Sequence record: OP595145.1
Length of the DNA: 64,000 nt
Origin: Escherichia phage vB_EcoM_DE16
Reading direction: 5' to 3' (one strand)
Shown here: piece after piece, positions 1-64,000 of the stretch
How the letters are laid out: each line of letters opens with the position of its first letter
How positions within the stretch are numbered: the first letter of the stretch is position 1
Program-made: the position numbers and the translations under genes
Notes under the pieces: generated by a model
The model's input: the letters and a program-made list of their open reading frames with translations, nothing else
The model's database searches: none
What the model was told of the DNA's origin: nothing

Positions 1-8
1 GATTATAC

Positions 9-31
9 AAGGGGCGCACTAAGCGCCCTTT
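9..31 (+). terminator. Rho-independent terminator-like hairpin (GGGGCGC-ACTAA-GCGCCC + T run)
   Basis: GC-rich inverted repeat followed by TTT; near-identical copy at 574-602. Confidence 0.55.
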
Positions 32-140
32 AACGTAAAGAAATGTAAATAATGCGCTATCCCCTATTGACAGGGGATCGGCGTTATATTATATTTAACT
101 CACTGGCAGCAAACAACGAAACGAAACAAAGGATAACACT

Positions 141-560
141 ATGAACATTAAATCAAATAATCCAGCTTACTCCTTCGATAACGCTTTTTGTCACGGTAGC
201 GCCGCCAAAGGCTTCGAAATCGATGGTAAATTGGTTATTGTGAACGTTGACGGGGAAGAGGTTGCAGTATATCCGGTAAACGATGTTAAAAGCCGTCTAC
301 AGTGCCGCATGGATGTTACCGCATATCAGCTTGATCCGATCCGTGTAGTTGCCCTAGTATTAGAGGAAGAGATCAAAGCAATGCATCACAGTAATAAGTT
401 TATTGGTGACGCGCAGGATAATATGAACGTTTGCCGCCATAAAGTTAATGAAGCATTGAAAGAATACGGTTTTAAGGATCTGATGATCAAACGTGATGAA
501 AAATTCCGCTTTCGTAATGACCTGGCGAACCGGATCTACTCAATCTATGAAGCTTTATAA
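141..560 (+). CDS. hypothetical protein (139 aa)
   Basis: ATG ORF bracketed by two copies of the same terminator hairpin; no recognisable motif. Confidence 0.55.
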   Translation: MNIKSNNPAYSFDNAFCHGSAAKGFEIDGKLVIVNVDGEEVAVYPVNDVKSRLQCRMDVTAYQLDPIRVVALVLEEEIKAMHHSNKFIGDAQDNMNVCRHKVNEALKEYGFKDLMIKRDEKFRFRNDLANRIYSIYEAL

Positions 561-573
561 TCAACAACAAAAT

Positions 574-602
574 AAGGGGCGCACCAAGCGCCCTTTCTTT
601 TT
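574..602 (+). terminator. Rho-independent terminator (GGGGCGC-ACCAA-GCGCCC-TTTCTTTTT)
   Basis: stem-loop plus T tract immediately after stop of 141-560 ORF. Confidence 0.65.
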
Positions 603-1221
603 GCCCGAACAATGTTGATAGCTTTCGCCTATGAAAAACCGACACAGAACAAAACTGAATAAATCGCGGTATCGAGCTAATCAACCAGCAAACGAATAAC
701 CATACATCCCAGGGCAACAGGCTGTTAGAGGGCTATTTAGAGCGGTTAAAATCGATCAACAACCAACAACAAACCATCAAAAACACCCTTTTACCTCCTT
801 TCTAGTGCAATGATAACCATTATCATCTACCCATGATTATCTATGCAATATAAGCGCATAACTATAATGTTGATAATAGTTCGCAACAACTAACCAACAA
901 ACAACATAAAACAATAAGCAAACTAATCATAATCAAAGAAATAATAGCAAGATGATTGATAACGACAAACAATCAAACCATGATGAATACTAAGCAAAAT
1001 AACAATAACACGACAAAACAACCAACTAACGAACAATAACAAACGAAACCATTAAAATAATAACTATTAGCAAAATAGTACCTGAATGAAATCATTACAA
1101 AACGAATCATTCACAGAGTCATCATTAGCACGCTATGCCGGACACATAGCGAGCTAATAATAAGCCAACTACACCCCAACAATCATAACCATCGGTGACG
1201 GTTATTTCTTGTTATTGCGTA

Positions 1222-1240
1222 GCTTGCAATAATTGCAAGC
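1222..1240. repeat. perfect palindrome GCTTGCAAT-A-ATTGCAAGC
   Basis: 9-bp arms read directly in non-coding region. Confidence 0.8.
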
Positions 1241-1285
1241 GTAATGACGCTTACACTTATTGCGCTGGCTTATTATTAGCATTAT

Positions 1286-1344
1286 ATGTAATTACCAAGA
1301 TCATAACATTAGCGCAATAACAATAATCATTGTGGTAATTACAT
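1286..1344. repeat. 12-bp inverted repeat ATGTAATTACCA / TGGTAATTACAT separated by ~35 bp
   Basis: exact reverse complements at 1286-1297 and 1333-1344. Confidence 0.8.
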
Positions 1345-2103
1345 AAGGAAACAATTAGCATGGCAATAATTATTGGGGGCGAAATGTTACCGCCACGGGC
1401 GGGAATGTTGAGCACTAAGAAAAGAGATAAACCTTAATCATGGGGGCGTAAATATCCGAGGATTGCCAACGGCGATCCGGCAGGATGTTGAGCAAGTTCT
1501 CTTAAACGTAAATAAAATCAGAAAATTCTTGATTTATTTTGGCTTTTATGTTAATAAACGTTTAAATAATAATCATTCTCATATAAATAATAGTCTGCTT
1601 GTCATGAGCGGGATTAGTTGACAGTGTTCCGTCATATGATGAGGTTGCCAAACCATTGATAAATAAGCGTTTGTGTGATTTATAATCAAGTGGCCCACCT
1701 TGTCGCTATGTTGGCATGAGCCTTGCATAAGTCATTGAATACGAATGATAATTATTCTCATTCGCATGATATTTGGGAATTGTCGCTGCGTGGACCCGAC
1801 GGCCCGAAAATTCGCGTTAAGCACTTCTTACGTATGCGCCATGATTTTTGCCATATCATATTGATTCTATTGGATATTCTTGCCATGATTGCCATGAAAC
1901 AGGGTGTCCCGAAATAATCTCTCCCCGTAGATATTTTGGGTTACTTTTTATACAAGAGTGGGGTGTCAAAAATAATCGGTATATATAGGATAATTGATAG
2001 GAATCCCCTATGATAATTCGATTGTAATTCCCTGAGATTGATCGTATGATGTTGGTGATTGATGATTGCCATGAAAGATGGCTAACGATGAGAGGAGATT
2101 ATC

Positions 2104-2478
2104 ATGCAAGAGAGTAAAAATATTCCGTTGAGTAGTGCAACATTGCTTCGCTTCTATAAAGCATGGATTGCCAACTATCCTGCAATGAATCGCACAACGA
2201 GTGGCTTATGTGGTTGTCTGGTAGATTATGTAGATGATTTTGTTGGTGAGACAACTAGAGAAGAAGATAGAAGATGGCGGGATAGTTTGTTAGACCGTTT
2301 GAAATATGAAATGAGGAAACAATTTACATGTGCAGGGCTGGACTACAATCTTCCGTTCAATGCAGATTGCATGGATTACCTTTCAGAGTGTATAAACTTG
2401 GCGTGTCATACCAACACGTTACGTCTTCAATGGGTGAAAGATCGCATCGAAGATGTAAATAATGCTTGCATTGAATAA
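2104..2478 (+). CDS. hypothetical protein, member 1 of six-copy paralogous family (FY..W..GAP..PF..GLC...PF...R..WVKDR)
   Basis: ORF 124 aa, SD GAGAGGAG upstream; shares motif set with 6746, 9976, 10741, 13579, 14883 genes. Confidence 0.7.
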   Translation: MQESKNIPLSSATLLRFYKAWIANYPAMNRTTSGLCGCLVDYVDDFVGETTREEDRRWRDSLLDRLKYEMRKQFTCAGLDYNLPFNADCMDYLSECINLACHTNTLRLQWVKDRIEDVNNACIE

Positions 2479-2537
2479 AAATGTCTGTATAGTGGTTTGC
2501 ATACCGCGCATAACAGATAGCCAATGAGGAGATTGAA

Positions 2538-2747
2538 ATGTCAAATATGAAAACTGTATCCTTGTATTTAGCTAACACTGATCGTGTGCACACCCTTGCT
2601 AATGCAAGTCGTGTACTCGTGCAGTTCCGAAACTTCGCACCGTCCGTTGTGACAGGCAGTGAAACGTGTGTGATCGATTTCATCAATGAATATTTCCACG
2701 GGAATCCTGTTGCTCGTCACTTCGTGGAGAATATGAAAGATGCATAA
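2538..2747 (+). CDS. hypothetical protein (69 aa)
   Basis: ORF with SD TGAGGAG upstream. Confidence 0.5.
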   Translation: MSNMKTVSLYLANTDRVHTLANASRVLVQFRNFAPSVVTGSETCVIDFINEYFHGNPVARHFVENMKDA

Positions 2748-2970
2748 CATGAAACGTATGAAAATTCGTATTGAGAATGATGGTGGTTATAAAGGATTGG
2801 CACATGCAAAATTTCCACTTGTGTTGGAAGCTACAGTGGAATACAGTGGGCTTGCTCATGTGCGATTCTCGAAGATGATGGAAGTGCAGGAGTGGTTTTG
2901 GGACGAGATAGATGCACGAGAAGGGGAAGATTATGTTTTCTTTCCTCACGAATATGAAATCGTTTATTAA
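2740..2970 (+). CDS. hypothetical protein (76 aa)
   Basis: ORF co-directional, start overlaps previous stop. Confidence 0.45.
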   Translation: MHNMKRMKIRIENDGGYKGLAHAKFPLVLEATVEYSGLAHVRFSKMMEVQEWFWDEIDAREGEDYVFFPHEYEIVY

Positions 2971-2973
2971 AGG

Positions 2974-3222
2974 TTGTGTGCAATGATCACACCACAACAG
3001 AATGAAGCAGCAATGGATCTTCTTGATAGTTTGTATTTCGATAACTGGTACTCTGAATGTGAATGGATGAATATGCAAACTCTGAAAGAGAAGACAGAAG
3101 CGTTGATTACAGTAGATCAATTTCTTGCAGAGACGGAAAGAATGAATTATGATATGGCATCTCGCGCACGACGCGTTTCCATTTTCAATAAAATGTTAGC
3201 ATTATGGGGAGGTAGAAAATGA
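2974..3222 (+). CDS. hypothetical protein (82 aa)
   Basis: ORF, co-directional early block. Confidence 0.5.
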   Translation: MCAMITPQQNEAAMDLLDSLYFDNWYSECEWMNMQTLKEKTEALITVDQFLAETERMNYDMASRARRVSIFNKMLALWGGRK

Positions 3223-3680
3223 GACAATTCACTATACTGGCAGCTTATGTGCAATGTGTTCACGATTATGTTAGTGCTCATACAGGTGTGCTGGAAGTTA
3301 CCAGTAAAATTGAAGGTAATATGGGTACTGTCTGTGTGCAACATACTTTATCCAATGTGCCGTTTAAAGTGTTCACTGTTGTAGCTGCCGATTACAATCG
3401 TGTAGATGTGCGTTTCTTGGATCATAATTTTCGTAACGCACTAGATAATATCGAAGATTATCTTCCCGTGAAACCTTTGTCATTTCCACCGAGTCGTGCA
3501 AATAATGTAGTGACAAACCTTAATGAAAGGAATGTGGCTATGCACAAAAAAGTCCGTCAACTGAAAACGCTGATGGAAATGCAAGAAGAGATTGAAAAAG
3601 AATTGAAAGAAGATTTTGGTATGCTTCCAAAAGACGCTTTGAAATGGTATGATGAACTAGGAGGAGAAAGTTATGAATAA
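3219..3680 (+). CDS. hypothetical protein (153 aa)
   Basis: ORF with SD GGGAGG upstream, ATGA overlap with previous gene. Confidence 0.6.
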   Translation: MRQFTILAAYVQCVHDYVSAHTGVLEVTSKIEGNMGTVCVQHTLSNVPFKVFTVVAADYNRVDVRFLDHNFRNALDNIEDYLPVKPLSFPPSRANNVVTNLNERNVAMHKKVRQLKTLMEMQEEIEKELKEDFGMLPKDALKWYDELGGESYE

Positions 3681-3867
3681 AGGAACTACTGTATATTTAG
3701 TGACTAAGAACACCCCAGGTTGGAGCCAATGCAGCACTGTCCCTTACAAGATCTGTGCAACATTAGAACTAGCACAACGTGCAGAAGCAGAAGTGGATGC
3801 CATGCAATACAGCTATGGTGAGATCATTCCTTTTACTCTTGAACAAGAAGGAGCACATCATGTTTAA
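3673..3867 (+). CDS. hypothetical protein (64 aa)
   Basis: ORF with SD AGGAGG upstream. Confidence 0.5.
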   Translation: MNKGTTVYLVTKNTPGWSQCSTVPYKICATLELAQRAEAEVDAMQYSYGEIIPFTLEQEGAHHV

Positions 3868-4315
3868 AGTAGGGTTTACTTATAAATTCAAAAGCGTTGC
3901 TGACCAAGGAGATATGGCAACACATGACAAAGCAAATATTGCTGTTTGCCAAGCGATTGGAAACGAAGTTTTCAAAGTTATGAATACAGATGATAAGTAT
4001 GGTCATGTTCTTGAGTTTTATATCAATGGCACCCTCTATACAGCAGGTGTTACCCCAGGGTTTAATTCGTATACTTATTTGATTGATAACGAAGAATTTA
4101 AATATTTTGAAGAAGTAAAGGAGGAAACAATGGGTAAAGCAGAACCACAATGGCATGTTGTGATCGTAGGATCAGAGTGTGTAGATGTTTGTTCTAGTTT
4201 TGAAAAAGCTTCTGAAGTCGCTACAAAAGCTAAGAAGGATTATCCGTCAAAGACGGTTGAGATTTACGCTCGTGTTGCAGTAGCAAACGCCACAATCACT
4301 ATTGATAAGGAGTAA
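3860..4315 (+). CDS. hypothetical protein (151 aa)
   Basis: internal ATG at 3860 preceded by GAAGGAG; track ORF 3779 start lacks SD. Confidence 0.6.
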   Translation: MFKVGFTYKFKSVADQGDMATHDKANIAVCQAIGNEVFKVMNTDDKYGHVLEFYINGTLYTAGVTPGFNSYTYLIDNEEFKYFEEVKEETMGKAEPQWHVVIVGSECVDVCSSFEKASEVATKAKKDYPSKTVEIYARVAVANATITIDKE

Positions 4316-4320
4316 AGCCA

Positions 4321-4776
4321 ATGTTCAAAGAAGGTCATGTCTACCGTTTCCAGGATGAAGATTATATGCGACTATATTCTACCTTTGATAACAGTATTGC
4401 TGCTATCATTGGAGAGAATTTTTTCGAGGTGTTGAGCACTGATGCAAATGGTAATATCTTGTCAATTGTTGTGATAGGGAGAGACGGTATTATCACTGCT
4501 AGTGATGGGGATCGTTACATAATCAATTCTGCTCATATAGATTATTTTGTTGACGGTGGTATTCGTGGTGGTCGTGGAAAACCCCAAGAAGAACCTGTTG
4601 ATACAACAAAAGAAGAGTGGTATGTTGTAATGACTGATGATACCTGTATTTCTGGATTTGAAAGTTACGAAGAAGCTTTGAAAGAAGCAGCAGAGCATAA
4701 AATGGCTAATCCTACAGAAGAGGTTGAAGTTTATAAACGTTTGGTTGTTGCTACCATCGGCGTATCTTTTGTTTAA
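4321..4776 (+). CDS. hypothetical protein (151 aa)
   Basis: ORF with SD TAAGGAG upstream. Confidence 0.6.
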   Translation: MFKEGHVYRFQDEDYMRLYSTFDNSIAAIIGENFFEVLSTDANGNILSIVVIGRDGIITASDGDRYIINSAHIDYFVDGGIRGGRGKPQEEPVDTTKEEWYVVMTDDTCISGFESYEEALKEAAEHKMANPTEEVEVYKRLVVATIGVSFV

Positions 4777-4788
4777 AAGGGGAATGTT

Positions 4789-5226
4789 ATGTTTAAAGTT
4801 AATGCTGTTTACTGTTTCAAAAGTAAAGCTGCCTGTGAAGCTTTCTCTGTGATCTCTGATGAAAATTTCAAAATGGCAGCTTTGATTGAAGGGTCTTGTT
4901 TCCGCGTCGAAGATGTTAGTGAATCAGGGTCTGTTTGCTCATTGACTTTATTGGACAGCGGGGATATTATTGAAGCTGGACAGTATCCGTTCAGGAGTTG
5001 GGAGATATTGTTAGCTCGCGGAGAGCGTAACTTTTTTATGTGCGTGTCTGCGGGGGAAGTTGTGAAAGAAACTAAGGATGTTTCTGTTTACAATTCTGAA
5101 TTTATAAGTTATAGTGAGTATCAACATTTGGAAGGCATTGTTGGTCACTTGTTATCTCTGATTGACATTGAATGTGACTTGCCTGAATCATTGAAAGAAG
5201 AGTTGAAAGCATTAGATCTGCTGTAA
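4789..5226 (+). CDS. hypothetical protein (145 aa)
   Basis: ORF with SD AAAGGGG upstream. Confidence 0.6.
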   Translation: MFKVNAVYCFKSKAACEAFSVISDENFKMAALIEGSCFRVEDVSESGSVCSLTLLDSGDIIEAGQYPFRSWEILLARGERNFFMCVSAGEVVKETKDVSVYNSEFISYSEYQHLEGIVGHLLSLIDIECDLPESLKEELKALDLL

Positions 5227-5253
5227 TGTTTCGCACAACGAAAGGAGAATAAG

Positions 5254-5553
5254 ATGAATCTGACCGAACAGTTACGCCGTATTGCAAAAGAAGCTTCCTT
5301 CAACTTCCCTGTTGAAGAAGTGATCGAGACATGTTTTGCTGAAGCACGAGCGGGAAACTCTTCAAGAAATTTCACGCCATCTGATTTTGGTTTGGATAAT
5401 TCTCCTACTCATCCAGGGGAAATCTACAATCAGGTGAAGTGGATGGATGAAGCAGTAGCAATTCTTCGTGAGCGTGGGCTTATTGTTTATAAAGAAATGG
5501 ATCTGAACGGGGCATACGAGTGGATCACTATTGATTGGTCCGAGGTGAAATGA
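5254..5553 (+). CDS. hypothetical protein (99 aa)
   Basis: ORF with SD AAAGGAG upstream. Confidence 0.6.
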   Translation: MNLTEQLRRIAKEASFNFPVEEVIETCFAEARAGNSSRNFTPSDFGLDNSPTHPGEIYNQVKWMDEAVAILRERGLIVYKEMDLNGAYEWITIDWSEVK

Positions 5554-5786
5554 TGAAAGGTAACAAGATGAAAGTTAATCAAGTGCCGAGCGCATACACT
5601 TTGTGGCTTGCGCGAGCGTTACACCAGACGATCAAAGACCCTAAGAAGCCAATGAAGAGTGGGAAGAAGTTTATGTCTAAGGGCAAAACAACCTTTGGCT
5701 TCACTCGTATGTCTGTCAAGATGAAAAGGCTGGGGTACAAGCCAAACTACGCTCGTTACCCTTCTGAATACAACTGGTTTGACTAA
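5550..5786 (+). CDS. hypothetical basic protein (78 aa)
   Basis: ATG at 5550 overlapping previous stop (ATGA), lysine-rich product. Confidence 0.5.
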   Translation: MMKGNKMKVNQVPSAYTLWLARALHQTIKDPKKPMKSGKKFMSKGKTTFGFTRMSVKMKRLGYKPNYARYPSEYNWFD

Positions 5787-5798
5787 AAGGAAAAAGCA

Positions 5799-6272
5799 AT
5801 GGCAGGTTTGAAACTGGAGATGTTGACAAAGCAAGAATTTGTTCCCGAACACGGTGAAACTTACATTGCTTTCTTGATTAGTGATTTTTATGGGGATTTA
5901 GAGTATGTTGAACTGGAGTGTGAGTTTCACTACCAAATGATCGACGCAGAAACTGGTTATTGTCTGGGTACGTCTGCGGTGTATAATGGTGATAATGGCA
6001 TTCCTTTTCATACCCCAATGAGGTACGAAGCGAAAAACCGATTCAAACTTCTCACAGAAGAAGAAAAAGAGACATATAAATATCACGAAGAGGAGGATCA
6101 ACGCTTCTGGTGGGAGAAAACTTGGTTCCTGTCTGATCGCCGTAATCTTCAGATTCACCCAGAAGAACTGGATGAAATGTCCATCGGGATTATGAAGAAG
6201 AAAGACTTCATGTACAAGGTGAGAGAAGCTAATAAGTTCCGTGTTGCAACTAAAGAGGAGAACAAAACATGA
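5799..6272 (+). CDS. hypothetical protein (157 aa)
   Basis: ORF with SD AAAGGAAAAAG upstream. Confidence 0.6.
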   Translation: MAGLKLEMLTKQEFVPEHGETYIAFLISDFYGDLEYVELECEFHYQMIDAETGYCLGTSAVYNGDNGIPFHTPMRYEAKNRFKLLTEEEKETYKYHEEEDQRFWWEKTWFLSDRRNLQIHPEELDEMSIGIMKKKDFMYKVREANKFRVATKEENKT

Positions 6273-6553
6273 AAACATTTATTCGCGTAAAACATGATCC
6301 AAACAGCAGTTACCCATACGCGTATGTTGAACGTCATGAAGGAGACTATTACACCATAAAACGTAAAGTCCCAACTGATACAGGGTTTAACTTTGATGTT
6401 ATTGCGCTGGATGATCAAGGTGTTGATAATCTGGTGAATGCATTACTCGCATTGAAGGAAGTACGACATGAAAATCAGACTAAAGGTAAAGTGGCTTTCG
6501 ATTCTTGTGATCGTTTAGCCGAAGAGATTGCCGAATGGCGTGATACTCACTAA
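6269..6553 (+). CDS. hypothetical protein (94 aa)
   Basis: ORF, ATGA overlap with previous gene, SD AGAGGAG. Confidence 0.6.
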   Translation: MKTFIRVKHDPNSSYPYAYVERHEGDYYTIKRKVPTDTGFNFDVIALDDQGVDNLVNALLALKEVRHENQTKGKVAFDSCDRLAEEIAEWRDTH

Positions 6554-6568
6554 AACAGGAGAAAGATT

Positions 6569-6745
6569 ATGGCTACTTTTCAACAATTGAAAGATGTTTC
6601 ACGTTTAGTAAGAAAAATCCGAGAAGCAGACGCTGCTGTGCGGAATGCATTAACGCCAGCAGAGCGTGAAGATCTTGAAGAGGAGGTGAAAACAGCCGAG
6701 AATGCTTTTGCTGTGTATCTTTCAACACTGTATACAGGAGGTTAA
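6569..6745 (+). CDS. hypothetical protein (58 aa, below ORF-track cutoff)
   Basis: ATG preceded by ACAGGAGAAAG; preferred over antisense track ORF 6573-6779. Confidence 0.45.
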   Translation: MATFQQLKDVSRLVRKIREADAAVRNALTPAEREDLEEEVKTAENAFAVYLSTLYTGG

Positions 6746-7060
6746 ATGTCAGAAGAACTAAAAGAATTTTATCAGGCATATCATAACTGGCTGTTAGCTG
6801 GTGCTCCAGATAATAATCCTTTCTGGCACGATAAAGGATTATGTAGTTGCCTCTACCTTTGGACTGGTGGTTACGATGATCTAAATTATGAAATGCAAAT
6901 GCAATTTCGAGAAGCAGGGTTGTCTGAAGAATACCCGTTTGATGACGGAGACTGGTTTAAATATGATTTTGCACAAAGAAACGGGCTATTGCATTTGAAT
7001 GCTGCCCGTATAAAATGGGTAAAAGACCATGCTACACAGGAGGATGTGCAATGCCAATAG
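6746..7060 (+). CDS. hypothetical protein, member 2 of paralogous family
   Basis: ORF 104 aa sharing FY..W..GAP..PF..GLC..YPF..R.KWVKD motifs. Confidence 0.7.
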   Translation: MSEELKEFYQAYHNWLLAGAPDNNPFWHDKGLCSCLYLWTGGYDDLNYEMQMQFREAGLSEEYPFDDGDWFKYDFAQRNGLLHLNAARIKWVKDHATQEDVQCQ

Positions 7061-7251
7061 TGTTTAGTTTCTTAGTAATTGTTATGGTTGTTCTTTTCGC
7101 GGCATGGCTTTGGGATTTTGACCCAGGAGCAGCGCAGCAAAGAGCTACAGACTGGAAAGAACAGTGTATTGTGCTCAAACATGAACGAAATGCGGAGAAA
7201 TTTCTTGACCTAGAGTGTGATCGCCTTGTAAGATACAAGCAAGATAAATAA
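7051..7251 (+). CDS. small membrane protein (66 aa)
   Basis: ATG at 7051 after CAGGAGG; hydrophobic N-terminal helix IVFSFLVIVMVVLFAAWLW. Confidence 0.55.
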   Translation: MPIVFSFLVIVMVVLFAAWLWDFDPGAAQQRATDWKEQCIVLKHERNAEKFLDLECDRLVRYKQDK

Positions 7252-7265
7252 CTTTGAGGTGCAAA

Positions 7266-7454
7266 ATGGTAATTGAGATTAAACTTGAATATGCTGGGGC
7301 TGTTGCTCTGATCGCACAAATGCTTGGAGCAAAGATTGAAGAAGTGTATATCAATGCCTGGAGCGTAGAGATTGATGTTCCTATGGACAACATTGCTAAT
7401 CGCTTGCTGGTGGCAGAGTGTGAACGCACCAACATAATCTACAAAGGAGCATAA
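7266..7454 (+). CDS. hypothetical protein (62 aa)
   Basis: ATG at 7266 with SD-like TGAGGTG; track start is TTG. Confidence 0.5.
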   Translation: MVIEIKLEYAGAVALIAQMLGAKIEEVYINAWSVEIDVPMDNIANRLLVAECERTNIIYKGA

Positions 7455-7455
7455 T

Positions 7456-7677
7456 ATGAAAATTAGAGTTTGTGATGTATTGGGTTATGTTGGTTTTGAG
7501 AATGTTCAGATTCCTTTTGTTGTTGAAGCACATCTTGTTAGCGATGATATGACAACATTCTTTGTTACGATAGAAGAAATGTCCAAAGTTGAGGGATGGG
7601 AGTGGTTTGAAGAAGATGTTTGGGAAGGTTGTGATTACGTATTTTTCTCTGATGAAGTGAATGTTCTTTCGGAGTAG
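7456..7677 (+). CDS. hypothetical protein (73 aa)
   Basis: ORF with SD AAAGGAG upstream. Confidence 0.55.
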   Translation: MKIRVCDVLGYVGFENVQIPFVVEAHLVSDDMTTFFVTIEEMSKVEGWEWFEEDVWEGCDYVFFSDEVNVLSE

Positions 7678-7679
7678 GT

Positions 7680-7886
7680 ATGTCTTGTTTTACAAAAGCA
7701 GTATCCATATGTAAGAAACAGTATGAAAGTGATTACGGAATATTTAATATTCCAGCGGATCATACGGAGTATTGTTCATGTGGTGGCAGAATGAAGAAAA
7801 CAGTGATTTATGCGGATAATGAAGATGAACTTGTTCCGGTTATGGTTTGCAAAGCTTGTCATTCTGTTAAAACATTAAAAGCGTAA
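7680..7886 (+). CDS. small zinc-ribbon-like protein (68 aa)
   Basis: two Cys pairs (CSCGG ... CKAC) in product. Confidence 0.5.
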   Translation: MSCFTKAVSICKKQYESDYGIFNIPADHTEYCSCGGRMKKTVIYADNEDELVPVMVCKACHSVKTLKA

Positions 7887-7981
7887 GGAGTCGGGACACC
7901 CGACGATTGGAGCTAAAAATTTTGCGTACAACCCTTTCCGCCCAACAGGGGCGCGTCGGGTAAATAAAGAGGAGAGTTTAT

Positions 7982-8380
7982 ATGAAAAAGATCATCGTAG
8001 GTTTATTGTTACTCATTGCATCACTTGGAACAGCAAATGCGTCTCAAGTTTATGAGTGTGTGTCAGATGTGGTTGTTAAAAATCTGAAAGGTGAAGTGAT
8101 TTCTGGTCCTAAGAAAATGGCTTCTGTTGTCATTAATAAAGATAACTCCTTTATCCTTAAAAATTCAGGTGGTGCTTTGATGAGTGGCATTCTGCAATAC
8201 ACAGGAGAAAAAAGTAAAGATGGTAGTGCTATGTATGGTTCACAACAGTTTATTGGCACTACTGAAGTAGTAATGATGCGCACAGAGTATCGAGACACTT
8301 TAGCTTGGTTTGCATTTCTAAAAAATGATAAAACAATAACGAATGTTCTTACTCTAGAAGCTGATTGTACGCAACGATAA
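7982..8380 (+). CDS. secreted or periplasmic protein with signal peptide (132 aa)
   Basis: N-terminus MKKIIVGLLLLIASLGTANA resembles Sec signal peptide; SD AGAGGAG. Confidence 0.6.
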   Translation: MKKIIVGLLLLIASLGTANASQVYECVSDVVVKNLKGEVISGPKKMASVVINKDNSFILKNSGGALMSGILQYTGEKSKDGSAMYGSQQFIGTTEVVMMRTEYRDTLAWFAFLKNDKTITNVLTLEADCTQR

Positions 8381-8390
8381 GGGGGTATTT

Positions 8391-8846
8391 ATGACTAAAG
8401 TGCGACATTATGCTGTAAACTGCAACGATGTTTGGCGTTTGTGTCCTGATGATCCGACAGAAGGCACATTTGTAAGATATGAGGATTATAAAGAGTTATC
8501 GGATGCTGTGATCGCATTGTTAACTGATATCCGTTCACGTTACCCAGGACAAGATTTCACTTGCCCTCACATCAAACTTCTTGCTTGTCTGGTAGAAGGT
8601 GAGAAAGAAGTGGAAGATGGCTTCAAGCGTGTAGAGTATCAAGGTGAAACTTTAGAGGTTCCTGAATTTGTTAATTATATTGCAACAGATTCGAGTGGCG
8701 AGCGTTATGGTTACAGTCATAAACCGGAGATTCCAGATTTCGTTTATGCGTGGCGTATTCCTTATCAAGTTTTTAATGCTGCGGATTACTGGTATTTAGG
8801 AGAAGGAGATAGCCGTAATTGGCGTGACTCCTTGGCTCAGGTTTAA
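8391..8846 (+). CDS. hypothetical protein (151 aa)
   Basis: ORF with SD TAAGGGGG upstream. Confidence 0.6.
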   Translation: MTKVRHYAVNCNDVWRLCPDDPTEGTFVRYEDYKELSDAVIALLTDIRSRYPGQDFTCPHIKLLACLVEGEKEVEDGFKRVEYQGETLEVPEFVNYIATDSSGERYGYSHKPEIPDFVYAWRIPYQVFNAADYWYLGEGDSRNWRDSLAQV

Positions 8847-8850
8847 TACT

Positions 8851-9114
8851 ATGAAAGAAACATTACCAGCAGCATACCGTTTGAATGATGAACGTATTTG
8901 GGAGTGGACCGACGTTTCTTGTTTTTACCCTGAAATAGTTCAATATTGGCGAGCGAAAGGGTGTGTTGTAGTTATCAACCCTTGTGGACCAGTAGATGAA
9001 GATTGTTTGTATCTCAATGGAAAGTGGCACAGTTATTGTCGCTGGCCTTTTGAGTGGATGTGTAAAGAAGATCTCCCAGAGGGTTGGGAGTATCCGAAAG
9101 CAAATAGGAGATAA
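8851..9114 (+). CDS. hypothetical protein (87 aa)
   Basis: ATG at 8851 in frame within track ORF 8824. Confidence 0.45.
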   Translation: MKETLPAAYRLNDERIWEWTDVSCFYPEIVQYWRAKGCVVVINPCGPVDEDCLYLNGKWHSYCRWPFEWMCKEDLPEGWEYPKANRR

Positions 9115-9115
9115 T

Positions 9116-9478
9116 ATGTCTAAAGATTTTGTTGAAGTGTTTGTCAAAGACGAAGAAACTGGTTTAGGCACAGGTTTCATTTGCGAAGAAACTTTTAAGC
9201 GTGAACAAGAAAAAGCTATTCTTATGCACCGCTATGATCATGCATTAGAACAATGGAAAAATGCAGAACAAAAATGCAAAAACCTTTACGCAGAAAATAG
9301 AAAACTACAAGATCAAATGGAGTTGTTAGCTATCAGTTTACGATCTCTCATTTTGGCTGTAGAAGATGGTTTTAAAAATCCAGATGGTTTTCCTGTGAGC
9401 GATATTGAACATGATTTGTATCTTGCTCGTGGTGCTTACTTTTATGTTAAACAGAAGCCTGTAGAAGGAGAGAAATGA
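9116..9478 (+). CDS. hypothetical coiled-coil protein (120 aa)
   Basis: ATG at 9116 after AATAGGAG; track ORF 8996 start lacks SD. Confidence 0.55.
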   Translation: MSKDFVEVFVKDEETGLGTGFICEETFKREQEKAILMHRYDHALEQWKNAEQKCKNLYAENRKLQDQMELLAISLRSLILAVEDGFKNPDGFPVSDIEHDLYLARGAYFYVKQKPVEGEK

Positions 9479-9675
9479 TGGAAGAAAAACTGGAACGTAT
9501 TATCGAGTTAGCCATGTCTATTGGCTACGACGATTGTTTTCTCCAAACTATTGGAGAAACACAGGACGATTACGACTCTTGGGTGAAAGAGTTGGAAGAA
9601 CTCAAAACTTCCTTGATTGCTGACTTTGCTGAAGCAGAGGATAAAGCAGATCGTTACAACTATCTGTGTCGATAA
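9475..9675 (+). CDS. hypothetical acidic protein (66 aa)
   Basis: ORF with SD GAAGGAG, overlap with previous stop. Confidence 0.55.
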   Translation: MMEEKLERIIELAMSIGYDDCFLQTIGETQDDYDSWVKELEELKTSLIADFAEAEDKADRYNYLCR

Positions 9676-9678
9676 GCC

Positions 9679-9707
9679 TTGACATTTATTTTATGTATGG
9701 TATACAT
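9679..9707 (+). promoter_or_regulatory. sigma70-like promoter (TTGACA, ~16-17 nt, TATACA)
   Basis: perfect -35 hexamer in intergenic gap before 9738 gene. Confidence 0.5.
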
Positions 9708-9737
9708 ACATTATCAACGTGAGCAAGGTGGTGTAAT

Positions 9738-10010
9738 ATGAATAAAGATCGGTTTCTTTCTTTAGTCGCGGAAGCGCCTTTTGATGTTCTTGGGGTGAGA
9801 TTATGGAAAGACAGAAACTATGGGTTAGATGTTCAAACATATTCTCTTTGGTTGGTTGGGGAGCACAGCTTAGATGAAAGCTTGTGCATGGGTAGGGATT
9901 CTCGTTCCCTTTGTTTAAAGTTTAGAAGCTTAGAACGCGCAAACAAAGAGCAAGAAAAACTAACGAGGTGGCTAAATGAAAACAAGCGCAGGGTTGATGG
10001 AGTTTTATAA
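9738..10010 (+). CDS. hypothetical protein (90 aa)
   Basis: ORF with SD AAGGTGG upstream. Confidence 0.55.
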   Translation: MNKDRFLSLVAEAPFDVLGVRLWKDRNYGLDVQTYSLWLVGEHSLDESLCMGRDSRSLCLKFRSLERANKEQEKLTRWLNENKRRVDGVL

Positions 10011-10302
10011 AATTTATCTAGCATGGATTGATGTTGGTGCTCCTGATGGTAAACCTTTTCGGCGAGATTGCGGTTTGTGTGCCAACTTGTTCGATTATGT
10101 GCACGCAGATGGCTACAATCTCCTTATAACAACCTTGTCAGACGAAATGCACTCACAGTTTTACTACAAAGGGTTGAGTCAAGAACTCCCTTTCAATGAG
10201 AACTACGATGCATATGTCTTAGAATCAGATGCAGAGGTATGTCACCTGAACGTGGACAGGATTAATTGGGTAAGAGATCGTATTGCAGAGGAGGATGAAT
10301 AA
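9976..10302 (+). CDS. hypothetical protein, member 3 of paralogous family
   Basis: 108 aa ORF with family motifs (EFYKIYLAWIDVGAP ... GLC ... LPF ... RINWVRDR). Confidence 0.7.
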   Translation: MKTSAGLMEFYKIYLAWIDVGAPDGKPFRRDCGLCANLFDYVHADGYNLLITTLSDEMHSQFYYKGLSQELPFNENYDAYVLESDAEVCHLNVDRINWVRDRIAEEDE

Positions 10303-10529
10303 TGTCGGATTATAACTGGTATGAACTTGAGGCCGTTTGTCAGTTTTACGACTCAATAGTTCTGCGTGATCCAATCTGTCAAGAATTAAGTCGCCGTGCA
10401 AGTGCATTGGCAATTAATGTTAAAGTGCACGATTGGAACGCAGATCTGGAAAAAGAATTGGAATTCCTTTTGGAAACAACCCGTGTCTTCCATAAAGTGT
10501 TCCCTGAATGGTTTGAGATGGAGGAATAA
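10302..10529 (+). CDS. hypothetical protein (75 aa)
   Basis: ORF with SD GAGGAGG upstream. Confidence 0.55.
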   Translation: MSDYNWYELEAVCQFYDSIVLRDPICQELSRRASALAINVKVHDWNADLEKELEFLLETTRVFHKVFPEWFEMEE

Positions 10530-10531
10530 GC

Positions 10532-10744
10532 ATGTGGATTGTCCGTCTTAAGTATGATGGCAAGTTTCCGTGGGAGAAAGATGTTTGTGCCTGTGATTCA
10601 GCAGCACATGCCAAAGCAGCGGGTCAGGCAGTAGTTGACATGTATAACAACACCCCCTTTGATCCAGAAATGGCAGGTGTTACAATGAGCATGTTCACTT
10701 ACTATTCTTTTGAGGTTTACTATCACGAAGGAGAGTGGAAATGA
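10532..10744 (+). CDS. hypothetical protein (70 aa)
   Basis: ORF with SD GATGGAGG upstream. Confidence 0.55.
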   Translation: MWIVRLKYDGKFPWEKDVCACDSAAHAKAAGQAVVDMYNNTPFDPEMAGVTMSMFTYYSFEVYYHEGEWK

Positions 10745-11061
10745 GCGAAGAACTATTAACATTTTACCGCACGTATTTGGCATGGTTGGAAGCTGGTGCT
10801 CCTGAAGGTGAACCGTTCACCCGTTGCACAGGTTTGTGCACGAACCTCTATGATTTTTACGACATAGGAGAAAGCGAACGATACGAACCTGTACTGGATG
10901 AAATGCATGAGCAGTTCTACCTCAAAGGTTTGGTTATGGTGTTGCCTTTCAACAGTAATTTTGGAAAGTACACCTTAGAAGCGGAAAAAAGCCGTTGTCA
11001 TTTGAATGTGGATCGTGTGAACTGGGTAAAAGAACGTGTAGCAGAAGAAATAATTGGTTGA
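10741..11061 (+). CDS. hypothetical protein, member 4 of paralogous family
   Basis: ATG at 10741; product closely resembles 9976 gene product. Confidence 0.7.
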   Translation: MSEELLTFYRTYLAWLEAGAPEGEPFTRCTGLCTNLYDFYDIGESERYEPVLDEMHEQFYLKGLVMVLPFNSNFGKYTLEAEKSRCHLNVDRVNWVKERVAEEIIG

Positions 11062-11115
11062 CAGAAGGATCTGTCTTTGTCATAATCATCTCATCGAAAC
11101 AGAGAGGAGAAAATC

Positions 11116-11529
11116 ATGAAAAAGTTTATTTGCACCCGTTCCACTAACAGTGATATCCTTGTAGGTAAAGTTATCAAAGGAGAACTCTTCCATGCAAACG
11201 GTAAGAAATATATTCTGCTGAAAGATTCTTTCAACGGGGAATATCCGCGCTGCACTTTCTTCAATTACAATACTCCATTTGCTTTAGAAGGAGATGCTTG
11301 GGAATGGGCTGAACTCAATCCTTGTTGTGAGGAAGAAGAATCTATGTTCTTAGGTTTAAACGTTTACCGTGTAGATTACACCATGTGCGGAGCGGAACAT
11401 TCTGTTCGCGTAGAAGCCGAATCCAAACTACAAGCACCTTTCAAGGCGGGATTGACTTTGGGTCATTGTTTGGCAAACATTGAAGATGTTGTGATCCAAA
11501 GAGTTGTTTTAGAGAAAGAGGCTATTTGA
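11116..11529 (+). CDS. hypothetical protein (137 aa)
   Basis: ORF with SD AGAGGAG upstream. Confidence 0.6.
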   Translation: MKKFICTRSTNSDILVGKVIKGELFHANGKKYILLKDSFNGEYPRCTFFNYNTPFALEGDAWEWAELNPCCEEEESMFLGLNVYRVDYTMCGAEHSVRVEAESKLQAPFKAGLTLGHCLANIEDVVIQRVVLEKEAI

Positions 11530-11581
11530 CAGAAGACGGCACAATATTTAAATATAAAGATTAACCACAAAGGAGATAGAT

Positions 11582-11881
11582 ATGCAAGTTGAAGACCTGA
11601 TCAAAATTTTGAATGAAGCCAAAGAGAAAGGTGCTATCAAGGACTGGAAACGTGAAACAAGTGAAGACCTATCTCACTGTTGCCGAGAATTTTACATCGA
11701 AGGTATTGCTAACGATCATTATACTATTGAATGGTATATTAACTTAATGACTCTTAAGCACGGTTCATTTGAGGTTTGGTTTGATGACATTGATGTAAAT
11801 GGTTTTCATCCTGGCTATAAAATCGCTATGCAGCTATCTTATCGTAGAGAAGTTGTAGCACATTTGGGTTTACATAACTAA
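11582..11881 (+). CDS. hypothetical protein (99 aa)
   Basis: ORF with SD AAAGGAG upstream. Confidence 0.6.
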   Translation: MQVEDLIKILNEAKEKGAIKDWKRETSEDLSHCCREFYIEGIANDHYTIEWYINLMTLKHGSFEVWFDDIDVNGFHPGYKIAMQLSYRREVVAHLGLHN

Positions 11882-11891
11882 GGAGAAAAGA

Positions 11892-12215
11892 ATGCAAGCA
11901 GTTGTTAACGAAGCTATTATGAACTTATCCTTCTTGTTAGCTGGTTTAGGAGGTGTTCTCATAGGTTTGGCTCTTATCTGGTGTATTCGTCGATTAATCG
12001 GGTACCGACAAAAAGGTGTTTCATGTTTTGTATCTTACAATTTTACAACTGCTTACAGCAATGAGGTTGGATCTGGCAATGCTCAAGCATTTTTACCAAC
12101 ATATCCTCCTACGGTGGAAGATATTCGAAACTTGGAAGTAGAACTTATGGGACTAAGTGATAACTATACATCTCTAGTTATTCAAAATATTTTTCGACTA
12201 AAACAGGAGGCGTGA
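11892..12215 (+). CDS. membrane protein (107 aa)
   Basis: hydrophobic segment LSFLLAGLGGVLIGLALIWCI; SD TAAGGAG. Confidence 0.55.
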   Translation: MQAVVNEAIMNLSFLLAGLGGVLIGLALIWCIRRLIGYRQKGVSCFVSYNFTTAYSNEVGSGNAQAFLPTYPPTVEDIRNLEVELMGLSDNYTSLVIQNIFRLKQEA

Positions 12216-12428
12216 ATGAAGGTACATTACCCTCATCCCTTTGATCCTAAAAACAAAGCCGTAATTCTTCGTCAGTGGGAACGGGTTTGTCGTACTAAAT
12301 GTCCAATCAATAGCCCACACAATGTAGACAAGGACTATCTTGGGACATTTGTTGAATACACTTACATAGACAAAAACAAGCGTAAACAACATGTCGAGGA
12401 ATACTGCTTAAGAGTAGAATGGCTGTAA
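12216..12428 (+). CDS. hypothetical protein (70 aa)
   Basis: ORF with SD CAGGAGG upstream. Confidence 0.55.
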   Translation: MKVHYPHPFDPKNKAVILRQWERVCRTKCPINSPHNVDKDYLGTFVEYTYIDKNKRKQHVEEYCLRVEWL

Positions 12429-12440
12429 ATAATAAATACC

Positions 12441-12469
12441 TTGACAAGTGTTTATTCGTTTTGTAAAGT
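12441..12469 (+). promoter_or_regulatory. sigma70-like promoter (TTGACA, 17 nt, TAAAGT)
   Basis: intergenic, upstream of recombinase gene. Confidence 0.5.
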
Positions 12470-12498
12470 GAGAATACAGCAATGGTTTAGGAGTGGTT

Positions 12499-13170
12499 AT
12501 GAAAAAGTTTGTTGTTTACAGTCGTCTTTCTAAACAGAAAAAAGGTGAGGCACAATATGGTATGGAGAGCCAAGAGAACGATATCCGTTACTTCTTAGAC
12601 TCTGTGCCTGATGCGGAAGTTATTGGTCAATTTTCTGAATACTATTCGGGTAAGGGCGATTGGAAGCAACGTAAAGAACTGGTTAAAGCGGTTGAAATGT
12701 GTAAAGCTACCGGAGCAACTTTATTGGTAGCTAAAGTTGACCGCTTAGGTCGTAACAACGCCTCCGTAGCAACTCTTCTGGAGATGATCGATGTTAAGAT
12801 AGCCATCATGCCAGACGCAGATAAAATGGTTATACAGCTTCTATCTGTTCTGGCTGAACAAGAAGTTAGAGGTATTGCTGATCGTATTAAAAAGGGTCTT
12901 GCTGTAGCAAAAAGTAAAGGTGTTTTATTAGGTAGTGCTAATCCTAAAACTGCCGCTGCACGTAGAAAAGGAAAAATGGAATACAACTCTGTTAAAGCAG
13001 ATGCTTTTGCAGAGACATTCCGTGAACGCTTGGAGATCCTTAGAGATTTAAATACACCTTACAAAACTATTGCTGAAAAATTCAATAGTAAGAAAATAGC
13101 AACAGCACGTGGTGGTAAATGGGATGCTAAAACTGTTTCTCGTTTGTGTGCCAGACTTAACATTAAATAG
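12499..13170 (+). CDS. serine recombinase (resolvase/invertase family)
   Basis: N-terminal YSRLS catalytic-serine context, VAKVDRLGRN motif, C-terminal HTH-like tail; 223 aa. Confidence 0.7.
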   Translation: MKKFVVYSRLSKQKKGEAQYGMESQENDIRYFLDSVPDAEVIGQFSEYYSGKGDWKQRKELVKAVEMCKATGATLLVAKVDRLGRNNASVATLLEMIDVKIAIMPDADKMVIQLLSVLAEQEVRGIADRIKKGLAVAKSKGVLLGSANPKTAAARRKGKMEYNSVKADAFAETFRERLEILRDLNTPYKTIAEKFNSKKIATARGGKWDAKTVSRLCARLNIK

Positions 13171-13178
13171 GAGAGGAT

Positions 13179-13601
13179 ATGAAACAAGAAAATGAATCTG
13201 TAGATCACTTAATCATGCTGTCAGCCCTTTTTGCCGGATGGGACGTATTTTTTGAAAATTTGTTCAATTCTGCTACAGATGGTTCCGATTTTATGCGGCA
13301 GTTTAAACGACGAACTGTTGAGGACTATGCTTTCTATTCAGGTCGGATTGAAAAAGGTTACGAAGATACAAATACAACACTCACCATTAAAGTTTTAGAT
13401 GTGATGTTTAGTGTTATAGATGCTATCGACGAAAGTCTTCCGATCCTAGACAATTGTAATACGAAAGCCTATGTTTACAAAATAGCTCGTGCTTATGTGT
13501 CTGCAAACAGTTGTCTTCTTTCCACCCAGATTGCCGTGAACAATCTTGCCAACTTGTTTGATGAAGGAGAAACTTTTTATGACAATCGATTTGAAGTGTA
13601 A
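13179..13601 (+). CDS. hypothetical protein (140 aa)
   Basis: ORF with SD TAGGAGAGG upstream. Confidence 0.6.
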   Translation: MKQENESVDHLIMLSALFAGWDVFFENLFNSATDGSDFMRQFKRRTVEDYAFYSGRIEKGYEDTNTTLTIKVLDVMFSVIDAIDESLPILDNCNTKAYVYKIARAYVSANSCLLSTQIAVNNLANLFDEGETFYDNRFEV

Positions 13602-13944
13602 GAGGATTCTTTTAGATTTCTATAATAATTGGTTAGAACACCTCCGTCTCTTTCCAAGAGAAAGTGGTTACGCTGATGTTGGCTTATGCCGAGGTCTACG
13701 TATGTATATAAGTGATGAATTTCGGGCCGAGCATTCTTTAGCATATGCTGTTTATGGTATGCAATTAGCCAGTTTTGAAAACGCTGGCTTAGATACAACT
13801 TTCCCATTTAACACAGCAAAATCTTTTGAGCAAGAGTGTAAGGAAAAACGTTGCATGTTTAATGAAAAACGTGTACAGTGGGTTAAGGATCGAGTTAAAC
13901 AACTGGAACAAGAGTTGGATTTCTTCTATGATGAGGCAGAATAA
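13579..13944 (+). CDS. hypothetical protein, member 5 of paralogous family
   Basis: ATG 13579 after GAAGGAG; motifs DFYNNWLEH ... GLC ... FPF ... RVQWVKDR. Confidence 0.65.
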   Translation: MTIDLKCKRILLDFYNNWLEHLRLFPRESGYADVGLCRGLRMYISDEFRAEHSLAYAVYGMQLASFENAGLDTTFPFNTAKSFEQECKEKRCMFNEKRVQWVKDRVKQLEQELDFFYDEAE

Positions 13945-14216
13945 TGGATAGACAAACCTTAAAAACAATGGCAGATGCCACTAATTCCCCGTACTTTGAA
14001 AAAGTAAGTAAATTGGTAGCTCAAGCCGCAGAGGAAGGATATTATAACATAAACATCCACAACCCAAGTCTTATACTAGAAATGCCAAGTGATAAGAAGA
14101 TACAAGAAAGTATCTGTGAAGGTATTGTTAGTTACTGGCGCGAGCGTGGGTGTGGTGCAAACATGGCTTTAGACAGTGCAAACATTGTAAGATATATAAA
14201 TATTTCTTGGGGGTGA
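13944..14216 (+). CDS. hypothetical protein (90 aa)
   Basis: ORF, start overlaps previous stop. Confidence 0.55.
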   Translation: MDRQTLKTMADATNSPYFEKVSKLVAQAAEEGYYNINIHNPSLILEMPSDKKIQESICEGIVSYWRERGCGANMALDSANIVRYINISWG

Positions 14217-14220
14217 TTTT

Positions 14221-14505
14221 ATGATTCAATGCACTCATATCCAAATTACTTGGAGAGATGAACTTTACCATTTGGGACAATTTACTGTAGGGGAAACATA
14301 CCCTATCATTAAACATAATCCTAACATCGCAAACTTTGACAGGATGGTTCTTGTTGAGGACGATCTAGGTCAAACTTATTCTTTAGATCTAAAATATCCG
14401 TTTTCTTACGGCTACGATTGGATCGTTACTTTTGAAGACGTGGAGGAAAATAAAACAATGAACGAAAAAATTCTTGGTATTATCGTTGTGAACTGCCGCC
14501 AGTAG
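14221..14505 (+). CDS. hypothetical protein (94 aa)
   Basis: ORF with SD GGGGGTG upstream. Confidence 0.55.
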   Translation: MIQCTHIQITWRDELYHLGQFTVGETYPIIKHNPNIANFDRMVLVEDDLGQTYSLDLKYPFSYGYDWIVTFEDVEENKTMNEKILGIIVVNCRQ

Positions 14506-14531
14506 GTGAAAAGGTTATCTTTGTTCCTGAT

Positions 14532-14831
14532 TTGGAAAGATATTCTTGGGACAGTTCTTATTCTGTTCCTAAAGAAGGCACCGAAGTTGAAGTTATTGCA
14601 CATCGCACAACTTCGCATGGTAACGACGTAGCAGTTGTTTTCTGGGATGATGAAGGTGCTGCTTGTGCAGGTGGCTTTGTTGCAGGTAATTTTGAACCCC
14701 TGCCAGATCCTTTGAAGGAGGCAATTTTAGGCGTAGCTTCTTTTGGACTCTCTTACACATCTGCACAAGAGATCGTAGAAGGTATTTTAAACGGTACCGT
14801 TCCAAACGAAATTTTTAAACAGATTAAATAA
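14532..14831 (+). CDS. hypothetical protein (99 aa), start uncertain (TTG only)
   Basis: frame open from 14454 with no ATG; possible frameshift with 14221-14505. Confidence 0.35.
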   Translation: MERYSWDSSYSVPKEGTEVEVIAHRTTSHGNDVAVVFWDDEGAACAGGFVAGNFEPLPDPLKEAILGVASFGLSYTSAQEIVEGILNGTVPNEIFKQIK

Positions 14832-14836
14832 TAGTT

Positions 14837-14864
14837 GCACCCCGTTCTGCGGGGTGTTATTGTA
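14837..14864 (+). terminator. Rho-independent terminator (CACCCCG-TTCTG-CGGGGTG + T-rich)
   Basis: perfect 7-bp GC stem then TTATTGT. Confidence 0.65.
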
Positions 14865-14882
14865 TATGTAAAGGAGGCGCTA

Positions 14883-15221
14883 ATGTATTACACTGAAGAC
14901 TACATATTGTATAACTTTTTTAAAGGCTGGTTGAAATGGGCGGAACAAGCTCCTGTCGGAGATTGTGTTTTTCCTTGGGATTCTCGTCAAGGCTTGTGTC
15001 GTTGTTTGGAAGATTGGCTTATAACCACAAACTACAATTCAGAAACTAAGAAATCTACATCAAACAGATTAAAAATGTTATTTGAAGAAGATGGTTTAGA
15101 TCCAATTTATCCTTTCGGTGAGGAAAGTTTCCACAATGGTCTTTTCCTTGGCACTCAACATTATGATAAAGATCGTGTAGATTGGGTAAAAGAAAAGGTA
15201 GCACAGTATGAATGGGGTTAA
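14883..15221 (+). CDS. hypothetical protein, member 6 of paralogous family
   Basis: ATG 14883 after AAAGGAGG; motifs NFFKGWLKW ... GLC ... YPF ... RVDWVKEK. Confidence 0.65.
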   Translation: MYYTEDYILYNFFKGWLKWAEQAPVGDCVFPWDSRQGLCRCLEDWLITTNYNSETKKSTSNRLKMLFEEDGLDPIYPFGEESFHNGLFLGTQHYDKDRVDWVKEKVAQYEWG

Positions 15222-15411
15222 GAATTATCACCGCTGGTTAGAAAGCTATCTTAAGAAATGTGAACTTGGTGTTCCAGGTTATACTTACGACACGGACGAG
15301 ATTCTTGATGAAATGGAAGTTTGGTTTAAAGAGCCTCGTGAACTATTGGCAAATATTCTAATGGCTTGGGATGGTACGGCACAAAGCATCGGAGGAGGTA
15401 AAAATGAGTAA
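15208..15411 (+). CDS. hypothetical protein (67 aa)
   Basis: ORF overlapping previous gene end; no clear SD. Confidence 0.4.
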   Translation: MNGVKNYHRWLESYLKKCELGVPGYTYDTDEILDEMEVWFKEPRELLANILMAWDGTAQSIGGGKNE

Positions 15412-15555
15412 GAAATTGTTTAATATTCGTGAGAATCGTGATGGATCGTTCTCTGTAGTCAATGAGTTTAACGTTTCGGTTGGGACTTTTATTACTAAAC
15501 GTCAAGCAGAACAAGTAAGAGATACTTTAAACAAGTAAGTTTTTAAGGGGGACTT

Positions 15556-15975
15556 ATGTTAGGTAAGATCAAAGCTTTTTTCAAACGTATTGTTGAAGGA
15601 AGTCCAACAGAAGGTGCATTAGGAAGATCTCTAACAGGAGAACCACTTGCCATAATTTCTATCAGTCGGCATGGTGGATATTCCATTCGACAAACACCTT
15701 TAGGTATAGAAGGTAGTATGCTTTCTTGGACAATATCTCAAGTTGGTGATAACAGACTTGCAGCTATAGCGTTACTTCGTGGGGAGTATGACTATTGTTT
15801 ATCAGCATCTTGTAAAAAGCACCTCATAGAGCACATTAGAGACAGAGTAGAAAGAGAAGGCGGATACTTCTTCGAAACTAAGAGAAACGAACAAGGAACT
15901 CTTGACTTCACTAAGGTTTACTGGGACAATCATACTCGTCAAACTGTTGAACAACTTCTGGAGGAAAGATGTTAA
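15556..15975 (+). CDS. hypothetical protein (139 aa)
   Basis: ORF with SD TAAGGGGG upstream. Confidence 0.6.
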   Translation: MLGKIKAFFKRIVEGSPTEGALGRSLTGEPLAIISISRHGGYSIRQTPLGIEGSMLSWTISQVGDNRLAAIALLRGEYDYCLSASCKKHLIEHIRDRVEREGGYFFETKRNEQGTLDFTKVYWDNHTRQTVEQLLEERC

Positions 15976-16178
15976 AAGCTTTTGCTGTATACTCTACTGT
16001 AGGATTCTTTTATTGGATTATAGTTATTGTCGGATGTTGGTTAGGTTCTTGTGTTGTGATGGGAGAATGGTTAACATACAATGTATTTGAATGGGATGTA
16101 GTTTGTAGATCATTACTTGTTATATGGACTGCTATTGTTTGTTGGATAACTGTTAGTCTAACATTAGATCTATATTGA
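15969..16178 (+). CDS. small membrane protein (69 aa)
   Basis: two hydrophobic segments; SD CTGGAGG. Confidence 0.5.
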   Translation: MLKAFAVYSTVGFFYWIIVIVGCWLGSCVVMGEWLTYNVFEWDVVCRSLLVIWTAIVCWITVSLTLDLY

Positions 16179-16471
16179 TTAATAGATGGTAGATAGATGA
16201 TCATAGTTTATCTACCTTCACTTACGTTTCATACCTCACTATCGTGAGTAACATGAAACATTATTATATAGAAATCTACTACTCGCTATCGCTCGTAAAC
16301 ATATGTTTAGGGTACCATATTTTTTTGAAAAAGTCAATGCTGACTCACCTATCAATTATCTGTTTAAGATAAGTCTTACCTATCAATCTAACTCTTAACT
16401 AGTATTGCACCTATAGTAAGACTATTCCTATAGTTATTAACCCTCTTCTTCTGTAGAATGTAATTAGATCC

Positions 16472-16500
16472 TTGACAAACTCACAAAACTTGTGTTACAT
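16472..16500 (+). promoter_or_regulatory. sigma70-like promoter (TTGACA, 17 nt, TTACAT)
   Basis: in 360-bp intergenic gap before 16539 gene. Confidence 0.45.
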
Positions 16501-16538
16501 TGTGTCTCACAGGTGAATAATACCGAACAGGAGGAAAA

Positions 16539-16754
16539 ATGAGTTCCAATTTTCTATACAAAGCAAAAGATTCACGAGATGGAGAGAACCATTGGTGGTT
16601 GATCACAGAAGATGGTGTTATCATCCTACCGTGGGACGGAGAGACGAAAGTTCAAATATTAGAGAAAGTAAAAGGTGTTAGTTTTAATGTTAGTCATGAC
16701 ATAACAACTTTCAAAGCTTTTGCTATGAATCCTAGTCTTGTTGCTGAATGGTAA
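16539..16754 (+). CDS. hypothetical protein (71 aa)
   Basis: ORF with SD ACAGGAGG upstream. Confidence 0.55.
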   Translation: MSSNFLYKAKDSRDGENHWWLITEDGVIILPWDGETKVQILEKVKGVSFNVSHDITTFKAFAMNPSLVAEW

Positions 16755-16767
16755 TCCAGGAGAAAAT

Positions 16768-16986
16768 ATGACTAAAATGTATGCAGCCGTTGATAAGCTG
16801 GATGGGTCTGATTCTGTTTTTATTTTGAATAAAATGGGTGTCTTAGTTTATGCCCGAACTTCTCAAAACATAGAACACCAAGTGGAAGCAGCACAAATTT
16901 TAGAACAAATAACCCCTCCATACCTATACTCAAATGTTGAGCGTTTTAACGATGCACTTGGTTTGACGTTAATAGCGGAATGGTGA
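16768..16986 (+). CDS. hypothetical protein (72 aa)
   Basis: ATG 16768 after CCAGGAG. Confidence 0.55.
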   Translation: MTKMYAAVDKLDGSDSVFILNKMGVLVYARTSQNIEHQVEAAQILEQITPPYLYSNVERFNDALGLTLIAEW

Positions 16987-17177
16987 AAATGTTGGAAATT
17001 GATAATGTCGTAGCAATCACTACGTCCATACCTTGTCCTCCTATGCCTTGCCCCTATTGTGGTGGTGCAGGATATGTTATGGCGGATGTAGGTCAAATTT
17101 ACGAGTGTAACCCGTGCAAAACCACAGGCTATATCCAAATAGAATCAGAGGAGAAACACTATGAGCCAAAACGCTAA
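16980..17177 (+). CDS. small Cys-rich protein (65 aa)
   Basis: CPYCGG ... CNPCK motifs (zinc-ribbon-like). Confidence 0.5.
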   Translation: MVKMLEIDNVVAITTSIPCPPMPCPYCGGAGYVMADVGQIYECNPCKTTGYIQIESEEKHYEPKR

Positions 17178-17610
17178 AGAAAAAGAAGTAATCACGGTAA
17201 TCCGTCAGATGGAAGGTGCCGAAAACAATGCTTTTGTTACTAAGATTCTTCTTAATATCTTTGAAGATGTTATTTTAAACAATCCTGGTCATAAAGATTA
17301 TCAGTATGATGTTATGATGGGTGCTTTGCTTGAGATTAACAAAAACACTTTTGCTGAATATGAGCAACACATGCTTTTACCAGAGGAAGATCAGGATTAT
17401 TTGTTATCTGGTGCTTTAAGTGCACAAGAAAATTTCTACCACGTTCTTAATATGGCTTATGCAGATGAACTTGCTGTTTCCCTTGAAGAGCGTATTCAAA
17501 TGGTTCGTGATGTGATGAATGAACAAATCCAAGAAGTTGAAGACTTGGTAGCAGAACCTTTAGCAGAAATTCGTGCAGCTATTGAAAAACAAAAAGGAAC
17601 TCAATCATGA
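17161..17610 (+). CDS. hypothetical protein (149 aa)
   Basis: ORF with SD GAGGAG upstream. Confidence 0.6.
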   Translation: MSQNAKEKEVITVIRQMEGAENNAFVTKILLNIFEDVILNNPGHKDYQYDVMMGALLEINKNTFAEYEQHMLLPEEDQDYLLSGALSAQENFYHVLNMAYADELAVSLEERIQMVRDVMNEQIQEVEDLVAEPLAEIRAAIEKQKGTQS

Positions 17611-17774
17611 TGCAAGTAGGTGATGTGGTTTGCCTTAAAGGTGCAAACAAACAAATGACAGTAATAGAAAGTTATGGTGAATCTTGTAAAGTAACTTGGT
17701 TCGATGAAAACGGGGAATTGCAACACGCCATATTCGATCAAAAAGCTTTGAGGAAGGTTGAAGAAAAAGAATGA
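17607..17774 (+). CDS. small protein (55 aa, below ORF-track cutoff), DUF2158-like guess
   Basis: ATGATG start overlapping previous stop; product MMQVGDVVCLKGANKQMTV... Confidence 0.4.
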   Translation: MMQVGDVVCLKGANKQMTVIESYGESCKVTWFDENGELQHAIFDQKALRKVEEKE

Positions 17775-18034
17775 GCCATCCGTCAATATTTTTCTGTTTT
17801 GTAGATCTTGAAAACGAGTCTTTAATCGTTGATAGTGAGGGTTACTTCACTTATTGGGAATCCGAGCACGAAACTATAAGTGTAGTGAAAGAAATTATGC
17901 AAACCAATCCAAGCCTACCAGCACATAAGTACGGTATTGCAAAAGTGTTTGTTACTAAAACAGAGTACACAAAAGAGCGAAGCACTTTGTACCATAATAT
18001 TGAAGTGATTCACTATTTCAAAGATGTTATTTAG
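17771..18034 (+). CDS. hypothetical protein (87 aa)
   Basis: ORF, ATGA overlap with previous gene. Confidence 0.55.
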   Translation: MSHPSIFFCFVDLENESLIVDSEGYFTYWESEHETISVVKEIMQTNPSLPAHKYGIAKVFVTKTEYTKERSTLYHNIEVIHYFKDVI

Positions 18035-18042
18035 GAGGTTAT

Positions 18043-18651
18043 ATGGAAGAGAAGATTTGGGATGGTAAAGATCCTTTAGAAGTTGGACATGTAGCGCGTG
18101 TCAAAAAATCTACTACAGGTCCTGGTTTTTCTGGTTTGTATCATATACCAGAAGAAGGTCAGCACGTTACAATTTTGGCTCGTGACAAACAAAACGGAGC
18201 AACGCCTGTGTGGATTGTTCGTTGGTATGACAAAGATCTTAACATTTGCTTGTCACCTATTATGGCTCATTTGCTGGAAGCCCCTTGCTCTGAAGAAGCT
18301 CTTATTTTTGTTTCGGCTTTTCAGAAAGCCACAGGTTTAACATTAGATGTAAAAGATGTGCAAAAAGCACTTGACATTATTGAGGAAGACAACGATACTA
18401 CATCTAACGACGAACTGGTTGAAGTTACAATATTATCTTCAGCAGATATCCGAGAGATTGAGAATTGTGATTTTCCAATCACATTTAAAATGTCGCAGAA
18501 AGACGTGCAGTCATCTGGAAGTTGTTTTGGCATACCTCGTTGGTTTTTTGATTCTATCAAAAATTCTACTACAGAGGGATCAGACTATGATCAAGATGAC
18601 ATGCTTTGGTTCTTAAAAAACCGAGAGATTGTTCTCTCACCACTTAAGTAA
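18043..18651 (+). CDS. hypothetical protein (202 aa)
   Basis: ORF with SD TTAGGAGG upstream. Confidence 0.6.
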   Translation: MEEKIWDGKDPLEVGHVARVKKSTTGPGFSGLYHIPEEGQHVTILARDKQNGATPVWIVRWYDKDLNICLSPIMAHLLEAPCSEEALIFVSAFQKATGLTLDVKDVQKALDIIEEDNDTTSNDELVEVTILSSADIREIENCDFPITFKMSQKDVQSSGSCFGIPRWFFDSIKNSTTEGSDYDQDDMLWFLKNREIVLSPLK

Positions 18652-18660
18652 GGAGAAATA

Positions 18661-18762
18661 ATGGTTTCATTTATCGTAGGTGTAGTTGTAGGCTATCTTA
18701 TTAACAAATATCAAGACGTTATCACGGCAAAAGTAAAAGACATTTTAGACTCATCTAAATAA
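18661..18762 (+). CDS. small hydrophobic peptide (33 aa)
   Basis: strong SD TAAGGAG 6 nt before ATG; product MVSFIVGVVVGYLIN... Confidence 0.4.
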   Translation: MVSFIVGVVVGYLINKYQDVITAKVKDILDSSK

Positions 18763-18769
18763 TCTATCA

Positions 18770-18800
18770 AAGCTGCATCTTCAATAGGTGCAGCCTTTTA
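18770..18800 (+). terminator. terminator-like hairpin (GCTGCA ... TGCAGC + CTTTT)
   Basis: 6-bp stem with 11-nt loop followed by T run. Confidence 0.45.
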
Positions 18801-18814
18801 AAAGGAGATATGGC

Positions 18815-18988
18815 ATGACTAAACGCACTGATTTTAAATGTATGCATTGTGGGAAATCTTTTGGGGATCATCAAGCTCGCACATTCAACTGTCCACGTAA
18901 AGGTCGCGGAAATTTTAAAGGTTTTAATCCCGCACATGTTTATTCTCCAGATTACGATAAGCCAGAAGAAGAAAAATTTGTTATTTAA
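18815..18988 (+). CDS. small zinc-binding-like protein (57 aa)
   Basis: ATG after AAAGGAG; CMHCGK ... NCPRKG motifs. Confidence 0.5.
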   Translation: MTKRTDFKCMHCGKSFGDHQARTFNCPRKGRGNFKGFNPAHVYSPDYDKPEEEKFVI

Positions 18989-19000
18989 TAAGGAGGTCAT

Positions 19001-19282
19001 ATGGAACTCGTTCAAGAATTGTATAATGCTTTAGGAGCAAAAGGAAAAGATTGGCCCGAACATGCGCTTATTGCTATAAGAGACTCCGATGGTGAGATTA
19101 AGTTTTCAAGCGTAAGTAAAGAGCACATCGTAGAAACAAAACTGGGTATTTACATGCGTGGAACTTATTGCTTATTCAACACCAGAATGGTAGAAGCCCC
19201 TGTTATCGAGGATGGAACAAAAGGTTGCCCCACAATCGTAACAAAATCTGAATATGAGAAGTTTTTCTACGCTAAGGCTTGA
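19001..19282 (+). CDS. hypothetical protein (93 aa)
   Basis: ORF with SD TAAGGAGG upstream. Confidence 0.6.
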   Translation: MELVQELYNALGAKGKDWPEHALIAIRDSDGEIKFSSVSKEHIVETKLGIYMRGTYCLFNTRMVEAPVIEDGTKGCPTIVTKSEYEKFFYAKA

Positions 19283-19314
19283 CACAGAAACAATACTATA
19301 GGATAGTGATCCTA
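19279..19314 (+). promoter_or_regulatory. sigma70-like promoter (TTGACA, 17 nt, GATAGT) overlapping inverted repeat ATAGGAT-AGTG-ATCCTAT
   Basis: perfect -35; palindrome spans the -10 region (operator-like). Confidence 0.45.
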
Positions 19315-19326
19315 TCGTAGCAATAG

Positions 19327-19349
19327 AACCCGCTTCGGCGGGTTTTTTC
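19327..19349 (+). terminator. Rho-independent terminator (ACCCGC-TTCG-GCGGGT-TTTTT)
   Basis: UUCG tetraloop hairpin plus T run. Confidence 0.7.
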
Positions 19350-19373
19350 ATATCTGTAGCAATAGGAGGTCGT

Positions 19374-19604
19374 GTGTTAAATAAAATCGAAGAAGGTTGT
19401 ATGGCATTTTTGGTAGATAACCCGTTTCCCTTTATGGTTAAGGTCCATGTAGGAGAGTATTTAGGTTATGACGAATGGGATTGTAGTATCAATAGTGAAA
19501 TGCACCACTACCAACCAACAATACTTAAGACGGATCAAATGGCGCGTATTACAGTAGAGGATGAATTGATCATTGAGTTATACGAGAGAGCACTACACAA
19601 GTAA
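19374..19604 (+). CDS. hypothetical protein (76 aa, GTG start)
   Basis: GTG preceded by AATAGGAGG; last plus-strand gene before strand switch. Confidence 0.5.
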   Translation: MLNKIEEGCMAFLVDNPFPFMVKVHVGEYLGYDEWDCSINSEMHHYQPTILKTDQMARITVEDELIIELYERALHK

Positions 19605-19673
19605 GCTAGAACCCACCTAAATCGAACAGAGACGCTCTAAAATAGAAAAGGCATCCACTTGGGTGCCTTTGTT

Positions 19674-19946
19674 TTATTCTTCGTTAGATTGCGTCTCAGA
19701 CGCGTTAAATTCGGTTTCAGTACAACTTGCTAGGTAACTTATATTTTGCATCACTACAACTACAGGTGTTTGAAGTTTATCTTCTAGCCCCGCAGCCACT
19801 TGAGCCAAGGCATTATCAATATTTGATTTCCTAACGCCTGTTCCATGTCCTGTTGCCAAGTAAAGATTACCTTCCCCTTTTTGTGTAGCATTGGCAAAGT
19901 AGTAAACGTAATGTGCAAGGTAGTAATCACGGATTTCTTCAGTCAT
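19674..19946 (-). CDS. hypothetical protein (90 aa)
   Basis: ORF with SD TTAGGAGAA upstream on minus strand. Confidence 0.55.
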   Translation of the reverse strand: MTEEIRDYYLAHYVYYFANATQKGEGNLYLATGHGTGVRKSNIDNALAQVAAGLEDKLQTPVVVVMQNISYLASCTETEFNASETQSNEE

Positions 19947-19963
19947 TTTATTCTCCTAATAAG

Positions 19964-19984
19964 AAAGGGGCCGAAGCCCCTTGA
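19964..19984 (-). terminator. intercistronic hairpin GGGGCUUCGGCCCC (UUCG tetraloop)
   Basis: same hairpin recurs at 32064-32081 and 38233-38248, each just upstream of an SD. Confidence 0.55.
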
Positions 19985-19989
19985 GTGGT

Positions 19990-20805
19990 TTATTTGTTTA
20001 AGTGGTCTTCGACCATTTTAATGAAACCTTCATTGCTGAAGGCTGTTGCAGCTTTTTCTCGGTAAACAAAAACTCCACGATCTTCATAGAGAAGTGTTTC
20101 TTCGTAATTAACTCCAGGGTTAACTACAACCATTTTTGTACCCATACTAAGCGCAGGGAATAATTCCCAATTAAAATTGATAACTTGGTTTGAACATCCT
20201 ACTACTACAACCAAATCTTGCATGGTCAAAGTATCGAACAAGTGAGCCATATCTGCATACAAAGGTGCAGCCTCACCAAAAAATACAACATTAGGCTTCA
20301 CCCAGTTATAATCATCTATGTTTATACTATTGTAACCAATATCTACCAGTGTTTTGTAATCTCCAGGATGCATACGGTAAACTACTTCAGGAAGATATCC
20401 GTGTACGTGAATAACAGAATCTCTGTCTACACCTGCTCGCTCTAGTAGATCATCAACGTTTGTTGTCAAGTTTACTATTTGGTTAGGATATTCCTTAAAC
20501 CACTTTGCTATTTGAATATGTGCAGCATTAGGTTGTACATCTTTAAGCTCAACACGTCTTTTGTTATAAAATTCGTGTGTTTTGGCATACAAATCCATAC
20601 CGTTCTCGTCTACACCACCGACCACTGGAAGATCTGGAGATGTTCTAACACGATAACCTGCTTGGAAAGCTCCAATATCGCAGACCTCTTCTAAATCATA
20701 TTCTTCCCATAAAGCACGACCACTATCTGTGTCTGTTCTAAATGTTCGAATCCCACTGTCTGCACTTAAACCTGCACCGCTTACAAAAATCACTCGTCTT
20801 GGCAT
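19990..20805 (-). CDS. Sir2-family NAD-dependent deacetylase-like protein
   Basis: GAGLSADSGIRTFR (sirtuin NAD-binding motif) and downstream HVHG histidine; 271 aa. Confidence 0.65.
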   Translation of the reverse strand: MPRRVIFVSGAGLSADSGIRTFRTDTDSGRALWEEYDLEEVCDIGAFQAGYRVRTSPDLPVVGGVDENGMDLYAKTHEFYNKRRVELKDVQPNAAHIQIAKWFKEYPNQIVNLTTNVDDLLERAGVDRDSVIHVHGYLPEVVYRMHPGDYKTLVDIGYNSINIDDYNWVKPNVVFFGEAAPLYADMAHLFDTLTMQDLVVVVGCSNQVINFNWELFPALSMGTKMVVVNPGVNYEETLLYEDRGVFVYREKAATAFSNEGFIKMVEDHLNK

Positions 20806-21275
20806 TCTTCCTCCTCAAATGGATCATAAGAATTGTACTCGTAAGTATCATCTTCTGAAAATTCTACTTCGAAATAAATATCAAACTCTGCAAACAGACG
20901 TAGGATGTTAGACATGCTGTAATAATTATCGTAGGCAGATTCAGCTTCATAGTAAACATAAAGCAAATGGTTAGCCTTATCATCTTCCAAATATTTCCCG
21001 TCTGCATACGCATAGTCTGCATATGCTTTACCTGCATCTTCCACAAGAGAACGATCAAGCAGAGTAGGAAATGGTTTCTCTTTTTCTTTTAGTTTGCTCA
21101 CTAACCAATGTGCAATATCATTCCATTCTGCATCCATACCACTAAAGCAACTTGCTTCTTCTCCAAAAGAAGCTTCTCCTAAATCGCCACTAATACGAAT
21201 AACATTAGATGAATTATAGCCACACGTTTCACAATCAGAGTAACTATTATGCACATTGACATTTACTTGAAACAT
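20790..21275 (-). CDS. hypothetical acidic protein (161 aa)
   Basis: ORF in co-directional block. Confidence 0.5.
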   Translation of the reverse strand: MFQVNVNVHNSYSDCETCGYNSSNVIRISGDLGEASFGEEASCFSGMDAEWNDIAHWLVSKLKEKEKPFPTLLDRSLVEDAGKAYADYAYADGKYLEDDKANHLLYVYYEAESAYDNYYSMSNILRLFAEFDIYFEVEFSEDDTYEYNSYDPFEEEECQDE

Positions 21276-21333
21276 ATTCCCTCCTATAAAAGAAAAGCCC
21301 CCTGAAACAGGAGGCTTTGTTCAGAGGCTGGCA

Positions 21334-21987
21334 CTATACCAGACTTTGTAGGTATTTGTCAAGGGCTTCTTGATCGCCTTGACAAACATAGCAACGGAAG
21401 TCTTGAGCCGAAGGTTGTTTATTTTCATCCCAGTCCCAATAAACATTACCCTTATAACGTGAACCAGGAAACTCAAAAGAGGCTGTATGTGTAATGTATC
21501 CTGGGCCACCAGTGAAATCACAGAATGAGAATTGGGGGTATGCCGCCTTTACTGCCTCAATAAACCAAGCTTTACGATCTAAAGCTTCATTGATGCTATA
21601 CGCATGTCTCTCCATTTCTTCCCACGTTTTCCAGACACTTCTCTCATCAGGAGAAAAGACAAGCCATTCTGGAAGGTATAGAGTGTCATAGTAATCATCA
21701 TATTCGATCTCGGAGGCGCACGAAGCTGACTCCTCCAGTTTTGAGTAATCAAAAGCAGAATATACCCACCAACCATCTTCCAGTAACGCTTTGATAGGGA
21801 CGAAGCCTTTATCAGCATATTGATCGAATTGTTTGACACGGTGGCTTGTGCAGTCTTCAAACTCACATTCTAAACGATATGCACCTTTTCGACGAGCCTC
21901 AAGACCGTGTGTACTGAAAATAACAACACTTCCTTCACCATCATTACGATCTACTTGATAAGCAACCACTGGTTTTGAATTTGACAT
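21334..21987 (-). CDS. hypothetical protein (217 aa)
   Basis: ORF in co-directional block. Confidence 0.55.
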   Translation of the reverse strand: MSNSKPVVAYQVDRNDGEGSVVIFSTHGLEARRKGAYRLECEFEDCTSHRVKQFDQYADKGFVPIKALLEDGWWVYSAFDYSKLEESASCASEIEYDDYYDTLYLPEWLVFSPDERSVWKTWEEMERHAYSINEALDRKAWFIEAVKAAYPQFSFCDFTGGPGYITHTASFEFPGSRYKGNVYWDWDENKQPSAQDFRCYVCQGDQEALDKYLQSLV

Positions 21988-22670
21988 TATTTCTCCTTAT
22001 CTAGAAGATTGTTAGACAAAAACACTGCACGAGCAAAACCACGTGCGGTTAGTGATCTAAGTTGTTTTGTTTTTGCACTAGCTCCACCTAAGCTTTTCCA
22101 ACCCCAGAAGCAGCCTATATGATCTACTGGTTTCTTCACTGGTTGAACAAAACCATTGCCGTGCCAAATACAAGTTTTCTTTGTATACCCATCACGGGTA
22201 GGCATTTTAGGATGAAAGCTTCCTTCCTCTTCAAACAAATACCCACCATACTCATAAGGATCAAAGTAAAAATCGGGTTTACGCCATAAGGTTGAAAGTT
22301 TACCTACTGGGTTCTCAATCATCCAAGGAACATTATATTTGTTACCCAAAGCTTCCACTACACGAATATTAGCTAAAGCTTCATCCAATTCCTCTGTGCT
22401 GCGTTCGTGTTTGCTACCACTACCTGCTAACATAGTGCAAGGTGGAAATCCAAAAATAATATCGGGTTTAGGTATCCCATGATCTTCAGGGTTGAATGTA
22501 GAATCTATCCAGGCATTCACATAGGTTATGTTTGGGTGCTCCATCCTAACCTCGTATTTACCGTGATCCCCTTCATCAGCGTTTACACAAAAACACTTGT
22601 GACCTGCTTCGGCATAACGTAACACCATGATCCCAGATCCGTCAAACATAGACAAAACTGTTTTACTCAT
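21987..22670 (-). CDS. putative DNA cytosine-C5 methyltransferase-like protein
   Basis: motifs MFDGSG (motif I-like), GFPPCT (motif IV PC), ENPVG (motif VI ENV-like); start set at internal Met. Confidence 0.5.
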   Translation of the reverse strand: MSKTVLSMFDGSGIMVLRYAEAGHKCFCVNADEGDHGKYEVRMEHPNITYVNAWIDSTFNPEDHGIPKPDIIFGFPPCTMLAGSGSKHERSTEELDEALANIRVVEALGNKYNVPWMIENPVGKLSTLWRKPDFYFDPYEYGGYLFEEEGSFHPKMPTRDGYTKKTCIWHGNGFVQPVKKPVDHIGCFWGWKSLGGASAKTKQLRSLTARGFARAVFLSNNLLDKEK

Positions 22671-23076
22671 TACCCCTCCATTCAAGACAAGCCATAACTT
22701 TACGCCAATCACTTTCTGTAAGAAAAATCTCGTTTGCTTTCTTCCACAAATCTAAATCGTGAAGGGTTGGAATACGATATGTTAGTTCACAGAATCTATG
22801 CTCTTCTTCTGTAATATAACCAAAATGCAGAGCCACATCGTGAAACCAACACCAACCATGCATCTCTCGAACAACATGGTCATGTTGAGACATTATTTTA
22901 TGCCGTAAACCTAACCAACAAGGAACAGATACTTTAGTAGTCTTTAATCTGTGATCAACAGTATTAGAGTATTCAATAATAGCTGTCAGTTTCAATCGTG
23001 CTTTTTCTAAATCCTCATGGGTCACTTTGAAATAACTTTCTGAAAGATATCCACACATATTAATAACCTCCTTCAA
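22663..23076 (-). CDS. hypothetical protein (137 aa)
   Basis: ORF; weak R-x6-H pattern only. Confidence 0.5.
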   Translation of the reverse strand: MKEVINMCGYLSESYFKVTHEDLEKARLKLTAIIEYSNTVDHRLKTTKVSVPCWLGLRHKIMSQHDHVVREMHGWCWFHDVALHFGYITEEEHRFCELTYRIPTLHDLDLWKKANEIFLTESDWRKVMACLEWRGNE

Positions 23077-24001
23077 AAGGCTTAACTACATGTTGATTAG
23101 CTTTAAAACGTTCAACATAGTCGTTTTCGCCCATGTTTTCATATAGCTTAGTAACAACATAAAAGTTTTCCCAAGCATATTCCCTAAACCAACCACTAGT
23201 GATGGATGTGCAGACTTTAGATAAAGCCATTATAAAACTTTGCTTAGGGGTTGGACCTCCGATCTCTTCACCGAAAGGAATTTGTGAACGTTCCAAAGCC
23301 AAAACACACGCTTCTTCATAAACACCTAACAGGCGCACATGTTTTGGTTGAGCAAAAAACTTTTCTTTGCTGGTCATAACTTCACTTCCATCTTTCATAT
23401 AAGATTTATATGCTGGAGCATCCATTACCGCGATTGCTTCATGGATAGAATCATGATCATAAACATACGGAACCTCATCACCTTTAAAGAAGTCTTTACT
23501 TTTTACGTTTAAGTTCGGATGAGAGTAAGTGTATGTTTCTTTCTCACGCAACTCATAAATACTCTTAAGATTTTCTGGGATCTTTGCGCCCAGTGACCGC
23601 ATGAAATGAATATCTTTCATAGTTTTAAAGAAGTGAGGACTATCCTTTTTAAAACGATGACTCATTTTAAGAAGGTAGAGCACATCTAAAGGAGCAACAA
23701 CATGTCCAGCGTAAGTTCGACGAACATCATCAGAATCTTCACAATAACTAATCAAAGCTTCTGTGCTATCTCCTTGAGAAGCAATATCGTATTCCAAATG
23801 TGCACCAGCTATCATTTTGACGTGACCTTTGTTCCCTTTACGTTCTACAAGTTCAACAAACTCGTCTTGAGAGAACATTTTTGATAATTCTTCCCACTCT
23901 TGTTCTGTACACAGGTAATCTAAATCTACACAAGGGCGATACAAGTCTTTTCCCATGTCCATAGCATGAATTTGTAATGCACGGCTACCAATTAACACCA
24001 T
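23060..24001 (-). CDS. nucleotidyltransferase-fold protein (313 aa)
   Basis: N-terminal LIGSRA ... VDLDYL resembles minimal NTase GS ... DxD signature. Confidence 0.45.
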   Translation of the reverse strand: MVLIGSRALQIHAMDMGKDLYRPCVDLDYLCTEQEWEELSKMFSQDEFVELVERKGNKGHVKMIAGAHLEYDIASQGDSTEALISYCEDSDDVRRTYAGHVVAPLDVLYLLKMSHRFKKDSPHFFKTMKDIHFMRSLGAKIPENLKSIYELREKETYTYSHPNLNVKSKDFFKGDEVPYVYDHDSIHEAIAVMDAPAYKSYMKDGSEVMTSKEKFFAQPKHVRLLGVYEEACVLALERSQIPFGEEIGGPTPKQSFIMALSKVCTSITSGWFREYAWENFYVVTKLYENMGENDYVERFKANQHVVKPFEGGY

Positions 24002-24061
24002 AATATTTCTCCTCTATTGGTTGATAGGTTAAGTTTATCAAGCTTCCAGATTCCTGTCAAT

Positions 24062-24090
24062 AAAAAACCCGCCGAAGCGGGTTATTATTT
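24062..24090 (-). terminator. Rho-independent terminator (AACCCGC-UUCG-GCGGGUU + U run on minus strand)
   Basis: GC stem, tetraloop, flanking A/T runs. Confidence 0.65.
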
Positions 24091-24091
24091 A

Positions 24092-24364
24092 CTAACACAT
24101 TGAGGAAGAAGAGATCCAAACACCTCTTGTGGTTAAACCATTTTCATCCAACTCTACACCGTAATCTTCACAAATGAAATCAATATAGTGATCTGCGGCT
24201 GGCGTTCCTGTAGGGTAATAAGTTTCTCCGTTACCGTAGTCACCTATCCAAGCTTGTTCCTGAAACTGTTCACAAAGTTCTTCAATTTCCTTACGAAACT
24301 TTCTTTGTGCTTGTTCCATCTCTTTAACTTTCTTTTTTATCAGCAGTTCGCCTTCAGACTCCAC
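24092..24364 (-). CDS. small acidic protein ending VWISSSSMC (C-terminal motif family member)
   Basis: 90 aa ORF; C-terminal W-x-SSS-x-C shared with two neighbours. Confidence 0.55.
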   Translation of the reverse strand: MESEGELLIKKKVKEMEQAQRKFRKEIEELCEQFQEQAWIGDYGNGETYYPTGTPAADHYIDFICEDYGVELDENGLTTRGVWISSSSMC

Positions 24365-24373
24365 AATCTCTCC

Positions 24374-24592
24374 TTAACAGCTACTACTGTGCCAAACGCC
24401 TTGAGAATTAACGACGAAACCATCATCACCTTCACCATAACAAGAAGAGGATTGCCAATCTTCAAAACAGATTGCGTCATCTTCTAAACTAAGACCAAAA
24501 CCAGCATCTTCAGCTTCTTTTGTAAGTTCGTCCACTAAAGCCATAATAGCTTGGGCTTTTTCAGTTAATTCTTCAACATTACGATAACTCAT
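24374..24592 (-). CDS. small acidic protein ending VWHSSSC (family member)
   Basis: start set at internal Met overlapping upstream stop. Confidence 0.5.
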   Translation of the reverse strand: MSYRNVEELTEKAQAIMALVDELTKEAEDAGFGLSLEDDAICFEDWQSSSCYGEGDDGFVVNSQGVWHSSSC

Positions 24593-24867
24593 TAGTATTT
24601 CTCCTCTGGTTGGAAAACTGAACGACAAGCCCACATACTAGCTTCTTTTAAATGTTTAATAGCACAACGGATTTGGTCAATACGTTCGTATGCAATATCT
24701 AATTCTTTTTCTGTGCCGTCAAAAGACCCATGATATGCTTCACAATACTCTTCCTCTAAGGCTTTGAAGATTAAACCTAAACGCTCTTCTGCATCTTTAA
24801 TAGCGTTAACCTTGCCAATCTTATCGTCAGTATGCGCCTTATAACCTTTGATATCTTCGATTCCCAT
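24592..24867 (-). CDS. hypothetical protein (91 aa)
   Basis: ATG at 24867 preceded by AGGAGG on minus strand. Confidence 0.55.
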   Translation of the reverse strand: MGIEDIKGYKAHTDDKIGKVNAIKDAEERLGLIFKALEEEYCEAYHGSFDGTEKELDIAYERIDQIRCAIKHLKEASMWACRSVFQPEEKY

Positions 24868-24878
24868 TTTACCTCCTA

Positions 24879-25076
24879 TTAACAACTTAAAGAAGATGGA
24901 TGCCAATTTGTTCCAGTATTCTCATTTTCGTCTTCTGGATCATAATAACCACCCATCCCATATTCAGGGGAGAAACGGAAACCTTTACCAGTCTCATCTG
25001 CTAACTGCTCTGCTTCCGCTAAAGCCTCATAAGCTGCTTTTACGGCTTCTTCTACTGTTTTAAACTTGGTCGTCAT
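24879..25076 (-). CDS. small acidic protein ending NWHPSSLSC (family member)
   Basis: 65 aa ORF, third copy of C-terminal motif. Confidence 0.5.
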   Translation of the reverse strand: MTTKFKTVEEAVKAAYEALAEAEQLADETGKGFRFSPEYGMGGYYDPEDENENTGTNWHPSSLSC

Positions 25077-25350
25077 AAAATTTCTCCTCTCCTAAAGACA
25101 TGTTGACATGAAATGCACGATATGTAAATTCGTTGTCCGTTGTGTTTGAATAAAACTCAAATTGAACAACACCATCTTGAGAAGACAGATACATGCCAAT
25201 TTGAACTGTTCCTTCTGGTACCAGGTAAGCATACTCTGGACGTAGTGTTACATTGTAAAAATAAAGTTCCCCAACACCCATTTCATCCCAAGCTTCCCAA
25301 GCGGTAACGAAATTACTTTCAAAACTTGTTACTGATCCGAACTCTGCCAT
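25060..25350 (-). CDS. hypothetical protein (96 aa)
   Basis: ORF in co-directional block. Confidence 0.5.
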   Translation of the reverse strand: MAEFGSVTSFESNFVTAWEAWDEMGVGELYFYNVTLRPEYAYLVPEGTVQIGMYLSSQDGVVQFEFYSNTTDNEFTYRAFHVNMSLGEEKFYDDQV

Positions 25351-25841
25351 AAAACCTCCTCAATCTTGTAGTTTGACTCCATCTCCAACACATTTCCACG
25401 AACGTCTCTCCGAAGAAAGGCATAAGCTTTATTAGGTATTGTAGACTCATATTTAACCATATCTGGCACAGCAAAAGATACTACTACTCCTGCTGGGCTT
25501 CTGTCAAGAGCCTTATTAATATTTCTAAGGATATCGTTAGCCAAGATTTCTGCCAATTCTCCAAGAACAGTTTCGGTTATATCTTTATATCCCATTAAGT
25601 ATTTGTTGATATCTTTCATCTCTGTATTGTTCAGAGTATAGTCCAAAGGATAGAAATTCAAAGCGGAGTCACTTTTATGTGTCCACATGAAATGCACCCG
25701 ATCCGAGCAGAATCGTAACCCTCTGTGAAGAATATCTTCTACAACAGGGAGAATTTCTTTTGTCACATCATTAACCATGTTGTAATCTAAGATTTCTGCC
25801 AAGTTTGTTCTTTGTTCACCACGTTTACGTTTAGGAATCAC
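25329..25841 (-). CDS. hypothetical protein (170 aa)
   Basis: ORF in co-directional block. Confidence 0.55.
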   Translation of the reverse strand: MIPKRKRGEQRTNLAEILDYNMVNDVTKEILPVVEDILHRGLRFCSDRVHFMWTHKSDSALNFYPLDYTLNNTEMKDINKYLMGYKDITETVLGELAEILANDILRNINKALDRSPAGVVVSFAVPDMVKYESTIPNKAYAFLRRDVRGNVLEMESNYKIEEVLWQSSDQ

Positions 25842-26412
25842 TTGTTATTGCCCTCATTACCAAAGGTCGTAGAAAATCGTAAATCTCTTGTTTTGTTTTC
25901 CCACGAATGTTTAAACAAGGAACATTATTGGCTTTAGCTATCTTCCAAGCTGTAGCTGTTCCACCTTTTGCATCTCCATGTTTATCAGTATTAGCACAAG
26001 CCAACAAGAAACATGATGGAGCAGGATTCTCCAAATCTCTACCTAACACTTGATGCACATTACGTTGGTGCAATTTTCTAGCACCCTGCTTAAGCTTTTC
26101 ATAGGCTGGGTGAACATCTTTGATCCATTGCACAGAGATAGCATAGTTCATTGTGTCTGGTTTTGCAAGAACAATAACATCCCCTGGAATCTGATTACCT
26201 TTGAAATTTTCCCAAGGAACATAAATCTCCTTGTTAGTAGGATTTTCAGACTCTTGGACACCTGTTTCAAAAGCAGAATCACTACCTTCTGCCTTCCCAG
26301 ACCTTAATTTAAACCCAAGGTTTGAAAGCCATTTCCCTATGCCTACCATCAAAGCCCACTCTTCTTCGGATATGTCTCTACTTCCAACTCCCGTATAGAA
26401 CAGTTCTGCCAT
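25831..26412 (-). CDS. Rossmann-like DprA/SLOG-superfamily-like protein
   Basis: GVGSR ... SGKAEGSDSAF pattern reminiscent of DprA/Smf SGxAxGxD core; ATG 26412 after GAGGTGA. Confidence 0.4.
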   Translation of the reverse strand: MAELFYTGVGSRDISEEEWALMVGIGKWLSNLGFKLRSGKAEGSDSAFETGVQESENPTNKEIYVPWENFKGNQIPGDVIVLAKPDTMNYAISVQWIKDVHPAYEKLKQGARKLHQRNVHQVLGRDLENPAPSCFLLACANTDKHGDAKGGTATAWKIAKANNVPCLNIRGKTKQEIYDFLRPLVMRAITSDS

Positions 26413-26419
26413 AATCACC

Positions 26420-26728
26420 TCAACAAGTAATTTCAAAAGGTGTATAGGGTTCCGTATTTCTCATGATCCAAGGACTGCTAGGATTGCTCGGATCATAAGG
26501 ACCAAAAGGTTTTATGGTCGGTTGTGTTTCTTTCTTCTGAATCTCTTCAAAAATACGACGAAGTTCAGAATATTCTTGATCCACCATAAGATTCGGTGCA
26601 TCTGATTCTACAGCTTGCAGGTTATCTTCCTTAAGAACAATCTCACGAACAAGATTAACATCTTCTGTTTCTAAGATAACTTCTTTACGGATATTACCTA
26701 CACTTTGAATAATTGTAATCTTATACAT
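26420..26728 (-). CDS. hypothetical protein (102 aa)
   Basis: ORF in co-directional block. Confidence 0.5.
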   Translation of the reverse strand: MYKITIIQSVGNIRKEVILETEDVNLVREIVLKEDNLQAVESDAPNLMVDQEYSELRRIFEEIQKKETQPTIKPFGPYDPSNPSSPWIMRNTEPYTPFEITC

Positions 26729-27471
26729 TAATCCTCCTCAAGAGTTGAATAAAATTGAAGACCACCGTCCATATCGAAATAAGCAAATGTTAAGTTATTA
26801 TTGAACACAGATCCAGTATCCATATAAACACGATTCGCATTGATAATAGGTGTTTTTACATAAGAGTGTCCATGAAACACATAATCCACACCCATCACAA
26901 CAGGAAGTTTCATTCCCTCTTTAGCACAGTCTACCATATCTCTGTCCCACATAAGTGCTTCAGCAAAACGGTTTTCCTGTGTTTTTGTCATCTTCGAAAT
27001 GTATTCTGGAATATCTGTTACAGGGAGATATTCCAAAGAAGATGGATACCCACCATGAATAAACGCAAGTTTCATGCCTCTGTAGTTAACAATGAGAACA
27101 ACAGGTAAATCTTCTGTCATCATTGCTAAGGCTGTAGCTCCTTCTTCACCACATTCTTCAAAGACCGTATATCCTCCATTTTGATACCAACACTCGTAGT
27201 AGCTACGATCTCCTTCCAGCATACCTTTAATCATCATGTCTTCATGATTGCCACGAATAGCGTAGCGATTGTGTTTACGAGTAAATTCTAAAACACAACG
27301 AAAGTTTTGCTTTCCACGGTCAGTAAGATCTCCTAGAGATACAACCACATCTGTATCTCGGATACCTAACTTTGCCTTTCCTTTTTCATACAAATTATAA
27401 CAACCGTGTAGATCTCCAATTATAAAAAGATCTTGATCGCTTTTAACAGTAATTTCTCTGTGTATGATCAC
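26728..27471 (-). CDS. Ser/Thr protein phosphatase (calcineurin-like metallophosphoesterase)
   Basis: GDLHG, GDLTDRG and GNHE metal-binding motifs in order. Confidence 0.8.
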   Translation of the reverse strand: MIIHREITVKSDQDLFIIGDLHGCYNLYEKGKAKLGIRDTDVVVSLGDLTDRGKQNFRCVLEFTRKHNRYAIRGNHEDMMIKGMLEGDRSYYECWYQNGGYTVFEECGEEGATALAMMTEDLPVVLIVNYRGMKLAFIHGGYPSSLEYLPVTDIPEYISKMTKTQENRFAEALMWDRDMVDCAKEGMKLPVVMGVDYVFHGHSYVKTPIINANRVYMDTGSVFNNNLTFAYFDMDGGLQFYSTLEED

Positions 27472-27797
27472 TTATCCTCCTCAAAATCTAAGAAAATAAA
27501 AATATTCACCTTTCCTTCAATCTCTTGTTCTAAAACAAGATCGGCAAATTCTGCATAAGCTTTCTCTTCAACTTTTTCAATATGTTCTGCGGCATCTTTA
27601 AAAGGCGTATCCCCATCCACCTTTACTAATAAGAAAAGAGATCGCATTTCGACGTTTTTACTGTTACGAGGAAGGAAATCTACAGCTTCAACAATTCTCC
27701 AACCCAAATAGCCAGGGGTTTTATGAATCTCCCCTAAATACTTTTCTAAGATTTTACGACCCTCGTCGATAAGGGCTTGTTCTGTAGTAATTTCCAT
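27468..27797 (-). CDS. hypothetical protein (109 aa)
   Basis: ORF, ATGA overlap with downstream gene. Confidence 0.5.
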   Translation of the reverse strand: MEITTEQALIDEGRKILEKYLGEIHKTPGYLGWRIVEAVDFLPRNSKNVEMRSLFLLVKVDGDTPFKDAAEHIEKVEEKAYAEFADLVLEQEIEGKVNIFIFLDFEEDK

Positions 27798-27807
27798 TCC
27801 TTCCTCC

Positions 27808-28380
27808 TCAAATTATTAACGAAACCGCATGACTAAATCTTGGTTCAGATATAACCTCTGCTACAGTCACATATGTATCGTGCAGCCAAAAAGATTCTAC
27901 TCTACAAACACAAATACCGTTGATAATGAAATCTACACAGGATTTATTATTTTCGCACACCTGTTGACTATAAACAACCCCTAAAGAGTCATAAAGTGAT
28001 CTCACTGTTGCTACCATTTCATCTGTTTCGTCTTCGTGTGAAACAAAGAAGACGAATACAGACAAGTTATTAGCGAAAGTATTGCTATTCTCTACTTCAA
28101 CCGACTTACAAGGTAAAAAGGAGTAATATTTACCGCTAGGTATCAATTTCGCCTCAACCTGGTTAAGTATGCTTTGAGATGGTTTTGTTACATAAAAAAG
28201 ATTTTCTGTTGGGTTTTCAACATTACTCCTTACTATGCAACGAGTGGGGTTCGAAGGATCAAAAACATGATCGAAATCGACACACACAGGTAAGTTAACA
28301 ACTTTAAACTTTTTGCTAAGAATGCTTACTGCTGTAAAAATCAAACCAGCATTTATTTTGCCAGTGAAAGTTGAACGCAT
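27808..28380 (-). CDS. hypothetical protein (190 aa)
   Basis: ATG 28380 preceded by GAGGAG. Confidence 0.55.
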   Translation of the reverse strand: MRSTFTGKINAGLIFTAVSILSKKFKVVNLPVCVDFDHVFDPSNPTRCIVRSNVENPTENLFYVTKPSQSILNQVEAKLIPSGKYYSFLPCKSVEVENSNTFANNLSVFVFFVSHEDETDEMVATVRSLYDSLGVVYSQQVCENNKSCVDFIINGICVCRVESFWLHDTYVTVAEVISEPRFSHAVSLII

Positions 28381-28394
28381 AACTACTCCTCGGA

Positions 28395-28589
28395 TCATTC
28401 TACCAAAGAGAATTCCGCCTCTTCCAGGTAGATTACAGACCTTGTTGCATGATATTTAACGCTCCAGAAATTACCTTCGCGCCGTAAAAGTATCTCATTC
28501 ACATCAAGATTGCTTAGAAAAACCATATAACTTAAAGCTTGTTGACGCGTTGAGAATTGTTTCTCTAAAAGTTCTTCTCCGCTCTGCAT
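28395..28589 (-). CDS. hypothetical protein (64 aa)
   Basis: ORF in co-directional block. Confidence 0.45.
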   Translation of the reverse strand: MQSGEELLEKQFSTRQQALSYMVFLSNLDVNEILLRREGNFWSVKYHATRSVIYLEEAEFSLVE

Positions 28590-28634
28590 AATCCCTCCTT
28601 AAAATACTCCCTCCGAAAAGGGAGTATAAGTATA

Positions 28635-28838
28635 TCACGTAGTTGTTATGTTGTCTTCTTGGATATTAGAATCCACTTCTGCAAACATATCTTCTGCACT
28701 GTAATTATTTCCAGTCCAGCGTGATAAAAGGATAGCACCAATCTCTTTTGCATGAGATTCGGACTCCGCATAAACGTTAGTCCCAGTGTCACCTTTTTTC
28801 TTTTCATGTGCATAAATGCAGTAATAATTGTAAGCCAT
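28635..28838 (-). CDS. hypothetical protein (67 aa)
   Basis: ORF in co-directional block. Confidence 0.45.
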   Translation of the reverse strand: MAYNYYCIYAHEKKKGDTGTNVYAESESHAKEIGAILLSRWTGNNYSAEDMFAEVDSNIQEDNITTT

Positions 28839-29074
28839 TAATCTTCCCAGTCATTGCCCTCGGTAGAGTGAACTAAAGCTCGCACGATACCACCGTAATC
28901 TACTGCCTGATTTGCAGCATGTTCGGCATAAACTTCAATGGCTTTTTTGAAGAAAAGAGCAGTAGCTGCTTCAATATTATCCATTTCGCCATCTACGTCA
29001 GTAGAAAGTGAAAGGTTGAGGCTTTCATCTACTTCATCAAAATCAATAGCCACTGTCATAATTAGTTTACCCAT
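28838..29074 (-). CDS. hypothetical protein (78 aa)
   Basis: ORF in co-directional block. Confidence 0.45.
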   Translation of the reverse strand: MGKLIMTVAIDFDEVDESLNLSLSTDVDGEMDNIEAATALFFKKAIEVYAEHAANQAVDYGGIVRALVHSTEGNDWED

Positions 29075-29086
29075 AGTTCACACTCC

Positions 29087-29596
29087 TTAAACAAAATAAA
29101 ATGGTTGAGAGAGGCCCAAACGATTCTTTGGGTCGTATACATACCAAGCGTATGCTGTCTTATCTGTTCCACCTGCAACAAACGAAGGCCGTTCTGAAAG
29201 GACTATAAGGTTTGTTGGTGGATTCTTTTGATGGAACTCTCGTCGTTTCTTTGACTCCAAGAAGCCCAACCGAAGAAGATAAATACAAACATCCGCCTCT
29301 TTTAAGCTCTTTTCCAAGAACTCCATTGCTAACTTGAATGGAGGATTTGTGATTATAATGTCGGGACGATTTTCCCATTCATGACTAAAATAATCTTTAC
29401 CTTCTTCAAGTTCACAATATTCTGAACCTTCAGGAAAATGGCGATAAATCGCTTCAGCTTCACCTCTACAAGGTTCTGCAAAAACCCAACCTTCTTCCTT
29501 TAGATTTTTGAAATCTATAACACTAAACAAACTATTGATTGCTTTTTGCGGTGTCGGATAATAATCGCTCGTTGGGCGATCATAATCTAATGCCAT
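29087..29596 (-). CDS. putative N6-adenine methyltransferase (NPPF motif)
   Basis: IIITNPPF matches motif IV (D/N-P-P-F/Y) of amino-methyltransferases; 169 aa. Confidence 0.5.
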   Translation of the reverse strand: MALDYDRPTSDYYPTPQKAINSLFSVIDFKNLKEEGWVFAEPCRGEAEAIYRHFPEGSEYCELEEGKDYFSHEWENRPDIIITNPPFKLAMEFLEKSLKEADVCIYLLRLGFLESKKRREFHQKNPPTNLIVLSERPSFVAGGTDKTAYAWYVYDPKNRLGLSQPFYFV

Positions 29597-30014
29597 CTAA
29601 AATCTCCTCTTTTGTAATATTATCCAACTCTTTAAAGGATGAAATCTCATTTAATAGTCCTATTTGATCAGCCTCTAGAGGATAAGTGTTTTTATCTGTT
29701 TTTCTAGACAGAATATCTTCAACAAACTTATCAATAGCCAAAGAAGAATCATAAAATTTTAAAAGTTGGTAATCCATAGGAGATATTTTGTCATCTCTTA
29801 GAAATATTTCTAACATGTTTTCAGGAGTATCGTGGTTTAGTTTATGTTCACCAAAAATATTAACTTCGTAAACATCTTTGCCAAACCAACGTTTTTTCTT
29901 TTCAACAGTATAGGTTTTTGCCACCAGACCATCTAAACAGTTTCTTGCCCTCTTACATGTTTGACGGTAAGAGTGGATAGCGCCTTCAACAAACTTAGCA
30001 GGAACTTGTAACAT
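29580..30014 (-). CDS. hypothetical protein (144 aa)
   Basis: ORF in co-directional block. Confidence 0.5.
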   Translation of the reverse strand: MLQVPAKFVEGAIHSYRQTCKRARNCLDGLVAKTYTVEKKKRWFGKDVYEVNIFGEHKLNHDTPENMLEIFLRDDKISPMDYQLLKFYDSSLAIDKFVEDILSRKTDKNTYPLEADQIGLLNEISSFKELDNITKEEILDGIRL

Positions 30015-30038
30015 TATTAATCTCCTATGTTTAAGAAA

Positions 30039-30054
30039 TGCCCCCGAAGGGGCA
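30039..30054 (-). terminator. GC-rich tetraloop hairpin (UGCCCC-UUCG-GGGGCA on minus strand)
   Basis: perfect 6-bp stem between two minus-strand genes. Confidence 0.5.
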
Positions 30055-30059
30055 GTTTG

Positions 30060-30752
30060 TTAAATAGCGGTTCCTTCGAAATCCGCCACATTTACGAGAT
30101 TAATATTTTCAGATTTAGAAGTCAAGTTGTTTTCTGCAACAGATTTTTCTTCAGTATCCGCCTCGTTACCTGCCACGTTACGAGGTTCTTCTTCACCGTA
30201 GGGATTACCGAATTTCAAAAGATTGATTAATTCTTCTTTGGAGAAGTTTTCTAAATCATCGTCTGTTAATTCAATAATCTCGTCTTGTTCTTCAATAAAT
30301 GTTTCACCACCAGAAAAAGCATCTCGCTTTTTAGCTACTTCCATAGCCTGTTCTGGTGTTGCCCCTGCATCAAGAGCAGCTAAAGCAAAGTCTGACCCGC
30401 TTCCTACCGCATAATATTCTTCATCAATCGGATATGCACGTGTTGGGTTGTTACCTTCGTGCAGGAAAATACGTCCGTCTGGATGAACAACAAGTGCAAT
30501 AAACTCTTCATCTTCTTTATCTGGATCAGAGTGAATCATCAAACCAGGGACAGCATCACGTGCTGCTTCGCACTGTAGATTTTGTTCAAACCATTGAAAG
30601 AAAGAAAGCACGGAGGTCAGACGACCAGCACCACCTACAAGGTAATCTCCAATTTTTCGGACCTTTTTGAAATTAATAGAATCTACACGTCCACCAAAAG
30701 TTACCTTACCGTCACTCAAAATCTTATTTTTGGTTGCAATAATTGTCGTCAC
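30060..30752 (-). CDS. HslV-like Ntn-hydrolase peptidase (proteasome beta-type) with acidic C-terminal extension
   Basis: N-terminus MTTIIATKN (Thr right after Met), KKVRK, VGGAGRLTSVLSFFQWFEQNL and AVGSGSDFALAA align with HslV landmarks. Confidence 0.6.
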   Translation of the reverse strand: MTTIIATKNKILSDGKVTFGGRVDSINFKKVRKIGDYLVGGAGRLTSVLSFFQWFEQNLQCEAARDAVPGLMIHSDPDKEDEEFIALVVHPDGRIFLHEGNNPTRAYPIDEEYYAVGSGSDFALAALDAGATPEQAMEVAKKRDAFSGGETFIEEQDEIIELTDDDLENFSKEELINLLKFGNPYGEEEPRNVAGNEADTEEKSVAENNLTSKSENINLVNVADFEGTAI

Positions 30753-31255
30753 TATTCTTCCTCCTCTGTTAATGTTTTAAGAACCGCTTTCCCGCCATTC
30801 ACATATTTGCAGATGTATTCTATCGCACGTAGTGTCTCTTTGTCAACAAAAATTTGATCGGACGTTGCGAGCGGGTTATTAAGAAGATCACTGCAATCAC
30901 GAACAAGCAGTGCTTTCTTATTAAACAAATTACTTAAGAACAGTAACTTCGCCTCTTCTTCTGTTATGTGCAGAAGGCTAGGATCGGAGCCAGCTATTCC
31001 TATTATACAATCAAACAAGCTTTCTTTACTATCAGAAAGTTCTTGAAAATGGTTTAAAAGCCAATCTTCTCCTAGACACCAACATTTAAACATTTCCAGT
31101 TTATCTCGGAGGGTCATATTCTCTAAAGTAAGAGCAATCTCTTTTTCAATATGGTTTACACAAATTTGACGAAATTCGTTAGGTTTTACGAGTCCCGTTT
31201 GATAGCACTCATCTATACCGCTTCTTCCGATAGCTATTGTTGCTACACCCATCAA
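30752..31255 (-). CDS. hypothetical protein (167 aa)
   Basis: ORF in co-directional block. Confidence 0.5.
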   Translation of the reverse strand: MMGVATIAIGRSGIDECYQTGLVKPNEFRQICVNHIEKEIALTLENMTLRDKLEMFKCWCLGEDWLLNHFQELSDSKESLFDCIIGIAGSDPSLLHITEEEAKLLFLSNLFNKKALLVRDCSDLLNNPLATSDQIFVDKETLRAIEYICKYVNGGKAVLKTLTEEEE

Positions 31256-31287
31256 TCCTCCTTATAAATGGCTTCCCTGCCATGTTA

Positions 31288-32046
31288 TTAAATAAACACT
31301 TCAGTAATCAGTTTAGACAAACGTCCACGTTTATTATCGTCCGTTGTCAGTTCAACGTATCCAATAAAATCTACAATTGGCTCACGAACACCTTCTTCAT
31401 TTTCTGGATACAAAAGTTCCAAAATTTGATGCAGACCATTGCTACGTTTTTTAATTGCATATGTCTGGCGAACATCGCCTAATACAATAACATGCGTATT
31501 AATACCTGCACGTTCAATAAGAAGTTTAAGTGTTTCTGTTGACATAAGTTGTGCTTCGTCAATAATGACGATTGTATTATCCAGGGTAGCCCCCAACAAA
31601 TAGTTAGGAATATTCAATTCGATCTTACCTGATCCAATATCGTTTTCCAATTTGTTGGCTGTCATGAATTGCTGGAAAATACGTTTTGTAGATTCATAGT
31701 GTGCTGCTAGTTTATCTGTTTTATCCCCAGACAAGAAACCAATCTGGTCATCTCCGACTTCAGTAGGGTTCTTAATAAAAAGTAGTTTACGGAAGTCTCC
31801 TGAACGAAGCATCTGCAAAGCTTTCCATAAAGCAACAGAGGTTTTACCAGTCCCTGCCGGAGCATTTACAACAGTCAGATCATTCCAAATCATGCTTTGA
31901 ACAATCTTATTTTGGTCCCCTTCAGGCATAAATTCATCTAAACGGTAATCGTCATTACCTACCGCTTTTGCTGCATAACGGCTTTCAATCTTTGCTGAAT
32001 TAGCCAGTTTCTGCCGTTGTGTTTTAGCTGCGGTTTTATTTCCCAT
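31288..32046 (-). CDS. phoH: PhoH-like ATPase
   Basis: Walker A NAPAGTGKTS and PhoH-like downstream conservation; ATG 32046 after AAAGGAG. Confidence 0.8.
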   Translation of the reverse strand: MGNKTAAKTQRQKLANSAKIESRYAAKAVGNDDYRLDEFMPEGDQNKIVQSMIWNDLTVVNAPAGTGKTSVALWKALQMLRSGDFRKLLFIKNPTEVGDDQIGFLSGDKTDKLAAHYESTKRIFQQFMTANKLENDIGSGKIELNIPNYLLGATLDNTIVIIDEAQLMSTETLKLLIERAGINTHVIVLGDVRQTYAIKKRSNGLHQILELLYPENEEGVREPIVDFIGYVELTTDDNKRGRLSKLITEVFI

Positions 32047-32063
32047 AGTAGCACTCCTTTTAG

Positions 32064-32081
32064 AAGGGGCCGAAGCCCCTT
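32064..32081 (-). terminator. intercistronic hairpin GGGGCUUCGGCCCC
   Basis: between lysozyme stop and phoH SD; identical core to 19964 and 38233 copies. Confidence 0.55.
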
Positions 32082-32083
32082 TA

Positions 32084-32584
32084 TTAGTTGTAAGCATCTA
32101 AAGTTCCAGAAGTCAGAACTTTAATTACTCGTTCAGCACGGTTTGGCGTCTGGCTATACCATCGGCTTTTACGCATGTTTTTACCTGCTTGAGTATAATA
32201 TGCATTGCTGATTAAAGTCAAGCTATTTTGAAACCCTTCAGCACCTTTTAACCCCAACTGGAAAACCATGTTGATTATTCCCAGTTTACGAGTATCACTA
32301 ACCTTATCATAGATTGGTGATAAGATAGTACTGTTTTTTATGTCTCTCTTCACTTTTGCAACATCGTCAGCAAAGATTTGACGGGCTTCTTTTTCTGTGA
32401 TAACTCCATTAGTCTTACGACCAAGAAGATTATCTAAGATTTGAATAGCCTTTGCTTTATCTTTTATTTTAGTCAGAAGGTGTCCTATGCCGACTGTCCA
32501 ATAACCAAGATGGTCTTGATAAACAGTAAGCTTCAGTCCTTCATCGACTCGTAGCATATCAAACTCATCTACTACTTTAGCCAT
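32084..32584 (-). CDS. T4-type lysozyme (glycoside hydrolase family 24 endolysin)
   Basis: MLRVDEGLKLTVYQDHLGYWTVGIGHL and RWYSQTPNRAERV mirror T4 lysozyme landmark segments. Confidence 0.85.
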   Translation of the reverse strand: MAKVVDEFDMLRVDEGLKLTVYQDHLGYWTVGIGHLLTKIKDKAKAIQILDNLLGRKTNGVITEKEARQIFADDVAKVKRDIKNSTILSPIYDKVSDTRKLGIINMVFQLGLKGAEGFQNSLTLISNAYYTQAGKNMRKSRWYSQTPNRAERVIKVLTSGTLDAYN

Positions 32585-32746
32585 TTACTTCCTATTCGTC
32601 GTCTCCTACTCCGTGATCCAACTCGTTAAACAACAGATGTTCTGGAGAAGTTTCACGTTTTGGTTTCGTTTTCTTTATGTTGGACTTCAGCTCATTTGCC
32701 AAAGCACGAGAAAAGATCTTACGTTTCTGTTTACTTTTCATAATTG

Positions 32747-33007
32747 TTACTCCGCAATTTGAGCCATGAGATCACGCAGTTCGGTAAAACCGCCTACGTA
32801 TGTTACCTCCCCGTTCACTTCAGACAGAATTTGTGGAAATGTGCGTGGAGGAACTCCGGTAAGATCAACAACTGTTTTAGTCATTGATTCTAAATCATAG
32901 TCTTGGTCAAGACTTAAATATTCAAACTGTTTATTGCGCATAGTCAATAGTTGTTTTGACATTTCACAAAATTGACAGTTAGGTTTACCAAAAATTACAA
33001 ATTCCAT
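32747..33007 (-). CDS. glutaredoxin-like protein (CxxC redoxin)
   Basis: 86 aa, FGKPNCQFC active-site motif. Confidence 0.7.
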   Translation of the reverse strand: MEFVIFGKPNCQFCEMSKQLLTMRNKQFEYLSLDQDYDLESMTKTVVDLTGVPPRTFPQILSEVNGEVTYVGGFTELRDLMAQIAE

Positions 33008-33849
33008 TACCTCTCCTTATTAAGTAATACTGCTAAAGACTGTTCAATACCTTTATTTAAATCTGATTTTGTAAGATAGTGACTGGTTACTAGTTGTGAC
33101 TTCACCGGACGTGCTGCTGGAGCATTATAGGTTGAAGCTGATACCGCCGATATCTTAACAGGTTCTGGCATCTGTGTCAAGATCTTTTCCGCAAACTCCG
33201 CCCAAGAAATAAGATGGCTTCCTGCAAAATGGTAAGTCTTAACAGACCTTGACCAACCTGTTTTTAATACTTCAAAAATAGCTTCTGCTAAATCTGGAGC
33301 ATATGTTGGACAAGATAACTGATCAGCAACAATAATAAAATCACGTTGTCCATCATTATAGCGAGACAACATGGTTTTTAGAAAGTTATTTCCAAATTCG
33401 CTATATACCGAGGCTGTTCGAATAATATATGCATTTGGGTTAACTCCTCGCACCATTTTTTCACCAAGTTCTTTCGTATACCCATAATTGTTTATTGGGT
33501 TAGGTGTAGTATCTTCAAAAATAGGATGAGAATAATTAAAAATATAGTCTGTGGAAATATGCACAAAATCAATTTTAAGTTTGCTGCACACTGCCGCAAT
33601 ATTTGCAGGGCCATAAGCATTAACAGCCAAAGCAGTAGCAAAATCTTGTTCGGCTTTATCTACAGCCGTATAAGCGGCGCAATTAATAACACCATCTACA
33701 TAATCTTCAACAATAGCGTTTCGCACAGCTTCAAAATTTGTAATATCTACACGTTCTTTAGGATAAATTAAAGATACATTTGCAGGAGCAACTTTACGTA
33801 AAGCTTGTCCCAGTTGTCCATTACCACCCAATACCAGATATGTTAGCAT
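33007..33849 (-). CDS. rmlD: dTDP-4-dehydrorhamnose reductase
   Basis: N-terminal LVLGGNGQLG Rossmann motif, length 280 aa, position in rmlBACD cluster. Confidence 0.75.
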   Translation of the reverse strand: MLTYLVLGGNGQLGQALRKVAPANVSLIYPKERVDITNFEAVRNAIVEDYVDGVINCAAYTAVDKAEQDFATALAVNAYGPANIAAVCSKLKIDFVHISTDYIFNYSHPIFEDTTPNPINNYGYTKELGEKMVRGVNPNAYIIRTASVYSEFGNNFLKTMLSRYNDGQRDFIIVADQLSCPTYAPDLAEAIFEVLKTGWSRSVKTYHFAGSHLISWAEFAEKILTQMPEPVKISAVSASTYNAPAARPVKSQLVTSHYLTKSDLNKGIEQSLAVLLNKER

Positions 33850-34409
33850 ACACCCTCGCTACGTAACTGTTGAAAAGATTTAGCCATTGCATCTTTTGTT
33901 GATAGGATAGGTTTAAAACCTTCATCAAAAATCATATCGAAGCCCCAATCGATCCCTATATCAGGATCATCCCAACGTAAACTTTGTTCACTAGAAGGGT
34001 CGTATGGAGTTGTGCATTTGTATTCAAAGATAGCATCCATACTCAAAACTATAAAACCATGTGCCAAACCAGGTGGAAGCCAAAACTGCGTATGGTGTCG
34101 TGCACGAAGAACAACACCGTCCCAAGCACCGTAAGTAGGACTATCTTTACGTAAGTCTACAGCGAAATCCAATACTTCACCACTTACACAACGAACAAGC
34201 TTACCTTGCGGATTATTTGTTTGAAAGTGCATTCCTCGCAAAACACCGAAGTTTGATTTAGACATGTTATCTTGAACGAAAGTTTGTCTACCAATAATAT
34301 CTTCGTATTTTTGTTCATTATATGTTTCTAAAAAGAAACCACGGTCATCTTTATAAACGTCTGGTTTGATAATTACCGCACCTTCAATTTTTGTTTTTTC
34401 TACTTTCAT
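33843..34409 (-). CDS. rmlC: dTDP-4-dehydrorhamnose 3,5-epimerase
   Basis: cupin-type RmlC region [12 protein letters not shown]; start at ATG 34409 overlapping rmlA stop (ATGA). Confidence 0.75.
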
Positions 34410-35284
34410 TTTCCCTCCGCTAATTTGAGTAGGTATTGCCCGTACTCTGTTTTCTTCAGTGAGTTTCCATGATAGACCAAAGTCTCTAAAGAAATCCACC
34501 CTTTTTTGAAAGCAATTTCTTCCAGGCACGCAATCTTCAATCCTTGACAGTTCTCAATAGTCTGCACGAATTGACCAGCTTCCATCAGACTGGCGTGTGT
34601 TCCTGTATCAAGCCAAGTAAATCCTCGTCCGAGAACTTCTACTTGTAACTTCCTGTCTTCGAGGTAGCTGCGATTGATATCGGTGATCTCCAGTTCTCCA
34701 CGCGCGGAAGGGGTTACTTCTAATGCACGTTGAATAACAGAGTTATCATAGAAATACAAACCTGTGACAGCATAATCTGATTTAGGATTTTCAGGTTTCT
34801 CTTCAATAGAAATAACTTGACGATTACTCCCAAATTCAACCACACCGAATCGTTCAGGATCTTTCACCAAACACCCGAAGATACAAGCTCCGCCCCAAAC
34901 ATCTACCATCTCACTAGCGTTAATCAGTAGTTTACCAAAGCTTTGTCCGAAGAATAGGTTGTCACCTAAAATAAGAGCAACAGAGTCTTCTCCGATAAAA
35001 TCTTTACCGATGATGAAAGCGTCCGCAAGACCTCGTGGCTCGGATTGGATTGCGTAAGTGAGTTTTATCCCAAACATAGACCCATCTCCAAGAAGATGCT
35101 CAAAGTCTTCCTGATCGCCTGGTGTGGTGATGATTAAGATATCCTTAATGTCAGCCAACATCAATACCGATAAAGGGTAGTAGATCATGGGTTTGTCATA
35201 CACAGGGAGCAATTGCTTGCTCACACTGCGTGTTACCGGATGAAGGCGGGTTCCACTTCCTCCCGCCAAAATAATACCTTTCAT
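34406..35284 (-). CDS. rmlA: glucose-1-phosphate thymidylyltransferase
   Basis: [11 protein letters not shown] ... [17 protein letters not shown] signature. Confidence 0.85.
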
Positions 35285-35292
35285 AACCCTCC

Positions 35293-36285
35293 TTAAATCT
35301 TCTCACTCCACCATTGAGGGTTGTTTAAGTACCATTCAATCGTTGAGTAGAGATCTTGTTCAAATGTAGAGTTTGCACTCCAACCCAGTTCAGACTCTAT
35401 TTTAGAAGGATTGATTTCATAACGCAAGTCATGTCCTTTACGATCTTCAACAAAAGTTATCAAGTTGGAAGAAGGGTAGGTTCCTGCTTCTGGATGTACA
35501 GCATCCATGTAGTCACAAACCATATAGATGATCTCCATATTGGTTTTGGGATTACGTGTTCCAACATTATACGTTTGACCTGGTTCTCCACCTGTTGCCA
35601 CTTGAAGAATAGCTCGCGCATGATCCTCAACAAAAAGCCAGTCTCGCACCTGATCGCCTTTACCATACACCGGAATCTCTTTATTCGTCAAGATACTTGT
35701 GATGATTTTTGGGATCAGCTTTTCTGGATGTTGATAAGGTCCAAAGTTATTGGAGCAGTTGGTTATCACAACAGGTAAACCGTAGGTACGGTACCAAGCT
35801 TTCACAAGATGGTCAGATGCTGCCTTAGACGCACTGTACGGGCTTGAAGGAGCATAAGCTGTCTCTTCGGTAAAGGGAACGCCAGAGTCTGCCATATCGC
35901 CGTACACTTCGTCTGTGGAGACGTGTACGAACATCTTCAGTTTATTTTTTGGGAGGAGCCTTGCAGCTTCCAATAAATTGTATGTGCCAATAATATTGGA
36001 GTCGATGAAAACTCGTGGATTCTTGATAGAATTATCCACATGACTCTCTGCCGCTAAGTGAATGATGAAATCGGGATTGCACTCTACTACTAAACTTTTG
36101 ACCTGGGTTTCGTTTGCCAAATCTGTTATGCTTAGTTTAACGTGAGTGATATCGCCTACATTCTCAATATCTGCTGCATAGCCCATCTTATCAACGACAA
36201 AAACTTCGTTATTGGGATCTTGACAAAGAGAGCGCACCACGGCACTCCCAATAAAACCAAGACCACCTGTTACCAGATAGCGCAT
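35293..36285 (-). CDS. rmlB: dTDP-glucose 4,6-dehydratase
   Basis: [10 protein letters not shown] Rossmann motif and YSASK catalytic Y-x3-K. Confidence 0.85.
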
Positions 36286-36294
36286 CAGTTCTCC

Positions 36295-36621
36295 TTACCA
36301 GACGTTTTGTGATACTAACGTTTCAGTTTCAATATGGTACTTCTCGTAGAGTTCGAAATAAATCTCATTAGCTTTTTTATCCAAACTTGTGAGGTCTATT
36401 GCCCGTGCGCTGCATCCTGACGCAAGTTCAATACCAAAGACACAATCTTCAGGATCTGCATCATACCACGGGGAGACACTCACTAACCCAATACCTTCGT
36501 AAAGAAACCAGTTGAAATCCCCATCGAATTGATCCTCAATCTGCGGATCGCCTTTAAACACTTCTTCCCATTTCTTATATGGTGCGCCTTGCACCATCTT
36601 CCATTCGATATCAATCCCCAT
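36295..36621 (-). CDS. hypothetical protein (108 aa)
   Basis: ORF in co-directional block. Confidence 0.5.
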   Translation of the reverse strand: MGIDIEWKMVQGAPYKKWEEVFKGDPQIEDQFDGDFNWFLYEGIGLVSVSPWYDADPEDCVFGIELASGCSARAIDLTSLDKKANEIYFELYEKYHIETETLVSQNVW

Positions 36622-36916
36622 TTTTCATCTCCTCCTCTTCTTGAGCAGCTTTAATAATTGCTTCATAAATATCGTAAGCAATGCCTCCACAACATCTAGC
36701 TTCGAAAGCTATTGCTTCTGCAATGTGATCTGTTAATTCTCGTGGAATGCGGACATACTCTTTTTCACTCTCCATCTTCTACCTCCAACCCTTCTTTTTC
36801 AAAGACTACTACTCGTCCCTCACCATGACAATTCAGGCAAGGAAATGTTACCATAATTTCCACTTCCATCTGTCCCGTCCCACCACACACAGGACAAAAA
36901 ATAAGTTTTTCAGCCA

Positions 36917-37126
36917 CTATTCCTCCTTAATTATTTCAAATTTGGCAACACCATTTACAATAATATGACCACAAGACATAACTCCTAGCCAAGGATCGCC
37001 GTTTTTCTTCAGGCGTTTACCGAATACATCACAAAAACCATTCTTCATTTCAGAGGCTTCATAAGAAGCCCCTTTATCAAAAACGTCTTTGAATGTGTCG
37101 ATTATACCAACACATTTCAAAATCAT
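36917..37126 (-). CDS. hypothetical protein (69 aa)
   Basis: ORF immediately downstream of nrdB. Confidence 0.45.
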   Translation of the reverse strand: MILKCVGIIDTFKDVFDKGASYEASEMKNGFCDVFGKRLKKNGDPWLGVMSCGHIIVNGVAKFEIIKEE

Positions 37127-38211
37127 TAGAAGTCAAGCTCCTCATCATCAGAGAGATCTTTGTTAGCTGAATTCAATTTGTAATTAGTTAACTGAATCTC
37201 TTGGGCTGCTGACTGAATCAAATCAGGATTCAACCATTTTTCCATCCAAGCTAAAGGGCTATGTTTAGGTGCTTTAAACTTGGCTTTCATTTTCAATCGA
37301 CGATAAATAGGAGCAGCATTGAAATAAACCCACTGTTTAGACAATTCGGCGTTAAGACCTACAATAAAACGACCTTCACTAAACAGGTAGTCACACCATT
37401 GTTCCTCTTGTTCAACAACAGTGTCGAGGATCAAAGTCAACTCTTCAATATTGTCTTCGTAAATTTTACGCCAAATTGGGTCATGCATCAATGCATCAAT
37501 TACAGCATAATCCATTTTAACATGCAGGATTTCATCTAGCATAATTTTCTGGATCAGTTTACAAGCCCCAACAAACAGTTGTTGTTCTGCCATAGCAAAA
37601 GTAGCAGAGAAGGAAGATATAAACTGAATACCTTCTAATCCAATCAGGGCTACCATCCCTTTAAGAATCAGCAGTCGAAGTTCATCGTTAGCTTCAATCA
37701 ATCCTAGAGCATACTTATGACCAGCTTCTTCCAATTGACCCATGATATCAGCAATGATACCCATACGATTGAAAATTTTATCATTAATCATAATCTGATT
37801 GATGACTTCGATTGGATCTGGAGTACATTGACGGATTATTTCAGAATACGTTAACGCATGGAGAACTTCCATTTCACTCTGCTTCATCATCATAGCACAG
37901 GCTTCATTGTTACTCAAGAATGGAGAGAACAAAGTGATGATTGATTTTGCAAGAGAATCATTTTCCCATTGGAACGATAAGTTTTTAATCATAACATCAT
38001 AGTTGTTTTTAGAACAAGCTACGAAATCTTTACGTGTCTGATCCAGATTGACTTCATTCTCATCCCAATCTTGTGCTTTTTGAAGTTTGTAGAGTTTGTG
38101 CATCTCTGGATAAGTTACGTTAACAGAATCAAAGATCCCTAACTGTTCCCCTAAAAATACTGGATATTTTCCTGTTTTGTAAACTTCATTGTGTAAATTA
38201 ATTGCTGCCAT
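37126..38211 (-). CDS. nrdB: ribonucleotide reductase class I beta subunit
   Basis: 361 aa, acidic C-terminal tail DDEELDF, adjacent to nrdA; SD GAGGAG. Confidence 0.8.
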   Translation of the reverse strand: MAAINLHNEVYKTGKYPVFLGEQLGIFDSVNVTYPEMHKLYKLQKAQDWDENEVNLDQTRKDFVACSKNNYDVMIKNLSFQWENDSLAKSIITLFSPFLSNNEACAMMMKQSEMEVLHALTYSEIIRQCTPDPIEVINQIMINDKIFNRMGIIADIMGQLEEAGHKYALGLIEANDELRLLILKGMVALIGLEGIQFISSFSATFAMAEQQLFVGACKLIQKIMLDEILHVKMDYAVIDALMHDPIWRKIYEDNIEELTLILDTVVEQEEQWCDYLFSEGRFIVGLNAELSKQWVYFNAAPIYRRLKMKAKFKAPKHSPLAWMEKWLNPDLIQSAAQEIQLTNYKLNSANKDLSDDEELDF

Positions 38212-38232
38212 TTAAAATTCTCCTCAATAAAA

Positions 38233-38248
38233 GGGGGCCGAAGCCCCT
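38233..38248 (-). terminator. intercistronic hairpin GGGGCUUCGGCCCCC
   Basis: between nrdA stop and nrdB SD. Confidence 0.55.
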
Positions 38249-38279
38249 TTACGTTTACCCTTCTTCACCTGTTCTCCTA

Positions 38280-40523
38280 CTACATTTTACAGGCACTGCA
38301 CCCTTCGTCTTCAGAATCTTCTTGTGCTAAAGAGTCTGCTGATTTTGTTCTACTATTAAGGTAATACAATGATTTGCCACCCAGTCTAGCAAAATTCAGA
38401 ATAAACTGCATCTCAGCTTTCACGGATAAACGTCCACCTACCAATTTAGAATAATCTAGCCAAGAATCACAAGAAATTCCTTGGTCAGTAAACTTGGTAA
38501 AGATACCGTACATTTCTGCAAGGTCTTTAGCCGGAGTATCCCAGGCAGACTGGTAGAACATTTTCAGTTTTTCGTAGTCTGGAACAATAAATAATACACT
38601 ACCTTTCTGACTCTGTTTATACATAATAGTATCACGAACAGGATACAGAGAGTTAGTAGTATTGCTTACCAAACTGCTGGACTCATTAGGTGCAATAGCA
38701 GCCAAGACACTGTTACGGATACCACCTTGTTCAATGATTTCAGCACGTAAGCCTTCCCAGTCCATTTTAAGATCAAAATTACCGATACTATCTACTGTTT
38801 TAGCATAAGTGTCAATTGGTAGCCAACCTTGAGGCCATTTGGTCTTATCGATCCATTCCGCATTACCTTTTTCCTTAGCCAGACGCAGAGAGGCTTTTGC
38901 CAACCAAAAGTAATGACGTTCTGCAAGTTCATGCATTAATTTTTTAGCATAAGCATCTGAATAATTTACAAAATTACTTGCCAAGTAATGCGCTAAGTTT
39001 GTAATACCTACACCAATAGATCTACGTGCTTTAGCAGTTATTTCGTTATGTTTAAATGGATAATCCATTGTTTCAATAACGTTGTCAATTGTCAATACAG
39101 TGTAGTATGCAACATCCTCATATTCTTCAGGTAATACACGACCAGCAACAATAGAAGATAAGAAGCATAAAGCCAATTCTTGATCTTCTGTATTCTCACC
39201 AGTAAAGAGATCCGGCATACTGTGGAAAGCTTTAGTTGGCAAGAAGATCTCTTGACACAGGTTTGATTGATACACCGTATCCAGGAAAGGTGTATGGTTG
39301 TTAACGTTGTCAGCAAAGAACATGTAAATACGTCCTGTTTCTGCACGTTGAACAATAATCTCTGTCAGAAGATCACGAGCCTTAACAAATTTTTTCTTAA
39401 TGCGTCGTCTACTTACTTTGTCATAAACTGCATCAAACTCTTCTTCACTTTTATATAAAGCTTCATAAAGTTCAGGAGCATCATCACAACTAACTAACAT
39501 CCAGTCTTCGTTTTTTGCTGCTCGACGCAAGAACGAACGGTTAACAACAATAGAATAATCTAGTTTATCCACTCGTTTATCTATAGGTGTTGTTGGATTC
39601 TTCAGTCGAATCAGATCGTCGAAGTCTGGTTCAAGTATGGTAAAGGTAACTGTAGCACTACCTCCACGGCTTGCTTGCTTTGAAGCTCCAACACTATCTT
39701 CCATCCATTTCAGATACGGAAGAAGACCACCGTGAATAATACGATTATTCTTAACACCTTGACCTGTGGCACGAGTTTGAAGATTAACACCAATACCTGC
39801 GTTATTCAACGTATACTCATGAGCTAAGTAATTAGCAATGGCTAAAGACTCTGCCGTATCGTCTGCACGGAATAAACAACAAGACGCACTTCCTTTGATT
39901 GGAGTTCGTAGAGTTGTCAGATATGGCGATGGCAGATTAATCTTAAGATCGCTGACATAAGTATAAAGTTTTTTAATATCTTCTATACGGCGTTCTTTTG
40001 GTTGGATCTCCATAACCTTCATTGCGATACCAATGAAAAGGAACTGTGGAGACTCATGCACCACATCGTTTACTGCATCTCGAATAAGATATTTATCCAC
40101 CATTTGACGTAAAACAGAATAACCATAAGTTAGATTTTTATTATGCTTTACAATCTTACCGATTTCTTTGATCTCTTCATCAGTATAATCCATTTTAGCC
40201 CAATGACCACGTTCTACCATATCATGATAAAAGGTATTCAGTGAAGGGATACTGTGGTATCCCCCATGAGCCTGTTTGTAAATCATACCCAGAAGAAGTC
40301 TTCCTGCCATATCACTGTAAGCTTGTGTTTTCTTGTCAATACACGCTGCAATCATTGCTTTATGCAGATCACGTGTAGACACACCGTCATAACACCGCTT
40401 CACAGCTTCTAATTCAATTTCAGACCAGTTTAGTTTACCTGCTGCAAATTCAGACCACTTGCGAAGTTTTTCTGGGTTAAACTCCTCTGTCTTACCATTA
40501 GATTTAGTTACAAAACGAATCAA
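38280..40523 (-). CDS. nrdA: ribonucleotide reductase class I alpha subunit
   Basis: 747 aa, N-terminal ATP-cone-like region, C-terminal CSAC redox pair. Confidence 0.85.
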   Translation of the reverse strand: MIRFVTKSNGKTEEFNPEKLRKWSEFAAGKLNWSEIELEAVKRCYDGVSTRDLHKAMIAACIDKKTQAYSDMAGRLLLGMIYKQAHGGYHSIPSLNTFYHDMVERGHWAKMDYTDEEIKEIGKIVKHNKNLTYGYSVLRQMVDKYLIRDAVNDVVHESPQFLFIGIAMKVMEIQPKERRIEDIKKLYTYVSDLKINLPSPYLTTLRTPIKGSASCCLFRADDTAESLAIANYLAHEYTLNNAGIGVNLQTRATGQGVKNNRIIHGGLLPYLKWMEDSVGASKQASRGGSATVTFTILEPDFDDLIRLKNPTTPIDKRVDKLDYSIVVNRSFLRRAAKNEDWMLVSCDDAPELYEALYKSEEEFDAVYDKVSRRRIKKKFVKARDLLTEIIVQRAETGRIYMFFADNVNNHTPFLDTVYQSNLCQEIFLPTKAFHSMPDLFTGENTEDQELALCFLSSIVAGRVLPEEYEDVAYYTVLTIDNVIETMDYPFKHNEITAKARRSIGVGITNLAHYLASNFVNYSDAYAKKLMHELAERHYFWLAKASLRLAKEKGNAEWIDKTKWPQGWLPIDTYAKTVDSIGNFDLKMDWEGLRAEIIEQGGIRNSVLAAIAPNESSSLVSNTTNSLYPVRDTIMYKQSQKGSVLFIVPDYEKLKMFYQSAWDTPAKDLAEMYGIFTKFTDQGISCDSWLDYSKLVGGRLSVKAEMQFILNFARLGGKSLYYLNSRTKSADSLAQEDSEDEGCSACKM

Positions 40524-40539
40524 CTTCTCCTCCCTATTA

Positions 40540-40794
40540 TTAATGCATATTCAAAACATCTACATCATAACCGAACTTCATTTCATTAAAAAGTCCATTA
40601 GCATATAGAAAACCTTCAAAATGAGTTATGTCATCAAACCCTTTTGCTTTTGCTCGACGATCTGCTTCTTGTCTTTTAGGAGATAAACGTTTTGAAGTGT
40701 CTAGAATTACAGTTACATTACAACCAATAGTTTCATCAAAATAGACTTCGATTTCACAGCCTTCATATTTATTATCAGTCATTGTCCCTCTCAT
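40540..40794 (-). CDS. hypothetical protein (84 aa)
   Basis: ORF in co-directional block. Confidence 0.5.
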   Translation of the reverse strand: MRGTMTDNKYEGCEIEVYFDETIGCNVTVILDTSKRLSPKRQEADRRAKAKGFDDITHFEGFLYANGLFNEMKFGYDVDVLNMH

Positions 40795-41234
40795 TGATTA
40801 GTATCATCTGCTTTCGCAGGATCATAAGAGTTACCGAAATCATCCATCTTAATATGTGACGCACCCCAACCTGTAAATTCTTCATCACCAAAATGAAAAA
40901 TATCATTTTCTTGATAGATTCGTTTAAAACCACAATTAGGTGAAACAGGGAAAGTGAAAAGCGTTGTATTTGCAAACACTACTCGCTTATCGTTATTGCT
41001 TCGGATATTCACATTACGCTCAACAGAATAGTGTGAATCTTCAGCCATACCCAGCATTACAAGCGACGCTCTAATAACAGCATTTTGTTTCTCGTGTGGG
41101 ATATTGCCATTGTGTTTATTTGATTCTAGTTTCCAGATAGGGGTAGACATTACAGTAGACATGCTTACGGTAGCCCAAGTTGTAGTATTTACTAATGACA
41201 TATTTTCTCCTTCGTTTTGAATGGGAGGACTCAC
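40791..41234 (-). CDS. hypothetical protein (147 aa)
   Basis: ORF in co-directional block. Confidence 0.5.
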   Translation of the reverse strand: MSPPIQNEGENMSLVNTTTWATVSMSTVMSTPIWKLESNKHNGNIPHEKQNAVIRASLVMLGMAEDSHYSVERNVNIRSNNDKRVVFANTTLFTFPVSPNCGFKRIYQENDIFHFGDEEFTGWGASHIKMDDFGNSYDPAKADDTNQ

Positions 41235-41299
41235 CTCCTCCCAGTATTGTGCTATATTATACTAAAACTAATACTAAAGTCAATAACTATTTAAACAGA

Positions 41300-42298
41300 T
41301 CACCATTTAGTATGATTTGTTAAAAGTTGACGATGTTGAATCCAACCTTTGAAATTGCCAGACCAAAACTTACCATTACGATCTACATGGGTAATACCTG
41401 GTTCCCAAGAGTTAAAATCCCAAGGAGCATTGATAAACAAATCTTCAAAACAGTTCTCTCCGTATTGTTCGCATGTTTCTTGCATTGGGGTGGCTTGATG
41501 TTCAAACGGAGAAGCATGAACCTTGCGCCCAGTTAGCAAACGACCATAAATATCTAAAGCTTTATCTTTAGTTGCATTCAAACGACGATAGCTAACCTGT
41601 GCACAACACGAAGCTGAAATAGCTTTAGCTTCTTCCAAAGTAAGCACAACAACTTCTCCAGATTCATCTTGAACATAGTATCCACCAAAAACAAAATGAT
41701 CGTCACCTTCTGTGCCAATATTATCATAGAAATGGTCTACATAAGGTGTGTGCCATTGCCCTGGTTTAAGCACTTCTGGTGTAGATTCTTCATACTCTTT
41801 GTGCATCTCTTTAGCCAAAGCTTCGATAGTAGGATCGGCTTCTTTGTCATCACGTAGCCACCAGAAATTTTCATATTCTGTTGCTGTCAGAACTGTTTTA
41901 ATTCGTTGGAAAGGTTCCAGAAGACGGTTTGCAACTTGTTTGTGGTACCCTGCCAAAGAGAATTCTTCTGCAAAACGTGCTGCACTAAGCGCGGCAAGAT
42001 CCCACCACTCTTGAGCAGTATAACCTGCATCAATAAGAGCGTCATGATCAACACCTTTATCCTGCATACCAGGTTGGTTAGCCCCAAAACGATAAGGACG
42101 AGCAGGCTGATTTCGCACCATTTCGATCAGTGTTTTAACAGGTATAGCACGGCTAGAAGCAGCGTTACGACTGAATAGGCGGTGAGTCATCAGTTCTGAA
42201 TGAATAATACGTGGATATTCAAGTTCGAAAGTTACAATCTCTTTTCCGTCTTCAGTGATGGAATGCGCAATAATACTAGCCGAAATCTGTTTTGTCAT
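41300..42298 (-). CDS. thyX: flavin-dependent thymidylate synthase ThyX-like
   Basis: THRLFSRNAASSRA fits the ThyX RHR-x7-S signature region; 332 aa (longer than typical). Confidence 0.65.
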   Translation of the reverse strand: MTKQISASIIAHSITEDGKEIVTFELEYPRIIHSELMTHRLFSRNAASSRAIPVKTLIEMVRNQPARPYRFGANQPGMQDKGVDHDALIDAGYTAQEWWDLAALSAARFAEEFSLAGYHKQVANRLLEPFQRIKTVLTATEYENFWWLRDDKEADPTIEALAKEMHKEYEESTPEVLKPGQWHTPYVDHFYDNIGTEGDDHFVFGGYYVQDESGEVVVLTLEEAKAISASCCAQVSYRRLNATKDKALDIYGRLLTGRKVHASPFEHQATPMQETCEQYGENCFEDLFINAPWDFNSWEPGITHVDRNGKFWSGNFKGWIQHRQLLTNHTKW

Positions 42299-42307
42299 TT
42301 TTTCTCC

Positions 42308-42916
42308 TTAGTTTTTAAAATTGTTCAAAGTGTTAAAAACATCCAAACATGTTAGCCACTGATCTTCTAAACCTGTGATCACAACATTTGGTTTTTTCTT
42401 TAGTTCTTCTAGATGGTTATCTTTATAAGGCGTATTAAAATATATTTTAACCACTTCATCTGGAAAATATAGTAGGTTATCAGCCCTGTCATCTATTGCT
42501 ATATCACAAGGCAATAAATATTTTTCTTTCGTAGCAAAAAAGCCGTTACCAGATCCTTTGCTAAAATCAATCGTATCTAATGTTCTTAAAACATGCTTAT
42601 GTTTAGAACTTAAGTGACCACCTTTTGTCACACTTGCGATCAAAAGATTGCTACCTTTCCTTGAAACATACTTTAAGAAATCTGGCATACCTGGAACAAA
42701 ACCCATTGTATCATAGAGATGAGGATTATCCAGAAATCCGTAAGGATCTATATTGAACTCCTCCCTGAAACCAGGAAAGTAGTTGGTAAGATCATAGTCT
42801 GCATTTTTTGTGAATGTGTCTATCTTAACACCAAGTCCACTAATCTTATTCAACCATTCTAACCAAGCAACATCTAATGGAGCCACAACTAAATCCCAAT
42901 CACATACTATCTGCAT
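42308..42916 (-). CDS. HAD-like hydrolase, possible 5-prime(3-prime)-deoxyribonucleotidase
   Basis: N-terminal VCDWDLVV resembles HAD DxD motif I. Confidence 0.35.
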   Translation of the reverse strand: MQIVCDWDLVVAPLDVAWLEWLNKISGLGVKIDTFTKNADYDLTNYFPGFREEFNIDPYGFLDNPHLYDTMGFVPGMPDFLKYVSRKGSNLLIASVTKGGHLSSKHKHVLRTLDTIDFSKGSGNGFFATKEKYLLPCDIAIDDRADNLLYFPDEVVKIYFNTPYKDNHLEELKKKPNVVITGLEDQWLTCLDVFNTLNNFKN

Positions 42917-42952
42917 AAAACCTCCTCTCTCTTTTAGTATAGTTATCTTATA

Positions 42953-43528
42953 CTAACTTTCAATTTCCTGCAATAGGATTTTGACTATTTGTTTGCGGCG
43001 TTTTGCTACTGTGCTTTCAGGTTCTATTTTACGCTTCTTCAACCAAGCTTTATCTTTCTTAGCTCTACACAAAGCTATCGCTTCTTTTTCAGCTTTTGCT
43101 TCTTCAAAAGATATGCCTTGCTTGTCTGCATAAGCAAGAATAGAGTTGCACAATTTACAAACCATGCGCAAATCTTCTTCTTTCACATAGATTAAACGGA
43201 AAACAAAAAGAGGAATATCATCAAAACATTGAAGTTGTTTTGCTGCGTGAATATGATCCACTTGGAAGTCTTTCATTCCTCCTCTATGTCCACATATTTC
43301 GCACTCACAATTCCAAACTTGTTTTGGTTTTCCAGTTTTCTTATCTATCATTACATTGCCGTCTTTATCTACACGATCAACTTTAAAACGCCTTGCATTG
43401 ATAACCTTAATTTTATTAGGGTGTCTCATCCATGCTTTTCTAAAGCATCCCCTAAGATAAGTATAAAATTCAGCTTGTGTTTTCCAGGGTGTTCCTTCAC
43501 CCCACATTATTTTTGGTTCACCTGCCAA
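42953..43528 (-). CDS. HNH endonuclease-like protein
   Basis: CECEIC ... DHIH ... CKLCN arrangement. Confidence 0.45.
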   Translation of the reverse strand: MAGEPKIMWGEGTPWKTQAEFYTYLRGCFRKAWMRHPNKIKVINARRFKVDRVDKDGNVMIDKKTGKPKQVWNCECEICGHRGGMKDFQVDHIHAAKQLQCFDDIPLFVFRLIYVKEEDLRMVCKLCNSILAYADKQGISFEEAKAEKEAIALCRAKKDKAWLKKRKIEPESTVAKRRKQIVKILLQEIES

Positions 43529-43695
43529 TATTGCTCACCTTTTTAGCTGTATATTCCCCTGGTGGGATATTATGTTTAAAAAACAAAAGGCGGTCTAACC
43601 CCGCCTTGCACATTGTTTCTGGAATAGTCAAAGTTAGTAAAAGTTTATCACCTTTTCGGTTGAATATTTTATAAACTTCTCCTGCTCCATATTGT

Positions 43696-44097
43696 TTAGT
43701 ATTGCTCGCCACTAATACGTTCCTTAAGTTGTTTAATAGCTTCGATTGCATCTACATAAGAAGAGTTATACATGTGTTTCAGTGCCACTCGTATTAAAGG
43801 ATCTTTTGTGAAGAAATCAATAAGAAGCATAGCTTGATCATGTTTAGCTGCATTTGTCATAGATGGATAATTTTCACGAACCATATACGTGTTATTTTGC
43901 ATAAGGGTTCTTTCTAGTTCAATACAATGGATAGCTTTATCTAGGTTAATCTGACGTTCACCTTTAATACGTGTTGCGTATTTTGCCAATTTGCAAAAAC
44001 AAGGTGTGCCACCAACCAAATAAGCTAGTTCAATAGGTTGCATTGCCATTTTTGTGTAGTGATCACCGTCAACCTGATTATCAAAAGCATTAGACAT
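43696..44097 (-). CDS. hypothetical protein (133 aa)
   Basis: ORF in co-directional block. Confidence 0.5.
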   Translation of the reverse strand: MSNAFDNQVDGDHYTKMAMQPIELAYLVGGTPCFCKLAKYATRIKGERQINLDKAIHCIELERTLMQNNTYMVRENYPSMTNAAKHDQAMLLIDFFTKDPLIRVALKHMYNSSYVDAIEAIKQLKERISGEQY

Positions 44098-44353
44098 AAT
44101 TTTCCTCCTGAATTCCTACTGCACCTTCTTCTGGGTAGTCTGCATAATAAGCTACCCTACCTTGATAGATAATATCACCATCGTCATTGTAGATCGCTGT
44201 ATCTTCTTGAATTGTTATTTCAACATCAAGCAAATCTGGGTCTTTCTCGATAGTATAGTTCAAACCTAACATTTCAAACAGTTCGAAAATTTCGTTACCT
44301 GTTAATGTAATGCTCATATTTCCTCCTTTTATTGTGGTTAGCAGAGTATACAC
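44090..44353 (-). CDS. hypothetical protein (87 aa)
   Basis: ORF in co-directional block. Confidence 0.5.
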   Translation of the reverse strand: MYTLLTTIKGGNMSITLTGNEIFELFEMLGLNYTIEKDPDLLDVEITIQEDTAIYNDDGDIIYQGRVAYYADYPEEGAVGIQEENYV

Positions 44354-44403
44354 TAATATAAAATTTTTGTCAATAAAAAAGGGAGCAATAAGCTCCCTGA
44401 TTA

Positions 44404-45363
44404 TTAGATTCCAATGATAGTTGCTGCTCGTTTATCCTTGGATCTGGTGTTTGCTCTACTACGTGACAAACCTCCGCAAGATTCACAACGAATAATATCG
44501 AAAGAACTTACCGCAGTGTGGTATTGTTTACCAGTAACAACGTGAACGTGATCACTGCCACAACGAGAACAACGGACCTTCTCATCTGGGTAATAAGCGG
44601 ATAAGTTAGGATGCTGTGGAATCCACGGAAGGATTTTCATATACAAATCACGGAGTGAAACAACATCGCCATCATTGTAAATCTGCATACGTTCAAAAGC
44701 ATCACGATCACCTTCACAACATGCTTTCCATAAAGGGAACCCCTCGTTATCCAGTTTTTCACTTTCTGTTTCGAAATATGCTCCCATTTCTTTAAGGGAG
44801 TTGGAAGGAAGTGCAAATTGTTTCTTAGCTGCCTTCAATGTATCAACAACTACATAATTAGAAGGAGGAGCCATATCGTGATATGCAAATCGTTGGTTAA
44901 TGTATGCACGGTCAAACTTATACCCGTTGTGTGCCACAACTACATCTGCCTCATTCAGAAGGTTCCAAAGATCTTGGCAAAGCTCCCAATCATCTGTATG
45001 ATCAATATCAAAAAGAGGATAAGAAGACAAATTCTTACCTTCCACTTCACCAGTATACAGATCAGCAGAAGAATAAGATAACAAATAACCTCTGCGAATT
45101 ACCTGGTCTGGAGAAATGAAGGCTTTGAATCGACGGAAAGTATATGCAATCTCTGGTGCAGTTTCAACATCAATAATTTTAATAACTGGTTGTTTCTTTT
45201 TAACTGATTCTTGTTTACTTCCACTGAAACGTGCAAGGAAATCATTCACTGTGCTTTTTCTTGTTGGGCTACCTAAAACAATTGCTGCAATATTGCGAGA
45301 AGACATACCCTCTGCACTCATACTAAGGATATCTGCTTTCTGCTCTTCTGTTAATCTGCTCAC
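44404..45363 (-). CDS. DnaQ-like DEDD 3-prime-5-prime exonuclease with N-terminal HTH-like region and C-terminal Cys cluster
   Basis: IDVETA (Exo I), VAHNGYKFD (Exo II), YNDGDV (Exo III); CSRCG ... CESCG. Confidence 0.65.
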   Translation of the reverse strand: MSRLTEEQKADILSMSAEGMSSRNIAAIVLGSPTRKSTVNDFLARFSGSKQESVKKKQPVIKIIDVETAPEIAYTFRRFKAFISPDQVIRRGYLLSYSSADLYTGEVEGKNLSSYPLFDIDHTDDWELCQDLWNLLNEADVVVAHNGYKFDRAYINQRFAYHDMAPPSNYVVVDTLKAAKKQFALPSNSLKEMGAYFETESEKLDNEGFPLWKACCEGDRDAFERMQIYNDGDVVSLRDLYMKILPWIPQHPNLSAYYPDEKVRCSRCGSDHVHVVTGKQYHTAVSSFDIIRCESCGGLSRSRANTRSKDKRAATIIGI

Positions 45364-46049
45364 TCTGCCTCCTGTTGTGAGATGTATGACTGAAGCATAC
45401 TCTCAAATGTTGTATCGTCATTATCCCAGCGTTTCATGTATACCAACTGGAAAATTGTTTCTATCCATTCATCTGTTGTCATATGGACTTCTTCTCCATC
45501 CCAAGAAGTAAAATTAACACCATCTGGGAACCACGAGTAGTAAGTATCTTTAACTGTTTGGAAAAGCTCTGCTTGAGTTTTACAAGCTGAAAGAAGATTA
45601 AAACAAGTAATATCTCCAAACTTAATATCAAAATCTTGATAGGGTCGGATACTATCTGTTTTATCTCCCATTAGCATCTGATATGCTAACCAGTAACTGC
45701 CCCAACCTTTAACTTCTTTCTTTTTACCTTTATCTACGATCCATATATCGCCAATAGATTCATCAATAAGAATTATATCTGGATTTTTAAAGACTCCATC
45801 TTCTTTGTAGAAATTAAAAAGAATACTAGGAGTATGTAAACTATCTTTATCTATAGATACCACGATATAAGAAAATTTACCCGTCCTTTTATAATCTTTA
45901 TAACCTTGGAAACCATATTTCTCTAACTCATCATCAGCTTCTATTACAGTAACAACATCACCATTGTGGAACTCCACAAGATAATCTTTGGTTTCTGAAA
46001 GCTGAAGTGGTTTGATATCTAATCGTTCAGATTTATATTCTACAGGCAT
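45360..46049 (-). CDS. P-loop NTPase; annotated portion begins at first ATG but coding-like frame continues ~440 nt upstream without a start codon
   Basis: Walker A GVIGVGKT lies upstream of the first ATG; Walker B-like DIILIDES inside ORF. Confidence 0.45.
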   Translation of the reverse strand: MPVEYKSERLDIKPLQLSETKDYLVEFHNGDVVTVIEADDELEKYGFQGYKDYKRTGKFSYIVVSIDKDSLHTPSILFNFYKEDGVFKNPDIILIDESIGDIWIVDKGKKKEVKGWGSYWLAYQMLMGDKTDSIRPYQDFDIKFGDITCFNLLSACKTQAELFQTVKDTYYSWFPDGVNFTSWDGEEVHMTTDEWIETIFQLVYMKRWDNDDTTFESMLQSYISQQEAE

Positions 46050-46490
46050 TTTGAAGGCGTGTCTGAAAGTTTTTCCTACGCCAATAACTCCGCAATATTT
46101 TTCTAAACGTAGATGTTTTAGAATACCTAAGACTTTTGTTTTAGCTGCTTGGAAGGTGTGTCCGATATCTTCTGGCGGGTATTGCTTATCAATGATTTCG
46201 AACTCTTCCTTTGTGAAGGGACGTTTGTTTTTGGAGGCTCTTTCTGCATTTGTATCTCCTAGCCAACCTCCAATTTTAGTCTTGCTTTTACCCCAAAACT
46301 CTGTCTTATTTTTAAATTCCTTTTGAGCACCTGAAGGGATGTGCTTCGCAATGATTGTTCTTTTCTCTAATGCAGACGCTGCTTGGAAAGCAATCTGATC
46401 ATAATCAATTGCAGCTATTGTTTCTTCGTTGACATATAAATGAAGATCTTCAGGTTTAATTAAAATATAACCGCTAATATTTCCCCCTAA

Positions 46491-46700
46491 TTATTCATCG
46501 TCATCCTCTGTTGAGAATGTTTTAGTATACGGACATTGACGACTTTTCGGGATTGCTATAACTTCATCTTGGTTAGCGTTAGAATAGTAGCAATATTTTG
46601 TGTTGCCATTAACTTCAGAATCAGACAAGATTAAAGTAATTTGACCTGCTGCTACTGTGAAACTAAAAGCTAAAAGAACGACTGTCAGAATCTTTTTCAT
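46491..46700 (-). CDS. small secreted protein with signal peptide (69 aa)
   Basis: MKKILTVVLLAFSFTVAAGQ N-terminus; its TAA is in frame with the downstream P-loop frame. Confidence 0.5.
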   Translation of the reverse strand: MKKILTVVLLAFSFTVAAGQITLILSDSEVNGNTKYCYYSNANQDEVIAIPKSRQCPYTKTFSTEDDDE

Positions 46701-46772
46701 AACGCCTCCTAAAAAGCCTACCTCATTAAGTAGGTAGGCATAATATCATAACTAATCCCGCAAGTCAAGAAC

Positions 46773-47651
46773 TTATTTAAGGATTGTTGCTTTGGTTAAA
46801 TCTTCCATCAGACCTCGAATCTCATTGAAGCACAGAAGGACTGAAGCTTCAATACTACCTTCTTCGTCTGCAAAATATTTCGGAAAACGTAGTTTAGAAA
46901 GTTTAAACTCTTTATCCACTACAAAATCTACAACACCGTCATATTCAAGACCGATTGCAACCACATCTTTACCATCTTCTTTTAGTTCGACAGCTTTAGA
47001 CTCGTATAGGGATTCTTTACTCCAAACAACAACGCCCTCGCTATCCTCCATTTTGATATAATTTCCGAGAGTAATACGATCTGCTTCGTGATTCTCCAGC
47101 AATTCACCAAAACCTTTTACAATAGCTTCTTCGTGCACACTAAAACCTACCGAAGGGAAAGTCCCCAGAACGGAACGGAGGAAAGAAGTAATCTCTTCTG
47201 CAACCTTTTTACTTCCATTAAGAACATAAAGAAGATTCGTAGTTTTATCCAAGACAACATAGTTAAAGAAATCTTCAGGTTCTGTTTCAGGCAATAGTGC
47301 AAATTCAATATCTTCCTTCATTGCTTTGACTACTTCTTTATCGACATAAAACTCTTTACCTTCGCTCTCCATATCCTGACGCATTTCTTCTAGACGTTCA
47401 TTCAGAATGCGTTTAACTTTCTTTTTATCTACCTTCTTCACAGATTGACCTACATTAAGCAGTTCAAGATCTGAAAACTCTTTTACAAATTTAGAATCAT
47501 CTTCGAAACGAACAAGACCGATAGTATGTGACTGGGAGCCTTCTGCTGTTACAAATTCCAGAGGAATATCTGTAATGCTGTTAAGGGATGCTACAGAAGC
47601 ATTGTCACCAACAACCATAGGCAGAGCGGATTTAAAAGATTTTACAAACAT
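46773..47651 (-). CDS. hypothetical acidic protein (292 aa)
   Basis: ORF in co-directional block. Confidence 0.55.
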   Translation of the reverse strand: MFVKSFKSALPMVVGDNASVASLNSITDIPLEFVTAEGSQSHTIGLVRFEDDSKFVKEFSDLELLNVGQSVKKVDKKKVKRILNERLEEMRQDMESEGKEFYVDKEVVKAMKEDIEFALLPETEPEDFFNYVVLDKTTNLLYVLNGSKKVAEEITSFLRSVLGTFPSVGFSVHEEAIVKGFGELLENHEADRITLGNYIKMEDSEGVVVWSKESLYESKAVELKEDGKDVVAIGLEYDGVVDFVVDKEFKLSKLRFPKYFADEEGSIEASVLLCFNEIRGLMEDLTKATILK

Positions 47652-47707
47652 GTTTCCTCCTATTTAATACATCTCACATTACCGCCCGTAAAGGGCGGCT
47701 TACTACA

Positions 47708-48433
47708 TTACTTATTAATAATACCTGCAATATTAGGTTTGACAAAGGTCGATGGTTTCATGATCTTACCTTTATCATCAAAGAACACATACACTTTCTG
47801 TTTTTCATTATAAACAGCATGAACACCAGTGTATGCCCCTTCTGGACGATTGGCATTTCGTTCTTCAATTGCAGCGCATTCTTGTGCAATGGCTGAATCG
47901 ATATCTGAAGTTTTCCAAGTTTTCAGCAACTGTTGTTTAGTTGGATACTTGGAATCATTACTTTTCAATACCTCTTTAATAACTTTCTTTTCTGGATATT
48001 TTGAACGGATTAGAGTGTCACGAGACATACGCATAATACCCGCAGCCATTAGCGCCATTTGAACTGGCTCTGTAAATGTTTGTTCCAAAGCATCGAAATC
48101 GGTATACACAGTTGGAGTAAAAACATCGCCTACAGCATAGTCCAAGAAATTCATCGTATGTTCTTCACCAAAGAACATGTAAGTCAGATAACTGGATACT
48201 ACAAAAATATCCGCTGCTGCATCCAAGAGTTCTACATGATCGTTTACTTTCGCGGCTGTTTCATACTCTTTAAGCTCTTCACGAACGAACCCGATTTGAG
48301 ACATAAATAGCTCTTGAGTGAATTCAGGTTGTTCACCACCTCGTGCTTTGGCATTCCAATCAATCACGTGCTTCGCGGCATTTTTGAAAAATTCAGTATC
48401 GAACTTAATATCTTTAAAAAAATTCTCGATCAT
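47708..48433 (-). CDS. MazG-like nucleotide pyrophosphohydrolase domain protein
   Basis: EELKEYE ... ELLDAAADIF resembles MazG/HisE E-x2-E ... E-x3-D metal-binding helix pair. Confidence 0.4.
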   Translation of the reverse strand: MIENFFKDIKFDTEFFKNAAKHVIDWNAKARGGEQPEFTQELFMSQIGFVREELKEYETAAKVNDHVELLDAAADIFVVSSYLTYMFFGEEHTMNFLDYAVGDVFTPTVYTDFDALEQTFTEPVQMALMAAGIMRMSRDTLIRSKYPEKKVIKEVLKSNDSKYPTKQQLLKTWKTSDIDSAIAQECAAIEERNANRPEGAYTGVHAVYNEKQKVYVFFDDKGKIMKPSTFVKPNIAGIINK

Positions 48434-48442
48434 TATAACTCC

Positions 48443-48625
48443 TTATTTAAAATAGCTTTCTAGAAAGTTGCTAATATTTACTACAGTCTCACCCATGTAA
48501 ATTCCTGCGAAACCGAAAACAAGCATACGTGGAATATTGAAATACCATTTATCCGCCGGAAAAGATGCCAGAATTACAATAGCAATTGCTATCAACATCA
48601 TAAGAATTGTTGCTAAAATTATCAT
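48443..48625 (-). CDS. small membrane protein (60 aa)
   Basis: ATG 48625 after TGGAGG; MIILATILMMLIAIAIVILA hydrophobic helix. Confidence 0.45.
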   Translation of the reverse strand: MIILATILMMLIAIAIVILASFPADKWYFNIPRMLVFGFAGIYMGETVVNISNFLESYFK

Positions 48626-48816
48626 AAAAATGCCTCCAGGTATTTTGCACAATGATATGCTAAGAAACAAGAAACTACCGCATACCCAACTCCAGACATA
48701 CATGAATCAATCGCAACACATACGGTTCTTTTCTTTGAATTCTTAGGAAAGCTTTCCGAAGCATTCATACAATAAAAAGAAAGCACACTGAAAACGATTA
48801 AAATGGCTAAGAACAT
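48622..48816 (-). CDS. small membrane protein (64 aa)
   Basis: ATG 48816 preceded by AAGGAGGA; hydrophobic N-terminus. Confidence 0.5.
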   Translation of the reverse strand: MFLAILIVFSVLSFYCMNASESFPKNSKKRTVCVAIDSCMSGVGYAVVSCFLAYHCAKYLEAFL

Positions 48817-48825
48817 TTTTCCTCC

Positions 48826-49953
48826 TTATTCTGCTGGTTCCCAAGTGCCTGGGATCATTTCTCGAATACGAACACCAACAGGTTTTGTTGGAATACCTTC
48901 ATCTGAAAATTCTTCATACTCTATTTCAACGAACTGATTAATCAAGGTAGAAGCATTCTCTGCTTTACGATAATTGATAGTCTCATGAGCATCTTTACGC
49001 ATTAAGAATTCAACTACTTTACCATTTTCCATCTCACCTGTCAACACTCCATCGCCATTTTTATCACTTTTTGAATTTATTACTTTAACTTCAAGCGTAT
49101 GACGAGGCTTACGTTTAATAACATCATAAGAACGTTTATCAAATTCGTAAACTCCGTGAGCATTACGATATACTACACCTTCAGCTTTCTCAAGTAAAGC
49201 TTTTTCATAGAAAGCATCAAACTGTTCTTGGTTTTCGATATACTCTGTATGAACTACACAAATAAGCTCATCAAGACCATAATCCTCCACTACTGCCTTA
49301 AGAGCAGTAAGAACATCAACACGTTTTTCAAACGGTAGATCTGGAACTGGAATATCGTATACGTAATAATTCAGCAAAGGTGTATTTGCATTATGCTTCT
49401 TCCAGGCACTGTTAATTTGTTGCAGACTAAGGACACCTAACCCAGCAAACACTTCACCATCAAGAGGATGACCAACAACTTCACTAATAAAGTTTGGAAT
49501 ACCTTTCCAATGAGGTGGCAGGTTATACACTTCCCCAGCTTTTGATAAGCACTCCCCTTTCATGTTAATCATAGAACGTAACCCGTTCAGTTTGTATTGT
49601 GCATAACCAGGGAACACAACCCTTTCAGGATAATCTTTATAATCCTGGCATTTCATTGGTGTGGAAGGAACATGGTTTTCAGCTTCTTCTTTTGTTTTAT
49701 AATAGCCATTCTTTAACTGTTTTGTCCATTTGGCAAAAGCTTCAAGTTCAGCTTGTTCTTCCGGTGTTGTTTCATTGGAACGACCAATGTTTTTTGCTTC
49801 TGCTGTATAAGATTTTTCTGTGATTTTTCCACCTACCCTTCCATGAGCTACAGTAACAACTGCACCATCTGTATACACTGTCCACTGTTTAAGTTTTCCT
49901 TTTGAATCTTTACCATACAGCGTTTGATTTGTTTGTTGCATTAGTCCTCCCAT
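48826..49953 (-). CDS. ATP-dependent DNA ligase (nucleotidyltransferase superfamily)
   Basis: motif I KLNGLR, motif III LDGEVF, motif IV EGVVYR, motif V VIKRK in canonical order; 375 aa. Confidence 0.65.
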   Translation of the reverse strand: MGGLMQQTNQTLYGKDSKGKLKQWTVYTDGAVVTVAHGRVGGKITEKSYTAEAKNIGRSNETTPEEQAELEAFAKWTKQLKNGYYKTKEEAENHVPSTPMKCQDYKDYPERVVFPGYAQYKLNGLRSMINMKGECLSKAGEVYNLPPHWKGIPNFISEVVGHPLDGEVFAGLGVLSLQQINSAWKKHNANTPLLNYYVYDIPVPDLPFEKRVDVLTALKAVVEDYGLDELICVVHTEYIENQEQFDAFYEKALLEKAEGVVYRNAHGVYEFDKRSYDVIKRKPRHTLEVKVINSKSDKNGDGVLTGEMENGKVVEFLMRKDAHETINYRKAENASTLINQFVEIEYEEFSDEGIPTKPVGVRIREMIPGTWEPAE

Positions 49954-50162
49954 TTAAAAACTGAAATTTTCAATCTGTTACACACTTCATCCAAATCTGC
50001 GTCGAGTAACGTTGTAGATGTTGCCAACATATAATCAATGCTTGTGAAACCTTGCCCTTTGGCATAGTCAAGCATATCTTCATACATATCTTCAAGATCA
50101 CCGTCATCAAAAGTAGCTAGAAAATCCTCGTCCCCACTACGAACATAAAATGCAGTACTCAT
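49941..50162 (-). CDS. hypothetical acidic protein (73 aa)
   Basis: ORF in co-directional block. Confidence 0.45.
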   Translation of the reverse strand: MSTAFYVRSGDEDFLATFDDGDLEDMYEDMLDYAKGQGFTSIDYMLATSTTLLDADLDEVCNRLKISVFKWED

Positions 50163-50350
50163 TCTTCTTCATCCCAAGATTCAAAAGCACAACAATCATC
50201 GGTTTCTATAATACCAACACGTCCGCAGGTATTGCAAGTGATTTTATCCCCGTAGAATAAATAATTTTTATCACCCTCTGTGTTTACAGTTATGTCATTA
50301 CTACCACAAGGGCAAGTCAGCCAACCAACAACAACGATATCTTTTTTCAT
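50159..50350 (-). CDS. small Cys-rich protein (63 aa)
   Basis: CPCG ... CNTCG pairs. Confidence 0.45.
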   Translation of the reverse strand: MKKDIVVVGWLTCPCGSNDITVNTEGDKNYLFYGDKITCNTCGRVGIIETDDCCAFESWDEEE

Positions 50351-50359
50351 AATCCCTCC

Positions 50360-50686
50360 TTAAGCGTTCAGTTCGTTGTTGAGTTCGTAAATCTCTTCTT
50401 GAAGAGCATCAATCTCTTCCTCCAAACGGGAGATCTCTTCTTTTAGATATACCATTTCGGATTCTTTCTCTTCTAATTCATTTTCAAATTTTACTTTATT
50501 AGCCTCATTTTCATAATGCAGTTCAGCGTAATCATCACGCATTTGTTCAATAAGATGAATCAGAGACAAGATATAATTATCTCCCGTTTCATCACGCCAC
50601 TCTTCACCGTGACGGAGAACGGTAATTCGTCCAGTATCTTCATCTAAAATTGTCTCATATTTACGATCATCTGTATAAATCTGCAT
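50360..50686 (-). CDS. hypothetical coiled-coil protein (108 aa)
   Basis: ORF in co-directional block. Confidence 0.5.
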   Translation of the reverse strand: MQIYTDDRKYETILDEDTGRITVLRHGEEWRDETGDNYILSLIHLIEQMRDDYAELHYENEANKVKFENELEEKESEMVYLKEEISRLEEEIDALQEEIYELNNELNA

Positions 50687-50695
50687 TATTTCTCC

Positions 50696-51100
50696 TTATT
50701 GAAGTTTAAGTGAACCACGAAGACGTTTCTCTTGCTGATCACGGATATATTGTGGAACCTCGTGAATTGAATCATTACCGTGCCTATTTTCAACAACTAA
50801 AGAGATAACTTGATAACCAAACTCTTCAGCAAGAGCTAGATAAGGTTTAAGTTCTTTCTCTGTGGTTGAAGTATTAGAAACAATAATCTTGTTAAGATTA
50901 GATGCCATAGCATCACGAACAATACCCTGACACCATGCGTGTGCTTTACCTACATTTTCTGGCTTCCAGTCGTAAACACCACTTTCTGTGTAATGATATT
51001 GATCTGCCTCACAGATAGGCCAATAACCTTCAGAAATAATTTCTGCTACCGTAGATTTACCAGCACCTGAAACGCCACGTAAAATGATAAGTTGTTTCAT
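50696..51100 (-). CDS. polynucleotide kinase-like P-loop kinase
   Basis: Walker A GVSGAGKST; KIIVSNTSTTEKELKPYLALAEEFGYQV resembles T4 Pnk kinase domain segment. Confidence 0.55.
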   Translation of the reverse strand: MKQLIILRGVSGAGKSTVAEIISEGYWPICEADQYHYTESGVYDWKPENVGKAHAWCQGIVRDAMASNLNKIIVSNTSTTEKELKPYLALAEEFGYQVISLVVENRHGNDSIHEVPQYIRDQQEKRLRGSLKLQ

Positions 51101-52033
51101 TTATCCTCCAAAGAAGTTTTCGATTTTTTCACGTCGCTCTTGCTGATTTAAAGCAGCCCATTGAGTCTTCGTAAAATTATTTCGAATCCATTCTAACAAA
51201 GCGTAATATTCTTCGTCAACAATTTGTTTGGCATTTTTCGGATTATCCCAAATCAGATCCCACTTTTTATCTCCACCGCGCATAAGAAACTTCTTAGTAA
51301 GATAGTGTGGTGATTTAATTTTTAAAAGTAAGTTGAACGGATAGTTTGTTTCACGAACTACAAACCCTTCGTGTTTACAATGTTTAGACATTTCAACAAC
51401 ATCTGAAAACTTAACCATTGGATGAACTTCAGGACGCTTAAATTTGGTGACAGAAGCAATTCCATCAAGAGCACCTTCAGGTAACATAAAACTTGTCCCA
51501 TCAGGTTTTTGAATTCTGGCACCAATTAAGTATGCACCTGGTTCTTCTTCGACAATATGCGGATCAGAAGGATCACAGATTTCAAAAAGGAAAGTTGCTT
51601 TTGCGCTCTCTGTCCATTTGATGAAATGTTCTATGTCATCACACTCTGAAACAATATGATTCTTTGCAATACTTGCAAAATCTGATTCAAGGCTTCCTGT
51701 TGTCGATACAATAAGTTGACCTTTATATACACCTACAGAGGCCATAAAACCATTTACTTTACGAACCACATCTACAAGTTCATCCGCTGGTAGATCTGTG
51801 CCATTCTCAAAACGATTAAAAATCTTAGTGAAAGGCCAAATAACAACATTGTCATCACCATCAACAACGATTCCGCGACATTCTAGAAGACGAGAATCAA
51901 TGTTCCATAGGTTATCCCAGAAAACTTTGTTCTTATACTTAAGAACAGATAGACCAGAATACTCTCCTTCTTTATATGTTTTCTTATGAACTAAACCTTT
52001 TTCAACCAAATCGTCGCAATTAAATTTAGTCAC
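51101..52033 (-). CDS. RNA ligase-like nucleotidyltransferase
   Basis: motif I KVNGF, motif III FLFEIC, motif IV EGFVVR, motif V LLKIKS; flanked by kinase and phosphoesterase. Confidence 0.5.
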   Translation of the reverse strand: MTKFNCDDLVEKGLVHKKTYKEGEYSGLSVLKYKNKVFWDNLWNIDSRLLECRGIVVDGDDNVVIWPFTKIFNRFENGTDLPADELVDVVRKVNGFMASVGVYKGQLIVSTTGSLESDFASIAKNHIVSECDDIEHFIKWTESAKATFLFEICDPSDPHIVEEEPGAYLIGARIQKPDGTSFMLPEGALDGIASVTKFKRPEVHPMVKFSDVVEMSKHCKHEGFVVRETNYPFNLLLKIKSPHYLTKKFLMRGGDKKWDLIWDNPKNAKQIVDEEYYALLEWIRNNFTKTQWAALNQQERREKIENFFGG

Positions 52034-52034
52034 A

Positions 52035-52586
52035 TTACTCTCCTTTGATTATTTTGTGATGGTCTACAGTTACGATATCTCGTTTACTCATCATAGAAAT
52101 TATCTCATCAAAATGCAAGATTTTTCCGTGTGCATCCCAACCCACATCTAACATTTTACCATAAGCTTCATCAGGGAAAGATCCGTGGGAATGCCCGTGT
52201 AGCATGATTGATCCACGACCTTGTTTATTCCAGGAGGCAATAGGGTAATGGCTTAAGACGAAGAACAGCTTCTGGTATTTCACTTCGTCATAATACACCA
52301 CTTCGCCATACTCTGCAAGCACTTCTCGGTGCTTGCTGTAATCATGGTTCCCAACAAGATAAGTGATATCCCCTTGCAGACGGGAAGCAATCTTACGGGT
52401 ATCTTCTTCAGTCCCGAAACAGAAGTCGCCCAAATGCCACATCTTAACACCAGGAGTAGTAGCGCATTTATTCCATGCTTCGATCAGTGCTTCTGTCATG
52501 TGGTCCATATCTTCCCACGGTCGATATTCAGGAGCAAACTCTCGTATACGTTTGTGCATAAAATGCAAATCACTTGTAATAAACAT
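52035..52586 (-). CDS. calcineurin-like metallophosphoesterase
   Basis: SDLHF, GDFCFG, GNHD, HGHSH motifs. Confidence 0.65.
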   Translation of the reverse strand: MFITSDLHFMHKRIREFAPEYRPWEDMDHMTEALIEAWNKCATTPGVKMWHLGDFCFGTEEDTRKIASRLQGDITYLVGNHDYSKHREVLAEYGEVVYYDEVKYQKLFFVLSHYPIASWNKQGRGSIMLHGHSHGSFPDEAYGKMLDVGWDAHGKILHFDEIISMMSKRDIVTVDHHKIIKGE

Positions 52587-52942
52587 TAGTATAATCCCTC
52601 GCTAAATAGGTCACGATCATGACCATTACGTTCGTAGTCAATCTGGTCTGCGTGTTTTGCAATAATGTATGCATCTTCACGACTCCACCAATTGTAGTAT
52701 TGATCAATAAAACCTTGATTGTTTGGAAGACAATGCACTTTATCAAGCACACCTGCTTCTTTCAATACATTCAATTGTGCTGATAATATAGGATTTGCAT
52801 GTCGAACACAAGGAATAATTAACTCTTCACCATTATTCAAAATATATTTATTCGCAGCACAGACGATAACACGTTGCACATAATGACCCTCACCAATCCA
52901 GGTAAGAGGTTGGTAACAAATGTTCTGATCAATACTACTCAT
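52586..52942 (-). CDS. hypothetical protein (118 aa)
   Basis: ORF in co-directional block. Confidence 0.5.
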   Translation of the reverse strand: MSSIDQNICYQPLTWIGEGHYVQRVIVCAANKYILNNGEELIIPCVRHANPILSAQLNVLKEAGVLDKVHCLPNNQGFIDQYYNWWSREDAYIIAKHADQIDYERNGHDRDLFSEGLY

Positions 52943-52953
52943 TAAGTTTCTCC

Positions 52954-53310
52954 TTAATAGTGAACACGAATCATTTTAATACCATAACGCAGCATGGATT
53001 CTTTTGCAAGCATGAATTTATCCCCAGCGGCGGGATTAGAAGTATGCACGAAAATGGTAGGTGAACCAAAGCAAGGTTTACCAAACGCCAGAAGTTCTTC
53101 CAAACGCAAGAAAACATCATACCCGTCTTGATCAGAATCTTCACCCAAATCGTTGTCAAAATGCCACTCGTCTACAAAACGATAACCCTTCTGCACCTCA
53201 TTCATGTAACGAGAGGCAAGAAGTTCCTGTGAGGTTTTAAACCAGATTGCATCTGGACAACCATAATCTTTTGGATCACGTAAATCATCAAGCCAAATAA
53301 TAGTACCCAT
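52954..53310 (-). CDS. hypothetical protein (118 aa)
   Basis: ORF in co-directional block. Confidence 0.5.
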   Translation of the reverse strand: MGTIIWLDDLRDPKDYGCPDAIWFKTSQELLASRYMNEVQKGYRFVDEWHFDNDLGEDSDQDGYDVFLRLEELLAFGKPCFGSPTIFVHTSNPAAGDKFMLAKESMLRYGIKMIRVHY

Positions 53311-53320
53311 ATAACCTCCT

Positions 53321-53791
53321 CTAAGCTGGCATTATTAAAAAAGAACTCTCCACTTCAAAATGCCAATCATCCACAAGCCCTGATTCCCAATCCTTCTCTT
53401 CATGGAAAGAGCAAATCCAACGGTACATACCTGGCGGTGTATTCTCAACATCTTCTGGCAACCCGTAATCCAAAGCTGTCAAACCGTTCTCTGTAAAACT
53501 AGGATGGAGATTAGGAGCTTTCAATACAGAAACCATGCCTCCAACATCTACAGCCACAATCCACTCTGTCATGTATGGGCTGTCATATTGAGGCTCATCA
53601 GAACCTACCTCAACAGCCTCTGTGCGTAAGATGATAATAGCCTGCTCTGTGATTGGGGCTTTGACAATATAACCTTGGTCCTCAAAAAGATCGATAACCT
53701 CGAACTCATCGCCGTTTTCGACACCATAACTCTTATTCAAAGAGATAAACTTCGGGTTATCATCGTAAGCTTTAGTTACTTTAATTTTCAT
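53321..53791 (-). CDS. hypothetical protein (156 aa)
   Basis: ORF in co-directional block. Confidence 0.5.
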   Translation of the reverse strand: MKIKVTKAYDDNPKFISLNKSYGVENGDEFEVIDLFEDQGYIVKAPITEQAIIILRTEAVEVGSDEPQYDSPYMTEWIVAVDVGGMVSVLKAPNLHPSFTENGLTALDYGLPEDVENTPPGMYRWICSFHEEKDWESGLVDDWHFEVESSFLIMPA

Positions 53792-54012
53792 TTTTCCTCC
53801 TTCACTTTAACCTCAAATTCTACAGGCTTACCCTCAATGTAAAAACACTGATACTCTGCCTTATCATCCTCGTCACGAGGCCAAGTTACCAAGGAGTTAT
53901 AGCAATCTTCTGGTGCTTTGAAGATGTTTTTAGTCTCCACAGTAACATTCCCATTAAGTGTTGCCAATACCACCCAACCAGCTACAGGGATCATAGTGTC
54001 TCCACTTTCCAC
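53788..54012 (-). CDS. hypothetical protein (74 aa)
   Basis: ORF, ATGA-type overlap. Confidence 0.45.
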   Translation of the reverse strand: MESGDTMIPVAGWVVLATLNGNVTVETKNIFKAPEDCYNSLVTWPRDEDDKAEYQCFYIEGKPVEFEVKVKEEK

Positions 54013-54173
54013 GTTTTACCATTATCAACCAAGGTCTTTGCTACAGCATACTCCTTCCCATTAACAAGGAAATAATAAACGATAAAAGATTTCCCGATTG
54101 TTACTGTCTTAGTAACCTCTACACGTTTAACGCCTTGCATGTATTTTGCCTTACCGGAATAGAGTAAAATCAT
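53991..54173 (-). CDS. hypothetical protein (60 aa)
   Basis: ORF in co-directional block. Confidence 0.4.
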   Translation of the reverse strand: MILLYSGKAKYMQGVKRVEVTKTVTIGKSFIVYYFLVNGKEYAVAKTLVDNGKTWKVETL

Positions 54174-54451
54174 TTTGCATTCCTCTTGTTGTTGATAACA
54201 TCCATAGCAGTATATGGTTTATTAGTGCCATGATACTCCAGAATCATTGGAGAGCCTTCTTGCACTACTTCAAAGATACCATAAACAGAACTTTCAGCAA
54301 ATACCATTTGCTTCGTGCCTTCATCGTTTACAACGAGAGAAAACTTCTTGCCTGTCCCGTTGAGGATCTCGTATTTCTTGCCAGCAGTGAATAATCCAGA
54401 GTACCACTCATTATCTGTTGCTTTTACACACTTCAGGAAAGTCTTGATCAT
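54170..54451 (-). CDS. hypothetical protein (93 aa)
   Basis: ORF in co-directional block. Confidence 0.5.
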   Translation of the reverse strand: MIKTFLKCVKATDNEWYSGLFTAGKKYEILNGTGKKFSLVVNDEGTKQMVFAESSVYGIFEVVQEGSPMILEYHGTNKPYTAMDVINNKRNAK

Positions 54452-54801
54452 TTCTTTTTGCTCCTCTTTTTAGATTTCTCATACAAACCTAACACAGCCG
54501 CTTCTTTTGCACAAGTAGGAACTGAAGTCATTCCTCTTCTTTTTGCTTCTGGAAGATTGAGTGTCCACCATCCGAACCAATAAATTTGGTCTGCCGTGAG
54601 TGGTTCAGCCATTGGATCTGCCTCCTGCTCCTCAAGACGTTGCAACGCTTCTTCAATCTTCTCGATTGGTGTGTCAAAGACGAATGCCTCCGTATCAAAT
54701 TTATCTTTCTTAGGAACTGATTTGGCTACTTTGAGAACCTCGTTTTTCGGTTTCTTAGTAACGTTCTTTGGCTTTGATAACTTCTTCTGTGTTTTCGCCA
54801 C
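54448..54801 (-). CDS. lysine-rich basic protein (117 aa), possible nucleic-acid binding
   Basis: K-rich N and C termini. Confidence 0.45.
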   Translation of the reverse strand: MAKTQKKLSKPKNVTKKPKNEVLKVAKSVPKKDKFDTEAFVFDTPIEKIEEALQRLEEQEADPMAEPLTADQIYWFGWWTLNLPEAKRRGMTSVPTCAKEAAVLGLYEKSKKRSKKK

Positions 54802-54994
54802 TTACTACCTCCATACGATCTAAAAAGTCATTCACAAATCTCCAGTAACGTTGACCTGTTCTAAGATCTTCATAGATAACCACAGGATCAAACACTTTAG
54901 ATATTCCGGCAGGTTTTGGAAATTCCACTACTGTATATAAACCACCTTTTGCTACACAAGAATAGGTTACGCCTGTAATTGGATAGTTGCTCAT
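54755..54994 (-). CDS. hypothetical protein (79 aa)
   Basis: ORF in co-directional block. Confidence 0.45.
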   Translation of the reverse strand: MSNYPITGVTYSCVAKGGLYTVVEFPKPAGISKVFDPVVIYEDLRTGQRYWRFVNDFLDRMEVVSGENTEEVIKAKERY

Positions 54995-55185
54995 TTCTTT
55001 ACGTACTCCATGATTGGGGTATGGTCGCCAGTAAGCGTAACACGGCTGTAGGACACATCTTGTGTCTTCAGTGTATCAATCCACTCTAAGAAGTGTTCTT
55101 TCGCTTCTGTGTAGTTCTGTGTGCCTTTAACAACGTGTATACCATCTAGAGTTACACGGAATACCATTTGAATAACGTCTTTCAT
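54991..55185 (-). CDS. hypothetical protein (64 aa)
   Basis: ORF in co-directional block. Confidence 0.45.
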   Translation of the reverse strand: MKDVIQMVFRVTLDGIHVVKGTQNYTEAKEHFLEWIDTLKTQDVSYSRVTLTGDHTPIMEYVKK

Positions 55186-55281
55186 TTCTTACCTCCTTTG
55201 TTGTCAAAATAACTTACCAGAACATCGTGAACCACACACATGGCAAAAATCAGAACAATTGTTGTCAGGACTGGATTCTCA

Positions 55282-55605
55282 CTAATTAGTGCTATCATCT
55301 TTAACCACCTCCAATTGCCTTTCGAGTTTGACTTTGTTTGAGAACTGATAATGACACAACTTACATTGCATGTCAACAATCTGATCGTGATTTAACCCTA
55401 CAATTTTAACTTCCTTTGCACCATCCCACTCCAAATACTCAAAGCCATCCAAATGATTACTCTTGTCCAACAGGAATGCTATCTGCTGCCATTCAATCTG
55501 AATGTCATTTAAATGATATGCTGCACAGAAGATATCCTCATAGTAAAAGACGATCATTGTCATTGCTTCGTCCAGCACAACTACCTCTTGTCTTGTAAAT
55601 CTCAT
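55282..55605 (-). CDS. hypothetical protein (107 aa), first gene of minus-strand block
   Basis: ORF adjacent to divergent intergenic region. Confidence 0.5.
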   Translation of the reverse strand: MRFTRQEVVVLDEAMTMIVFYYEDIFCAAYHLNDIQIEWQQIAFLLDKSNHLDGFEYLEWDGAKEVKIVGLNHDQIVDMQCKLCHYQFSNKVKLERQLEVVKDDSTN

Positions 55606-55866
55606 TCTAGCCTCCTAAACGCGTCTCTGACGCACTTTTTATATATAAGATGATAAATCACCTTACCTAGTAAGTGAACTTGCTCTACGAGCCTCTTATG
55701 AAGCTTATGTTATAGGCTATACTATTGCTACCTGTTTAAGCAAGGTTTTTGCACACAGAAAATAATTTTTAATAAAACTCTTGACTTTTGTGTTCGAAGT
55801 ATGCTACCCTAGAAATCTATTAACGAGCGCAGCGAGTTAAGGTTTTAGGTTGTTGATGTAGTATTC

Positions 55867-56058
55867 TGTACTAAAGTACTGTACTCCGTACTAGATTAAT
55901 AATTATTAAATATTAATAATAAATAATTATTAGATCTAACAAACAGGTACAGTGTATCAGAACTGGTACGTACAGATCAACTTCTATCAATTAAAAAATA
56001 AAATAATAAATTATTATAAATAATACTTGATCTATAGATCAGTATGAAGTACAGTACG
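55867..56058. repeat. GTAC-repeat clusters flanking AT-rich palindromic core; inverted copies GTACTGTACT (55877-55886) / AGTACAGTAC (56046-56055)
   Basis: read directly; four GTACT within 25 bp, AT-only tract 55893-55930. Confidence 0.7.
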
Positions 56059-56087
56059 GAACATCTTAACAAGAATGGAGGTGTGCA

Positions 56088-56273
56088 ATGATTAGTGAGA
56101 ATCCGTGCAAATGGCATCATGTGCCTATTAAAGATTGTATGTCTTGTAATCCACGTTCTATTTATAACATTGCATCTTATGACGATGACAATGTGTTAGA
56201 CGATGATGAAGGCTGGGAGGATTTAGATTGGACTGGTTATGAAACCAAAAAGGATAAAATTATTCCTAGTTGA
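56088..56273 (+). CDS. hypothetical acidic protein (61 aa)
   Basis: ATG after GGAGGTG; first plus-strand gene after divergent region. Confidence 0.5.
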   Translation: MISENPCKWHHVPIKDCMSCNPRSIYNIASYDDDNVLDDDEGWEDLDWTGYETKKDKIIPS

Positions 56274-56310
56274 CTTAAGATATCCTTCGTGCTAAACTAG
56301 AAGTGAGGAG

Positions 56311-56562
56311 ATGCCGATCACTCCCCATTTGGGGTTCGAAGGATATATGCAAAATAGTTTTTATTTTAGGTGCCGTGCTTGTAATAGGCATTTGACAAAC
56401 CACTCCAGACGTGATAAAAATGGAGTCATCAAGGAATCAGACCTCTGTTCTATTTGCACAGGTTTGGCTTTTGATGATAGTCCCGAAAGGGTTTATCAGC
56501 ATCAATGTATAACAGACGTTCTCGTGTCAAACTTGGTAGAGGACGAACAACTAACAGATTAG
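56311..56562 (+). CDS. small Cys-rich protein (83 aa)
   Basis: CRACN ... CSICTG motifs. Confidence 0.5.
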   Translation: MPITPHLGFEGYMQNSFYFRCRACNRHLTNHSRRDKNGVIKESDLCSICTGLAFDDSPERVYQHQCITDVLVSNLVEDEQLTD

Positions 56563-56570
56563 GAGGAACA

Positions 56571-56819
56571 ATGTCTCTATTAGAAAAACACGTGTTTGAA
56601 GATGGTAACGGCAATGCAGTTTTTCTTTTCCATCCAGAAAAATACACATCTGAAAACAATGGTACAACTTCTATTGTAATCACTAAAGATGTTAAAGTTA
56701 TTGATTTCTTGGCTCTAATGCGAGAGATGGATCTTGAAATTAATACTTTTAACGCAGAAGCTTTGGTTGTTGCTCTTCTGGAAAAGAAAGATAGTGAAGA
56801 AGTAGCAGAATATGCTTAA
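56571..56819 (+). CDS. hypothetical protein (82 aa)
   Basis: ATG 56571 preceded by TTAGGAGG. Confidence 0.55.
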   Translation: MSLLEKHVFEDGNGNAVFLFHPEKYTSENNGTTSIVITKDVKVIDFLALMREMDLEINTFNAEALVVALLEKKDSEEVAEYA

Positions 56820-56825
56820 ATAACT

Positions 56826-56855
56826 ATTGACAAACGTATCCTTCATATGTTAGGA
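56826..56855 (+). promoter_or_regulatory. promoter AACTATTGACA-N18-TAGGAT with overlapping inverted repeat GTATCCT ... AGGATAC
   Basis: perfect -35; upstream motif recurs at 57415 and 58570. Confidence 0.5.
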
Positions 56856-57065
56856 TACGTTCATCAAGTGTGGTAAGAGGGTCGTTGACTTTTGTTAAGA
56901 TGGGCTTGCACTGCGGTAGTGTTAGAGACTACTTCTTCAGAGGTTAGCTACCAAAGAGGAAAAGGAATAGTCTCGGCTCAAGAACTTTTACGCTGAAAGT
57001 TGGGCTTGGTCTTAGAGAATGTAGCGGTTCTCTACAATCGTCAGCGTCTCTGTTACCACATTTAT

Positions 57066-57140
57066 GGCCCTGTAGCTCAATGGGAGAGCTGTCGGCTCAT
57101 AACCGATAGGTAGCTGGATCGAAACCAGCCAGGGCCACCA
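57066..57140 (+). tRNA. tRNA-Met/Ile2 (anticodon CAT)
   Basis: full cloverleaf: acceptor GGCCCTG/CAGGGCC, loop CTCATAA, encoded CCA; resembles lysidine-type Ile tRNA. Confidence 0.8.
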
Positions 57141-57142
57141 AC

Positions 57143-57217
57143 GTCTTTATGGTGTAATGGATAGCACAGGAGTCTTCTAAACTCTTAGTCAAGGTTCGAT
57201 TCCTTGTAAAGACACCA
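57143..57217 (+). tRNA. tRNA-Arg (anticodon TCT)
   Basis: acceptor GTCTTTA/TAAAGAC, anticodon loop CTTCTAA, T-loop TTCGATT, CCA. Confidence 0.8.
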
Positions 57218-57414
57218 GAATATTTTAACATGAATTAGCTCAAGTGATTTGAACCCCACTACTGATCATGGTGGCAGAGAATGAGGCAAGTATGTCAGAC
57301 ATTATAAACAAAGGCCACGGTTATATTAGAAGACATAGACGCTCGAAGAGCACCGTTCGTGGAGAACGGGGGTTGGTGGAGTCACCATTCATGGTAAAAT
57401 GTTTTAAAAAACTA

Positions 57415-57444
57415 TTGACAACAAACATTATTTTATGTTAGATT
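57415..57444 (+). promoter_or_regulatory. promoter AACTATTGACA-N18-TAGATT
   Basis: same conserved -35 context as 56826 and 58570. Confidence 0.45.
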
Positions 57445-57452
57445 ATAAGTAT

Positions 57453-57543
57453 GGAAGGGCAAATCGACGTGGCGACGAAAACGGTCTTGAAAACCGCCGA
57501 GCTTGAAAGAGCCTTGGGAGTTCGACTCTCCCTCCTTCCGCCA
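57453..57543 (+). tRNA. tRNA-Ser (anticodon TGA), type II
   Basis: acceptor GGAAGGG/TCCTTCC, loop CTTGAAA, long variable arm, T-loop TTCGACT, CCA. Confidence 0.7.
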
Positions 57544-57548
57544 GATTA

Positions 57549-57634
57549 GGTAGATTGGTGAAATGGTAGCCACAACAGTTTGCTAAACTGTAGTCGGAAA
57601 CGGCGTGTAGGTTCGAGTCCTACATCTACCGCCA
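57549..57634 (+). tRNA. tRNA-Ser (anticodon GCT), type II
   Basis: acceptor GGTAGAT/ATCTACC, loop TTGCTAA, long variable arm, CCA. Confidence 0.75.
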
Positions 57635-57764
57635 AGTTCTTTTTAATATAGCTTACTTTAATAGAGTAAACTTTCGGCAGATGGCCTCCACCATCTTACC
57701 GATACTTCATAGTTAGTGGTGCGAACACTGGCTATTTTAAAAAGAATTTAAATACTAGCATTTA

Positions 57765-57852
57765 GGTGAGTTAATTCCGTAGGGGTAGCGGGGCAGACTG
57801 TAAATCTGTTATCATTGCGATTCGGGTGGTTCGACTCCATCACTCACCACCA
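57765..57852 (+). tRNA. tRNA-Tyr (anticodon GTA), type II
   Basis: acceptor GGTGAGT/ACTCACC, anticodon arm GCAGA-CTGTAAA-TCTGT, CCA. Confidence 0.75.
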
Positions 57853-57858
57853 AATTAA

Positions 57859-57944
57859 GATGAGTTGGCTGAATGGTTTAAGCGGCGGACTGTTAATCCG
57901 TGTTCGAAAGAACGATATAGGTTCAAATCCTATACTCATCGCCA
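57859..57944 (+). tRNA. tRNA-Asn-like (anticodon GTT) with atypical 15-nt variable arm
   Basis: anticodon arm GCGGA-CTGTTAA-TCCGT matches Asn tRNAs, but GTTC-GAAA-GAAC hairpin inserted in variable region. Confidence 0.5.
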
Positions 57945-57951
57945 GAATTAT

Positions 57952-58028
57952 GGACTTGTAGAGTTAAGGTAAACCCCCAGTCGCCAAGAGGCTTCTGGAA
58001 TTGCAGGTATCGAATCCTGCCGAGTCCC
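57952..58028 (+). other. degenerate tRNA-like element
   Basis: 7-bp acceptor pairing and T-arm GCAGG ... CCTGC with 8-nt loop, but no canonical anticodon arm. Confidence 0.3.
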
Positions 58029-58034
58029 AGCTTT

Positions 58035-58109
58035 GCTCCTATAGTATAATGGCTATTACAACGGTTTTGTAATCCGTGGATCTCTGTTCGATTCAGAGTG
58101 GGAGCACCA
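58035..58109 (+). tRNA. tRNA-Thr (anticodon TGT)
   Basis: acceptor GCTCCTA/TGGGAGC, loop TTTGTAA, T-arm CTCTG-TTCGATT-CAGAG, CCA. Confidence 0.75.
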
Positions 58110-58569
58110 ACATAACAGGTAAGAACATTTAGGCTACTGAGAAATCATCCGAGGCAATCAGACCTATCTTCTGTTAAGTGTTCTTATCGTTGTGAAGAAA
58201 GCAAACTTATTGAATGTAAGCGGACGAAAGACATTCACTAACCTGTAGTAAGGTCGAGCCAAAGCGCGGTAATGAGTTCCGAGGTTAGTATTCACAACAC
58301 AACATTAAGAGCACTGTGATTGATCGTCGTATCCTGTGCACAAGGTCTGCTCGAAAGACAGTGTTCTTAGTATTGTGTTGATCACAAAAAGAGTTACCTG
58401 AAACTTGACCGGAGTAGGGTTGGATGGGGCAAAAGAAGAAGCGGCTCTCCCATCGACAGCAACGAAGAATAATATTTGACTTTGGTTTTGTATTATTTTA
58501 AGTTAGCTTACCGAACGTAGGGCTAGTCACCCAATGGGATACTCGTCACTGTCCCACTCAATAAAACTA

Positions 58570-58599
58570 TTGACAACCAATAGTAAAATGTAGTATAGT
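58570..58599 (+). promoter_or_regulatory. promoter AACTATTGACA-N18-TATAGT
   Basis: perfect -35 and 5/6 -10, just upstream of tRNA-Gly. Confidence 0.55.
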
Positions 58600-58610
58600 A
58601 AAGATGTAGG

Positions 58611-58684
58611 GCGTTCTTGGTGTAGCGGTAGCATTCCGTCCTTCCAAGTCGGCGGCACGAGTTCGATCCTCGTAGAACGCTCCA
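58611..58684 (+). tRNA. tRNA-Gly (anticodon TCC)
   Basis: acceptor GCGTTCT/AGAACGC, loop CTTCCAA, T-arm ACGAG-TTCGATC-CTCGT, CCA. Confidence 0.7.
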
Positions 58685-58782
58685 AATTATTTAATAAAGG
58701 GTTGCCAGAAAACTTTCTCTTTTACTCATGGTTTTCTCCTTCTCTCACACCTCTTCTGGTTGCCCTTCATTAAATGATTTAT

Positions 58783-58858
58783 TGGTTTGTAGTGTAGTCA
58801 GGTAGCACACGACACTTTGACTGTCGTAGGTTTGGTTCAAATCCAGACAGACCAGCCA
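58783..58858 (+). tRNA. tRNA-Gln (anticodon TTG)
   Basis: U1-A72 acceptor TGGTTTG/CAGACCA, anticodon arm CGACA-CTTTGAC-TGTCG, discriminator G, CCA. Confidence 0.8.
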
Positions 58859-58863
58859 TATAA

Positions 58864-58940
58864 CGGAATTTAGCTCAGTTTGGTAGAGTGTACGCTTTGG
58901 GAGCGTATTGTCGCAGGTTCGAATCCTGCAATTCCGACCA
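58864..58940 (+). tRNA. tRNA-Pro (anticodon TGG)
   Basis: acceptor CGGAATT/AATTCCG, anticodon arm TACGC-TTTGGGA-GCGTA, CCA. Confidence 0.8.
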
Positions 58941-58946
58941 ATTAAA

Positions 58947-59020
58947 TGTTTCGTAGTTCAATGGTAGAACCCACGACTGATAATCGTGAGACACAAGTTC
59001 GATTCTTGTCGAAACAACCA
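58947..59020 (+). tRNA. tRNA-Ile (anticodon GAT)
   Basis: acceptor TGTTTCG/CGAAACA, D-stem GTTC/GAAC, anticodon arm CACGA-CTGATAA-TCGTG, CCA. Confidence 0.75.
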
Positions 59021-59022
59021 GT

Positions 59023-59092
59023 TTCCCGTTAGACTTACAGGATAAGAGTTCCACAGCTTATTGTGATGCTGGTTCGAATCCAGCACGGGATA
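59023..59092 (+). other. degenerate tRNA-like element
   Basis: canonical T-arm GCTGG-TTCGAAT-CCAGC and acceptor pairing but no canonical anticodon arm; too short for full cloverleaf. Confidence 0.3.
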
Positions 59093-59098
59093 CCTAAT

Positions 59099-59177
59099 AG
59101 CGGGATAGAGGAGTCTGGTCGTCCTCGCCAGTTTCATATGCTGGAGATCATTGGTTCAAATCCAATTCCCGCCTCCA
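59099..59177 (+). tRNA. tRNA-Met (anticodon CAT), 1-72 mismatch
   Basis: D-stem GAGG/CCTC, anticodon arm CCAGT-TTCATAT-GCTGG, T-arm ATTGG-TTCAAAT-CCAAT, CCA; A1 opposite C72. Confidence 0.65.
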
Positions 59178-59292
59178 AATATCGCTTGCCAGCGGTATCT
59201 TTGAAGACCTTGCCTGGTTCCTTCTAAGATGGAGGGGTGCGACTCCTTAACGCACAATTATAATAAAGCATTTCAAATTAACAGTATTTATT

Positions 59293-59316
59293 AGCCTCCT
59301 TATTGGAGGCTTTTTG
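59293..59316 (+). terminator. Rho-independent terminator (AGCCTCC-TTAT-GGAGGCT-TTTTT)
   Basis: perfect 7-bp stem plus T run after tRNA array. Confidence 0.75.
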
Positions 59317-59334
59317 CTATCTATTGAATAAAAC

Positions 59335-59363
59335 TTGACTTATTATTTTTTATATGTTAAGAT
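59335..59363 (+). promoter_or_regulatory. sigma70-like promoter (TTGACT, 17 nt, TAAGAT)
   Basis: upstream of 59385 gene. Confidence 0.45.
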
Positions 59364-59384
59364 AAAGTTTAGGAGGATTTTATT

Positions 59385-59681
59385 ATGCCTAAACTAAAAC
59401 GTGGTCGTGGAAGACCAACAGCCGAAATGCAACAGATTTACGCAATGGATGCGGCGCAAGCAAGTGTAAAAGAATTATTTGCAGAGCATTATTTAGAAGC
59501 TATGCGGTATATTGTTGAACTTGTTAATGATAAGGATGCAGCAAAACCTCTCCGCTTCCAAGCAGCTAAAGCTATTAAAGAGCAAGTAGAAGAATGGTTA
59601 GAAGAACATTATGAAGCTATGGAAGAAGAAACCCCTGCCGTGCAGAATACAGATGACGTTCCTAAAAAGATCGTAATCTAA
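59385..59681 (+). CDS. hypothetical protein with N-terminal RGRGRP basic motif (98 aa); possible DNA-binding
   Basis: strong SD AGGAGG; KRGRGRPT AT-hook-like segment. Confidence 0.55.
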   Translation: MPKLKRGRGRPTAEMQQIYAMDAAQASVKELFAEHYLEAMRYIVELVNDKDAAKPLRFQAAKAIKEQVEEWLEEHYEAMEEETPAVQNTDDVPKKIVI

Positions 59682-59728
59682 TCCCTCTCCTCTCTTGGGG
59701 CTTTGCCCCTCCTCCTTGTTATTTTTAA

Positions 59729-59760
59729 CACCCCTCTCCGAAAGGTTAGGGGCTTTTTTA
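59729..59760 (+). terminator. terminator-like hairpin (CCCCT ... AGGGG + TTTTTT)
   Basis: GC stem followed by T6. Confidence 0.5.
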
Positions 59761-59821
59761 TTTTTAATGCTTGCAATTGTATATCATTTTATGATAAGAT
59801 CAGATATGAGGAGGATAAAAT

Positions 59822-59992
59822 ATGCGCAATTTTGTAGTTAAAAATGATTTTAACCGTTCTTCTTATCATAAAGATAAAAAGAATGATTACACACGGGCTT
59901 GGAACTTGGAGGAAGAACTTTATGATGACAGAGAAGACGTGGGAAGAGATCCTAGCGGAGGCTCAACCGATGGAAGTGAAGAAGATAGTTAA
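59822..59992 (+). CDS. small acidic protein (56 aa, below ORF-track cutoff)
   Basis: ATG preceded by GAGGAGG at ideal spacing. Confidence 0.45.
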   Translation: MRNFVVKNDFNRSSYHKDKKNDYTRAWNLEEELYDDREDVGRDPSGGSTDGSEEDS

Positions 59993-60059
59993 CAACGCCC
60001 CTTCTCTTCCTAAAATAAAATTTTATGAGGAAGTAGAAGATAATGAATCTAAAGACTAA
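59922..60059 (+). CDS. small protein (45 aa), alternative-frame ORF
   Basis: ATGATG after GGAGGAAG; overlaps the 59822 ORF in another frame. Confidence 0.3.
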   Translation: MMTEKTWEEILAEAQPMEVKKIVNNAPSLPKIKFYEEVEDNESKD

Positions 60060-60435
60060 AACTGTATTAGGTTTTGTTTTAATTGTCGTTCTTATTCTTG
60101 CTGGAATGTTTGCTTATAACAAGATATATGAGTCTGGCTACAAAGATGGTGTTGCCTATCAAACGCAATTGTATCAAGCAGCCCAAGCAAAAGCAAAACA
60201 AGATTTTGATGTTCTTCAAAAAAGAGCAGATGAAGAAAGAGCATTATTAAATACTCAAATAAACAACTTGTCTAAAAACAATGCACAATTAAAAGCAGAT
60301 TTAGAGAAGAAGAAACAAACGATCAATGAGGATACAACGAATTATGCAAAAACTAATTCTGGTAGTATGTCTTGCTTTGCCCCTAATGATGACGGGTTGT
60401 TCATCATCAACAAAAGTTTCCCCAGTTCTTATTGA
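60043..60435 (+). CDS. i-spanin-like protein (N-terminal TM helix plus coiled-coil)
   Basis: VLGFVLIVVLILAGMFAY helix then Q/K/A-rich coiled-coil; overlapped by lipoprotein ORF. Confidence 0.55.
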   Translation: MNLKTKTVLGFVLIVVLILAGMFAYNKIYESGYKDGVAYQTQLYQAAQAKAKQDFDVLQKRADEERALLNTQINNLSKNNAQLKADLEKKKQTINEDTTNYAKTNSGSMSCFAPNDDGLFIINKSFPSSY

Positions 60436-60670
60436 TGAGTGTAAGGCTGTAGCCATAGAAAAGGTTAAAGGTCCAGATTCGGATTTGATGGATAAAGTAT
60501 CGACACCTGTGCCATACACTAAAAATCAAATTGCAAAAGGGGTTAGTAGATCTGAAGTTGTTAACAACCAAACTCAAAACAACGCTCTTTGGGAGCAAGA
60601 TAGACGAAAGGTTTTAGGTTTACAAACATATATTAAAACACTGCAAGAAAAAGGTATTATTGCTGAATAA
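60344..60670 (+). CDS. o-spanin-like outer-membrane lipoprotein
   Basis: MQKLILVVCLALPLMMTGC lipobox-type signal; begins inside i-spanin ORF in another frame. Confidence 0.55.
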   Translation: MQKLILVVCLALPLMMTGCSSSTKVSPVLIDECKAVAIEKVKGPDSDLMDKVSTPVPYTKNQIAKGVSRSEVVNNQTQNNALWEQDRRKVLGLQTYIKTLQEKGIIAE

Positions 60671-60679
60671 GGAGGGAAT

Positions 60680-62755
60680 GTGGCAAAGAAAAAGGCAGCA
60701 GGTAGTTTAGCTGGAGTAGATATTGAAGTAAAGGCTCAACCAGGTAAACAGACTCTTGCAATGGATTTAATGCCAGAAGTTATGATTTATGGTGGTGCCG
60801 CTGGATGTGTTTCTGCTGAAACGGAATATCTTACAAAAGATGGTTGGAGACAGATTAGTGAATATTCGGGAGAGGATATTTACCAATACAACCCTAAGAA
60901 TAAGCGTTTAGAATTGGTAACACCTTATTTTGTAGAATACGATTTAAATGGAGATAACCTATACAGAATAACAAATGGTGTAGGATTGTTCCAAGAACTT
61001 AGTATGGAACACCGTTTTGTATTCTATAAGAAAAAGAAATCAAAGAAACATTTCGAGATTCTTGTAGGAGATCTTATTGCATTACAGCAAATAGGAAAAC
61101 CACTGCAAGGTTATGTAGAAAATCCATTCGGTAAACGTGTTCCTTTTAACATACCTGGTAAAAAGAGCACTTACTTAAAAATACACGAGGTTATTTCAAC
61201 AGATGATAAGAAATATTGTTTTGAGACTCCAAGCAGTTATATTGTCTTTAGACGTGGCGATCACTGCTTCGTTACTGGGAATAGCGGCAAGTCTCGTCTG
61301 CTATTGCTGAAAGCTTTAAAATACGCCTACAAAGACCCTTTGTTTGGTGGAATACTTTTCCGTAAGAACACCACTGCTCACCGTAAACCAGGTGGTCTGT
61401 TTACAGAAGCAAAACGTTTGTATCTTCCTTTACAACCTCACGTAAAAGAAAGTACAATGGATATCATTTTTGAAGCCACTGGTGGCGGAACCCTCAAATT
61501 TGACCATTTGGAAAACGATAACGTAACCGCAGAAACAAACCATCAGGGTACACAGTATTCAATGGTAGGTTTTGACGAGTTAACCCACTTCACACAGTAT
61601 GAAATGCTCTATCTTCTGGGACGTATGCGTTCAGAGTCAGAAACAAGTTTCATGTTGTGCACATGTAACCCTGACGCAGATAGTTGGGTTTTGAATTGGG
61701 TGTTACCTTATCTTGATGAGGGTGGTTATCCTAGAGAAGATATGTGTGGTAAACAAAAATATTTCATCATTGTTAACGATGAACCTGTTTTTGCTGACAC
61801 ACCTGAAGAACTGAAAGAAAAATATCCAGAAAACTGTTTCATGGAAAACCCTAATACAGGGGAGACAGTTGTTATTGAACCACAAACTTTCGTATTTATT
61901 GGTGGGACAATATTTGATAACCCAGAACTCATTAGGCTTAACCCTAATTACTTAGCACAGCTTAAATCACAAACAGCGATCAAAAGAGCACAGCTTCTGG
62001 ACGGTTGTTGGTTTGCACGTATCCAGAAAGAATCTTTCTTTCAACGTGAATGGTTACATAAAATATCTTATAAAGATGTTCCTAACAATCTTAAACTAAT
62101 GCGAGCATGGGATAAAGCTGTTTCAGTTCCTACAGAAACTTATCGTTATCCAGACTATACAACATCTGTCAAAATGGGTAAAGACCAAGATGGTAATATC
62201 TACATCTTTGGCGACTATGATTATGATGCTGTGGATGAGAAAAGTAAAATTTTCGGAAGGTTTCGAAGACTACCTGGGGAAAGGGATAACCTGATTCTAA
62301 ATCAATGTAAGATTGATGGACCAGAAGTTACAGTAGTTCTTCCTAAAGACCCATCTGGTGCTGGGACAATAGAATATACAGAATCTGCAAAGAAACTTAT
62401 TCTAGAGGGTTTTGTTGTTAAACCAGATGCTATGCCAGGCAACAAGAAAAAGCTTCAGCGTTTTATGCCTTTTAGTAGTGCGTGTCAAAACGGTTTTGTT
62501 TATATTGTTGAAGATTCTTTCCCTAATGTGGAAACTCTAACCCACTTTTATAAAGAATTGGAATCTTTCAATGGTGAAAGATCTACAGCCACTATTAAAG
62601 ATGACATTCCCGATGCTGCTGCTTCTTGTTTTAATACTCTGTCAAAAGAGAATACTTTCAAGGCAGTAGCTATCCCTACAACAACAAATGCTCCTACAGG
62701 ATACAGTAGAATGAACAGTGGATTCCACCAACCGTATAGTGTCCGTAAAAGATAA
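60680..62755 (+). CDS. terminase large subunit, interrupted by in-frame mini-intein
   Basis: after intein removal Walker A GAAGSGKS; Walker B-like VGFDEL; 691 aa precursor next to portal-like gene. Confidence 0.7.
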   Translation: MAKKKAAGSLAGVDIEVKAQPGKQTLAMDLMPEVMIYGGAAGCVSAETEYLTKDGWRQISEYSGEDIYQYNPKNKRLELVTPYFVEYDLNGDNLYRITNGVGLFQELSMEHRFVFYKKKKSKKHFEILVGDLIALQQIGKPLQGYVENPFGKRVPFNIPGKKSTYLKIHEVISTDDKKYCFETPSSYIVFRRGDHCFVTGNSGKSRLLLLKALKYAYKDPLFGGILFRKNTTAHRKPGGLFTEAKRLYLPLQPHVKESTMDIIFEATGGGTLKFDHLENDNVTAETNHQGTQYSMVGFDELTHFTQYEMLYLLGRMRSESETSFMLCTCNPDADSWVLNWVLPYLDEGGYPREDMCGKQKYFIIVNDEPVFADTPEELKEKYPENCFMENPNTGETVVIEPQTFVFIGGTIFDNPELIRLNPNYLAQLKSQTAIKRAQLLDGCWFARIQKESFFQREWLHKISYKDVPNNLKLMRAWDKAVSVPTETYRYPDYTTSVKMGKDQDGNIYIFGDYDYDAVDEKSKIFGRFRRLPGERDNLILNQCKIDGPEVTVVLPKDPSGAGTIEYTESAKKLILEGFVVKPDAMPGNKKKLQRFMPFSSACQNGFVYIVEDSFPNVETLTHFYKELESFNGERSTATIKDDIPDAAASCFNTLSKENTFKAVAIPTTTNAPTGYSRMNSGFHQPYSVRKR
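60806..61282 (+). mobile_element. mini-intein (159 aa) inserted in terminase P-loop
   Basis: starts with Cys (CVSAETEYLTKDG), block-B-like SMEH ... VGDLIAL, ends with Asn followed by Ser (SGKS). Confidence 0.7.
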
Positions 62756-62758
62756 TTG

Positions 62759-62787
62759 TTGACAAAAGTCACTTTAAAGTGTATTAT
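62759..62787 (+). promoter_or_regulatory. sigma70-like promoter (TTGACA, 17 nt, TATTAT)
   Basis: perfect -35 and 5/6 -10 between terminase stop and next gene. Confidence 0.55.
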
Positions 62788-62855
62788 AACTAGATAGGTG
62801 AGGTTGTATATAATACAGCCTTGCCTTAACGATTTTATACCTGACTGGAGGAACA

Positions 62856-64000
62856 AGTGTCAACAGGAAAAAGAACGTACACTAAAAAGTCAGAATACTG
62901 GGACAAAGGTGCTGCAAATAAAGCTGCTCTCTCTCCAACAAAAGAAGCAGAGAAAGAGAAAACGTTACTCCTGTCACCTGAAATAGGAACGATCGGATTA
63001 AACTCAATCAAAGCATTTACGAATTTCATGCAACCCTATGAGACTCGTTTCCCAGAATGTATTCGAACTTTTAAAGAGATGGGTGAAGACCCTGATGTAG
63101 CTACTGCTCTTGATGCTACGTATATCTTTGTAGATAGAGCATTCTTTGATTTTAAGATAAAATACAATGTAAGCTCGGCAAAGTCAAGAAAAGCTGCTAA
63201 GTTTATTGATTATATGTTACGTAATATGCAAGCCCCTCTACGTCAATATGTTAGATCACTTTTGACATATAAGCAATACGGGTTTGCATTTGCAGAAAAA
63301 GTTTATGAGTTGGATGAAGATCCTAAGAGTCCTTACTTTGGGTATTGGCGATTAACTAAGCTGGCTTTTAGGCCACAAGATACTCTTCACATGGCTCAAC
63401 CTTTTACATATTCGGCAGACGGACGTTCTATCTTGTCTGTTAACCAGAATATCACCAATACAATGTTAGCACCAGGTAATACGACTTTAGAAACTGGTAT
63501 TAAAGAAATTCCTTTTAGTAAAGTTTTATTTGTCGGTAGCAACATTACAGAGAATAACCCACTAGGAGTTAGTCCGCTTTTAGCTGTATATCGTAGCTGG
63601 CGTGAAAAATCTCTTATTCAGGAATTTGAGGTTATTGGGGTATCTAAAGATTTAGGTGGTATGCCAGTTCTTAAGGTTCCAAGTGACATTCTAAACAGGG
63701 CATCTTTAGATCCTGCTGGGGATGAAGCACAATCTCTTCGAGTTCTCCAAGCCAACATCGCTAACCTTCACTCTGGTGAGCAAGCCTACATGGTATTGCC
63801 TTCAGACGTTTATGAAGGTACAGTGATGCGTCAATACGATCTTGTATTCCAAGGTGTTGATGGCACGGGTAAACAGTTTGACACTCAAGCACTAATCAAA
63901 CAACGTAAACTGGATATTTATAACCGCTTTGGTGCGGGTGTGTTGATTATGGGTGATGGTGATGCAGGAAGTTTTGCGCTTTCTGACAACAAACAAACAC
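62856..64000 (+). CDS. probable portal protein (5-prime partial, runs off window end)
   Basis: GTG after GGAGG; open frame to window end; position right after terminase. Confidence 0.45.

Follow-up and report, generated by a model that had tools for sequence, protein, structure and literature searches.

Short exact direct terminal repeats (DTRs) are familiar from phages T7 and T3, in which cutting is site-specific and the repeat is duplicated. As at the locus described here, the T7/T3 junction holds a single copy of a short, exact, non-coding repeat, which has to be copied before or during packaging, and promoters and repeats or hairpins adjoin it. The copying has been modelled either through nicks with strand displacement or through primase-initiated synthesis with a hairpin intermediate (PMC4281155). 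Closer to the phage considered here, Schickermooser has been reported to carry a terminal repeat of 328 bp (PMC6563267) and BME3 one of 342 bp, determined by PhageTerm (PMC12210895). Homologous DTR-L and DTR-R copies of 343 bp are annotated in the GenBank record of phi92 (Justusliebigvirus; NC_023693), and the rV5-like phage LL12 has a 459-bp repeat in an equivalent non-coding region (PMC6658697). A terminal repeat and genome ends at this place are thus already known for close relatives. In the records and papers on phi92, Schickermooser, Mt1B1_P17, WPEC4 and BME3 (the phi92 genome paper excepted) only the repeat is reported, the cut motif, folded structure and operator-like boxes presented below being absent from them.

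The DNA analysed here, a stretch of 64,000 nucleotides (hereafter the window), shares 95-98% identity with phAPEC8-like phages, with a best match of 97-98% among the searched records; its source is a Phapecoctavirus, a phAPEC8-like myovirus with a genome of ~150 kb. A preliminary description of the sequence had suggested a genome-end structure or packaging signal between positions 603 and 2100. This suggestion is supported by the terminal repeats of relatives, by the phi92 annotation and by a shared cut motif, and in our view these positions very probably represent the terminal control region, or concatemer junction, of this Phapecoctavirus. The features distinguished in it are the following (window positions; a slash marks a cut).

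574-602, plus strand: intrinsic terminator (stem 574-596, then a T run) closing the last right-end gene (141-560)
603-1117, strand not assigned: non-coding right-arm spacer; plus strand G-depleted, A/C-rich and nearly unstructured
806-830, strand not assigned: Fur-box-like site in the spacer, TGCAATGATAACCATTATC with overlapping matches, 15/19 to GATAATGATAATCATTATC
1118-1286, minus strand: conserved folded element of ~170 nt, recognised by fold, covariation and conservation
1285-1345, strand not assigned: inverted repeat, arms 1285-1304 and 1326-1345, 85% complementary
1374-1414, plus strand: distal (extra) left cut-site module of G-box, hairpin and motif
1441-1494, plus strand: proximal left cut-site module of G-box, hairpin and motif
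1491-1819, plus strand: predicted direct terminal repeat of 329 bp, mapped from the exact terminal repeats of relatives
1529-1580, plus strand: promoter-like site (TTGATT 1529-1534, 17-nt spacer, TAATAA 1552-1557) with Fur-box-like operator (1562-1580) in the DTR
1723-1765, plus strand: Fur-box-like array, AATGATAATTATTCTCATTCGC, ~55-78 bp before the right end and preceded by the conserved block TAAGTCATTGAAT
1801-1823, plus strand: right cut site, GGCCCGAAAATTCGCGTTA/AGCA, recognised by its conserved motif and the record ends of relatives
1820-2103, plus strand: leader of unique sequence, from the left DTR copy to the first early gene (ATG 2104)

The preliminary description had named comparison with related phages as a check, and this comparison is informative, since relatives 95-97% identical to the window carry exact terminal repeats that map to 1491-1819. 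Seven linear records of relatives, from different laboratories, terminate within the region. The exact terminal repeat of the Schickermooser record (329 bp) corresponds to 1491-1819 of the window, those of Mt1B1_P17 and WPEC4 (328 bp each) to 1491-1818 and that of KKP3954 (309 bp) to 1502-1810, and the left ends of the first three align at window position 1491. Six of the seven records end in ...CGCGTT(A); the KKP3954 record stops 9 bp short, at window position 1810, and is apparently trimmed. In all seven, 320-343 bp separate the proximal GTTG from the record end, and the left ends, where read, start right after this GTTG. The same sequence therefore stands at both ends of the relatives' records, as is characteristic of a short DTR, and the ends are reproducible between isolates sequenced in different laboratories, as is characteristic of fixed ends. 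Other record ends in the region, namely those of ESCO5 (~1743) and REC (~1564) and the start of ESCO13 (~638), are taken as arbitrary or untrimmed cuts.

From these relatives we infer the ends of the present phage. Its virion DNA would be linear and non-permuted, with the 329-bp DTR predicted at both ends; the repeat is single-copy in the window because the window reads through the junction. With the DTR mapped to 1491-1819, positions 603-1490 would therefore form the gene-free end of the right arm, and 1820-2103 a leader following the left DTR copy. The DTRs of phi92, Schickermooser, Mt1B1_P17, WPEC4 and BME3 are homologous to that of the window, the length being 342-343 bp in phi92-like phages as against 329 bp here. 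Within this group the same last gene precedes the repeat, the boundaries read GTTG/AGC and CGCGTTA/AGCA, the folded element stands 200-300 bp left of the repeat and the repeat itself contains Fur-like boxes, whereas alignment of the right arm between genera fails outside the folded element.

The earlier view that no convincing gene occupies 603-2100 is borne out by the ORFs, by PHROG comparison, by the annotation of relatives and by cross-lineage reading frames. No ORF longer than 76 aa is present between 603 and 2103, most relatives have nothing annotated in the homologous region, and a PHROG search with nine of the longest ORFs returned nothing significant (sole match, E = 0.079). Comparison of ORFs across lineages revealed similarity in several frames and on both strands, a pattern typical of conserved non-coding DNA, with no frame-specific conservation; on these two results small genes in 603-2103 were rejected. 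A 17-codon minus-strand ORF at ~733-800, preceded by a perfect Shine-Dalgarno sequence, is not matched in any lineage checked, and ARAGORN places tRNAs only at 57-59 kb of the window. The short repeats listed in the preliminary description were all recovered where it had placed them. By themselves they are weak evidence, and comparison with relatives places most of them in conserved elements. A tandem-repeat reading was discarded, with just four weak short arrays detected in the region, and CAACAA-type repeats at 128-bp spacing do not support tandem duplication. Scans of IMG/VR and metagenomes added few loci to the comparison, and three of the matches (L028, L031 and L037) are unrelated chance palindrome matches.

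Both boundaries of the DTR bear the same cut motif, GTTR/AGCA. Across 11 lineages GTTR/AGC is found at both boundaries, which lie 329-412 bp apart (roughly 330-353 bp in most), and in the 64-kb window GTTRAGCA occurs five times on the plus strand and never on the minus strand. The direct repeat ATGTTGAGCA noticed earlier is present at 1405 and 1485 and is a duplicated left cut-site module. The distal module consists of a G-box, TGGGGGCGAAA (1374-1384), a hairpin, CCGCC-acg-GGCGG (1390-1402), and GTTG/AGCA (1407-1414); the proximal one repeats this layout with the G-box TGGGGGCGTAA (1441-1451), the hairpin GGATTGCC-aac-GGCGATCC (1460-1478) and GTTG/AGCA (1487-1494). ECO340P1 has a second, distal left module like that of the window, Schickermooser and KKP3954 lack window positions 1415-1478 and have a single module, and in WPEC4, which has two, the DTR begins at the proximal one. 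The left genome end is predicted at 1490/1491. Hairpins of the left site vary in sequence among the 11 lineages compared and keep their position, 4-5 nt before GTTG/AGC; phi92 and the lineage L023 show no obvious hairpin ahead of the left cut. At the right site GAAAAT(T)CGCGTTA/AGCA is invariant in 11 lineages, and the right genome end is predicted at 1819/1820. The motif thereby has a third copy (1816-1823), which was absent from the repeats listed in the preliminary description.

Under the terminal-repeat reading, the terminase would cut replicated DNA during packaging at two homologous sites in direct orientation, on the left at GTTG/AGCA (1490/1491), with the G-box and hairpin ahead, and on the right at GAAAATTCGCGTTA/AGCA (1819/1820). 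Each junction would hold one DTR copy, which must therefore be duplicated, as in T7-type phages. The two systems have no sequence relationship, and the present one belongs to a 150-kb myovirus. Here, unlike in T7/T3, the cut sites are a pair of directly oriented modules with recognisable homology, and a large multi-stem structure, not a simple inverted repeat, accompanies the DTR.

The AATGATAAYCATTMTCAT repeats of the region match the 19-bp Fur-box consensus of E. coli (GATAATGATAATCATTATC), a resemblance missed in the preliminary description; agreement at 14-15 of 19 positions is seen at 806, 1562 and 1741/1747 of the window. When up to five mismatches are allowed, 9 of the 13 Fur-like hits in 64 kb fall in 806-1765, and boxes at the same relative positions in relatives reach 17/19. 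Counterparts of the site at 806-830, with three mismatches each, are found in phi92 (L014:2124), in KP2025 (L021:2201) and at L035:905. Within the DTR, Fur-like boxes adjoin promoter-like hexamers (the promoter at 1529-1557 was called by sequence inspection, not by a promoter scan). The sequence CTTGATTT is nearly invariant across nine lineages, the operator lying ~71 bp from the left end, and the phi92 counterpart of 1562-1580, GTAAATGATAATCATTATC, has two mismatches. Towards the right end, the block preceding the array is kept in all nine aligned lineages, and the arrays of phiWec179 (GATAATGATAATTATTCTC) and L035 (GATAATGATAATCATTCGC) each show two mismatches to the Fur consensus. In two Klebsiella-phage lineages one Fur-like box is replaced by a LexA-box-like palindrome, CTGT-N8-ACAG. 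The putative boxes share with E. coli Fur operators both these degrees of match and the arrangement of hexamer arrays beside -35/-10-like elements, but they lie in the DTR of a virulent phage, mirrored ~70 bp from both DNA ends. As predicted operators ~70 bp inside each end of the DTR, they go beyond the records and papers on relatives. Together with the host-type promoter elements of the DTR, they would control rightward transcription to the early genes.

The leader downstream carries TTGCCATGA repeats, as a 9-nt tandem at 1880-1897 and a further copy at 2064-2076. The 13-bp direct repeat of the preliminary description, ATGATTGCCATGAAA, is present at 1885 and 2062, and TTGCCATG has four copies in the region as against one in the other 62 kb. 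Promoter-like sites are seen in the leader at 1889-1918 (TTGCCA-18-AATAAT, 10/12) and 2022-2050 (TTGTAA-17-TATGAT); over the whole region such sites number 15, compared with 11.5 +/- 3.1 in shuffles, and are thus not commoner than expected. None of the 'PHIRE promoters' annotated in phAPEC8 (GC-rich hairpin 20-mers) occurs in the window.

In phi92-like and Klebsiella phages the right arm can be aligned only over the folded element (1118-1286), which stands ~200-300 bp left of the DTR in every lineage. Comparison indicates that it is conserved across Stephanstirmvirinae, and it is probably also present in rV5-like phages. The fold consists of two arms within a closing stem of 15 bp (1153-1167 paired with 1267-1281) and of a separate hairpin at 1131-1151. 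The perfect palindrome picked out earlier at 1222-1240, GCTTGCAATAATTGCAAGC, falls inside the element and is invariant in 22 of 22 aligned homologues; its membership in a larger covarying structure had been missed. The minimum free energy is -77.2 kcal/mol on the minus strand (z -8.5) and -56.5 on the plus strand (z -6.4). In the covariation test, which took its structure from the minus-strand fold of the window itself, 94.3% of the 1342 cells making up 61 pairs are paired, compared with 25-52% when partners are slid. Compensatory change affects 17 of the 61 pairs, with both sides changed in 110 cells, a result reached by none of 500 shuffles, and 128 G·U cells on the minus strand stand against two A·C. 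Positions 1118-1286 thus display what is generally asked of a structured element, namely pairs of one strand kept by compensatory change beyond controls, and the modelled pairing suggests that it acts in single-stranded form, with minus polarity. DNA parameters favour this structure equally. Lineage-specific hairpin insertions occur at one point of the element in phi92 and KP2025. Immediately to its right, the inverted repeat at 1285-1345 forms a variable hairpin, within whose arms lie the exact 12-mers of the inverted pair reported earlier; in other lineages unrelated small hairpins, judged by eye, take this place.

A search of Rfam 15 (positions 1-5000, with a lax search of 1090-1360) gave best scores of 17-22 bits against gathering thresholds of 39-169 (E >= 0.2), and a described RNA family was rejected for want of a match at threshold. 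The element appears to be undescribed. It most likely belongs, as a component acting in cis, to the end-processing or replication machinery, and it stands out clearly as a candidate for a new family of cis-acting RNA or DNA. It is possible, though we rather doubt it, that it is instead the gene for a free-standing, trans-acting ncRNA, transcribed leftward and antisense to the flanking genes, whose proximity to the genome end is incidental; such a gene would be compatible with the DTR. The covarying pairs, the invariant G·U pairs confined to the minus strand and the stability of the RNA fold all accord with it, as do the insertions at a single structural point, which recall many RNA families, and the terminator at 574-602, which scores leftward too and could end the transcript. 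However, the scan of 12 lineages found no sigma-70 promoter at a conserved position upstream on the minus strand and no convincing conserved terminator flanking the element on that strand, so that its transcription would be conjectural. The lack of an Rfam match and the equally favourable DNA fold also weigh against an ncRNA, and the fixed distance to the DTR in every lineage, rV5-like phages included, argues for a role in cis. At the level of titles and abstracts, we found no transcriptome study of Phapecoctavirus.

Left of the folded element, the terminator reported at 574-602 was confirmed, with a stem of nine pairs (six G-C) followed by the T run; the minus strand also scores (593-577), and ARNold terminators are annotated at the equivalent position in phAPEC8 and Schickermooser. 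The A/C-rich, G-poor top strand noted for 700-1200 is likewise real, with a GC skew of -0.24 to -0.36 and an AT skew of +0.2 to +0.52. A 450-nt section of the spacer contains 46% A, 22% C, 11% G and 21% T (G is 19% in the rest of the window), and the GC content of the spacer is 26-36%. The plus strand folds to only -22.7 kcal/mol over 278 nt, and the minus strand is no more stably folded than its shuffles (z +1.0). Depletion of G (6-14%) recurs in all 11 lineages examined, in sequence that is not alignable between genera, and is not described in the records and papers on relatives.

A spacer of this kind might be an insulating Rho-dependent termination zone, although we think this unlikely. 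Transcription reading through 574-602 would yield a long unstructured RNA with C in excess of G, on which Rho could load, so that transcription would be kept off the folded element and the cut sites. Agreeing with this are the twofold excess of C over G with almost no structure across 450 nt, the conservation of composition rather than sequence in all lineages and the start of the G-poor tract directly after the intrinsic terminator. Nevertheless, 500 nt far exceeds the need of a Rho loading site, the Phapecoctavirus tract is chiefly A-rich, and the skew could be mutational, in DNA without coding constraint.

Primosome assembly (ssi) sites of plasmids and small phages are strand-specific stem-loops in non-coding DNA that are active as one single strand. 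The folded element is alike in being a set of strand-specific stem-loops in non-coding DNA, but it is larger (~170 nt, five helices), and no sequence similarity between them is known. A replication origin in the region, another role named in the preliminary description, is in our judgement less likely than not. The AT-rich, G-poor spacer would be its unwinding zone and the folded minus strand a primase or primosome initiation signal, from which primers would be extended rightward through the DTR; such an origin is compatible with the terminal repeat and could be the route by which it is duplicated. The strand-specific structure folds well as DNA, a primer on the minus-strand template would extend toward and across 1491-1819, and the spacer combines low GC with lack of structure. 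ATTAGC is present in seven copies (0.6 expected), though in no regular array, and both primase-initiated synthesis and a hairpin intermediate figure in models of how T7 duplicates its repeat (PMC4281155). Against this, the region has no DnaA boxes (TTATNCACA), the genus has no iteron array comparable to the GTRAACAG repeats of rV5, and G·T wobbles that stay unchanged from genus to genus are more usual in structured RNA than in structured DNA.

The injection-control signal also mooted in the preliminary description, a first-step-transfer stop as in T5, is very improbable: the T5 genome is likewise linear and bounded by direct repeats, and the position near a genome end with repeats and hairpins is all that favours it, but T5-type repeats measure 10-11 kb (10,219 bp in one case) and carry pre-early genes whereas the DTR here has 329 bp and no genes, and no search returned similarity to T5-like phages.

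Returning to the terminal-repeat reading, the folded element could act in it as a leftward-transcribed RNA or, alternatively, as single-stranded DNA priming rightward synthesis across the DTR. As a tentative joint proposal, somewhat less likely than not to be correct, we put forward that the minus strand of 1118-1286 represents a new family of structured RNA or single-stranded DNA, spread through Stephanstirmvirinae and probably Vequintavirinae, that is required in cis for end processing or replication, for example by priming DTR duplication. The DTR would, in addition, be wired to host stress regulators, to Fur in the coliphage lineages and through a LexA-like site in some Klebsiella-phage lineages.

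True ends settle the assembly, orientation and engineering of these widely used therapeutic and typing coliphages, many deposited records of which are cut at arbitrary points. To our knowledge, T7-like podoviruses are the sole group in which the formation of short exact repeats has been worked out, and the twin conserved cut-site modules offer a concrete target for asking how the terminase of a large myovirus makes them. If functional, the Fur-type operators in the DTR would tie the earliest transcription of the phage to host iron status, and, should the wiring to stress regulators hold true, early transcription or end processing in these phages would respond to the iron or DNA-damage status of the host.

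The linear records of many relatives of phage vB_EcoM_DE16 stop inside the region examined here. Comparison of both record ends in four of them revealed exact direct repeats, which map to the window as follows.

Exact terminal repeats at both ends of relatives' records
Schickermooser: 329 bp, window 1491-1819
Mt1B1_P17: 328 bp, window 1491-1818
WPEC4: 328 bp, window 1491-1818
KKP3954: 309 bp, window 1502-1810

The published terminal repeat of Schickermooser is 328 bp (PMC6563267), and a later paper places direct terminal repeats (DTRs) at the ends of Stephanstirmvirinae genomes (PMC12695924). In the sister genus, 343-bp DTRs are annotated at the left and the right of the phi92 GenBank record, and BME3 has a 342-bp repeat called with PhageTerm (PMC12210895). 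Given these repeats in relatives' records and papers, the region would represent a read-through of the right-end/left-end junction with one repeat copy, as judged for this phage from its relatives. The genome-end and packaging roles suggested in the preliminary description are thus supported. Terminal-repeat ends are the main result, and are already known for relatives.

A database similarity search with window 400-2300 returned approximately 140 phage records, the top matches (95-97% identity) being phAPEC8-like coliphages of ~150 kb (Phapecoctavirus, Stephanstirmvirinae), a well-sampled genus. The closest record is 97-98% identical to the window over 6 kb, and none of the records searched is identical. 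Some records with 82-97% identity to these coliphages over the region are labelled as phages of Campylobacter, Pseudomonas or Acinetobacter, the lowest value (~82%) belonging to Pseudomonas phage PsgM04F; mislabelled hosts or phage carry-over may account for this. Most relatives' records have no annotation here, and the few that do carry short ORFs (~30-107 aa) on either strand. The region is ORF-poor up to the ATG at 2104, as previously claimed (largest ORF <=76 aa), and a PHROG search with nine of its longest ORFs gave no significant match. Similarity between lineages extends over several frames and both strands, the signature of conserved non-coding DNA. A 17-codon minus-strand ORF at 733-800 (GTG start, MFLMVCCWLLIDFNRSK) has a perfect AAGGAGGT upstream at ideal spacing. 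It is probably not a gene, since its Shine-Dalgarno lacks an equivalent in phiWec179 and in most of the other lineages; the only matches in phi92 and a further relative (L030) are unrelated GGGAGG sequences. We also recovered, at the positions given in the preliminary description, the terminator (574-602), a top strand poor in G and rich in A and C (700-1200; composition A 46%, C 22%, G 11%, T 21%), the perfect palindrome (1222-1240), the inverted repeat (arms 1285-1304 and 1326-1345) and the direct repeats ATGTTGAGCA and GATTGCCATGAAA.

The same short motif lies at both DTR boundaries (^, boundary).

Left boundary, window 1490/1491: GATGTTG^AGCAAG
Right boundary, window 1819/1820: CGCGTTA^AGCACT
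phi92, left: TTTGTTG^AGCCTA
phi92, right: CGCGTTA^AGCACC

Rightward of the folded element (minus strand, 1118-1286), 11 lineages have a GTTRAGC pair spaced 329-412 bp. Where the spacing is widest, in two of these pairs, the DTR alignment points to a degenerate copy closer to the right site as the actual left site. Records end in CGCGTT(A) in six of seven relatives, that of KKP3954 being apparently trimmed 9 bp short, and the distance between the proximal GTTG and the record end is 320-343 bp in each of the seven. In the whole 64-kb window GTTRAGCA occurs five times on the plus strand, three of them in the region, and not once on the minus strand. The right site is kept as sequence, GAAAAT(T)CGCGTTA^AGCA, and the left site as a module in which a G-box (TGGGGGCGAAA) is followed by a GC-rich hairpin of lineage-dependent sequence, 4-5 nt and GTTG^AGC. 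The direct repeat GAATGTTGAGCA / GGATGTTGAGCA noticed earlier is present and corresponds to two copies of this left module (1374-1414 and 1441-1494). The motif occurs a third time at 1816-1823, which had been missed. Close relatives (L006, L021, L022 and L035 compared) have one to three modules, 58-80 bp apart. WPEC4 has two, its repeat beginning at the proximal one, and window 1415-1478 is absent from Schickermooser and KKP3954.

In more distant relatives, the phi92-like and Klebsiella phages, the only part of the region with a counterpart is window ~1121-1282 (~125-160 nt by lineage). We aligned 22 distinct sequences of this element from GenBank, IMG/VR and metagenomes.

Closing stem, minus strand: 1153-1167 with 1267-1281, 15 bp
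Other helices, minus strand: two arms within the closing stem and one separate hairpin

With the tested structure taken from the window's own minus-strand fold, 94.3% of 1342 minus-strand cells are paired, against 25-52% with partners slid by 1-3 columns. Changes on both sides occur in 17 of 61 pairs, and the observed values were reached by none of 500 shuffles. One such compensatory series runs from GCAATAA/TTATTGC (window) to GCAATGA/TCATTGC (ECO340P1) and GCAACAA/TTGTTGC (phi92). The structure is strand-specific, since G·U cells on the minus strand number 128 against 2 A·C cells, which would be G·U on the plus strand; fold energies are -77.2 kcal/mol (z -8.5) on minus and -56.5 (z -6.4) on plus. 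The perfect palindrome at 1222-1240 is invariant in all 22 homologues, and is predicted to be able to form either its own hairpin or part of a covarying arm. With DNA energy parameters the fold is unchanged (-45.4 kcal/mol, z -8.9), which leaves RNA and single-stranded DNA indistinguishable here. An Rfam search with the element matched no family. A covariance model from the alignment gave weak matches in rV5-like phages (20-28 bits), with strand, location and preceding gene all unchanged. These sequences resemble the element in layout, with an 18-bp A/U-rich closing stem and then a GC hairpin, and are too alike for covariation to show. The rV5-like phage LL12 has a 459-bp repeat in the same non-coding region (PMC6658697). 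In rV5 an unannotated 2.6-kb stretch at the equivalent place (L038:3421-6024) contains arrays of GTRAACAG and GTGTCA repeats, which are absent from Phapecoctavirus.

In the spacer (603-1117), top-strand G amounts to 6-14% versus 19% genome-wide in all lineages examined, including rV5-like phages, despite spacer sequences that cannot be aligned between lineages. The top strand is nearly unstructured, and the bottom strand does not fold more stably than shuffles. The G depletion may reflect a Rho loading zone that shields the end region against read-through, a zone of unwinding or a mutational skew.

A repeat family, AATGATAAYCATTMTCAT, matches the E. coli Fur-box consensus. The whole window contains 13 matches with <=5 mismatches, nine of them within 806-1765.

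Fur-box-like sites
Window: 806-830, 1562-1580, 1741-1765
phi92: L014:3005, L014:3200
Further relatives: L018:2128, L035:1970

Boxes in relatives have 2-3 mismatches (up to 17/19) and occupy the same relative positions, ~71-77 bp inside each repeat end (mirrored distances of roughly 70 bp), with one more in the right-arm spacer. By eye, the rV5 terminal region also has Fur-like boxes. In an alignment of the DTR from nine lineages, the conserved islands are the cut sites, a -35-like CTTGATTT block, a block in the centre and, ahead of the right end, an array of boxes; the CTTGATTT block is followed by 17 nt, a TA-start hexamer and a Fur-like box. Coliphage lineages have their first Fur-like box after the conserved TTGATT block, and in its place two Klebsiella-phage lineages, KP2025 (L021) and L025, have CCACTGTTCACTTATACAGTGG, which is laid out as CTGT-N8-ACAG like a LexA (SOS) box; in KP2025 it lies ~70 nt rightward of the left cut motif (2908). 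These replacements suggest that operators for different host repressors have been swapped, and the site patterns suggest that host repressors may act on putative promoters in the repeat. Promoter-like matches in the region are no commoner than chance.

In the leader (1820-2103), the best promoter-like site (1889-1918) has a -35-like TTGCCA overlapped by TTGCCATG. With complementary copies counted, the region has four instances of this sequence and the other 62 kb have one.

TTGCCATG copies: 1879-1897, 2064-2076, 1359-1366

In phAPEC8 (L001:7022-7366), Schickermooser (L003:614-958) and others, an extra 345-nt first gene, phAPEC8_0018, follows the leader and precedes the counterpart of the window's first gene; relative to these phages, ~306 bp are missing at window 2100-2140. 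The "PHIRE promoters" of phAPEC8 (L001:556-575, 937-956, 1787-1806, 3202-3221) are 20-mers, GC-rich and able to form hairpins (GTAGGGCGGCAATGGTGCCG). An annotated sigma-70-like promoter immediately precedes at least one of them, and they may be RNA structures rather than promoters. Elsewhere in the window, ten tRNA genes cluster at 57066-59177 (plus strand).

With regard to the other roles first considered, a T5-type injection-control signal is unlikely, and an origin is still a candidate, although a search for DnaA boxes in the region found none. In the mechanism we consider most likely, replicated DNA would be cut at the two homologous sites and, there being one repeat per junction, the repeat would be copied during processing, as proposed for T7, where strand displacement or primase-initiated synthesis with a hairpin intermediate has been put forward (PMC4281155). 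We infer that a primer made on the folded element could be extended rightward through the repeat, its strand and position being a fit. In the infected cell, the early genes from 2104 onwards would be transcribed from promoters within the left repeat and immediately beyond it. As far as we could find, the literature holds no earlier description of the cut-site modules, the folded element or the Fur-like operators, and all three are worth experiments.

Follow-up and report, generated by a model that had tools for sequence, protein, structure and literature searches.

Small early genes that occur in multiple copies and have no assigned function are common in large lytic phages. T7 Ocr (gp0.3) is one of the first-expressed anti-defense genes of lytic phages, the structure of T4 Arn has been solved, and poxviruses are known for multigene families and "gene accordions," as in the amplification of K3L. 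Compared to these systems, the six genes described here are like T7 Ocr by position only, with no homology and an ordinary charge, and like T4 Arn, an inhibitor of McrBC, in that they encode small, acidic, and probably early phage proteins, but there is no sequence, profile, or fold similarity to Arn. They resemble the poxvirus families in having several diverged paralogues of one small, predicted helical scaffold and a tandem copy number that changes by unequal recombination at one locus, but differ from gene accordions in that most of the six copies are stable and under purifying selection and no link between copy number and host pressure was seen. A further comparison is provided by the lytic myovirus PaoP5, whose early pair Dap1/Dap2 targets Lon and ExsA in counter-defense (PMC13083879). 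Dap1 and Dap2 are likewise small early proteins, and weak fold matches to other Pakpunavirus proteins hinted at a link to the family; when the family HMMs were run against positions 1-12000 of PaoP5 in six frames, including ORF003-005, the best E value was 0.6, and homology was rejected.

Six related genes at the genome head

The window, the whole 64-kb stretch of Escherichia phage vB_EcoM_DE16 DNA that was analyzed, comes from a Phapecoctavirus (phAPEC8-like) genome with 98% identity to phage Mt1B1_P17. At the genome head, in operons of small, tightly packed genes, it carries the following six genes, for all of which the end coordinate includes the stop codon.

2104..2478, + strand: member 1, 124 aa, matching phrog_2510 at E 1.1e-25 and the family HMM at E 5e-40
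6746..7060, + strand: member 2, 104 aa, matching phrog_2510 at E 8e-29
9976..10302, + strand: member 3, 108 aa, matching phrog_2510 at E 4.9e-31
10741..11061, + strand: member 4, 106 aa, matching phrog_2510 at E 1.6e-30
13579..13944, + strand: member 5, 121 aa from the ATG at 13579, matching phrog_2510 at E 4.5e-26
14883..15221, + strand: member 6, 112 aa, matching phrog_2510 at E 6.1e-27

A sequence-only reading of the window had proposed that these ORFs, all on the + strand and 104 to 124 aa long, form one family interspersed among unrelated genes. All six were present with the starts and lengths given, their scattering among unrelated genes was borne out, and their homology was confirmed far beyond chance. 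Pairwise blastp comparisons gave identities of 23 to 52%, with E values from 5e-4 (member 1 versus member 6) to 1e-40 (member 3 versus member 4), and a search of every six-frame segment of the window with a joint HMM of the six recovered exactly these six (E 1e-38 to 2e-45) and no seventh copy in the 64 kb, the next match having an E value of only 0.16. By all-against-all blastp they are the largest paralogue set in the window, and member 6 is the most divergent copy.

The motifs on which the proposal rested also turned out to be positionally conserved: when the six proteins were aligned with MAFFT, 16 columns came out invariant, among them G-L-C, P-F, R, and W-V. The motif list itself stood only in part. 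G-L-C is indeed invariant in the six, and the motif given as (Y/L)PF is present, although its actual form is (L/Y/F)PF. Conversely, "GAP...PF" was found only in members 2, 3, and 4, with its P alone invariant, and "HLN" does not describe member 1 (HTN), member 5 (MFN), or member 6 (HYD). Signal peptides and membrane segments are absent from all six sequences, and the acidity of the proteins is uninformative because their pI values (4.5 to 5.3) are no different from those of their neighbors (median, 4.97).

That the genes are translated is supported by Shine-Dalgarno sites, gene junctions, orthologue dN/dS well below 1, and a confident predicted fold. Each of the six ATGs has a Shine-Dalgarno sequence 5 to 9 nt upstream (GAGGAG for member 1, AAGGAGA for member 5 at its ATG at 13579, and AAGGAGG for member 6). 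For members 2 to 5 the overlap with the upstream gene is 0 to 35 nt, the ATG of member 2 directly abutting the upstream stop codon and member 5 sharing 23 nt with its upstream gene; in other deposits, alternative starts lengthen member 5 to 127 to 140 aa.

Member 1 is the first gene past a 1.5-kb non-coding region, in a block of small + strand genes, and its orthologue is numbered gp001 or gp002 in some records. Elsewhere, gp007 of the N4-like phage KP8 is located downstream of annotated early promoters and between RNAP subunit genes, gp5 of the phiKMV-like phage JG068 is located between host promoters and the first terminator, and on a 43-kb contig a rightward operon opens with a homologue. 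Homologues lie within the first 1 to 4 kb of T7/phiKMV-like genomes and, in N4-like ones, 2 to 3 kb from the left end. Because the block follows the non-coding region and the KP8 and JG068 homologues occupy early or host-promoter operons, the label "early" is plausible for the six genes. After member 4 come a promoter-like site (11058-11086) and a site resembling a terminator (11060-11075), and a terminator-like hairpin (14837-14857) is found just 5' of member 6, at the same position as an annotated terminator in Schickermooser; a promoter scan of the window returned 63 sites versus 54 expected, which is not above background.

Family extent and predicted fold

All six proteins matched PHROG phrog_2510 (E 1e-25 to 5e-31) over approximately residues 1 to 110, corresponding to only the first half (~5 to 113) of its 219-column profile. 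The catalogued groups of the family, phrog_2510, phrog_6418, phrog_27059, phrog_2176, and pVOG VOG7392 (the last a depositor tag on two Justusliebigvirus "alia" homologues), are automatic clusters with no function assigned, and no function, structure, or literature was found for the phrog_2510 groups or VOG7392. An exhaustive HMMER search detected 1,868 representative clusters, defined at 50% identity, at E<=1e-3 and 819 at E<=1e-10. The family HMM demonstrated that the family is not peculiar to this phage but is spread over phages of Proteobacteria, with a reach that takes in the alpha, beta, and gamma classes, and the records matched (245 phage versus 1 plasmid) indicate that it is phage restricted. 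The six genes are almost certainly diverged members of this one large, phage-restricted family. None of the six had a match in Pfam or NCBIfam, the Pfam gathering score was reached by 0 of 122 diverse family members, the PADLOC-DB defense profiles gave nothing at E<=1 for any of the six, and the PDB held no sequence or fold match to the family.

The AlphaFold2 model of member 3 (pLDDT 93.9, pTM 0.86) has five helices, and BFVD models of 15 homologues gave TM scores of 0.77 to 0.89 with member 3 as the query. The same fold is predicted for uncharacterized proteins of Rhizobium, Achromobacter, Burkholderia, Delftia, Pectobacterium, Klebsiella, and Pseudomonas phages. The family is predicted to be a cytoplasmic, all-helical domain of five helices. 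Over its ~105 residues the signature has LxxFY..W (helix 1), G-L-C where helix 2 starts, E..QF (helix 3), an (L/Y/F)PFN loop, and, leading into helix 5, H.N..R..WV(K/R)D(R/H); the signature residues G-L-C, P-F, and R..W(V/I) occur in 99% of 205 domains. Of the near-invariant positions, the majority carry hydrophobic or aromatic residues (L13, F16, Y17, W20, L37, F66, P76, F77, and W102), as expected of a core, and sequence variation is concentrated in the connectors. Natural fusions place two or three tandem domains in one protein. Two homologues begin with hydrophobic stretches, after which comes a basic one (KMKRKN in P0051); in our reading, the hydrophobic part would be two membrane segments that leave the domain cytoplasmic.

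Two known folds were considered and rejected. HEPN domains are all-helical and carry R-x4-6-H; the family was not found to combine a HEPN fold with an R-x(4-6)-H motif where the last helix begins. Erv/ALR sulfhydryl oxidases, suggested by "CHLN," have five helices and a CxxC next to the FAD site; here a single Cys is conserved, its would-be partner position is not, and there were no Erv/ALR chains among the fold matches.

Candidate functions

The explanation that we favor combines the family identity, the evolution of the copies, and a host-binding mechanism, and to these three jointly we assign a probability of roughly 40%. According to this explanation, the proteins would be produced early in infection as small binding modules that have no enzymatic activity and work in the host cytoplasm, where they would capture host proteins that are either takeover targets or components of anti-phage defense. 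The helical core and a helix-5/Cys/Arg patch would form a common scaffold or a common docking surface, and the variable connectors (helix 2-3, loop 1, and helix 4-5), together with the tails, would provide each paralogue with its own target. This would account both for the retention of several non-redundant copies and for the two- and three-domain fusions, as polyvalent proteins. The binder reading is supported by the conserved core positions, variable connectors, multi-domain fusions, and fusions to DUF551 and other prophage early-region modules and by the fact that several paralogues are kept under purifying selection while tandem copy number is variable. Conversely, members 2, 5, and 6 show next to no variation within the genus, unlike the usual pattern of an arms-race protein. 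Taken alone, the mechanism, that of cytoplasmic early modules binding host factors or defenses, is a weakly supported best guess, and the family is a reasonable candidate for host takeover or counter-defense. No expression data, experiment, or binding partner was found for any family member, and no recognized anti-defense or takeover gene was present among 45 neighboring proteins, in which Pfam identified only a resolvase and four DUFs.

At present the family is well-documented genomic dark matter, which is unsurprising. If its members are host-takeover or counter-defense effectors, it would rank among the larger uncharacterized families, with ~1,900 clusters at 50% identity. It is found in therapeutic-type coliphages (phAPEC8 and phi92-like) as well as in N4-like and T7-like phages, it is a clean target for a new Pfam/DUF entry and, with its confident but unmatched five-helix model, for structure determination, and the divergent copies in one genome constitute a natural specificity series.

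The most probable alternative, although an unlikely one, is that the proteins are small enzymes or binders of a small molecule or cofactor, with paralogues that share a chemistry and differ in substrate or context. On this view a single conserved site would be built from two invariant residues, the Cys that opens helix 2 and an Arg, together with the His, Asn, Glu, and Gln that are also conserved. In 122 diverse sequences, C35, P72, F73, and R95 are invariant, against a mean column identity otherwise of ~25%; across domains, C38 is present in 202 of 204, R99 in 200 of 201, and H94 in 72%, and N96, E61, Q65, N78, and E87 are also strongly conserved. Within helix 5, each of positions 99 to 107 has a dominant residue or residue class, which suggests that conservation spans more than one helix face. 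So unusually rich a set of conserved polar residues, maintained across phages of alpha-, beta-, and gamma-proteobacteria, fits a conserved active site or ligand site no less well than it fits a variable binder.

Two further readings are improbable. In the first, the family would be a class of structurally novel early effectors, not recognized before, of myo-, podo-, and siphoviruses of Proteobacteria and form a modular counter-defense or takeover toolkit. Through a conserved surface centered on the Cys and Arg, the proteins would bind, or chemically modify, a single conserved hub in the host, the variable connectors would recruit different targets, and the toolkit, made up of retained paralogue sets, multi-domain fusions, and a copy-number-variable head array, would be a bacterial-virus counterpart of the poxvirus multigene families. 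In the second, the proteins would serve the phage's own program, for example by modulating RNA polymerase, replication, or the early-to-middle switch, and would not attack host defenses. The early operons by the transcription machinery in N4-like phages, including the setting of KP8 gp007, are consistent with this, as are strong purifying selection and the near fixation of members 2, 5, and 6 in the genus, which resembles that of core functions.

History of the copies and remaining alternatives

The copies are almost certainly old, separately evolving lineages under purifying selection, with only the member 3/4 pair looking like a more recent duplication. The sequence-only reading had correctly picked out this pair, whose members are mutual best matches (52% identity, 760 bp apart), but an old expansion in this genome was not supported: members 2, 5, and 6 score higher against outside homologues than against paralogues (best outside versus best paralogue, 89 versus 71, 62 versus 45, and 65 versus 37 bits, respectively), so that the six lineages would either predate the genome or have been separately acquired, with no single in situ burst. 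The diversifying selection that it suggested was not borne out either. Orthologue dN/dS ranged from 0.00 to 0.75 and was mostly 0.02 to 0.4, like that of neighboring genes, and the only rise, a modest one, was seen against phiWec179 (summed dN/dS, 0.41 versus 0.17; three genes). For member 2, which is at least 99% identical in 57 phage records, dN/dS was 0.00 to 0.02 (for example, dN 0.008 and dS 0.46). Identity was at least 94% across their clades for members 2, 4, and 6, at least 95% in 64 records for member 5, at least 90% in 64 records for member 6, and 80 to 100% in ~62 records for the orthologues of member 3. Member 4 is accessory in the genus, with orthologues in only 41 records; it is absent from Schickermooser, and ZCKP1 has only one of the 3/4 pair. 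Relatives carry 2 to 9 copies in total, with 1, 2, or 3 tandem copies at the head position, and the breakpoint at member 1 falls within shared MQESKN(V/I)PLSS codons; copy number differs among relatives as tandem copies are gained and lost at the array head.

It is quite improbable that one ancestral gene expanded in this phage lineage and its copies were driven apart by diversifying selection. The mutual 3/4 match, the gain and loss of head copies by unequal recombination, and a hypervariable helix 2-3 connector, confined to the member-1 clade, would fit such a history, but the outside affinities of members 2, 5, and 6, the neighbor-like dN/dS apart from phiWec179, and the conservation of members 2, 4, and 6 argue against it.

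An Arn-like anti-restriction role, in which DNA mimicry would inhibit restriction nucleases, is highly improbable for these proteins: CAM6581850.1, of the member-1 cluster, has the depositor name "Anti-restriction nuclease," and the proteins are acidic and encoded, by analogy of position with T7 Ocr, in the first-expressed part of the genome, but every other depositor says "hypothetical," net charge is ordinary for the region, HMM and blastp searches were empty for arn and arn.1-4, hhalign of the family profile with T4 Arn gave a probability of 0.4% (E 0.14, 9 columns), and the PDB copy searched, which should include Arn, gave no sequence or fold match, so that homology to T4 Arn is effectively refuted.

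The family also has a likeness to lambdoid early-left modules (Ea22-like, Ea8.5, and DUF551). The homologue P0160 is fused to DUF551 (Pfam E 2e-8), and P0170 has an N-terminal module in common with the temperate Hafnia phage yong1; such fusions, to modules that are uncharacterized in their turn, point to a shared genomic habitat, not to function. In the window, two neighboring genes form a paralogue pair of their own, for which one depositor used the label "ea8.5."

Coding status and size of the family

A sequence-only reading had proposed that six open reading frames form a paralogous family, and all six were found on the + strand with the starts that it had named:

2104-2478, + strand, member 1
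6746-7060, + strand, member 2
9976-10302, + strand, member 3
10741-11061, + strand, member 4
13579-13944, + strand, member 5
14883-15221, + strand, member 6

A MAFFT alignment of the six members contained 16 invariant columns (in member 1 numbering, the initiator Met, L14, F17, P26, G34-L35-C36, L39, F74, G78-L79, P84-F85, R107, and W110-V111), and their pairwise blastp identities ranged from 23 to 52% (E values of 5e-4 to 1e-40), with members 3 and 4 forming the closest pair, as had been proposed. When all six-frame segments of the window were searched with an HMM built from the six copies, only these six were recovered, with the next match at an E value of 0.16, and all-against-all blastp identified them as the largest set of paralogues within the window. 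The motifs initially described required some revision: GAP...PF was present in members 2 to 4 only, the PF of (Y/L)PF was retained with a wider first position, (L/Y/F)PF, and HLN differed in members 1, 5, and 6. Signs of coding status included a good Shine-Dalgarno sequence 5' of each ATG, the abutting or overlapping of the upstream gene by members 2 to 5 in the pattern of translationally coupled operons, dN values far below dS in orthologue comparisons, and a confident fold prediction for member 3 (AlphaFold2). The exact sequences of all six are already in public databases, in clusters of 63 to 198 members.

Each of the six matched phrog_2510 (E values of 1e-25 to 5e-31) and, more weakly, they matched phrog_6418, phrog_27059, and phrog_2176, all of which are annotated "unknown function." Searches of Pfam, NCBIfam, PADLOC, and all PDB chain sequences gave no match with the six proteins or with 6-sequence and 122-sequence profiles; the only sub-threshold matches, to YaeQ, ARMC9_LisH, YfkB, and 3feu, were spurious. 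None of 122 diverse family members reached the Pfam threshold, and the 122-sequence profile matched no PDB chain even at an E value of ≤10. A word-indexed search for homologues returned close relatives only. The search beyond the window that had been suggested earlier was carried out exhaustively using HMMER with a 24-sequence profile, which gave 1,868 representative clusters (50% identity level) at an E value of ≤1e-3 and 819 at ≤1e-10. This large number of clusters, together with the lack of Pfam and PDB matches, indicates that the family is large and is missing from curated resources. A typical family protein is a single domain of 100 to 125 aa, and among the top 150 clusters approximately 20 had two tandem domains and one had three. 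In two of the homologues, the family domain is fused to DUF551 (P0160) or to a module common with temperate Hafnia phage yong1 (P0170), and in two others (P0051 and P0134) N-terminal hydrophobic stretches are read as putative membrane segments.

Origin, selection, and copy number

Judged from match scores, the six members did not arise by a simple expansion within this genome. Mutual best matches were obtained for members 3 and 4, but members 2, 5, and 6 scored higher against outside proteins than against their paralogues, contrary to the old expansion within the genome that had been suggested. The best non-orthologous match of member 2 was the outside protein P0093 (48.5% identity, 89 bits, versus 71 bits with member 3), member 5 gave 62 bits with an outside protein and 45 bits with an inside paralogue, and the corresponding values for member 6 were 65 and 37 bits. 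Member 3 was 42 to 44% identical to proteins of Pectobacterium phage Arno18 or phage Sadiya, no less similar to them than it is to members 1 and 2.

The diversifying selection invoked in the sequence-only reading was also not found at the level of whole genes. Orthologue dN/dS values for comparisons with the related phages Schickermooser, phiWec179, and ZCKP1 were 0.00 to 0.75, mostly 0.02 to 0.4, and the summed values for the family (0.13, 0.41, and 0.26, respectively) versus those for the neighboring genes (0.23, 0.17, and 0.24) argue against gene-wide diversifying selection. Variability within clades was found mostly in member 1, in which the helix 2-3 connector, loop 1, and the helix 4-5 loop vary, with indels, and members 2, 4, and 6 were at least 94% identical across their own clades. 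Orthologues at ≥60% identity were present in 79, 61, 65, 41, 64, and 64 records for members 1 to 6, respectively; since 62 records match the region at 95 to 99% DNA identity, members 2, 3, 5, and 6 are nearly fixed across the genus and member 4 is an accessory copy.

Copy numbers were determined with the family HMM. The window and phage SF1-1 each have six copies, Schickermooser has six, including two tandem head copies and lacking member 4, ZCKP1 has six, including two head copies and just one of the member 3/member 4 pair, phiWec179 has nine, including three head copies and extras, and Justusliebigvirus 'alia' has two in the region examined. DNA alignment showed that the extra head copy of Schickermooser is missing from the window and that no decayed extra copy lies upstream of member 1 there. 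The head-copy junction falls within the N-terminal codons MQESKN(V/I)PLSS, which are common to the tandem copies, a position that unequal crossing-over would be expected to give.

Distribution and possible role

A tblastn search with member 3 gave matches in 245 phage records out of 50,697, at 624 places in all, and the hosts of these phages (Escherichia, Klebsiella, Rhizobium, Achromobacter, Salmonella, Erwinia, Ralstonia, Pseudomonas, Delftia, and others) were all Proteobacteria. An association with plasmid leading regions was dropped because a single plasmid record out of 72,556 matched. The earlier description of these proteins as "early" received positional backing: homologues lie 2 to 3 kb from the left end of N4-like podoviruses and 1 to 4 kb from that of T7/phiKMV-like phages, the homologue in Klebsiella phage KP8 is gp007, with three annotated early promoters upstream, and that in Burkholderia phage JG068, gp5, belongs to the first operon, with the host promoters before it and the first terminator after it. 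A sigma-70 consensus scan of the window provided no such backing, with sites not above background, and the literature yielded no transcriptome of this phage group. The contexts of distant homologues held no informative neighbor, and the fusion-partner search returned hypothetical proteins only.

These results show a family of translated, putatively cytoplasmic proteins with a predicted five-helix domain, specific to phages of Proteobacteria and located in putative early operons, and they show that several non-redundant copies are kept under purifying selection, that tandem copies are gained and lost locally, and that fused multi-domain proteins occur naturally. From the fold, the restriction to phages, the early operons, the retained copies, and the fusions, we infer that the members may act early in infection as binding modules for host factors or defense proteins, a tentative reading to which we give a probability of roughly 0.4. 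The early-made protein would capture its host factor or defense protein, all copies would share the conserved core or the helix-5 surface as a scaffold or docking face, and the target specificity of each copy would come from its variable connectors.

Over 205 domain instances, L13, F16, Y17, W20, G36, L37, C38, F66, P76, F77, R99, and W102 were near-invariant (C38 in 202/204, F77 in 203/204, and R99 in 200/201), and S10, E61, Q65, N78, Y84, E87, H94 (72%), and N96 were strongly conserved; C35, P72, F73, and R95 (member 3 numbering) were strictly invariant in the 122-sequence alignment. Most of the invariant positions have hydrophobic or aromatic side chains, as in a protein core, yet the family also has a notable number of conserved polar residues. 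These lend some weight to the main rival to binding modules, a catalytic or ligand site centered on the conserved Cys and Arg, which we consider less likely. A role in the phage's own regulation is a further reading, with a somewhat lower probability.

Several specific identities were rejected. One GenBank entry of the member 1 cluster bears the name "Anti-restriction nuclease," but hhalign gave a probability of 0.4% for T4 Arn and there was no HMM or blastp signal, so that an Arn-like anti-restriction function is effectively excluded as homology by these comparisons. JSS1_004 (anti-Dnd) is an unrelated gp0.7-type kinase, PaoP5 Dap1 and Dap2 are not family members, and HEPN, Erv/ALR, AhpD-like, and zinc- or metal-site ideas drawn from the motifs fail on motif order and for want of conserved ligands and fold matches. 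The members are acidic (pI of 4.5 to 5.3) but their neighbors are equally so (median of 4.97), and acidity is therefore no sign of DNA mimicry.

No paper that refers to the family, whether by its PHROG id, by a locus tag, or by a motif, was found in the literature, and the paralogues are not discussed in the Stephanstirmvirinae and rV5 genome papers. Databases already list the sequences and their automatic cluster as hypothetical proteins. The new part is the description: how large the family is, that it is absent from Pfam and PDB, that its predicted fold is confident and unmatched, that it has early-operon positions in phages of unrelated types, and how its paralogues and copy numbers behave. 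Large lytic phages commonly carry several copies of small early genes without a known function, so the family would come as no surprise to a specialist. For structural and functional studies it is a good and clearly delimited target.

Genome setting of the small-gene block

Over 100% of their length, window bases 2000-15300 share 98.2% identity with Escherichia phage Mt1B1_P17, and approximately 125 further records, from Phapecoctavirus and other related Stephanstirmvirinae, are similar. Proteins identical to members 1 and 5 have been deposited from phage vB_EcoM_DE16. The six members lie within an approximately 18-kb block of small + strand genes, with a 1.5-kb non-coding stretch before it and a long - strand block after it, and the sign of the GC skew switches at approximately 20 kb and again at approximately 56 kb of the window. 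Member 1 is gp001 or gp002 in several deposited genomes. Among 45 neighboring proteins, Pfam identified one resolvase and four DUFs and no others, and no functional description was present among the PHROG matches listed; guilt by association was thus uninformative.

The 1.5 kb directly upstream of member 1 (560-2103) has no convincing ORF, is A-rich (44% A at 600-1200), and carries recurrent CAACAA/AATAAT-type hexamers. Its identity is 90 to 96% in Schickermooser, ZCKP1, and SF1-1 and 72% in phiWec179, and it may represent a promoter/regulatory, origin, or genome-end region; Rfam found no RNA family in window bases 1-20000, this stretch included. Near-identical GC-rich hairpins, AAGGGGCGCAC[T/C]AAGCGCCCTTT (96% identity), at 9-31 and 574-596 bracket an isolated gene (141-560), and that at 574-596 scores as a terminator on both strands.

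Other paralogues occur in the block. Three adjacent genes (3857-4312, 4321-4776, and 4789-5226) are paralogous (blastp E values of 4e-15 and 3e-4), phrog_3710 was matched by 3 of the 45 neighboring proteins, and 2740-2970 and 7456-7677 are a pair (37% identity, E value of 3e-12), the counterpart of the latter being labeled "protein ea8.5" by the depositor of the SF1-1 record. The adjacent small genes 16539-16754 and 16768-16986 (24% identity, E value of 1e-3), both ending in ...AEW, are possibly another tandem pair. Within its small-gene block, after member 4 and before member 5, this virulent myovirus has a full-length serine recombinase (12493-13170; Pfam Resolvase, E value of 5e-18), which is annotated as a DNA invertase in relatives; at 387 bp, its Schickermooser counterpart is shorter, and the annotation there describes it as conserved only in part. 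A strong terminator-like hairpin (14837-14857) immediately 5' of member 6, where Schickermooser also has an annotated terminator, and a near-consensus promoter-like site (11058-11086; TTGACA-17-CATAAT, TG upstream) immediately after member 4 suggest operon boundaries inside the block. Compared with the related phage loci L002-L005, window bases 2000-20000 are strongly mosaic: within a single pair of phages, the protein identity of adjacent orthologues extends from 100% down to <40% and their dS from near 0 to saturated, which indicates frequent recombination or gene replacement there.

Elsewhere in the window, 33010-33858 and 35296-36294 in the - strand block are a paralogous pair of larger ORFs on that strand (27% identity, E value of 7.5e-6), and 57066-59177 on the + strand contains 10 clustered tRNA genes (Met, Arg, Ser, Asn, Thr, Gly, Gln, Pro, Ile, and Met).

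Follow-up and report, generated by a model that had tools for sequence, protein, structure and literature searches.

Locus and genomic setting

The serine recombinase gene of Escherichia phage vB_EcoM_DE16 (OP595145.1) occupies positions 12499..13170 on the plus strand of the window, the whole 64,000-nucleotide stretch of DNA that was analysed. It runs from ATG 12499 to TAG 13170 and encodes 223 amino acids plus the stop codon. A ribosome binding site, AGGAG (12489..12493, plus strand), is recognized in the sequence 5 nt upstream of the ATG. An alternative start, GTG at 12493, sits on this AGGAG element and ATG 12499 is preferred because of that overlap. The spacer upstream of the gene is 70 nt long. 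A putative σ70-type promoter (12441..12469, plus strand), consisting of TTGACA (12441), a gap of 17 nt and TAAAGT (12469), matches the consensus at 10 of 12 positions. The match proves nothing alone, because such matches are as frequent in shuffled sequence (65 found in the region vs 60.3 ± 8 in shuffles). The −35 and −10 hexamers are nevertheless kept in ESCO13 and phiWec181 despite diverged flanks, and the orthologues in Justusliebigvirus have a promoter-like TTGAC(T/A)-17-CATACT of their own. The TTGACA promoter proposed for the gene in an earlier note, which was made from the sequence alone, thus stands as a conserved promoter-like site. The −35 element is overlapped by an imperfect 26-bp palindrome, AATAAATACCTTGACAAGTGTTTATT (12431..12456, no strand assigned). 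Rfam models have no match in positions 1–20000 of the window.

The 3 kb around the gene are 95–99% identical to 64 phage records, nearly all of them Phapecoctavirus (phAPEC8, ESCO13, UP17 and others). The window is from a phAPEC8/ESCO13-like Phapecoctavirus of the subfamily Stephanstirmvirinae, which comprises virulent myoviruses of 145–155 kb. The gene is located within a rightward array of approximately 55 small uncharacterized genes (window ~2.1–19.6 kb), which begins beside a 1.5-kb non-coding region and runs into a convergent block of DNA-metabolism genes. The non-coding region is homologous to the terminal-repeat region of phage BME3, whose direct terminal repeat is 342 bp long (PMC12210895). 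Members of the subfamily appear to package DNA that ends in short direct repeats, and the terminal region next to the early array is probably the first to enter the cell. Promoter type and position are what suggest early expression of the recombinase, and the view that it belongs to the small early genes of a virulent phage is supported. In GenBank the gene already carries the labels ‘DNA invertase’, ‘resolvase’, ‘serine recombinase’, ‘recombinase’ and ‘hypothetical’.

Structure of the protein and family membership

The Pfam Resolvase model (PF00239) matches amino acids 5–142 with 66 bits (cut-off 23.3, E = 5e-18), as expected from the resolvase/invertase catalytic domain that had been noticed in the 223-residue reading frame. 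Both motifs quoted at the time are in place, YSRLS at residues 7–11 and VAKVDRLGRN at residues 77–86. PF00239, an alignment of 27 sequences and Foldseek/HMM matches together delimit a catalytic domain with its E-helix at residues 1–145 (12499..12933, plus strand). Among the 27 homologues, which extend down to 31% identity, Y7, R9, S11, G21, Q25, R58, D81, R82 and R85 are invariant and E120, E122 and R129 nearly so. S11 is the nucleophile, within Y-x-R-x-S, and the Arg/Asp cluster takes the form D-R-x-x-R. The earlier note had named missing catalytic Ser/Arg residues as grounds for abandoning the assignment; their invariance across the alignment settles that concern. As far as alignment can tell, the full catalytic constellation of a serine recombinase is present, domain score and catalytic motif place the protein in the serine-recombinase superfamily (PF00239), and it is very probably an active site-specific recombinase.

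It is highly unlikely that the protein has lost recombination and serves as a DNA-binding regulator. The overlap of the promoter with a weak palindrome would suit such a role, and Tn3/γδ resolvases commonly autoregulate, but a pure repressor would not keep the whole catalytic constellation, which is invariant in the family.

The N-terminal spacing S11...G21...Q25 (S-x13-Q), read from the alignment, is of the longer type found in large serine recombinases (LSRs). An AlphaFold2 model built from the homologue alignment (mean pLDDT 88) has a mixed α/β core, a long E-helix formed by residues 109–139 and a tail of four helices (149–172, 175–183, 188–197 and 210–219), so that the HTH-like C-terminal tail described in the earlier note is real. 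This helical, DNA-binding-like tail (residues 149–223; 12943..13167, plus strand) is linked to the LSRs by two sequence matches. Residues 187–216 align with positions 19–48 of the 102 in the Pfam ‘Recombinase’ model PF07508, at 18.2 bits and below the cut-off of 21.1, and SPβ integrase (9dxh) is the sole PDB chain that the family profile aligns by sequence to the tail. HTH_7 (PF02796), the domain of classical resolvases and invertases, has no match in the protein at E ≤ 1. Foldseek identifies the catalytic domains of Sin, γδ resolvase, TP901-1 and IS607-type proteins, and its longest alignments are to Bxb1 and SPβ-type integrases. With the family profile, the catalytic part matches Gin (best), Tn3 and γδ resolvases in the PDB. 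Among PHROGs the best match is phrog_125 ‘DNA invertase’, followed by a weaker one to phrog_95 ‘integrase’. The NCBIfam equivalog models all score far below their cut-offs (YneB 32 of 175 bits, XisF 27 of 375, CcrB 17.5 of 900 and the Mpi-type NF009949 22.6 of 272), and the PADLOC defence and anti-defence library gives no match.

The protein is a short relative of the LSRs, in which the catalytic domain is followed by no more of the recombinase domain than its first helix-turn-helix. Its family comprises 2,542 clusters at 50% identity (E ≤ 1e-10); of the 150 best, almost all are 210–250 residues long and align over their entire length. We therefore describe it as a large, uncurated family of short LSR-like proteins of ~220 residues, which has no characterized member as far as could be found in the literature. 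No functional study of the gene or its relatives was found there, only annotations and one guess, ‘resolvase for concatemers’ (PMC10282059).

Conservation and selection

The protein is 100% identical in approximately 60 Phapecoctavirus genomes in GenBank. By tblastn it is at least 99% identical in 62 records, 60–90% identical in nine divergent Phapecoctavirus-like phages and 52–58% identical in Justusliebigvirus and relatives that infect Klebsiella; orthologues occur in phages of E. coli, Klebsiella, Vibrio and Shewanella. All codon changes are synonymous, 10 relative to UP17 and 19 relative to ESCO13. With 29 synonymous changes and no non-synonymous one in total, purifying selection on the gene is strong.

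Approximately 131 records are positive for the recombinase and 132 Stephanstirmvirinae records have a major capsid protein of at least 80% identity, two counts that are set side by side and not joined genome by genome. The gene is present in essentially every Stephanstirmvirinae genome. One of these is ESCO5, which does encode this recombinase, contrary to a published statement that it has none (PMC10269720). In the sister group Vequintavirus the recombinase is absent. The identity between genera (57%) lies inside the range of the neighbouring proteins (32–87%), a divergence that fits vertical descent as far as sequence comparison goes. It is also the sole gene of its fast-evolving early neighbourhood that can be recognized in Tr1, FBKp34 and Justusliebigvirus. 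On this pattern the gene would be a vertically inherited core gene of Stephanstirmvirinae, presumably expressed early. The copy in phage Schickermooser has seven deletions of 1–7 nt in its first 230 nt and is either a real pseudogene or poor sequence; given this copy, the gene may be dispensable in the laboratory.

Search for an invertible segment

The DNA invertase of the usual database label would flip a segment of the phage genome, such as a promoter or a host-range switch, and inversion of a switchable segment was one of the roles the earlier note had suggested. The search for inverted-repeat crossover sites that it proposed was run on the window and on the complete ESCO13 genome, and gave no candidate sites. 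Inverted repeats in the window do not exceed chance expectation. The pair on either side of the gene (12026/14162, 74% match) is attributed to chance, its left arm belonging to a cassette absent from ESCO13. Self-BLAST of ESCO13 returns only three inverted pairs of at least 20 nt, all of them terminator or RBS sequences.

A tail-fibre switching cassette was considered and rejected. All tail-fibre genes are on one strand, the first gene on the opposite strand after them is SSB-like and belongs to the replication strand, and no alternative tail-fibre cassette was found. Gene order is constant wherever it was compared. Over the 3 kb that surround the gene, 62 genomes are collinear; ten independent contigs, metagenomic or from isolates, are so over the surrounding 20 kb, and ~60 related genomes over positions 20–64 kb of the window.

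The resemblances that point to an invertase are the ‘DNA invertase’ PHROG as best match, the top rank of Gin among the PDB sequences matched by the family profile, a faint similarity over the full length to the Mpi master invertase model (22.6 bits against 272) and three distant viral relatives (L072, L082 and L084) in which inverted repeats of 17–24 nt abut the gene. Against these stand the absence of an HTH_7 match, the loss in ESCO13 of one arm of the window's best pair, the identity of every ESCO13 pair as terminator or RBS, the unidirectional tail-fibre region and the collinearity of the tested regions. Moreover, a significant inverted repeat within 5 kb accompanies only 14 of the 80 viral relatives. 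We regard an invertase role as very unlikely, and the suggestion of a switchable segment is not borne out.

Search for a recombination site

The 26-bp palindrome at 12431–12456 was considered as a recombination site or operator and rejected. It has no second copy in the window, ESCO13 does not keep its right half although the protein there is 100% identical, and dyads of its quality occur by chance at ~0.9 per kb; it is probably not a recombinase site. The upstream regions of ESCO13, phiWec181, Tr1, ESCO9 and FKP3 have no dyad in common, and only the promoter hexamers are conserved between them. Non-coding DNA conserved between genera is limited to terminators, elements of the terminal region, which include a perfect 19-bp palindrome at 1222–1240, and one 60-bp piece at 16275–16337; none of these pieces has the even-spaced dyad symmetry of a serine recombinase site. 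No res-like array and no nearby transposase gene were found.

Search of complete E. coli genomes

In a blastn search of 5,426 complete E. coli genomes with their plasmids, neither the gene nor its flanks had a match. This search and the repeat scans uphold the view of the earlier note that no attachment site or integrase-type context is visible. The contigs with the exact protein that were inspected are free phage genomes of 65–153 kb; one contig of 0.2–1 Mb also bears the exact protein.

That large contig would be compatible with a phage that is not strictly lytic, in which the gene would act as an integrase or in the maintenance of a plasmid-prophage. So would the homology to large serine integrases (phrog_95; the Bxb1 and SPβ folds) and the occurrence of relatives in prophage-derived contigs and beside small-terminase genes. 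However, besides the empty E. coli search and the free phage genomes, the protein lacks the zinc ribbon and coiled coil that large serine integrases use for att choice, and some temperate relatives carry a separate tyrosine integrase. The integrase reading is largely refuted and we consider it extremely unlikely.

Position of the gene in related genera

In Justusliebigvirus (ESCO9 and FKP3) the recombinase gene is located inside the DNA-metabolism block, co-oriented with it and flanked by homologues of two small genes that adjoin in the window. All 15 neighbouring ESCO9 genes with a homologue in the window map collinearly to positions 32584–25084; the recombinase alone maps elsewhere, to 12505–13167 on the other strand. 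Comparison with ESCO9 and FKP3 places the ‘empty site’ of the Justusliebigvirus cassette in a 45-nt intergenic spacer with a terminator-like hairpin (28590..28634, minus strand). In FBKp34 the recombinase is in yet another context of small genes. No repeats or att-like junctions were seen at the filled and empty sites of the genera compared. Within Phapecoctavirus, homology between the window and ESCO13 breaks exactly at the start codon. These comparisons show that the gene has moved between genera as a single-gene cassette with its own promoter-like site.

The earlier note had also considered a remnant mobile element. Mobility finds a counterpart in this movement between genera, but purifying selection and near-universal presence in the subfamily do not describe a remnant.

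A recombinase with its promoter might also be a self-interested cassette that spreads from one intergenic site to another in phages and plasmids and gives the phage little or no advantage, moving by its own or by illegitimate recombination like free-standing homing-endonuclease genes. The relocation of a single gene between genera, its precise intergenic placement, the promoter it brings along and the homology break at the start codon are all consistent with such a life style. The same is true of Vibrio phage ICP1, in which a 30%-identical homologue is found in only some isolates, within a swapped cassette, and of the size and promiscuity of the family (2,542 clusters, with at least 481 viral and at least 581 bacterial loci), for which 80 viral loci reveal no conserved neighbour. 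Homing genes are typically patchy, however, and this gene is near-universal in its subfamily, has diverged as vertical descent would have it, shows zero non-synonymous changes and lacks flanking repeats or att-like junctions. A selfish cassette is therefore possible but improbable.

Relatives on plasmids, viruses and chromosomes

Full-length homologues at 35–40% identity are carried by 124 plasmids, 104 of which are non-mobilizable. They include replicons of 5.8–6.5 kb whose other genes encode RepA/ParA (Marinovum pMaD11) or a primase-helicase (Klebsiella). Recombinases on such small plasmids usually serve to resolve multimers. The Klebsiella plasmids have a 16+2+16-nt dyad 33 bp upstream of the start codon, in long non-coding DNA. 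Its arms are conserved and its central two bases differ between the two plasmids, AA against TT, and it is a plausible candidate for a simple crossover site.

Homologues are present at no fewer than 481 viral loci. The 80 viral loci contain no recurrent neighbour, recombination directionality factor (RDF) or accessory partner gene. In approximately 19 of the 80 bacterial loci retrieved, from at least 581 with a homologue, the gene lies in prophage-like DNA downstream of a ParB-methylase gene and a P27-type small-terminase gene; this pair does not occur in the window.

A proposed one-site recombinase

The gene always stands alone with its own promoter, at differing loci in Phapecoctavirus, Justusliebigvirus and FBKp34, and this position independence is in keeping with a function that does not require an invertible segment beside the gene. 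Position independence, the lack of an inverted-repeat pair or orientation variant, and the kinship with stand-alone recombinases of tiny plasmids lead us to favour, tentatively and with less than even confidence, a simple resolvase-type recombinase that acts on one site in replicating phage DNA. A dimer would bind a short dyad-symmetric site present in one copy per phage genome. Early in infection, two such sites would synapse, whether they lie on separate genome copies or in direct repeat within a multimer or concatemer. Strand exchange by the S11 nucleophile would then convert replicating monomers into multimers and back, or linear forms into circular ones and back. The job would be of the resolvase or Cre-lox type, neither that of an invertase nor that of an integrase, both of which are disfavoured. 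Phage DNA as the substrate, one site per genome and the direction of the reaction are parts of the model that we infer. The resolution of replication products, which the earlier note had listed among its options, is thus favoured by elimination and by analogy with the plasmid relatives; the site that it calls for was not found.

Other observations run against a one-site enzyme. Besides the missing phage site, the 70-nt spacer is too short for res-type subsites. Phages that package DNA with short direct repeats at its ends have no known requirement for a site-specific recombinase. The sister group Vequintavirus does without the gene, the Schickermooser copy is riddled with deletions, and the plasmid analogy rests on only 35–40% identity.

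A target outside the phage genome would account differently for the missing site. The recombinase would then be a trans-acting weapon or takeover factor that cuts, excises or scrambles the host chromosome, a prophage, a plasmid or a PLE-like satellite at its att site. The early small-gene array, beside the terminal region probably injected first, would be an apt place for it. A satellite arms race is documented for this phage group: its relatives Inny and Muut carry Odn-like anti-satellite nucleases and E. coli has 224 putative satellites, some with serine recombinases (PMC10055350). A serine recombinase turned nuclease in ICP1–PLE conflicts provides a precedent (PMC9638900). On the other hand, a protein 100% conserved in ~60 genomes is unlike fast-evolving arms-race genes, PADLOC has no match for it, and the phages of E. 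coli, Klebsiella, Vibrio and Shewanella that carry orthologues have no obvious target in common. We judge a trans-acting role unlikely, and slightly more so an early-injected conflict enzyme that recognizes a site of the host, a prophage or a satellite, for instance the att of the PLE-like satellites parasitic on this phage group.

Implications

Recombinase genes are routinely taken as a warning sign of lysogeny, and phages of this group are under development for therapy. Since 5,426 E. coli genomes contain no prophage copy and the protein has no integrase-type domains, this gene is no marker of lysogeny here. An intact recombinase throughout a virulent subfamily implies either an unrecognized step of the lytic cycle or a role in conflict between phage and host or phage and satellite; were the conflict enzyme true, it would be the first serine recombinase known as the weapon of a virulent phage. 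A universally kept enzyme without a visible substrate is mildly puzzling, though not surprising to a specialist. The family spans thousands of sequence clusters on phages, plasmids and chromosomes and, if its sites are simple, such compact enzymes could interest genome engineering.

Comparison with known systems

The GenBank orthologues phAPEC8_0049, ESCO13 gp035 (‘resolvase’), the UP17 ‘serine recombinase’ and Phi92_gp052 are the same gene with the same annotation, and those of the phi92-like Justusliebigvirus are ~57% identical. The gene was thus already known from dozens of public records under recombinase-type labels. New here are the short-LSR architecture, the purifying selection, the near-universal presence in the subfamily and the different loci in two genera.

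By the sequence criteria tested, the protein falls outside the Hin/Gin invertases, the Tn3-type resolvases, the large serine integrases, the IS607 transposases and the Mpi group. With Hin, Gin, Cin and Pin it shares the catalytic domain and a phage-borne gene, and Gin is the PDB sequence that its family profile matches best, but the ~26-bp inverted crossover sites and the invertible segment of those systems were not found and the C-terminal domain differs. The Mpi-type master invertase (NF009949) is further removed, the phage protein reaching 22.6 bits against a cut-off of 272. IS607 transposases have a MerR-like HTH followed by the catalytic domain, together with tnpB, whereas here the order is reversed and no IS607 model matches.

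Tn3/γδ resolvases and Sin are alike in catalytic fold, residues, size class and the proposed deletion or resolution between direct sites. Tn3/γδ resolvases act with a three-subsite res and a transposase partner, unlike the phage protein, which has neither, gives no HTH_7 match and has the longer S-x13-Q spacing. The LSRs (Bxb1, SPβ SprA/YokA, TP901-1 and phiC31) share with it the N-terminal spacing and give the longest structural alignments, and the LN..G..T.RG..W motif in its C-terminal part corresponds to the beginning of their recombinase domain. They are 450–700 residues long, compared with 223, and possess a complete recombinase domain with zinc ribbon and coiled coil, of which only the first helix-turn-helix has a counterpart here; an att site, lysogeny or an integrated prophage was not found for this phage.

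The plasmid ‘recombinase family proteins’ of Marinovum pMaD11, Klebsiella, Paracoccus and Hymenobacter agree with the phage protein in length and in two-domain architecture, with 35–40% identity over the full length. They belong to another type of replicon, and the Klebsiella relatives have a clear dyad just upstream and the phage gene has none. In function only, the nearest parallel is Cre-lox of phage P1. Cre is a tyrosine recombinase with a known site, loxP, and P1 is temperate and plasmid-forming, but Cre too is a simple recombinase of a phage that acts on one site per genome and cyclizes or resolves replicating DNA, which is the job we propose for the enzyme described here.

Sequence exchange upstream of the recombinase gene

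The 223-aa serine recombinase is encoded on the plus strand (12499-13170) within an array of small early genes, and the sequence immediately upstream of it differs between close relatives. When the window (11334-12498) is aligned with ESCO13 (10610-12533), a Phapecoctavirus relative with an identical recombinase, the four genes 5' of the recombinase are found to be swapped in ESCO13 for a different set, which resembles that of another relative, phiWec181; high identity returns exactly at the recombinase start codon. The variant early region of ESCO13 also contains a perfect 100-bp tandem duplication (11414-11612). Comparison of ten metagenomic contigs places a boundary at approximately 11045, upstream of which the early array is heavily mosaic and downstream of which a conserved block extends to 20330.

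An exact copy of the 223-aa protein is present in 884 blocks of public assemblies. Among the contigs that carry it is one of 0.2-1 Mb, which may be a mis-assembled concatemer or may prove to be of greater interest. The orthologue in phage Schickermooser (5001-5650 of that locus) has seven deletions of 1-7 nt, clustered in the first 230 nt, and beyond these is ~99% identical; either the gene has decayed to a pseudogene in this phage or the deletions are sequencing errors.

Recombinase homologues in prophage-like DNA and plasmids

Four alphaproteobacterial genomes (L178, L186, L169 and L182) carry a homologous recombinase in prophage-like DNA, flanked by two P27-type small-terminase genes that have diverged to ~40% identity with each other. 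At about 19 of 80 loci, genes for a ParB-methylase and TerS precede the recombinase homologue. Two Klebsiella plasmids of 5.8-6.5 kb (L103 and L104) have a 16+2+16-nt dyad (L103 4323-4356) located 33 bp 5' of their recombinase homologue. The two plasmids share conserved dyad arms and differ in the two central bases (AA in one, TT in the other). The dyad is a candidate for the crossover site used by this recombinase family.

Other features of the early array and the Sir2-methylase block

The otherwise tightly packed early array is interrupted by a ~360-bp gene-free gap (16180-16540), for which Rfam gave no match. Within the gap, a 60-bp stretch (16275-16337) is 78% conserved in ESCO9, a Justusliebigvirus of the same subfamily, and a TTGACA promoter-like site lies downstream of it at 16472. 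The Sir2-methylase block has at each end one of two identical copies of a 22-nt terminator hairpin, AACCCGCTTCGGCGGGTTTTTT (19327-19348 and 24062-24083), in opposite orientations; ESCO9 also keeps this hairpin. A 91-aa protein encoded on the minus strand (24592-24867) matches the Acb2/Tad1 hairpin domain (PF24729, 60.9 bits) and is probably an anti-CBASS/Thoeris sponge.

A probable terminus signal in the terminal non-coding region

A large gene-free region (600-2100) is homologous to the terminal-repeat-bearing region of ESCO9 and of BME3, a second Justusliebigvirus. It includes a ~120-bp element (1121-1244) with ~80% conservation across genera, inside which lies a unique, perfect 19-bp palindrome, GCTTGCAATAATTGCAAGC (1222-1240). 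One of the BME3 copies stops exactly at the annotated boundary of the 342-bp direct terminal repeat, and for this reason the element probably serves as a signal for packaging or marks the terminus. The same non-coding region holds three AATGATAAYCATTMTCAT-like sequences (809-826, 1565-1582 and 1744-1761), all of which closely resemble the Fur-box consensus of E. coli.
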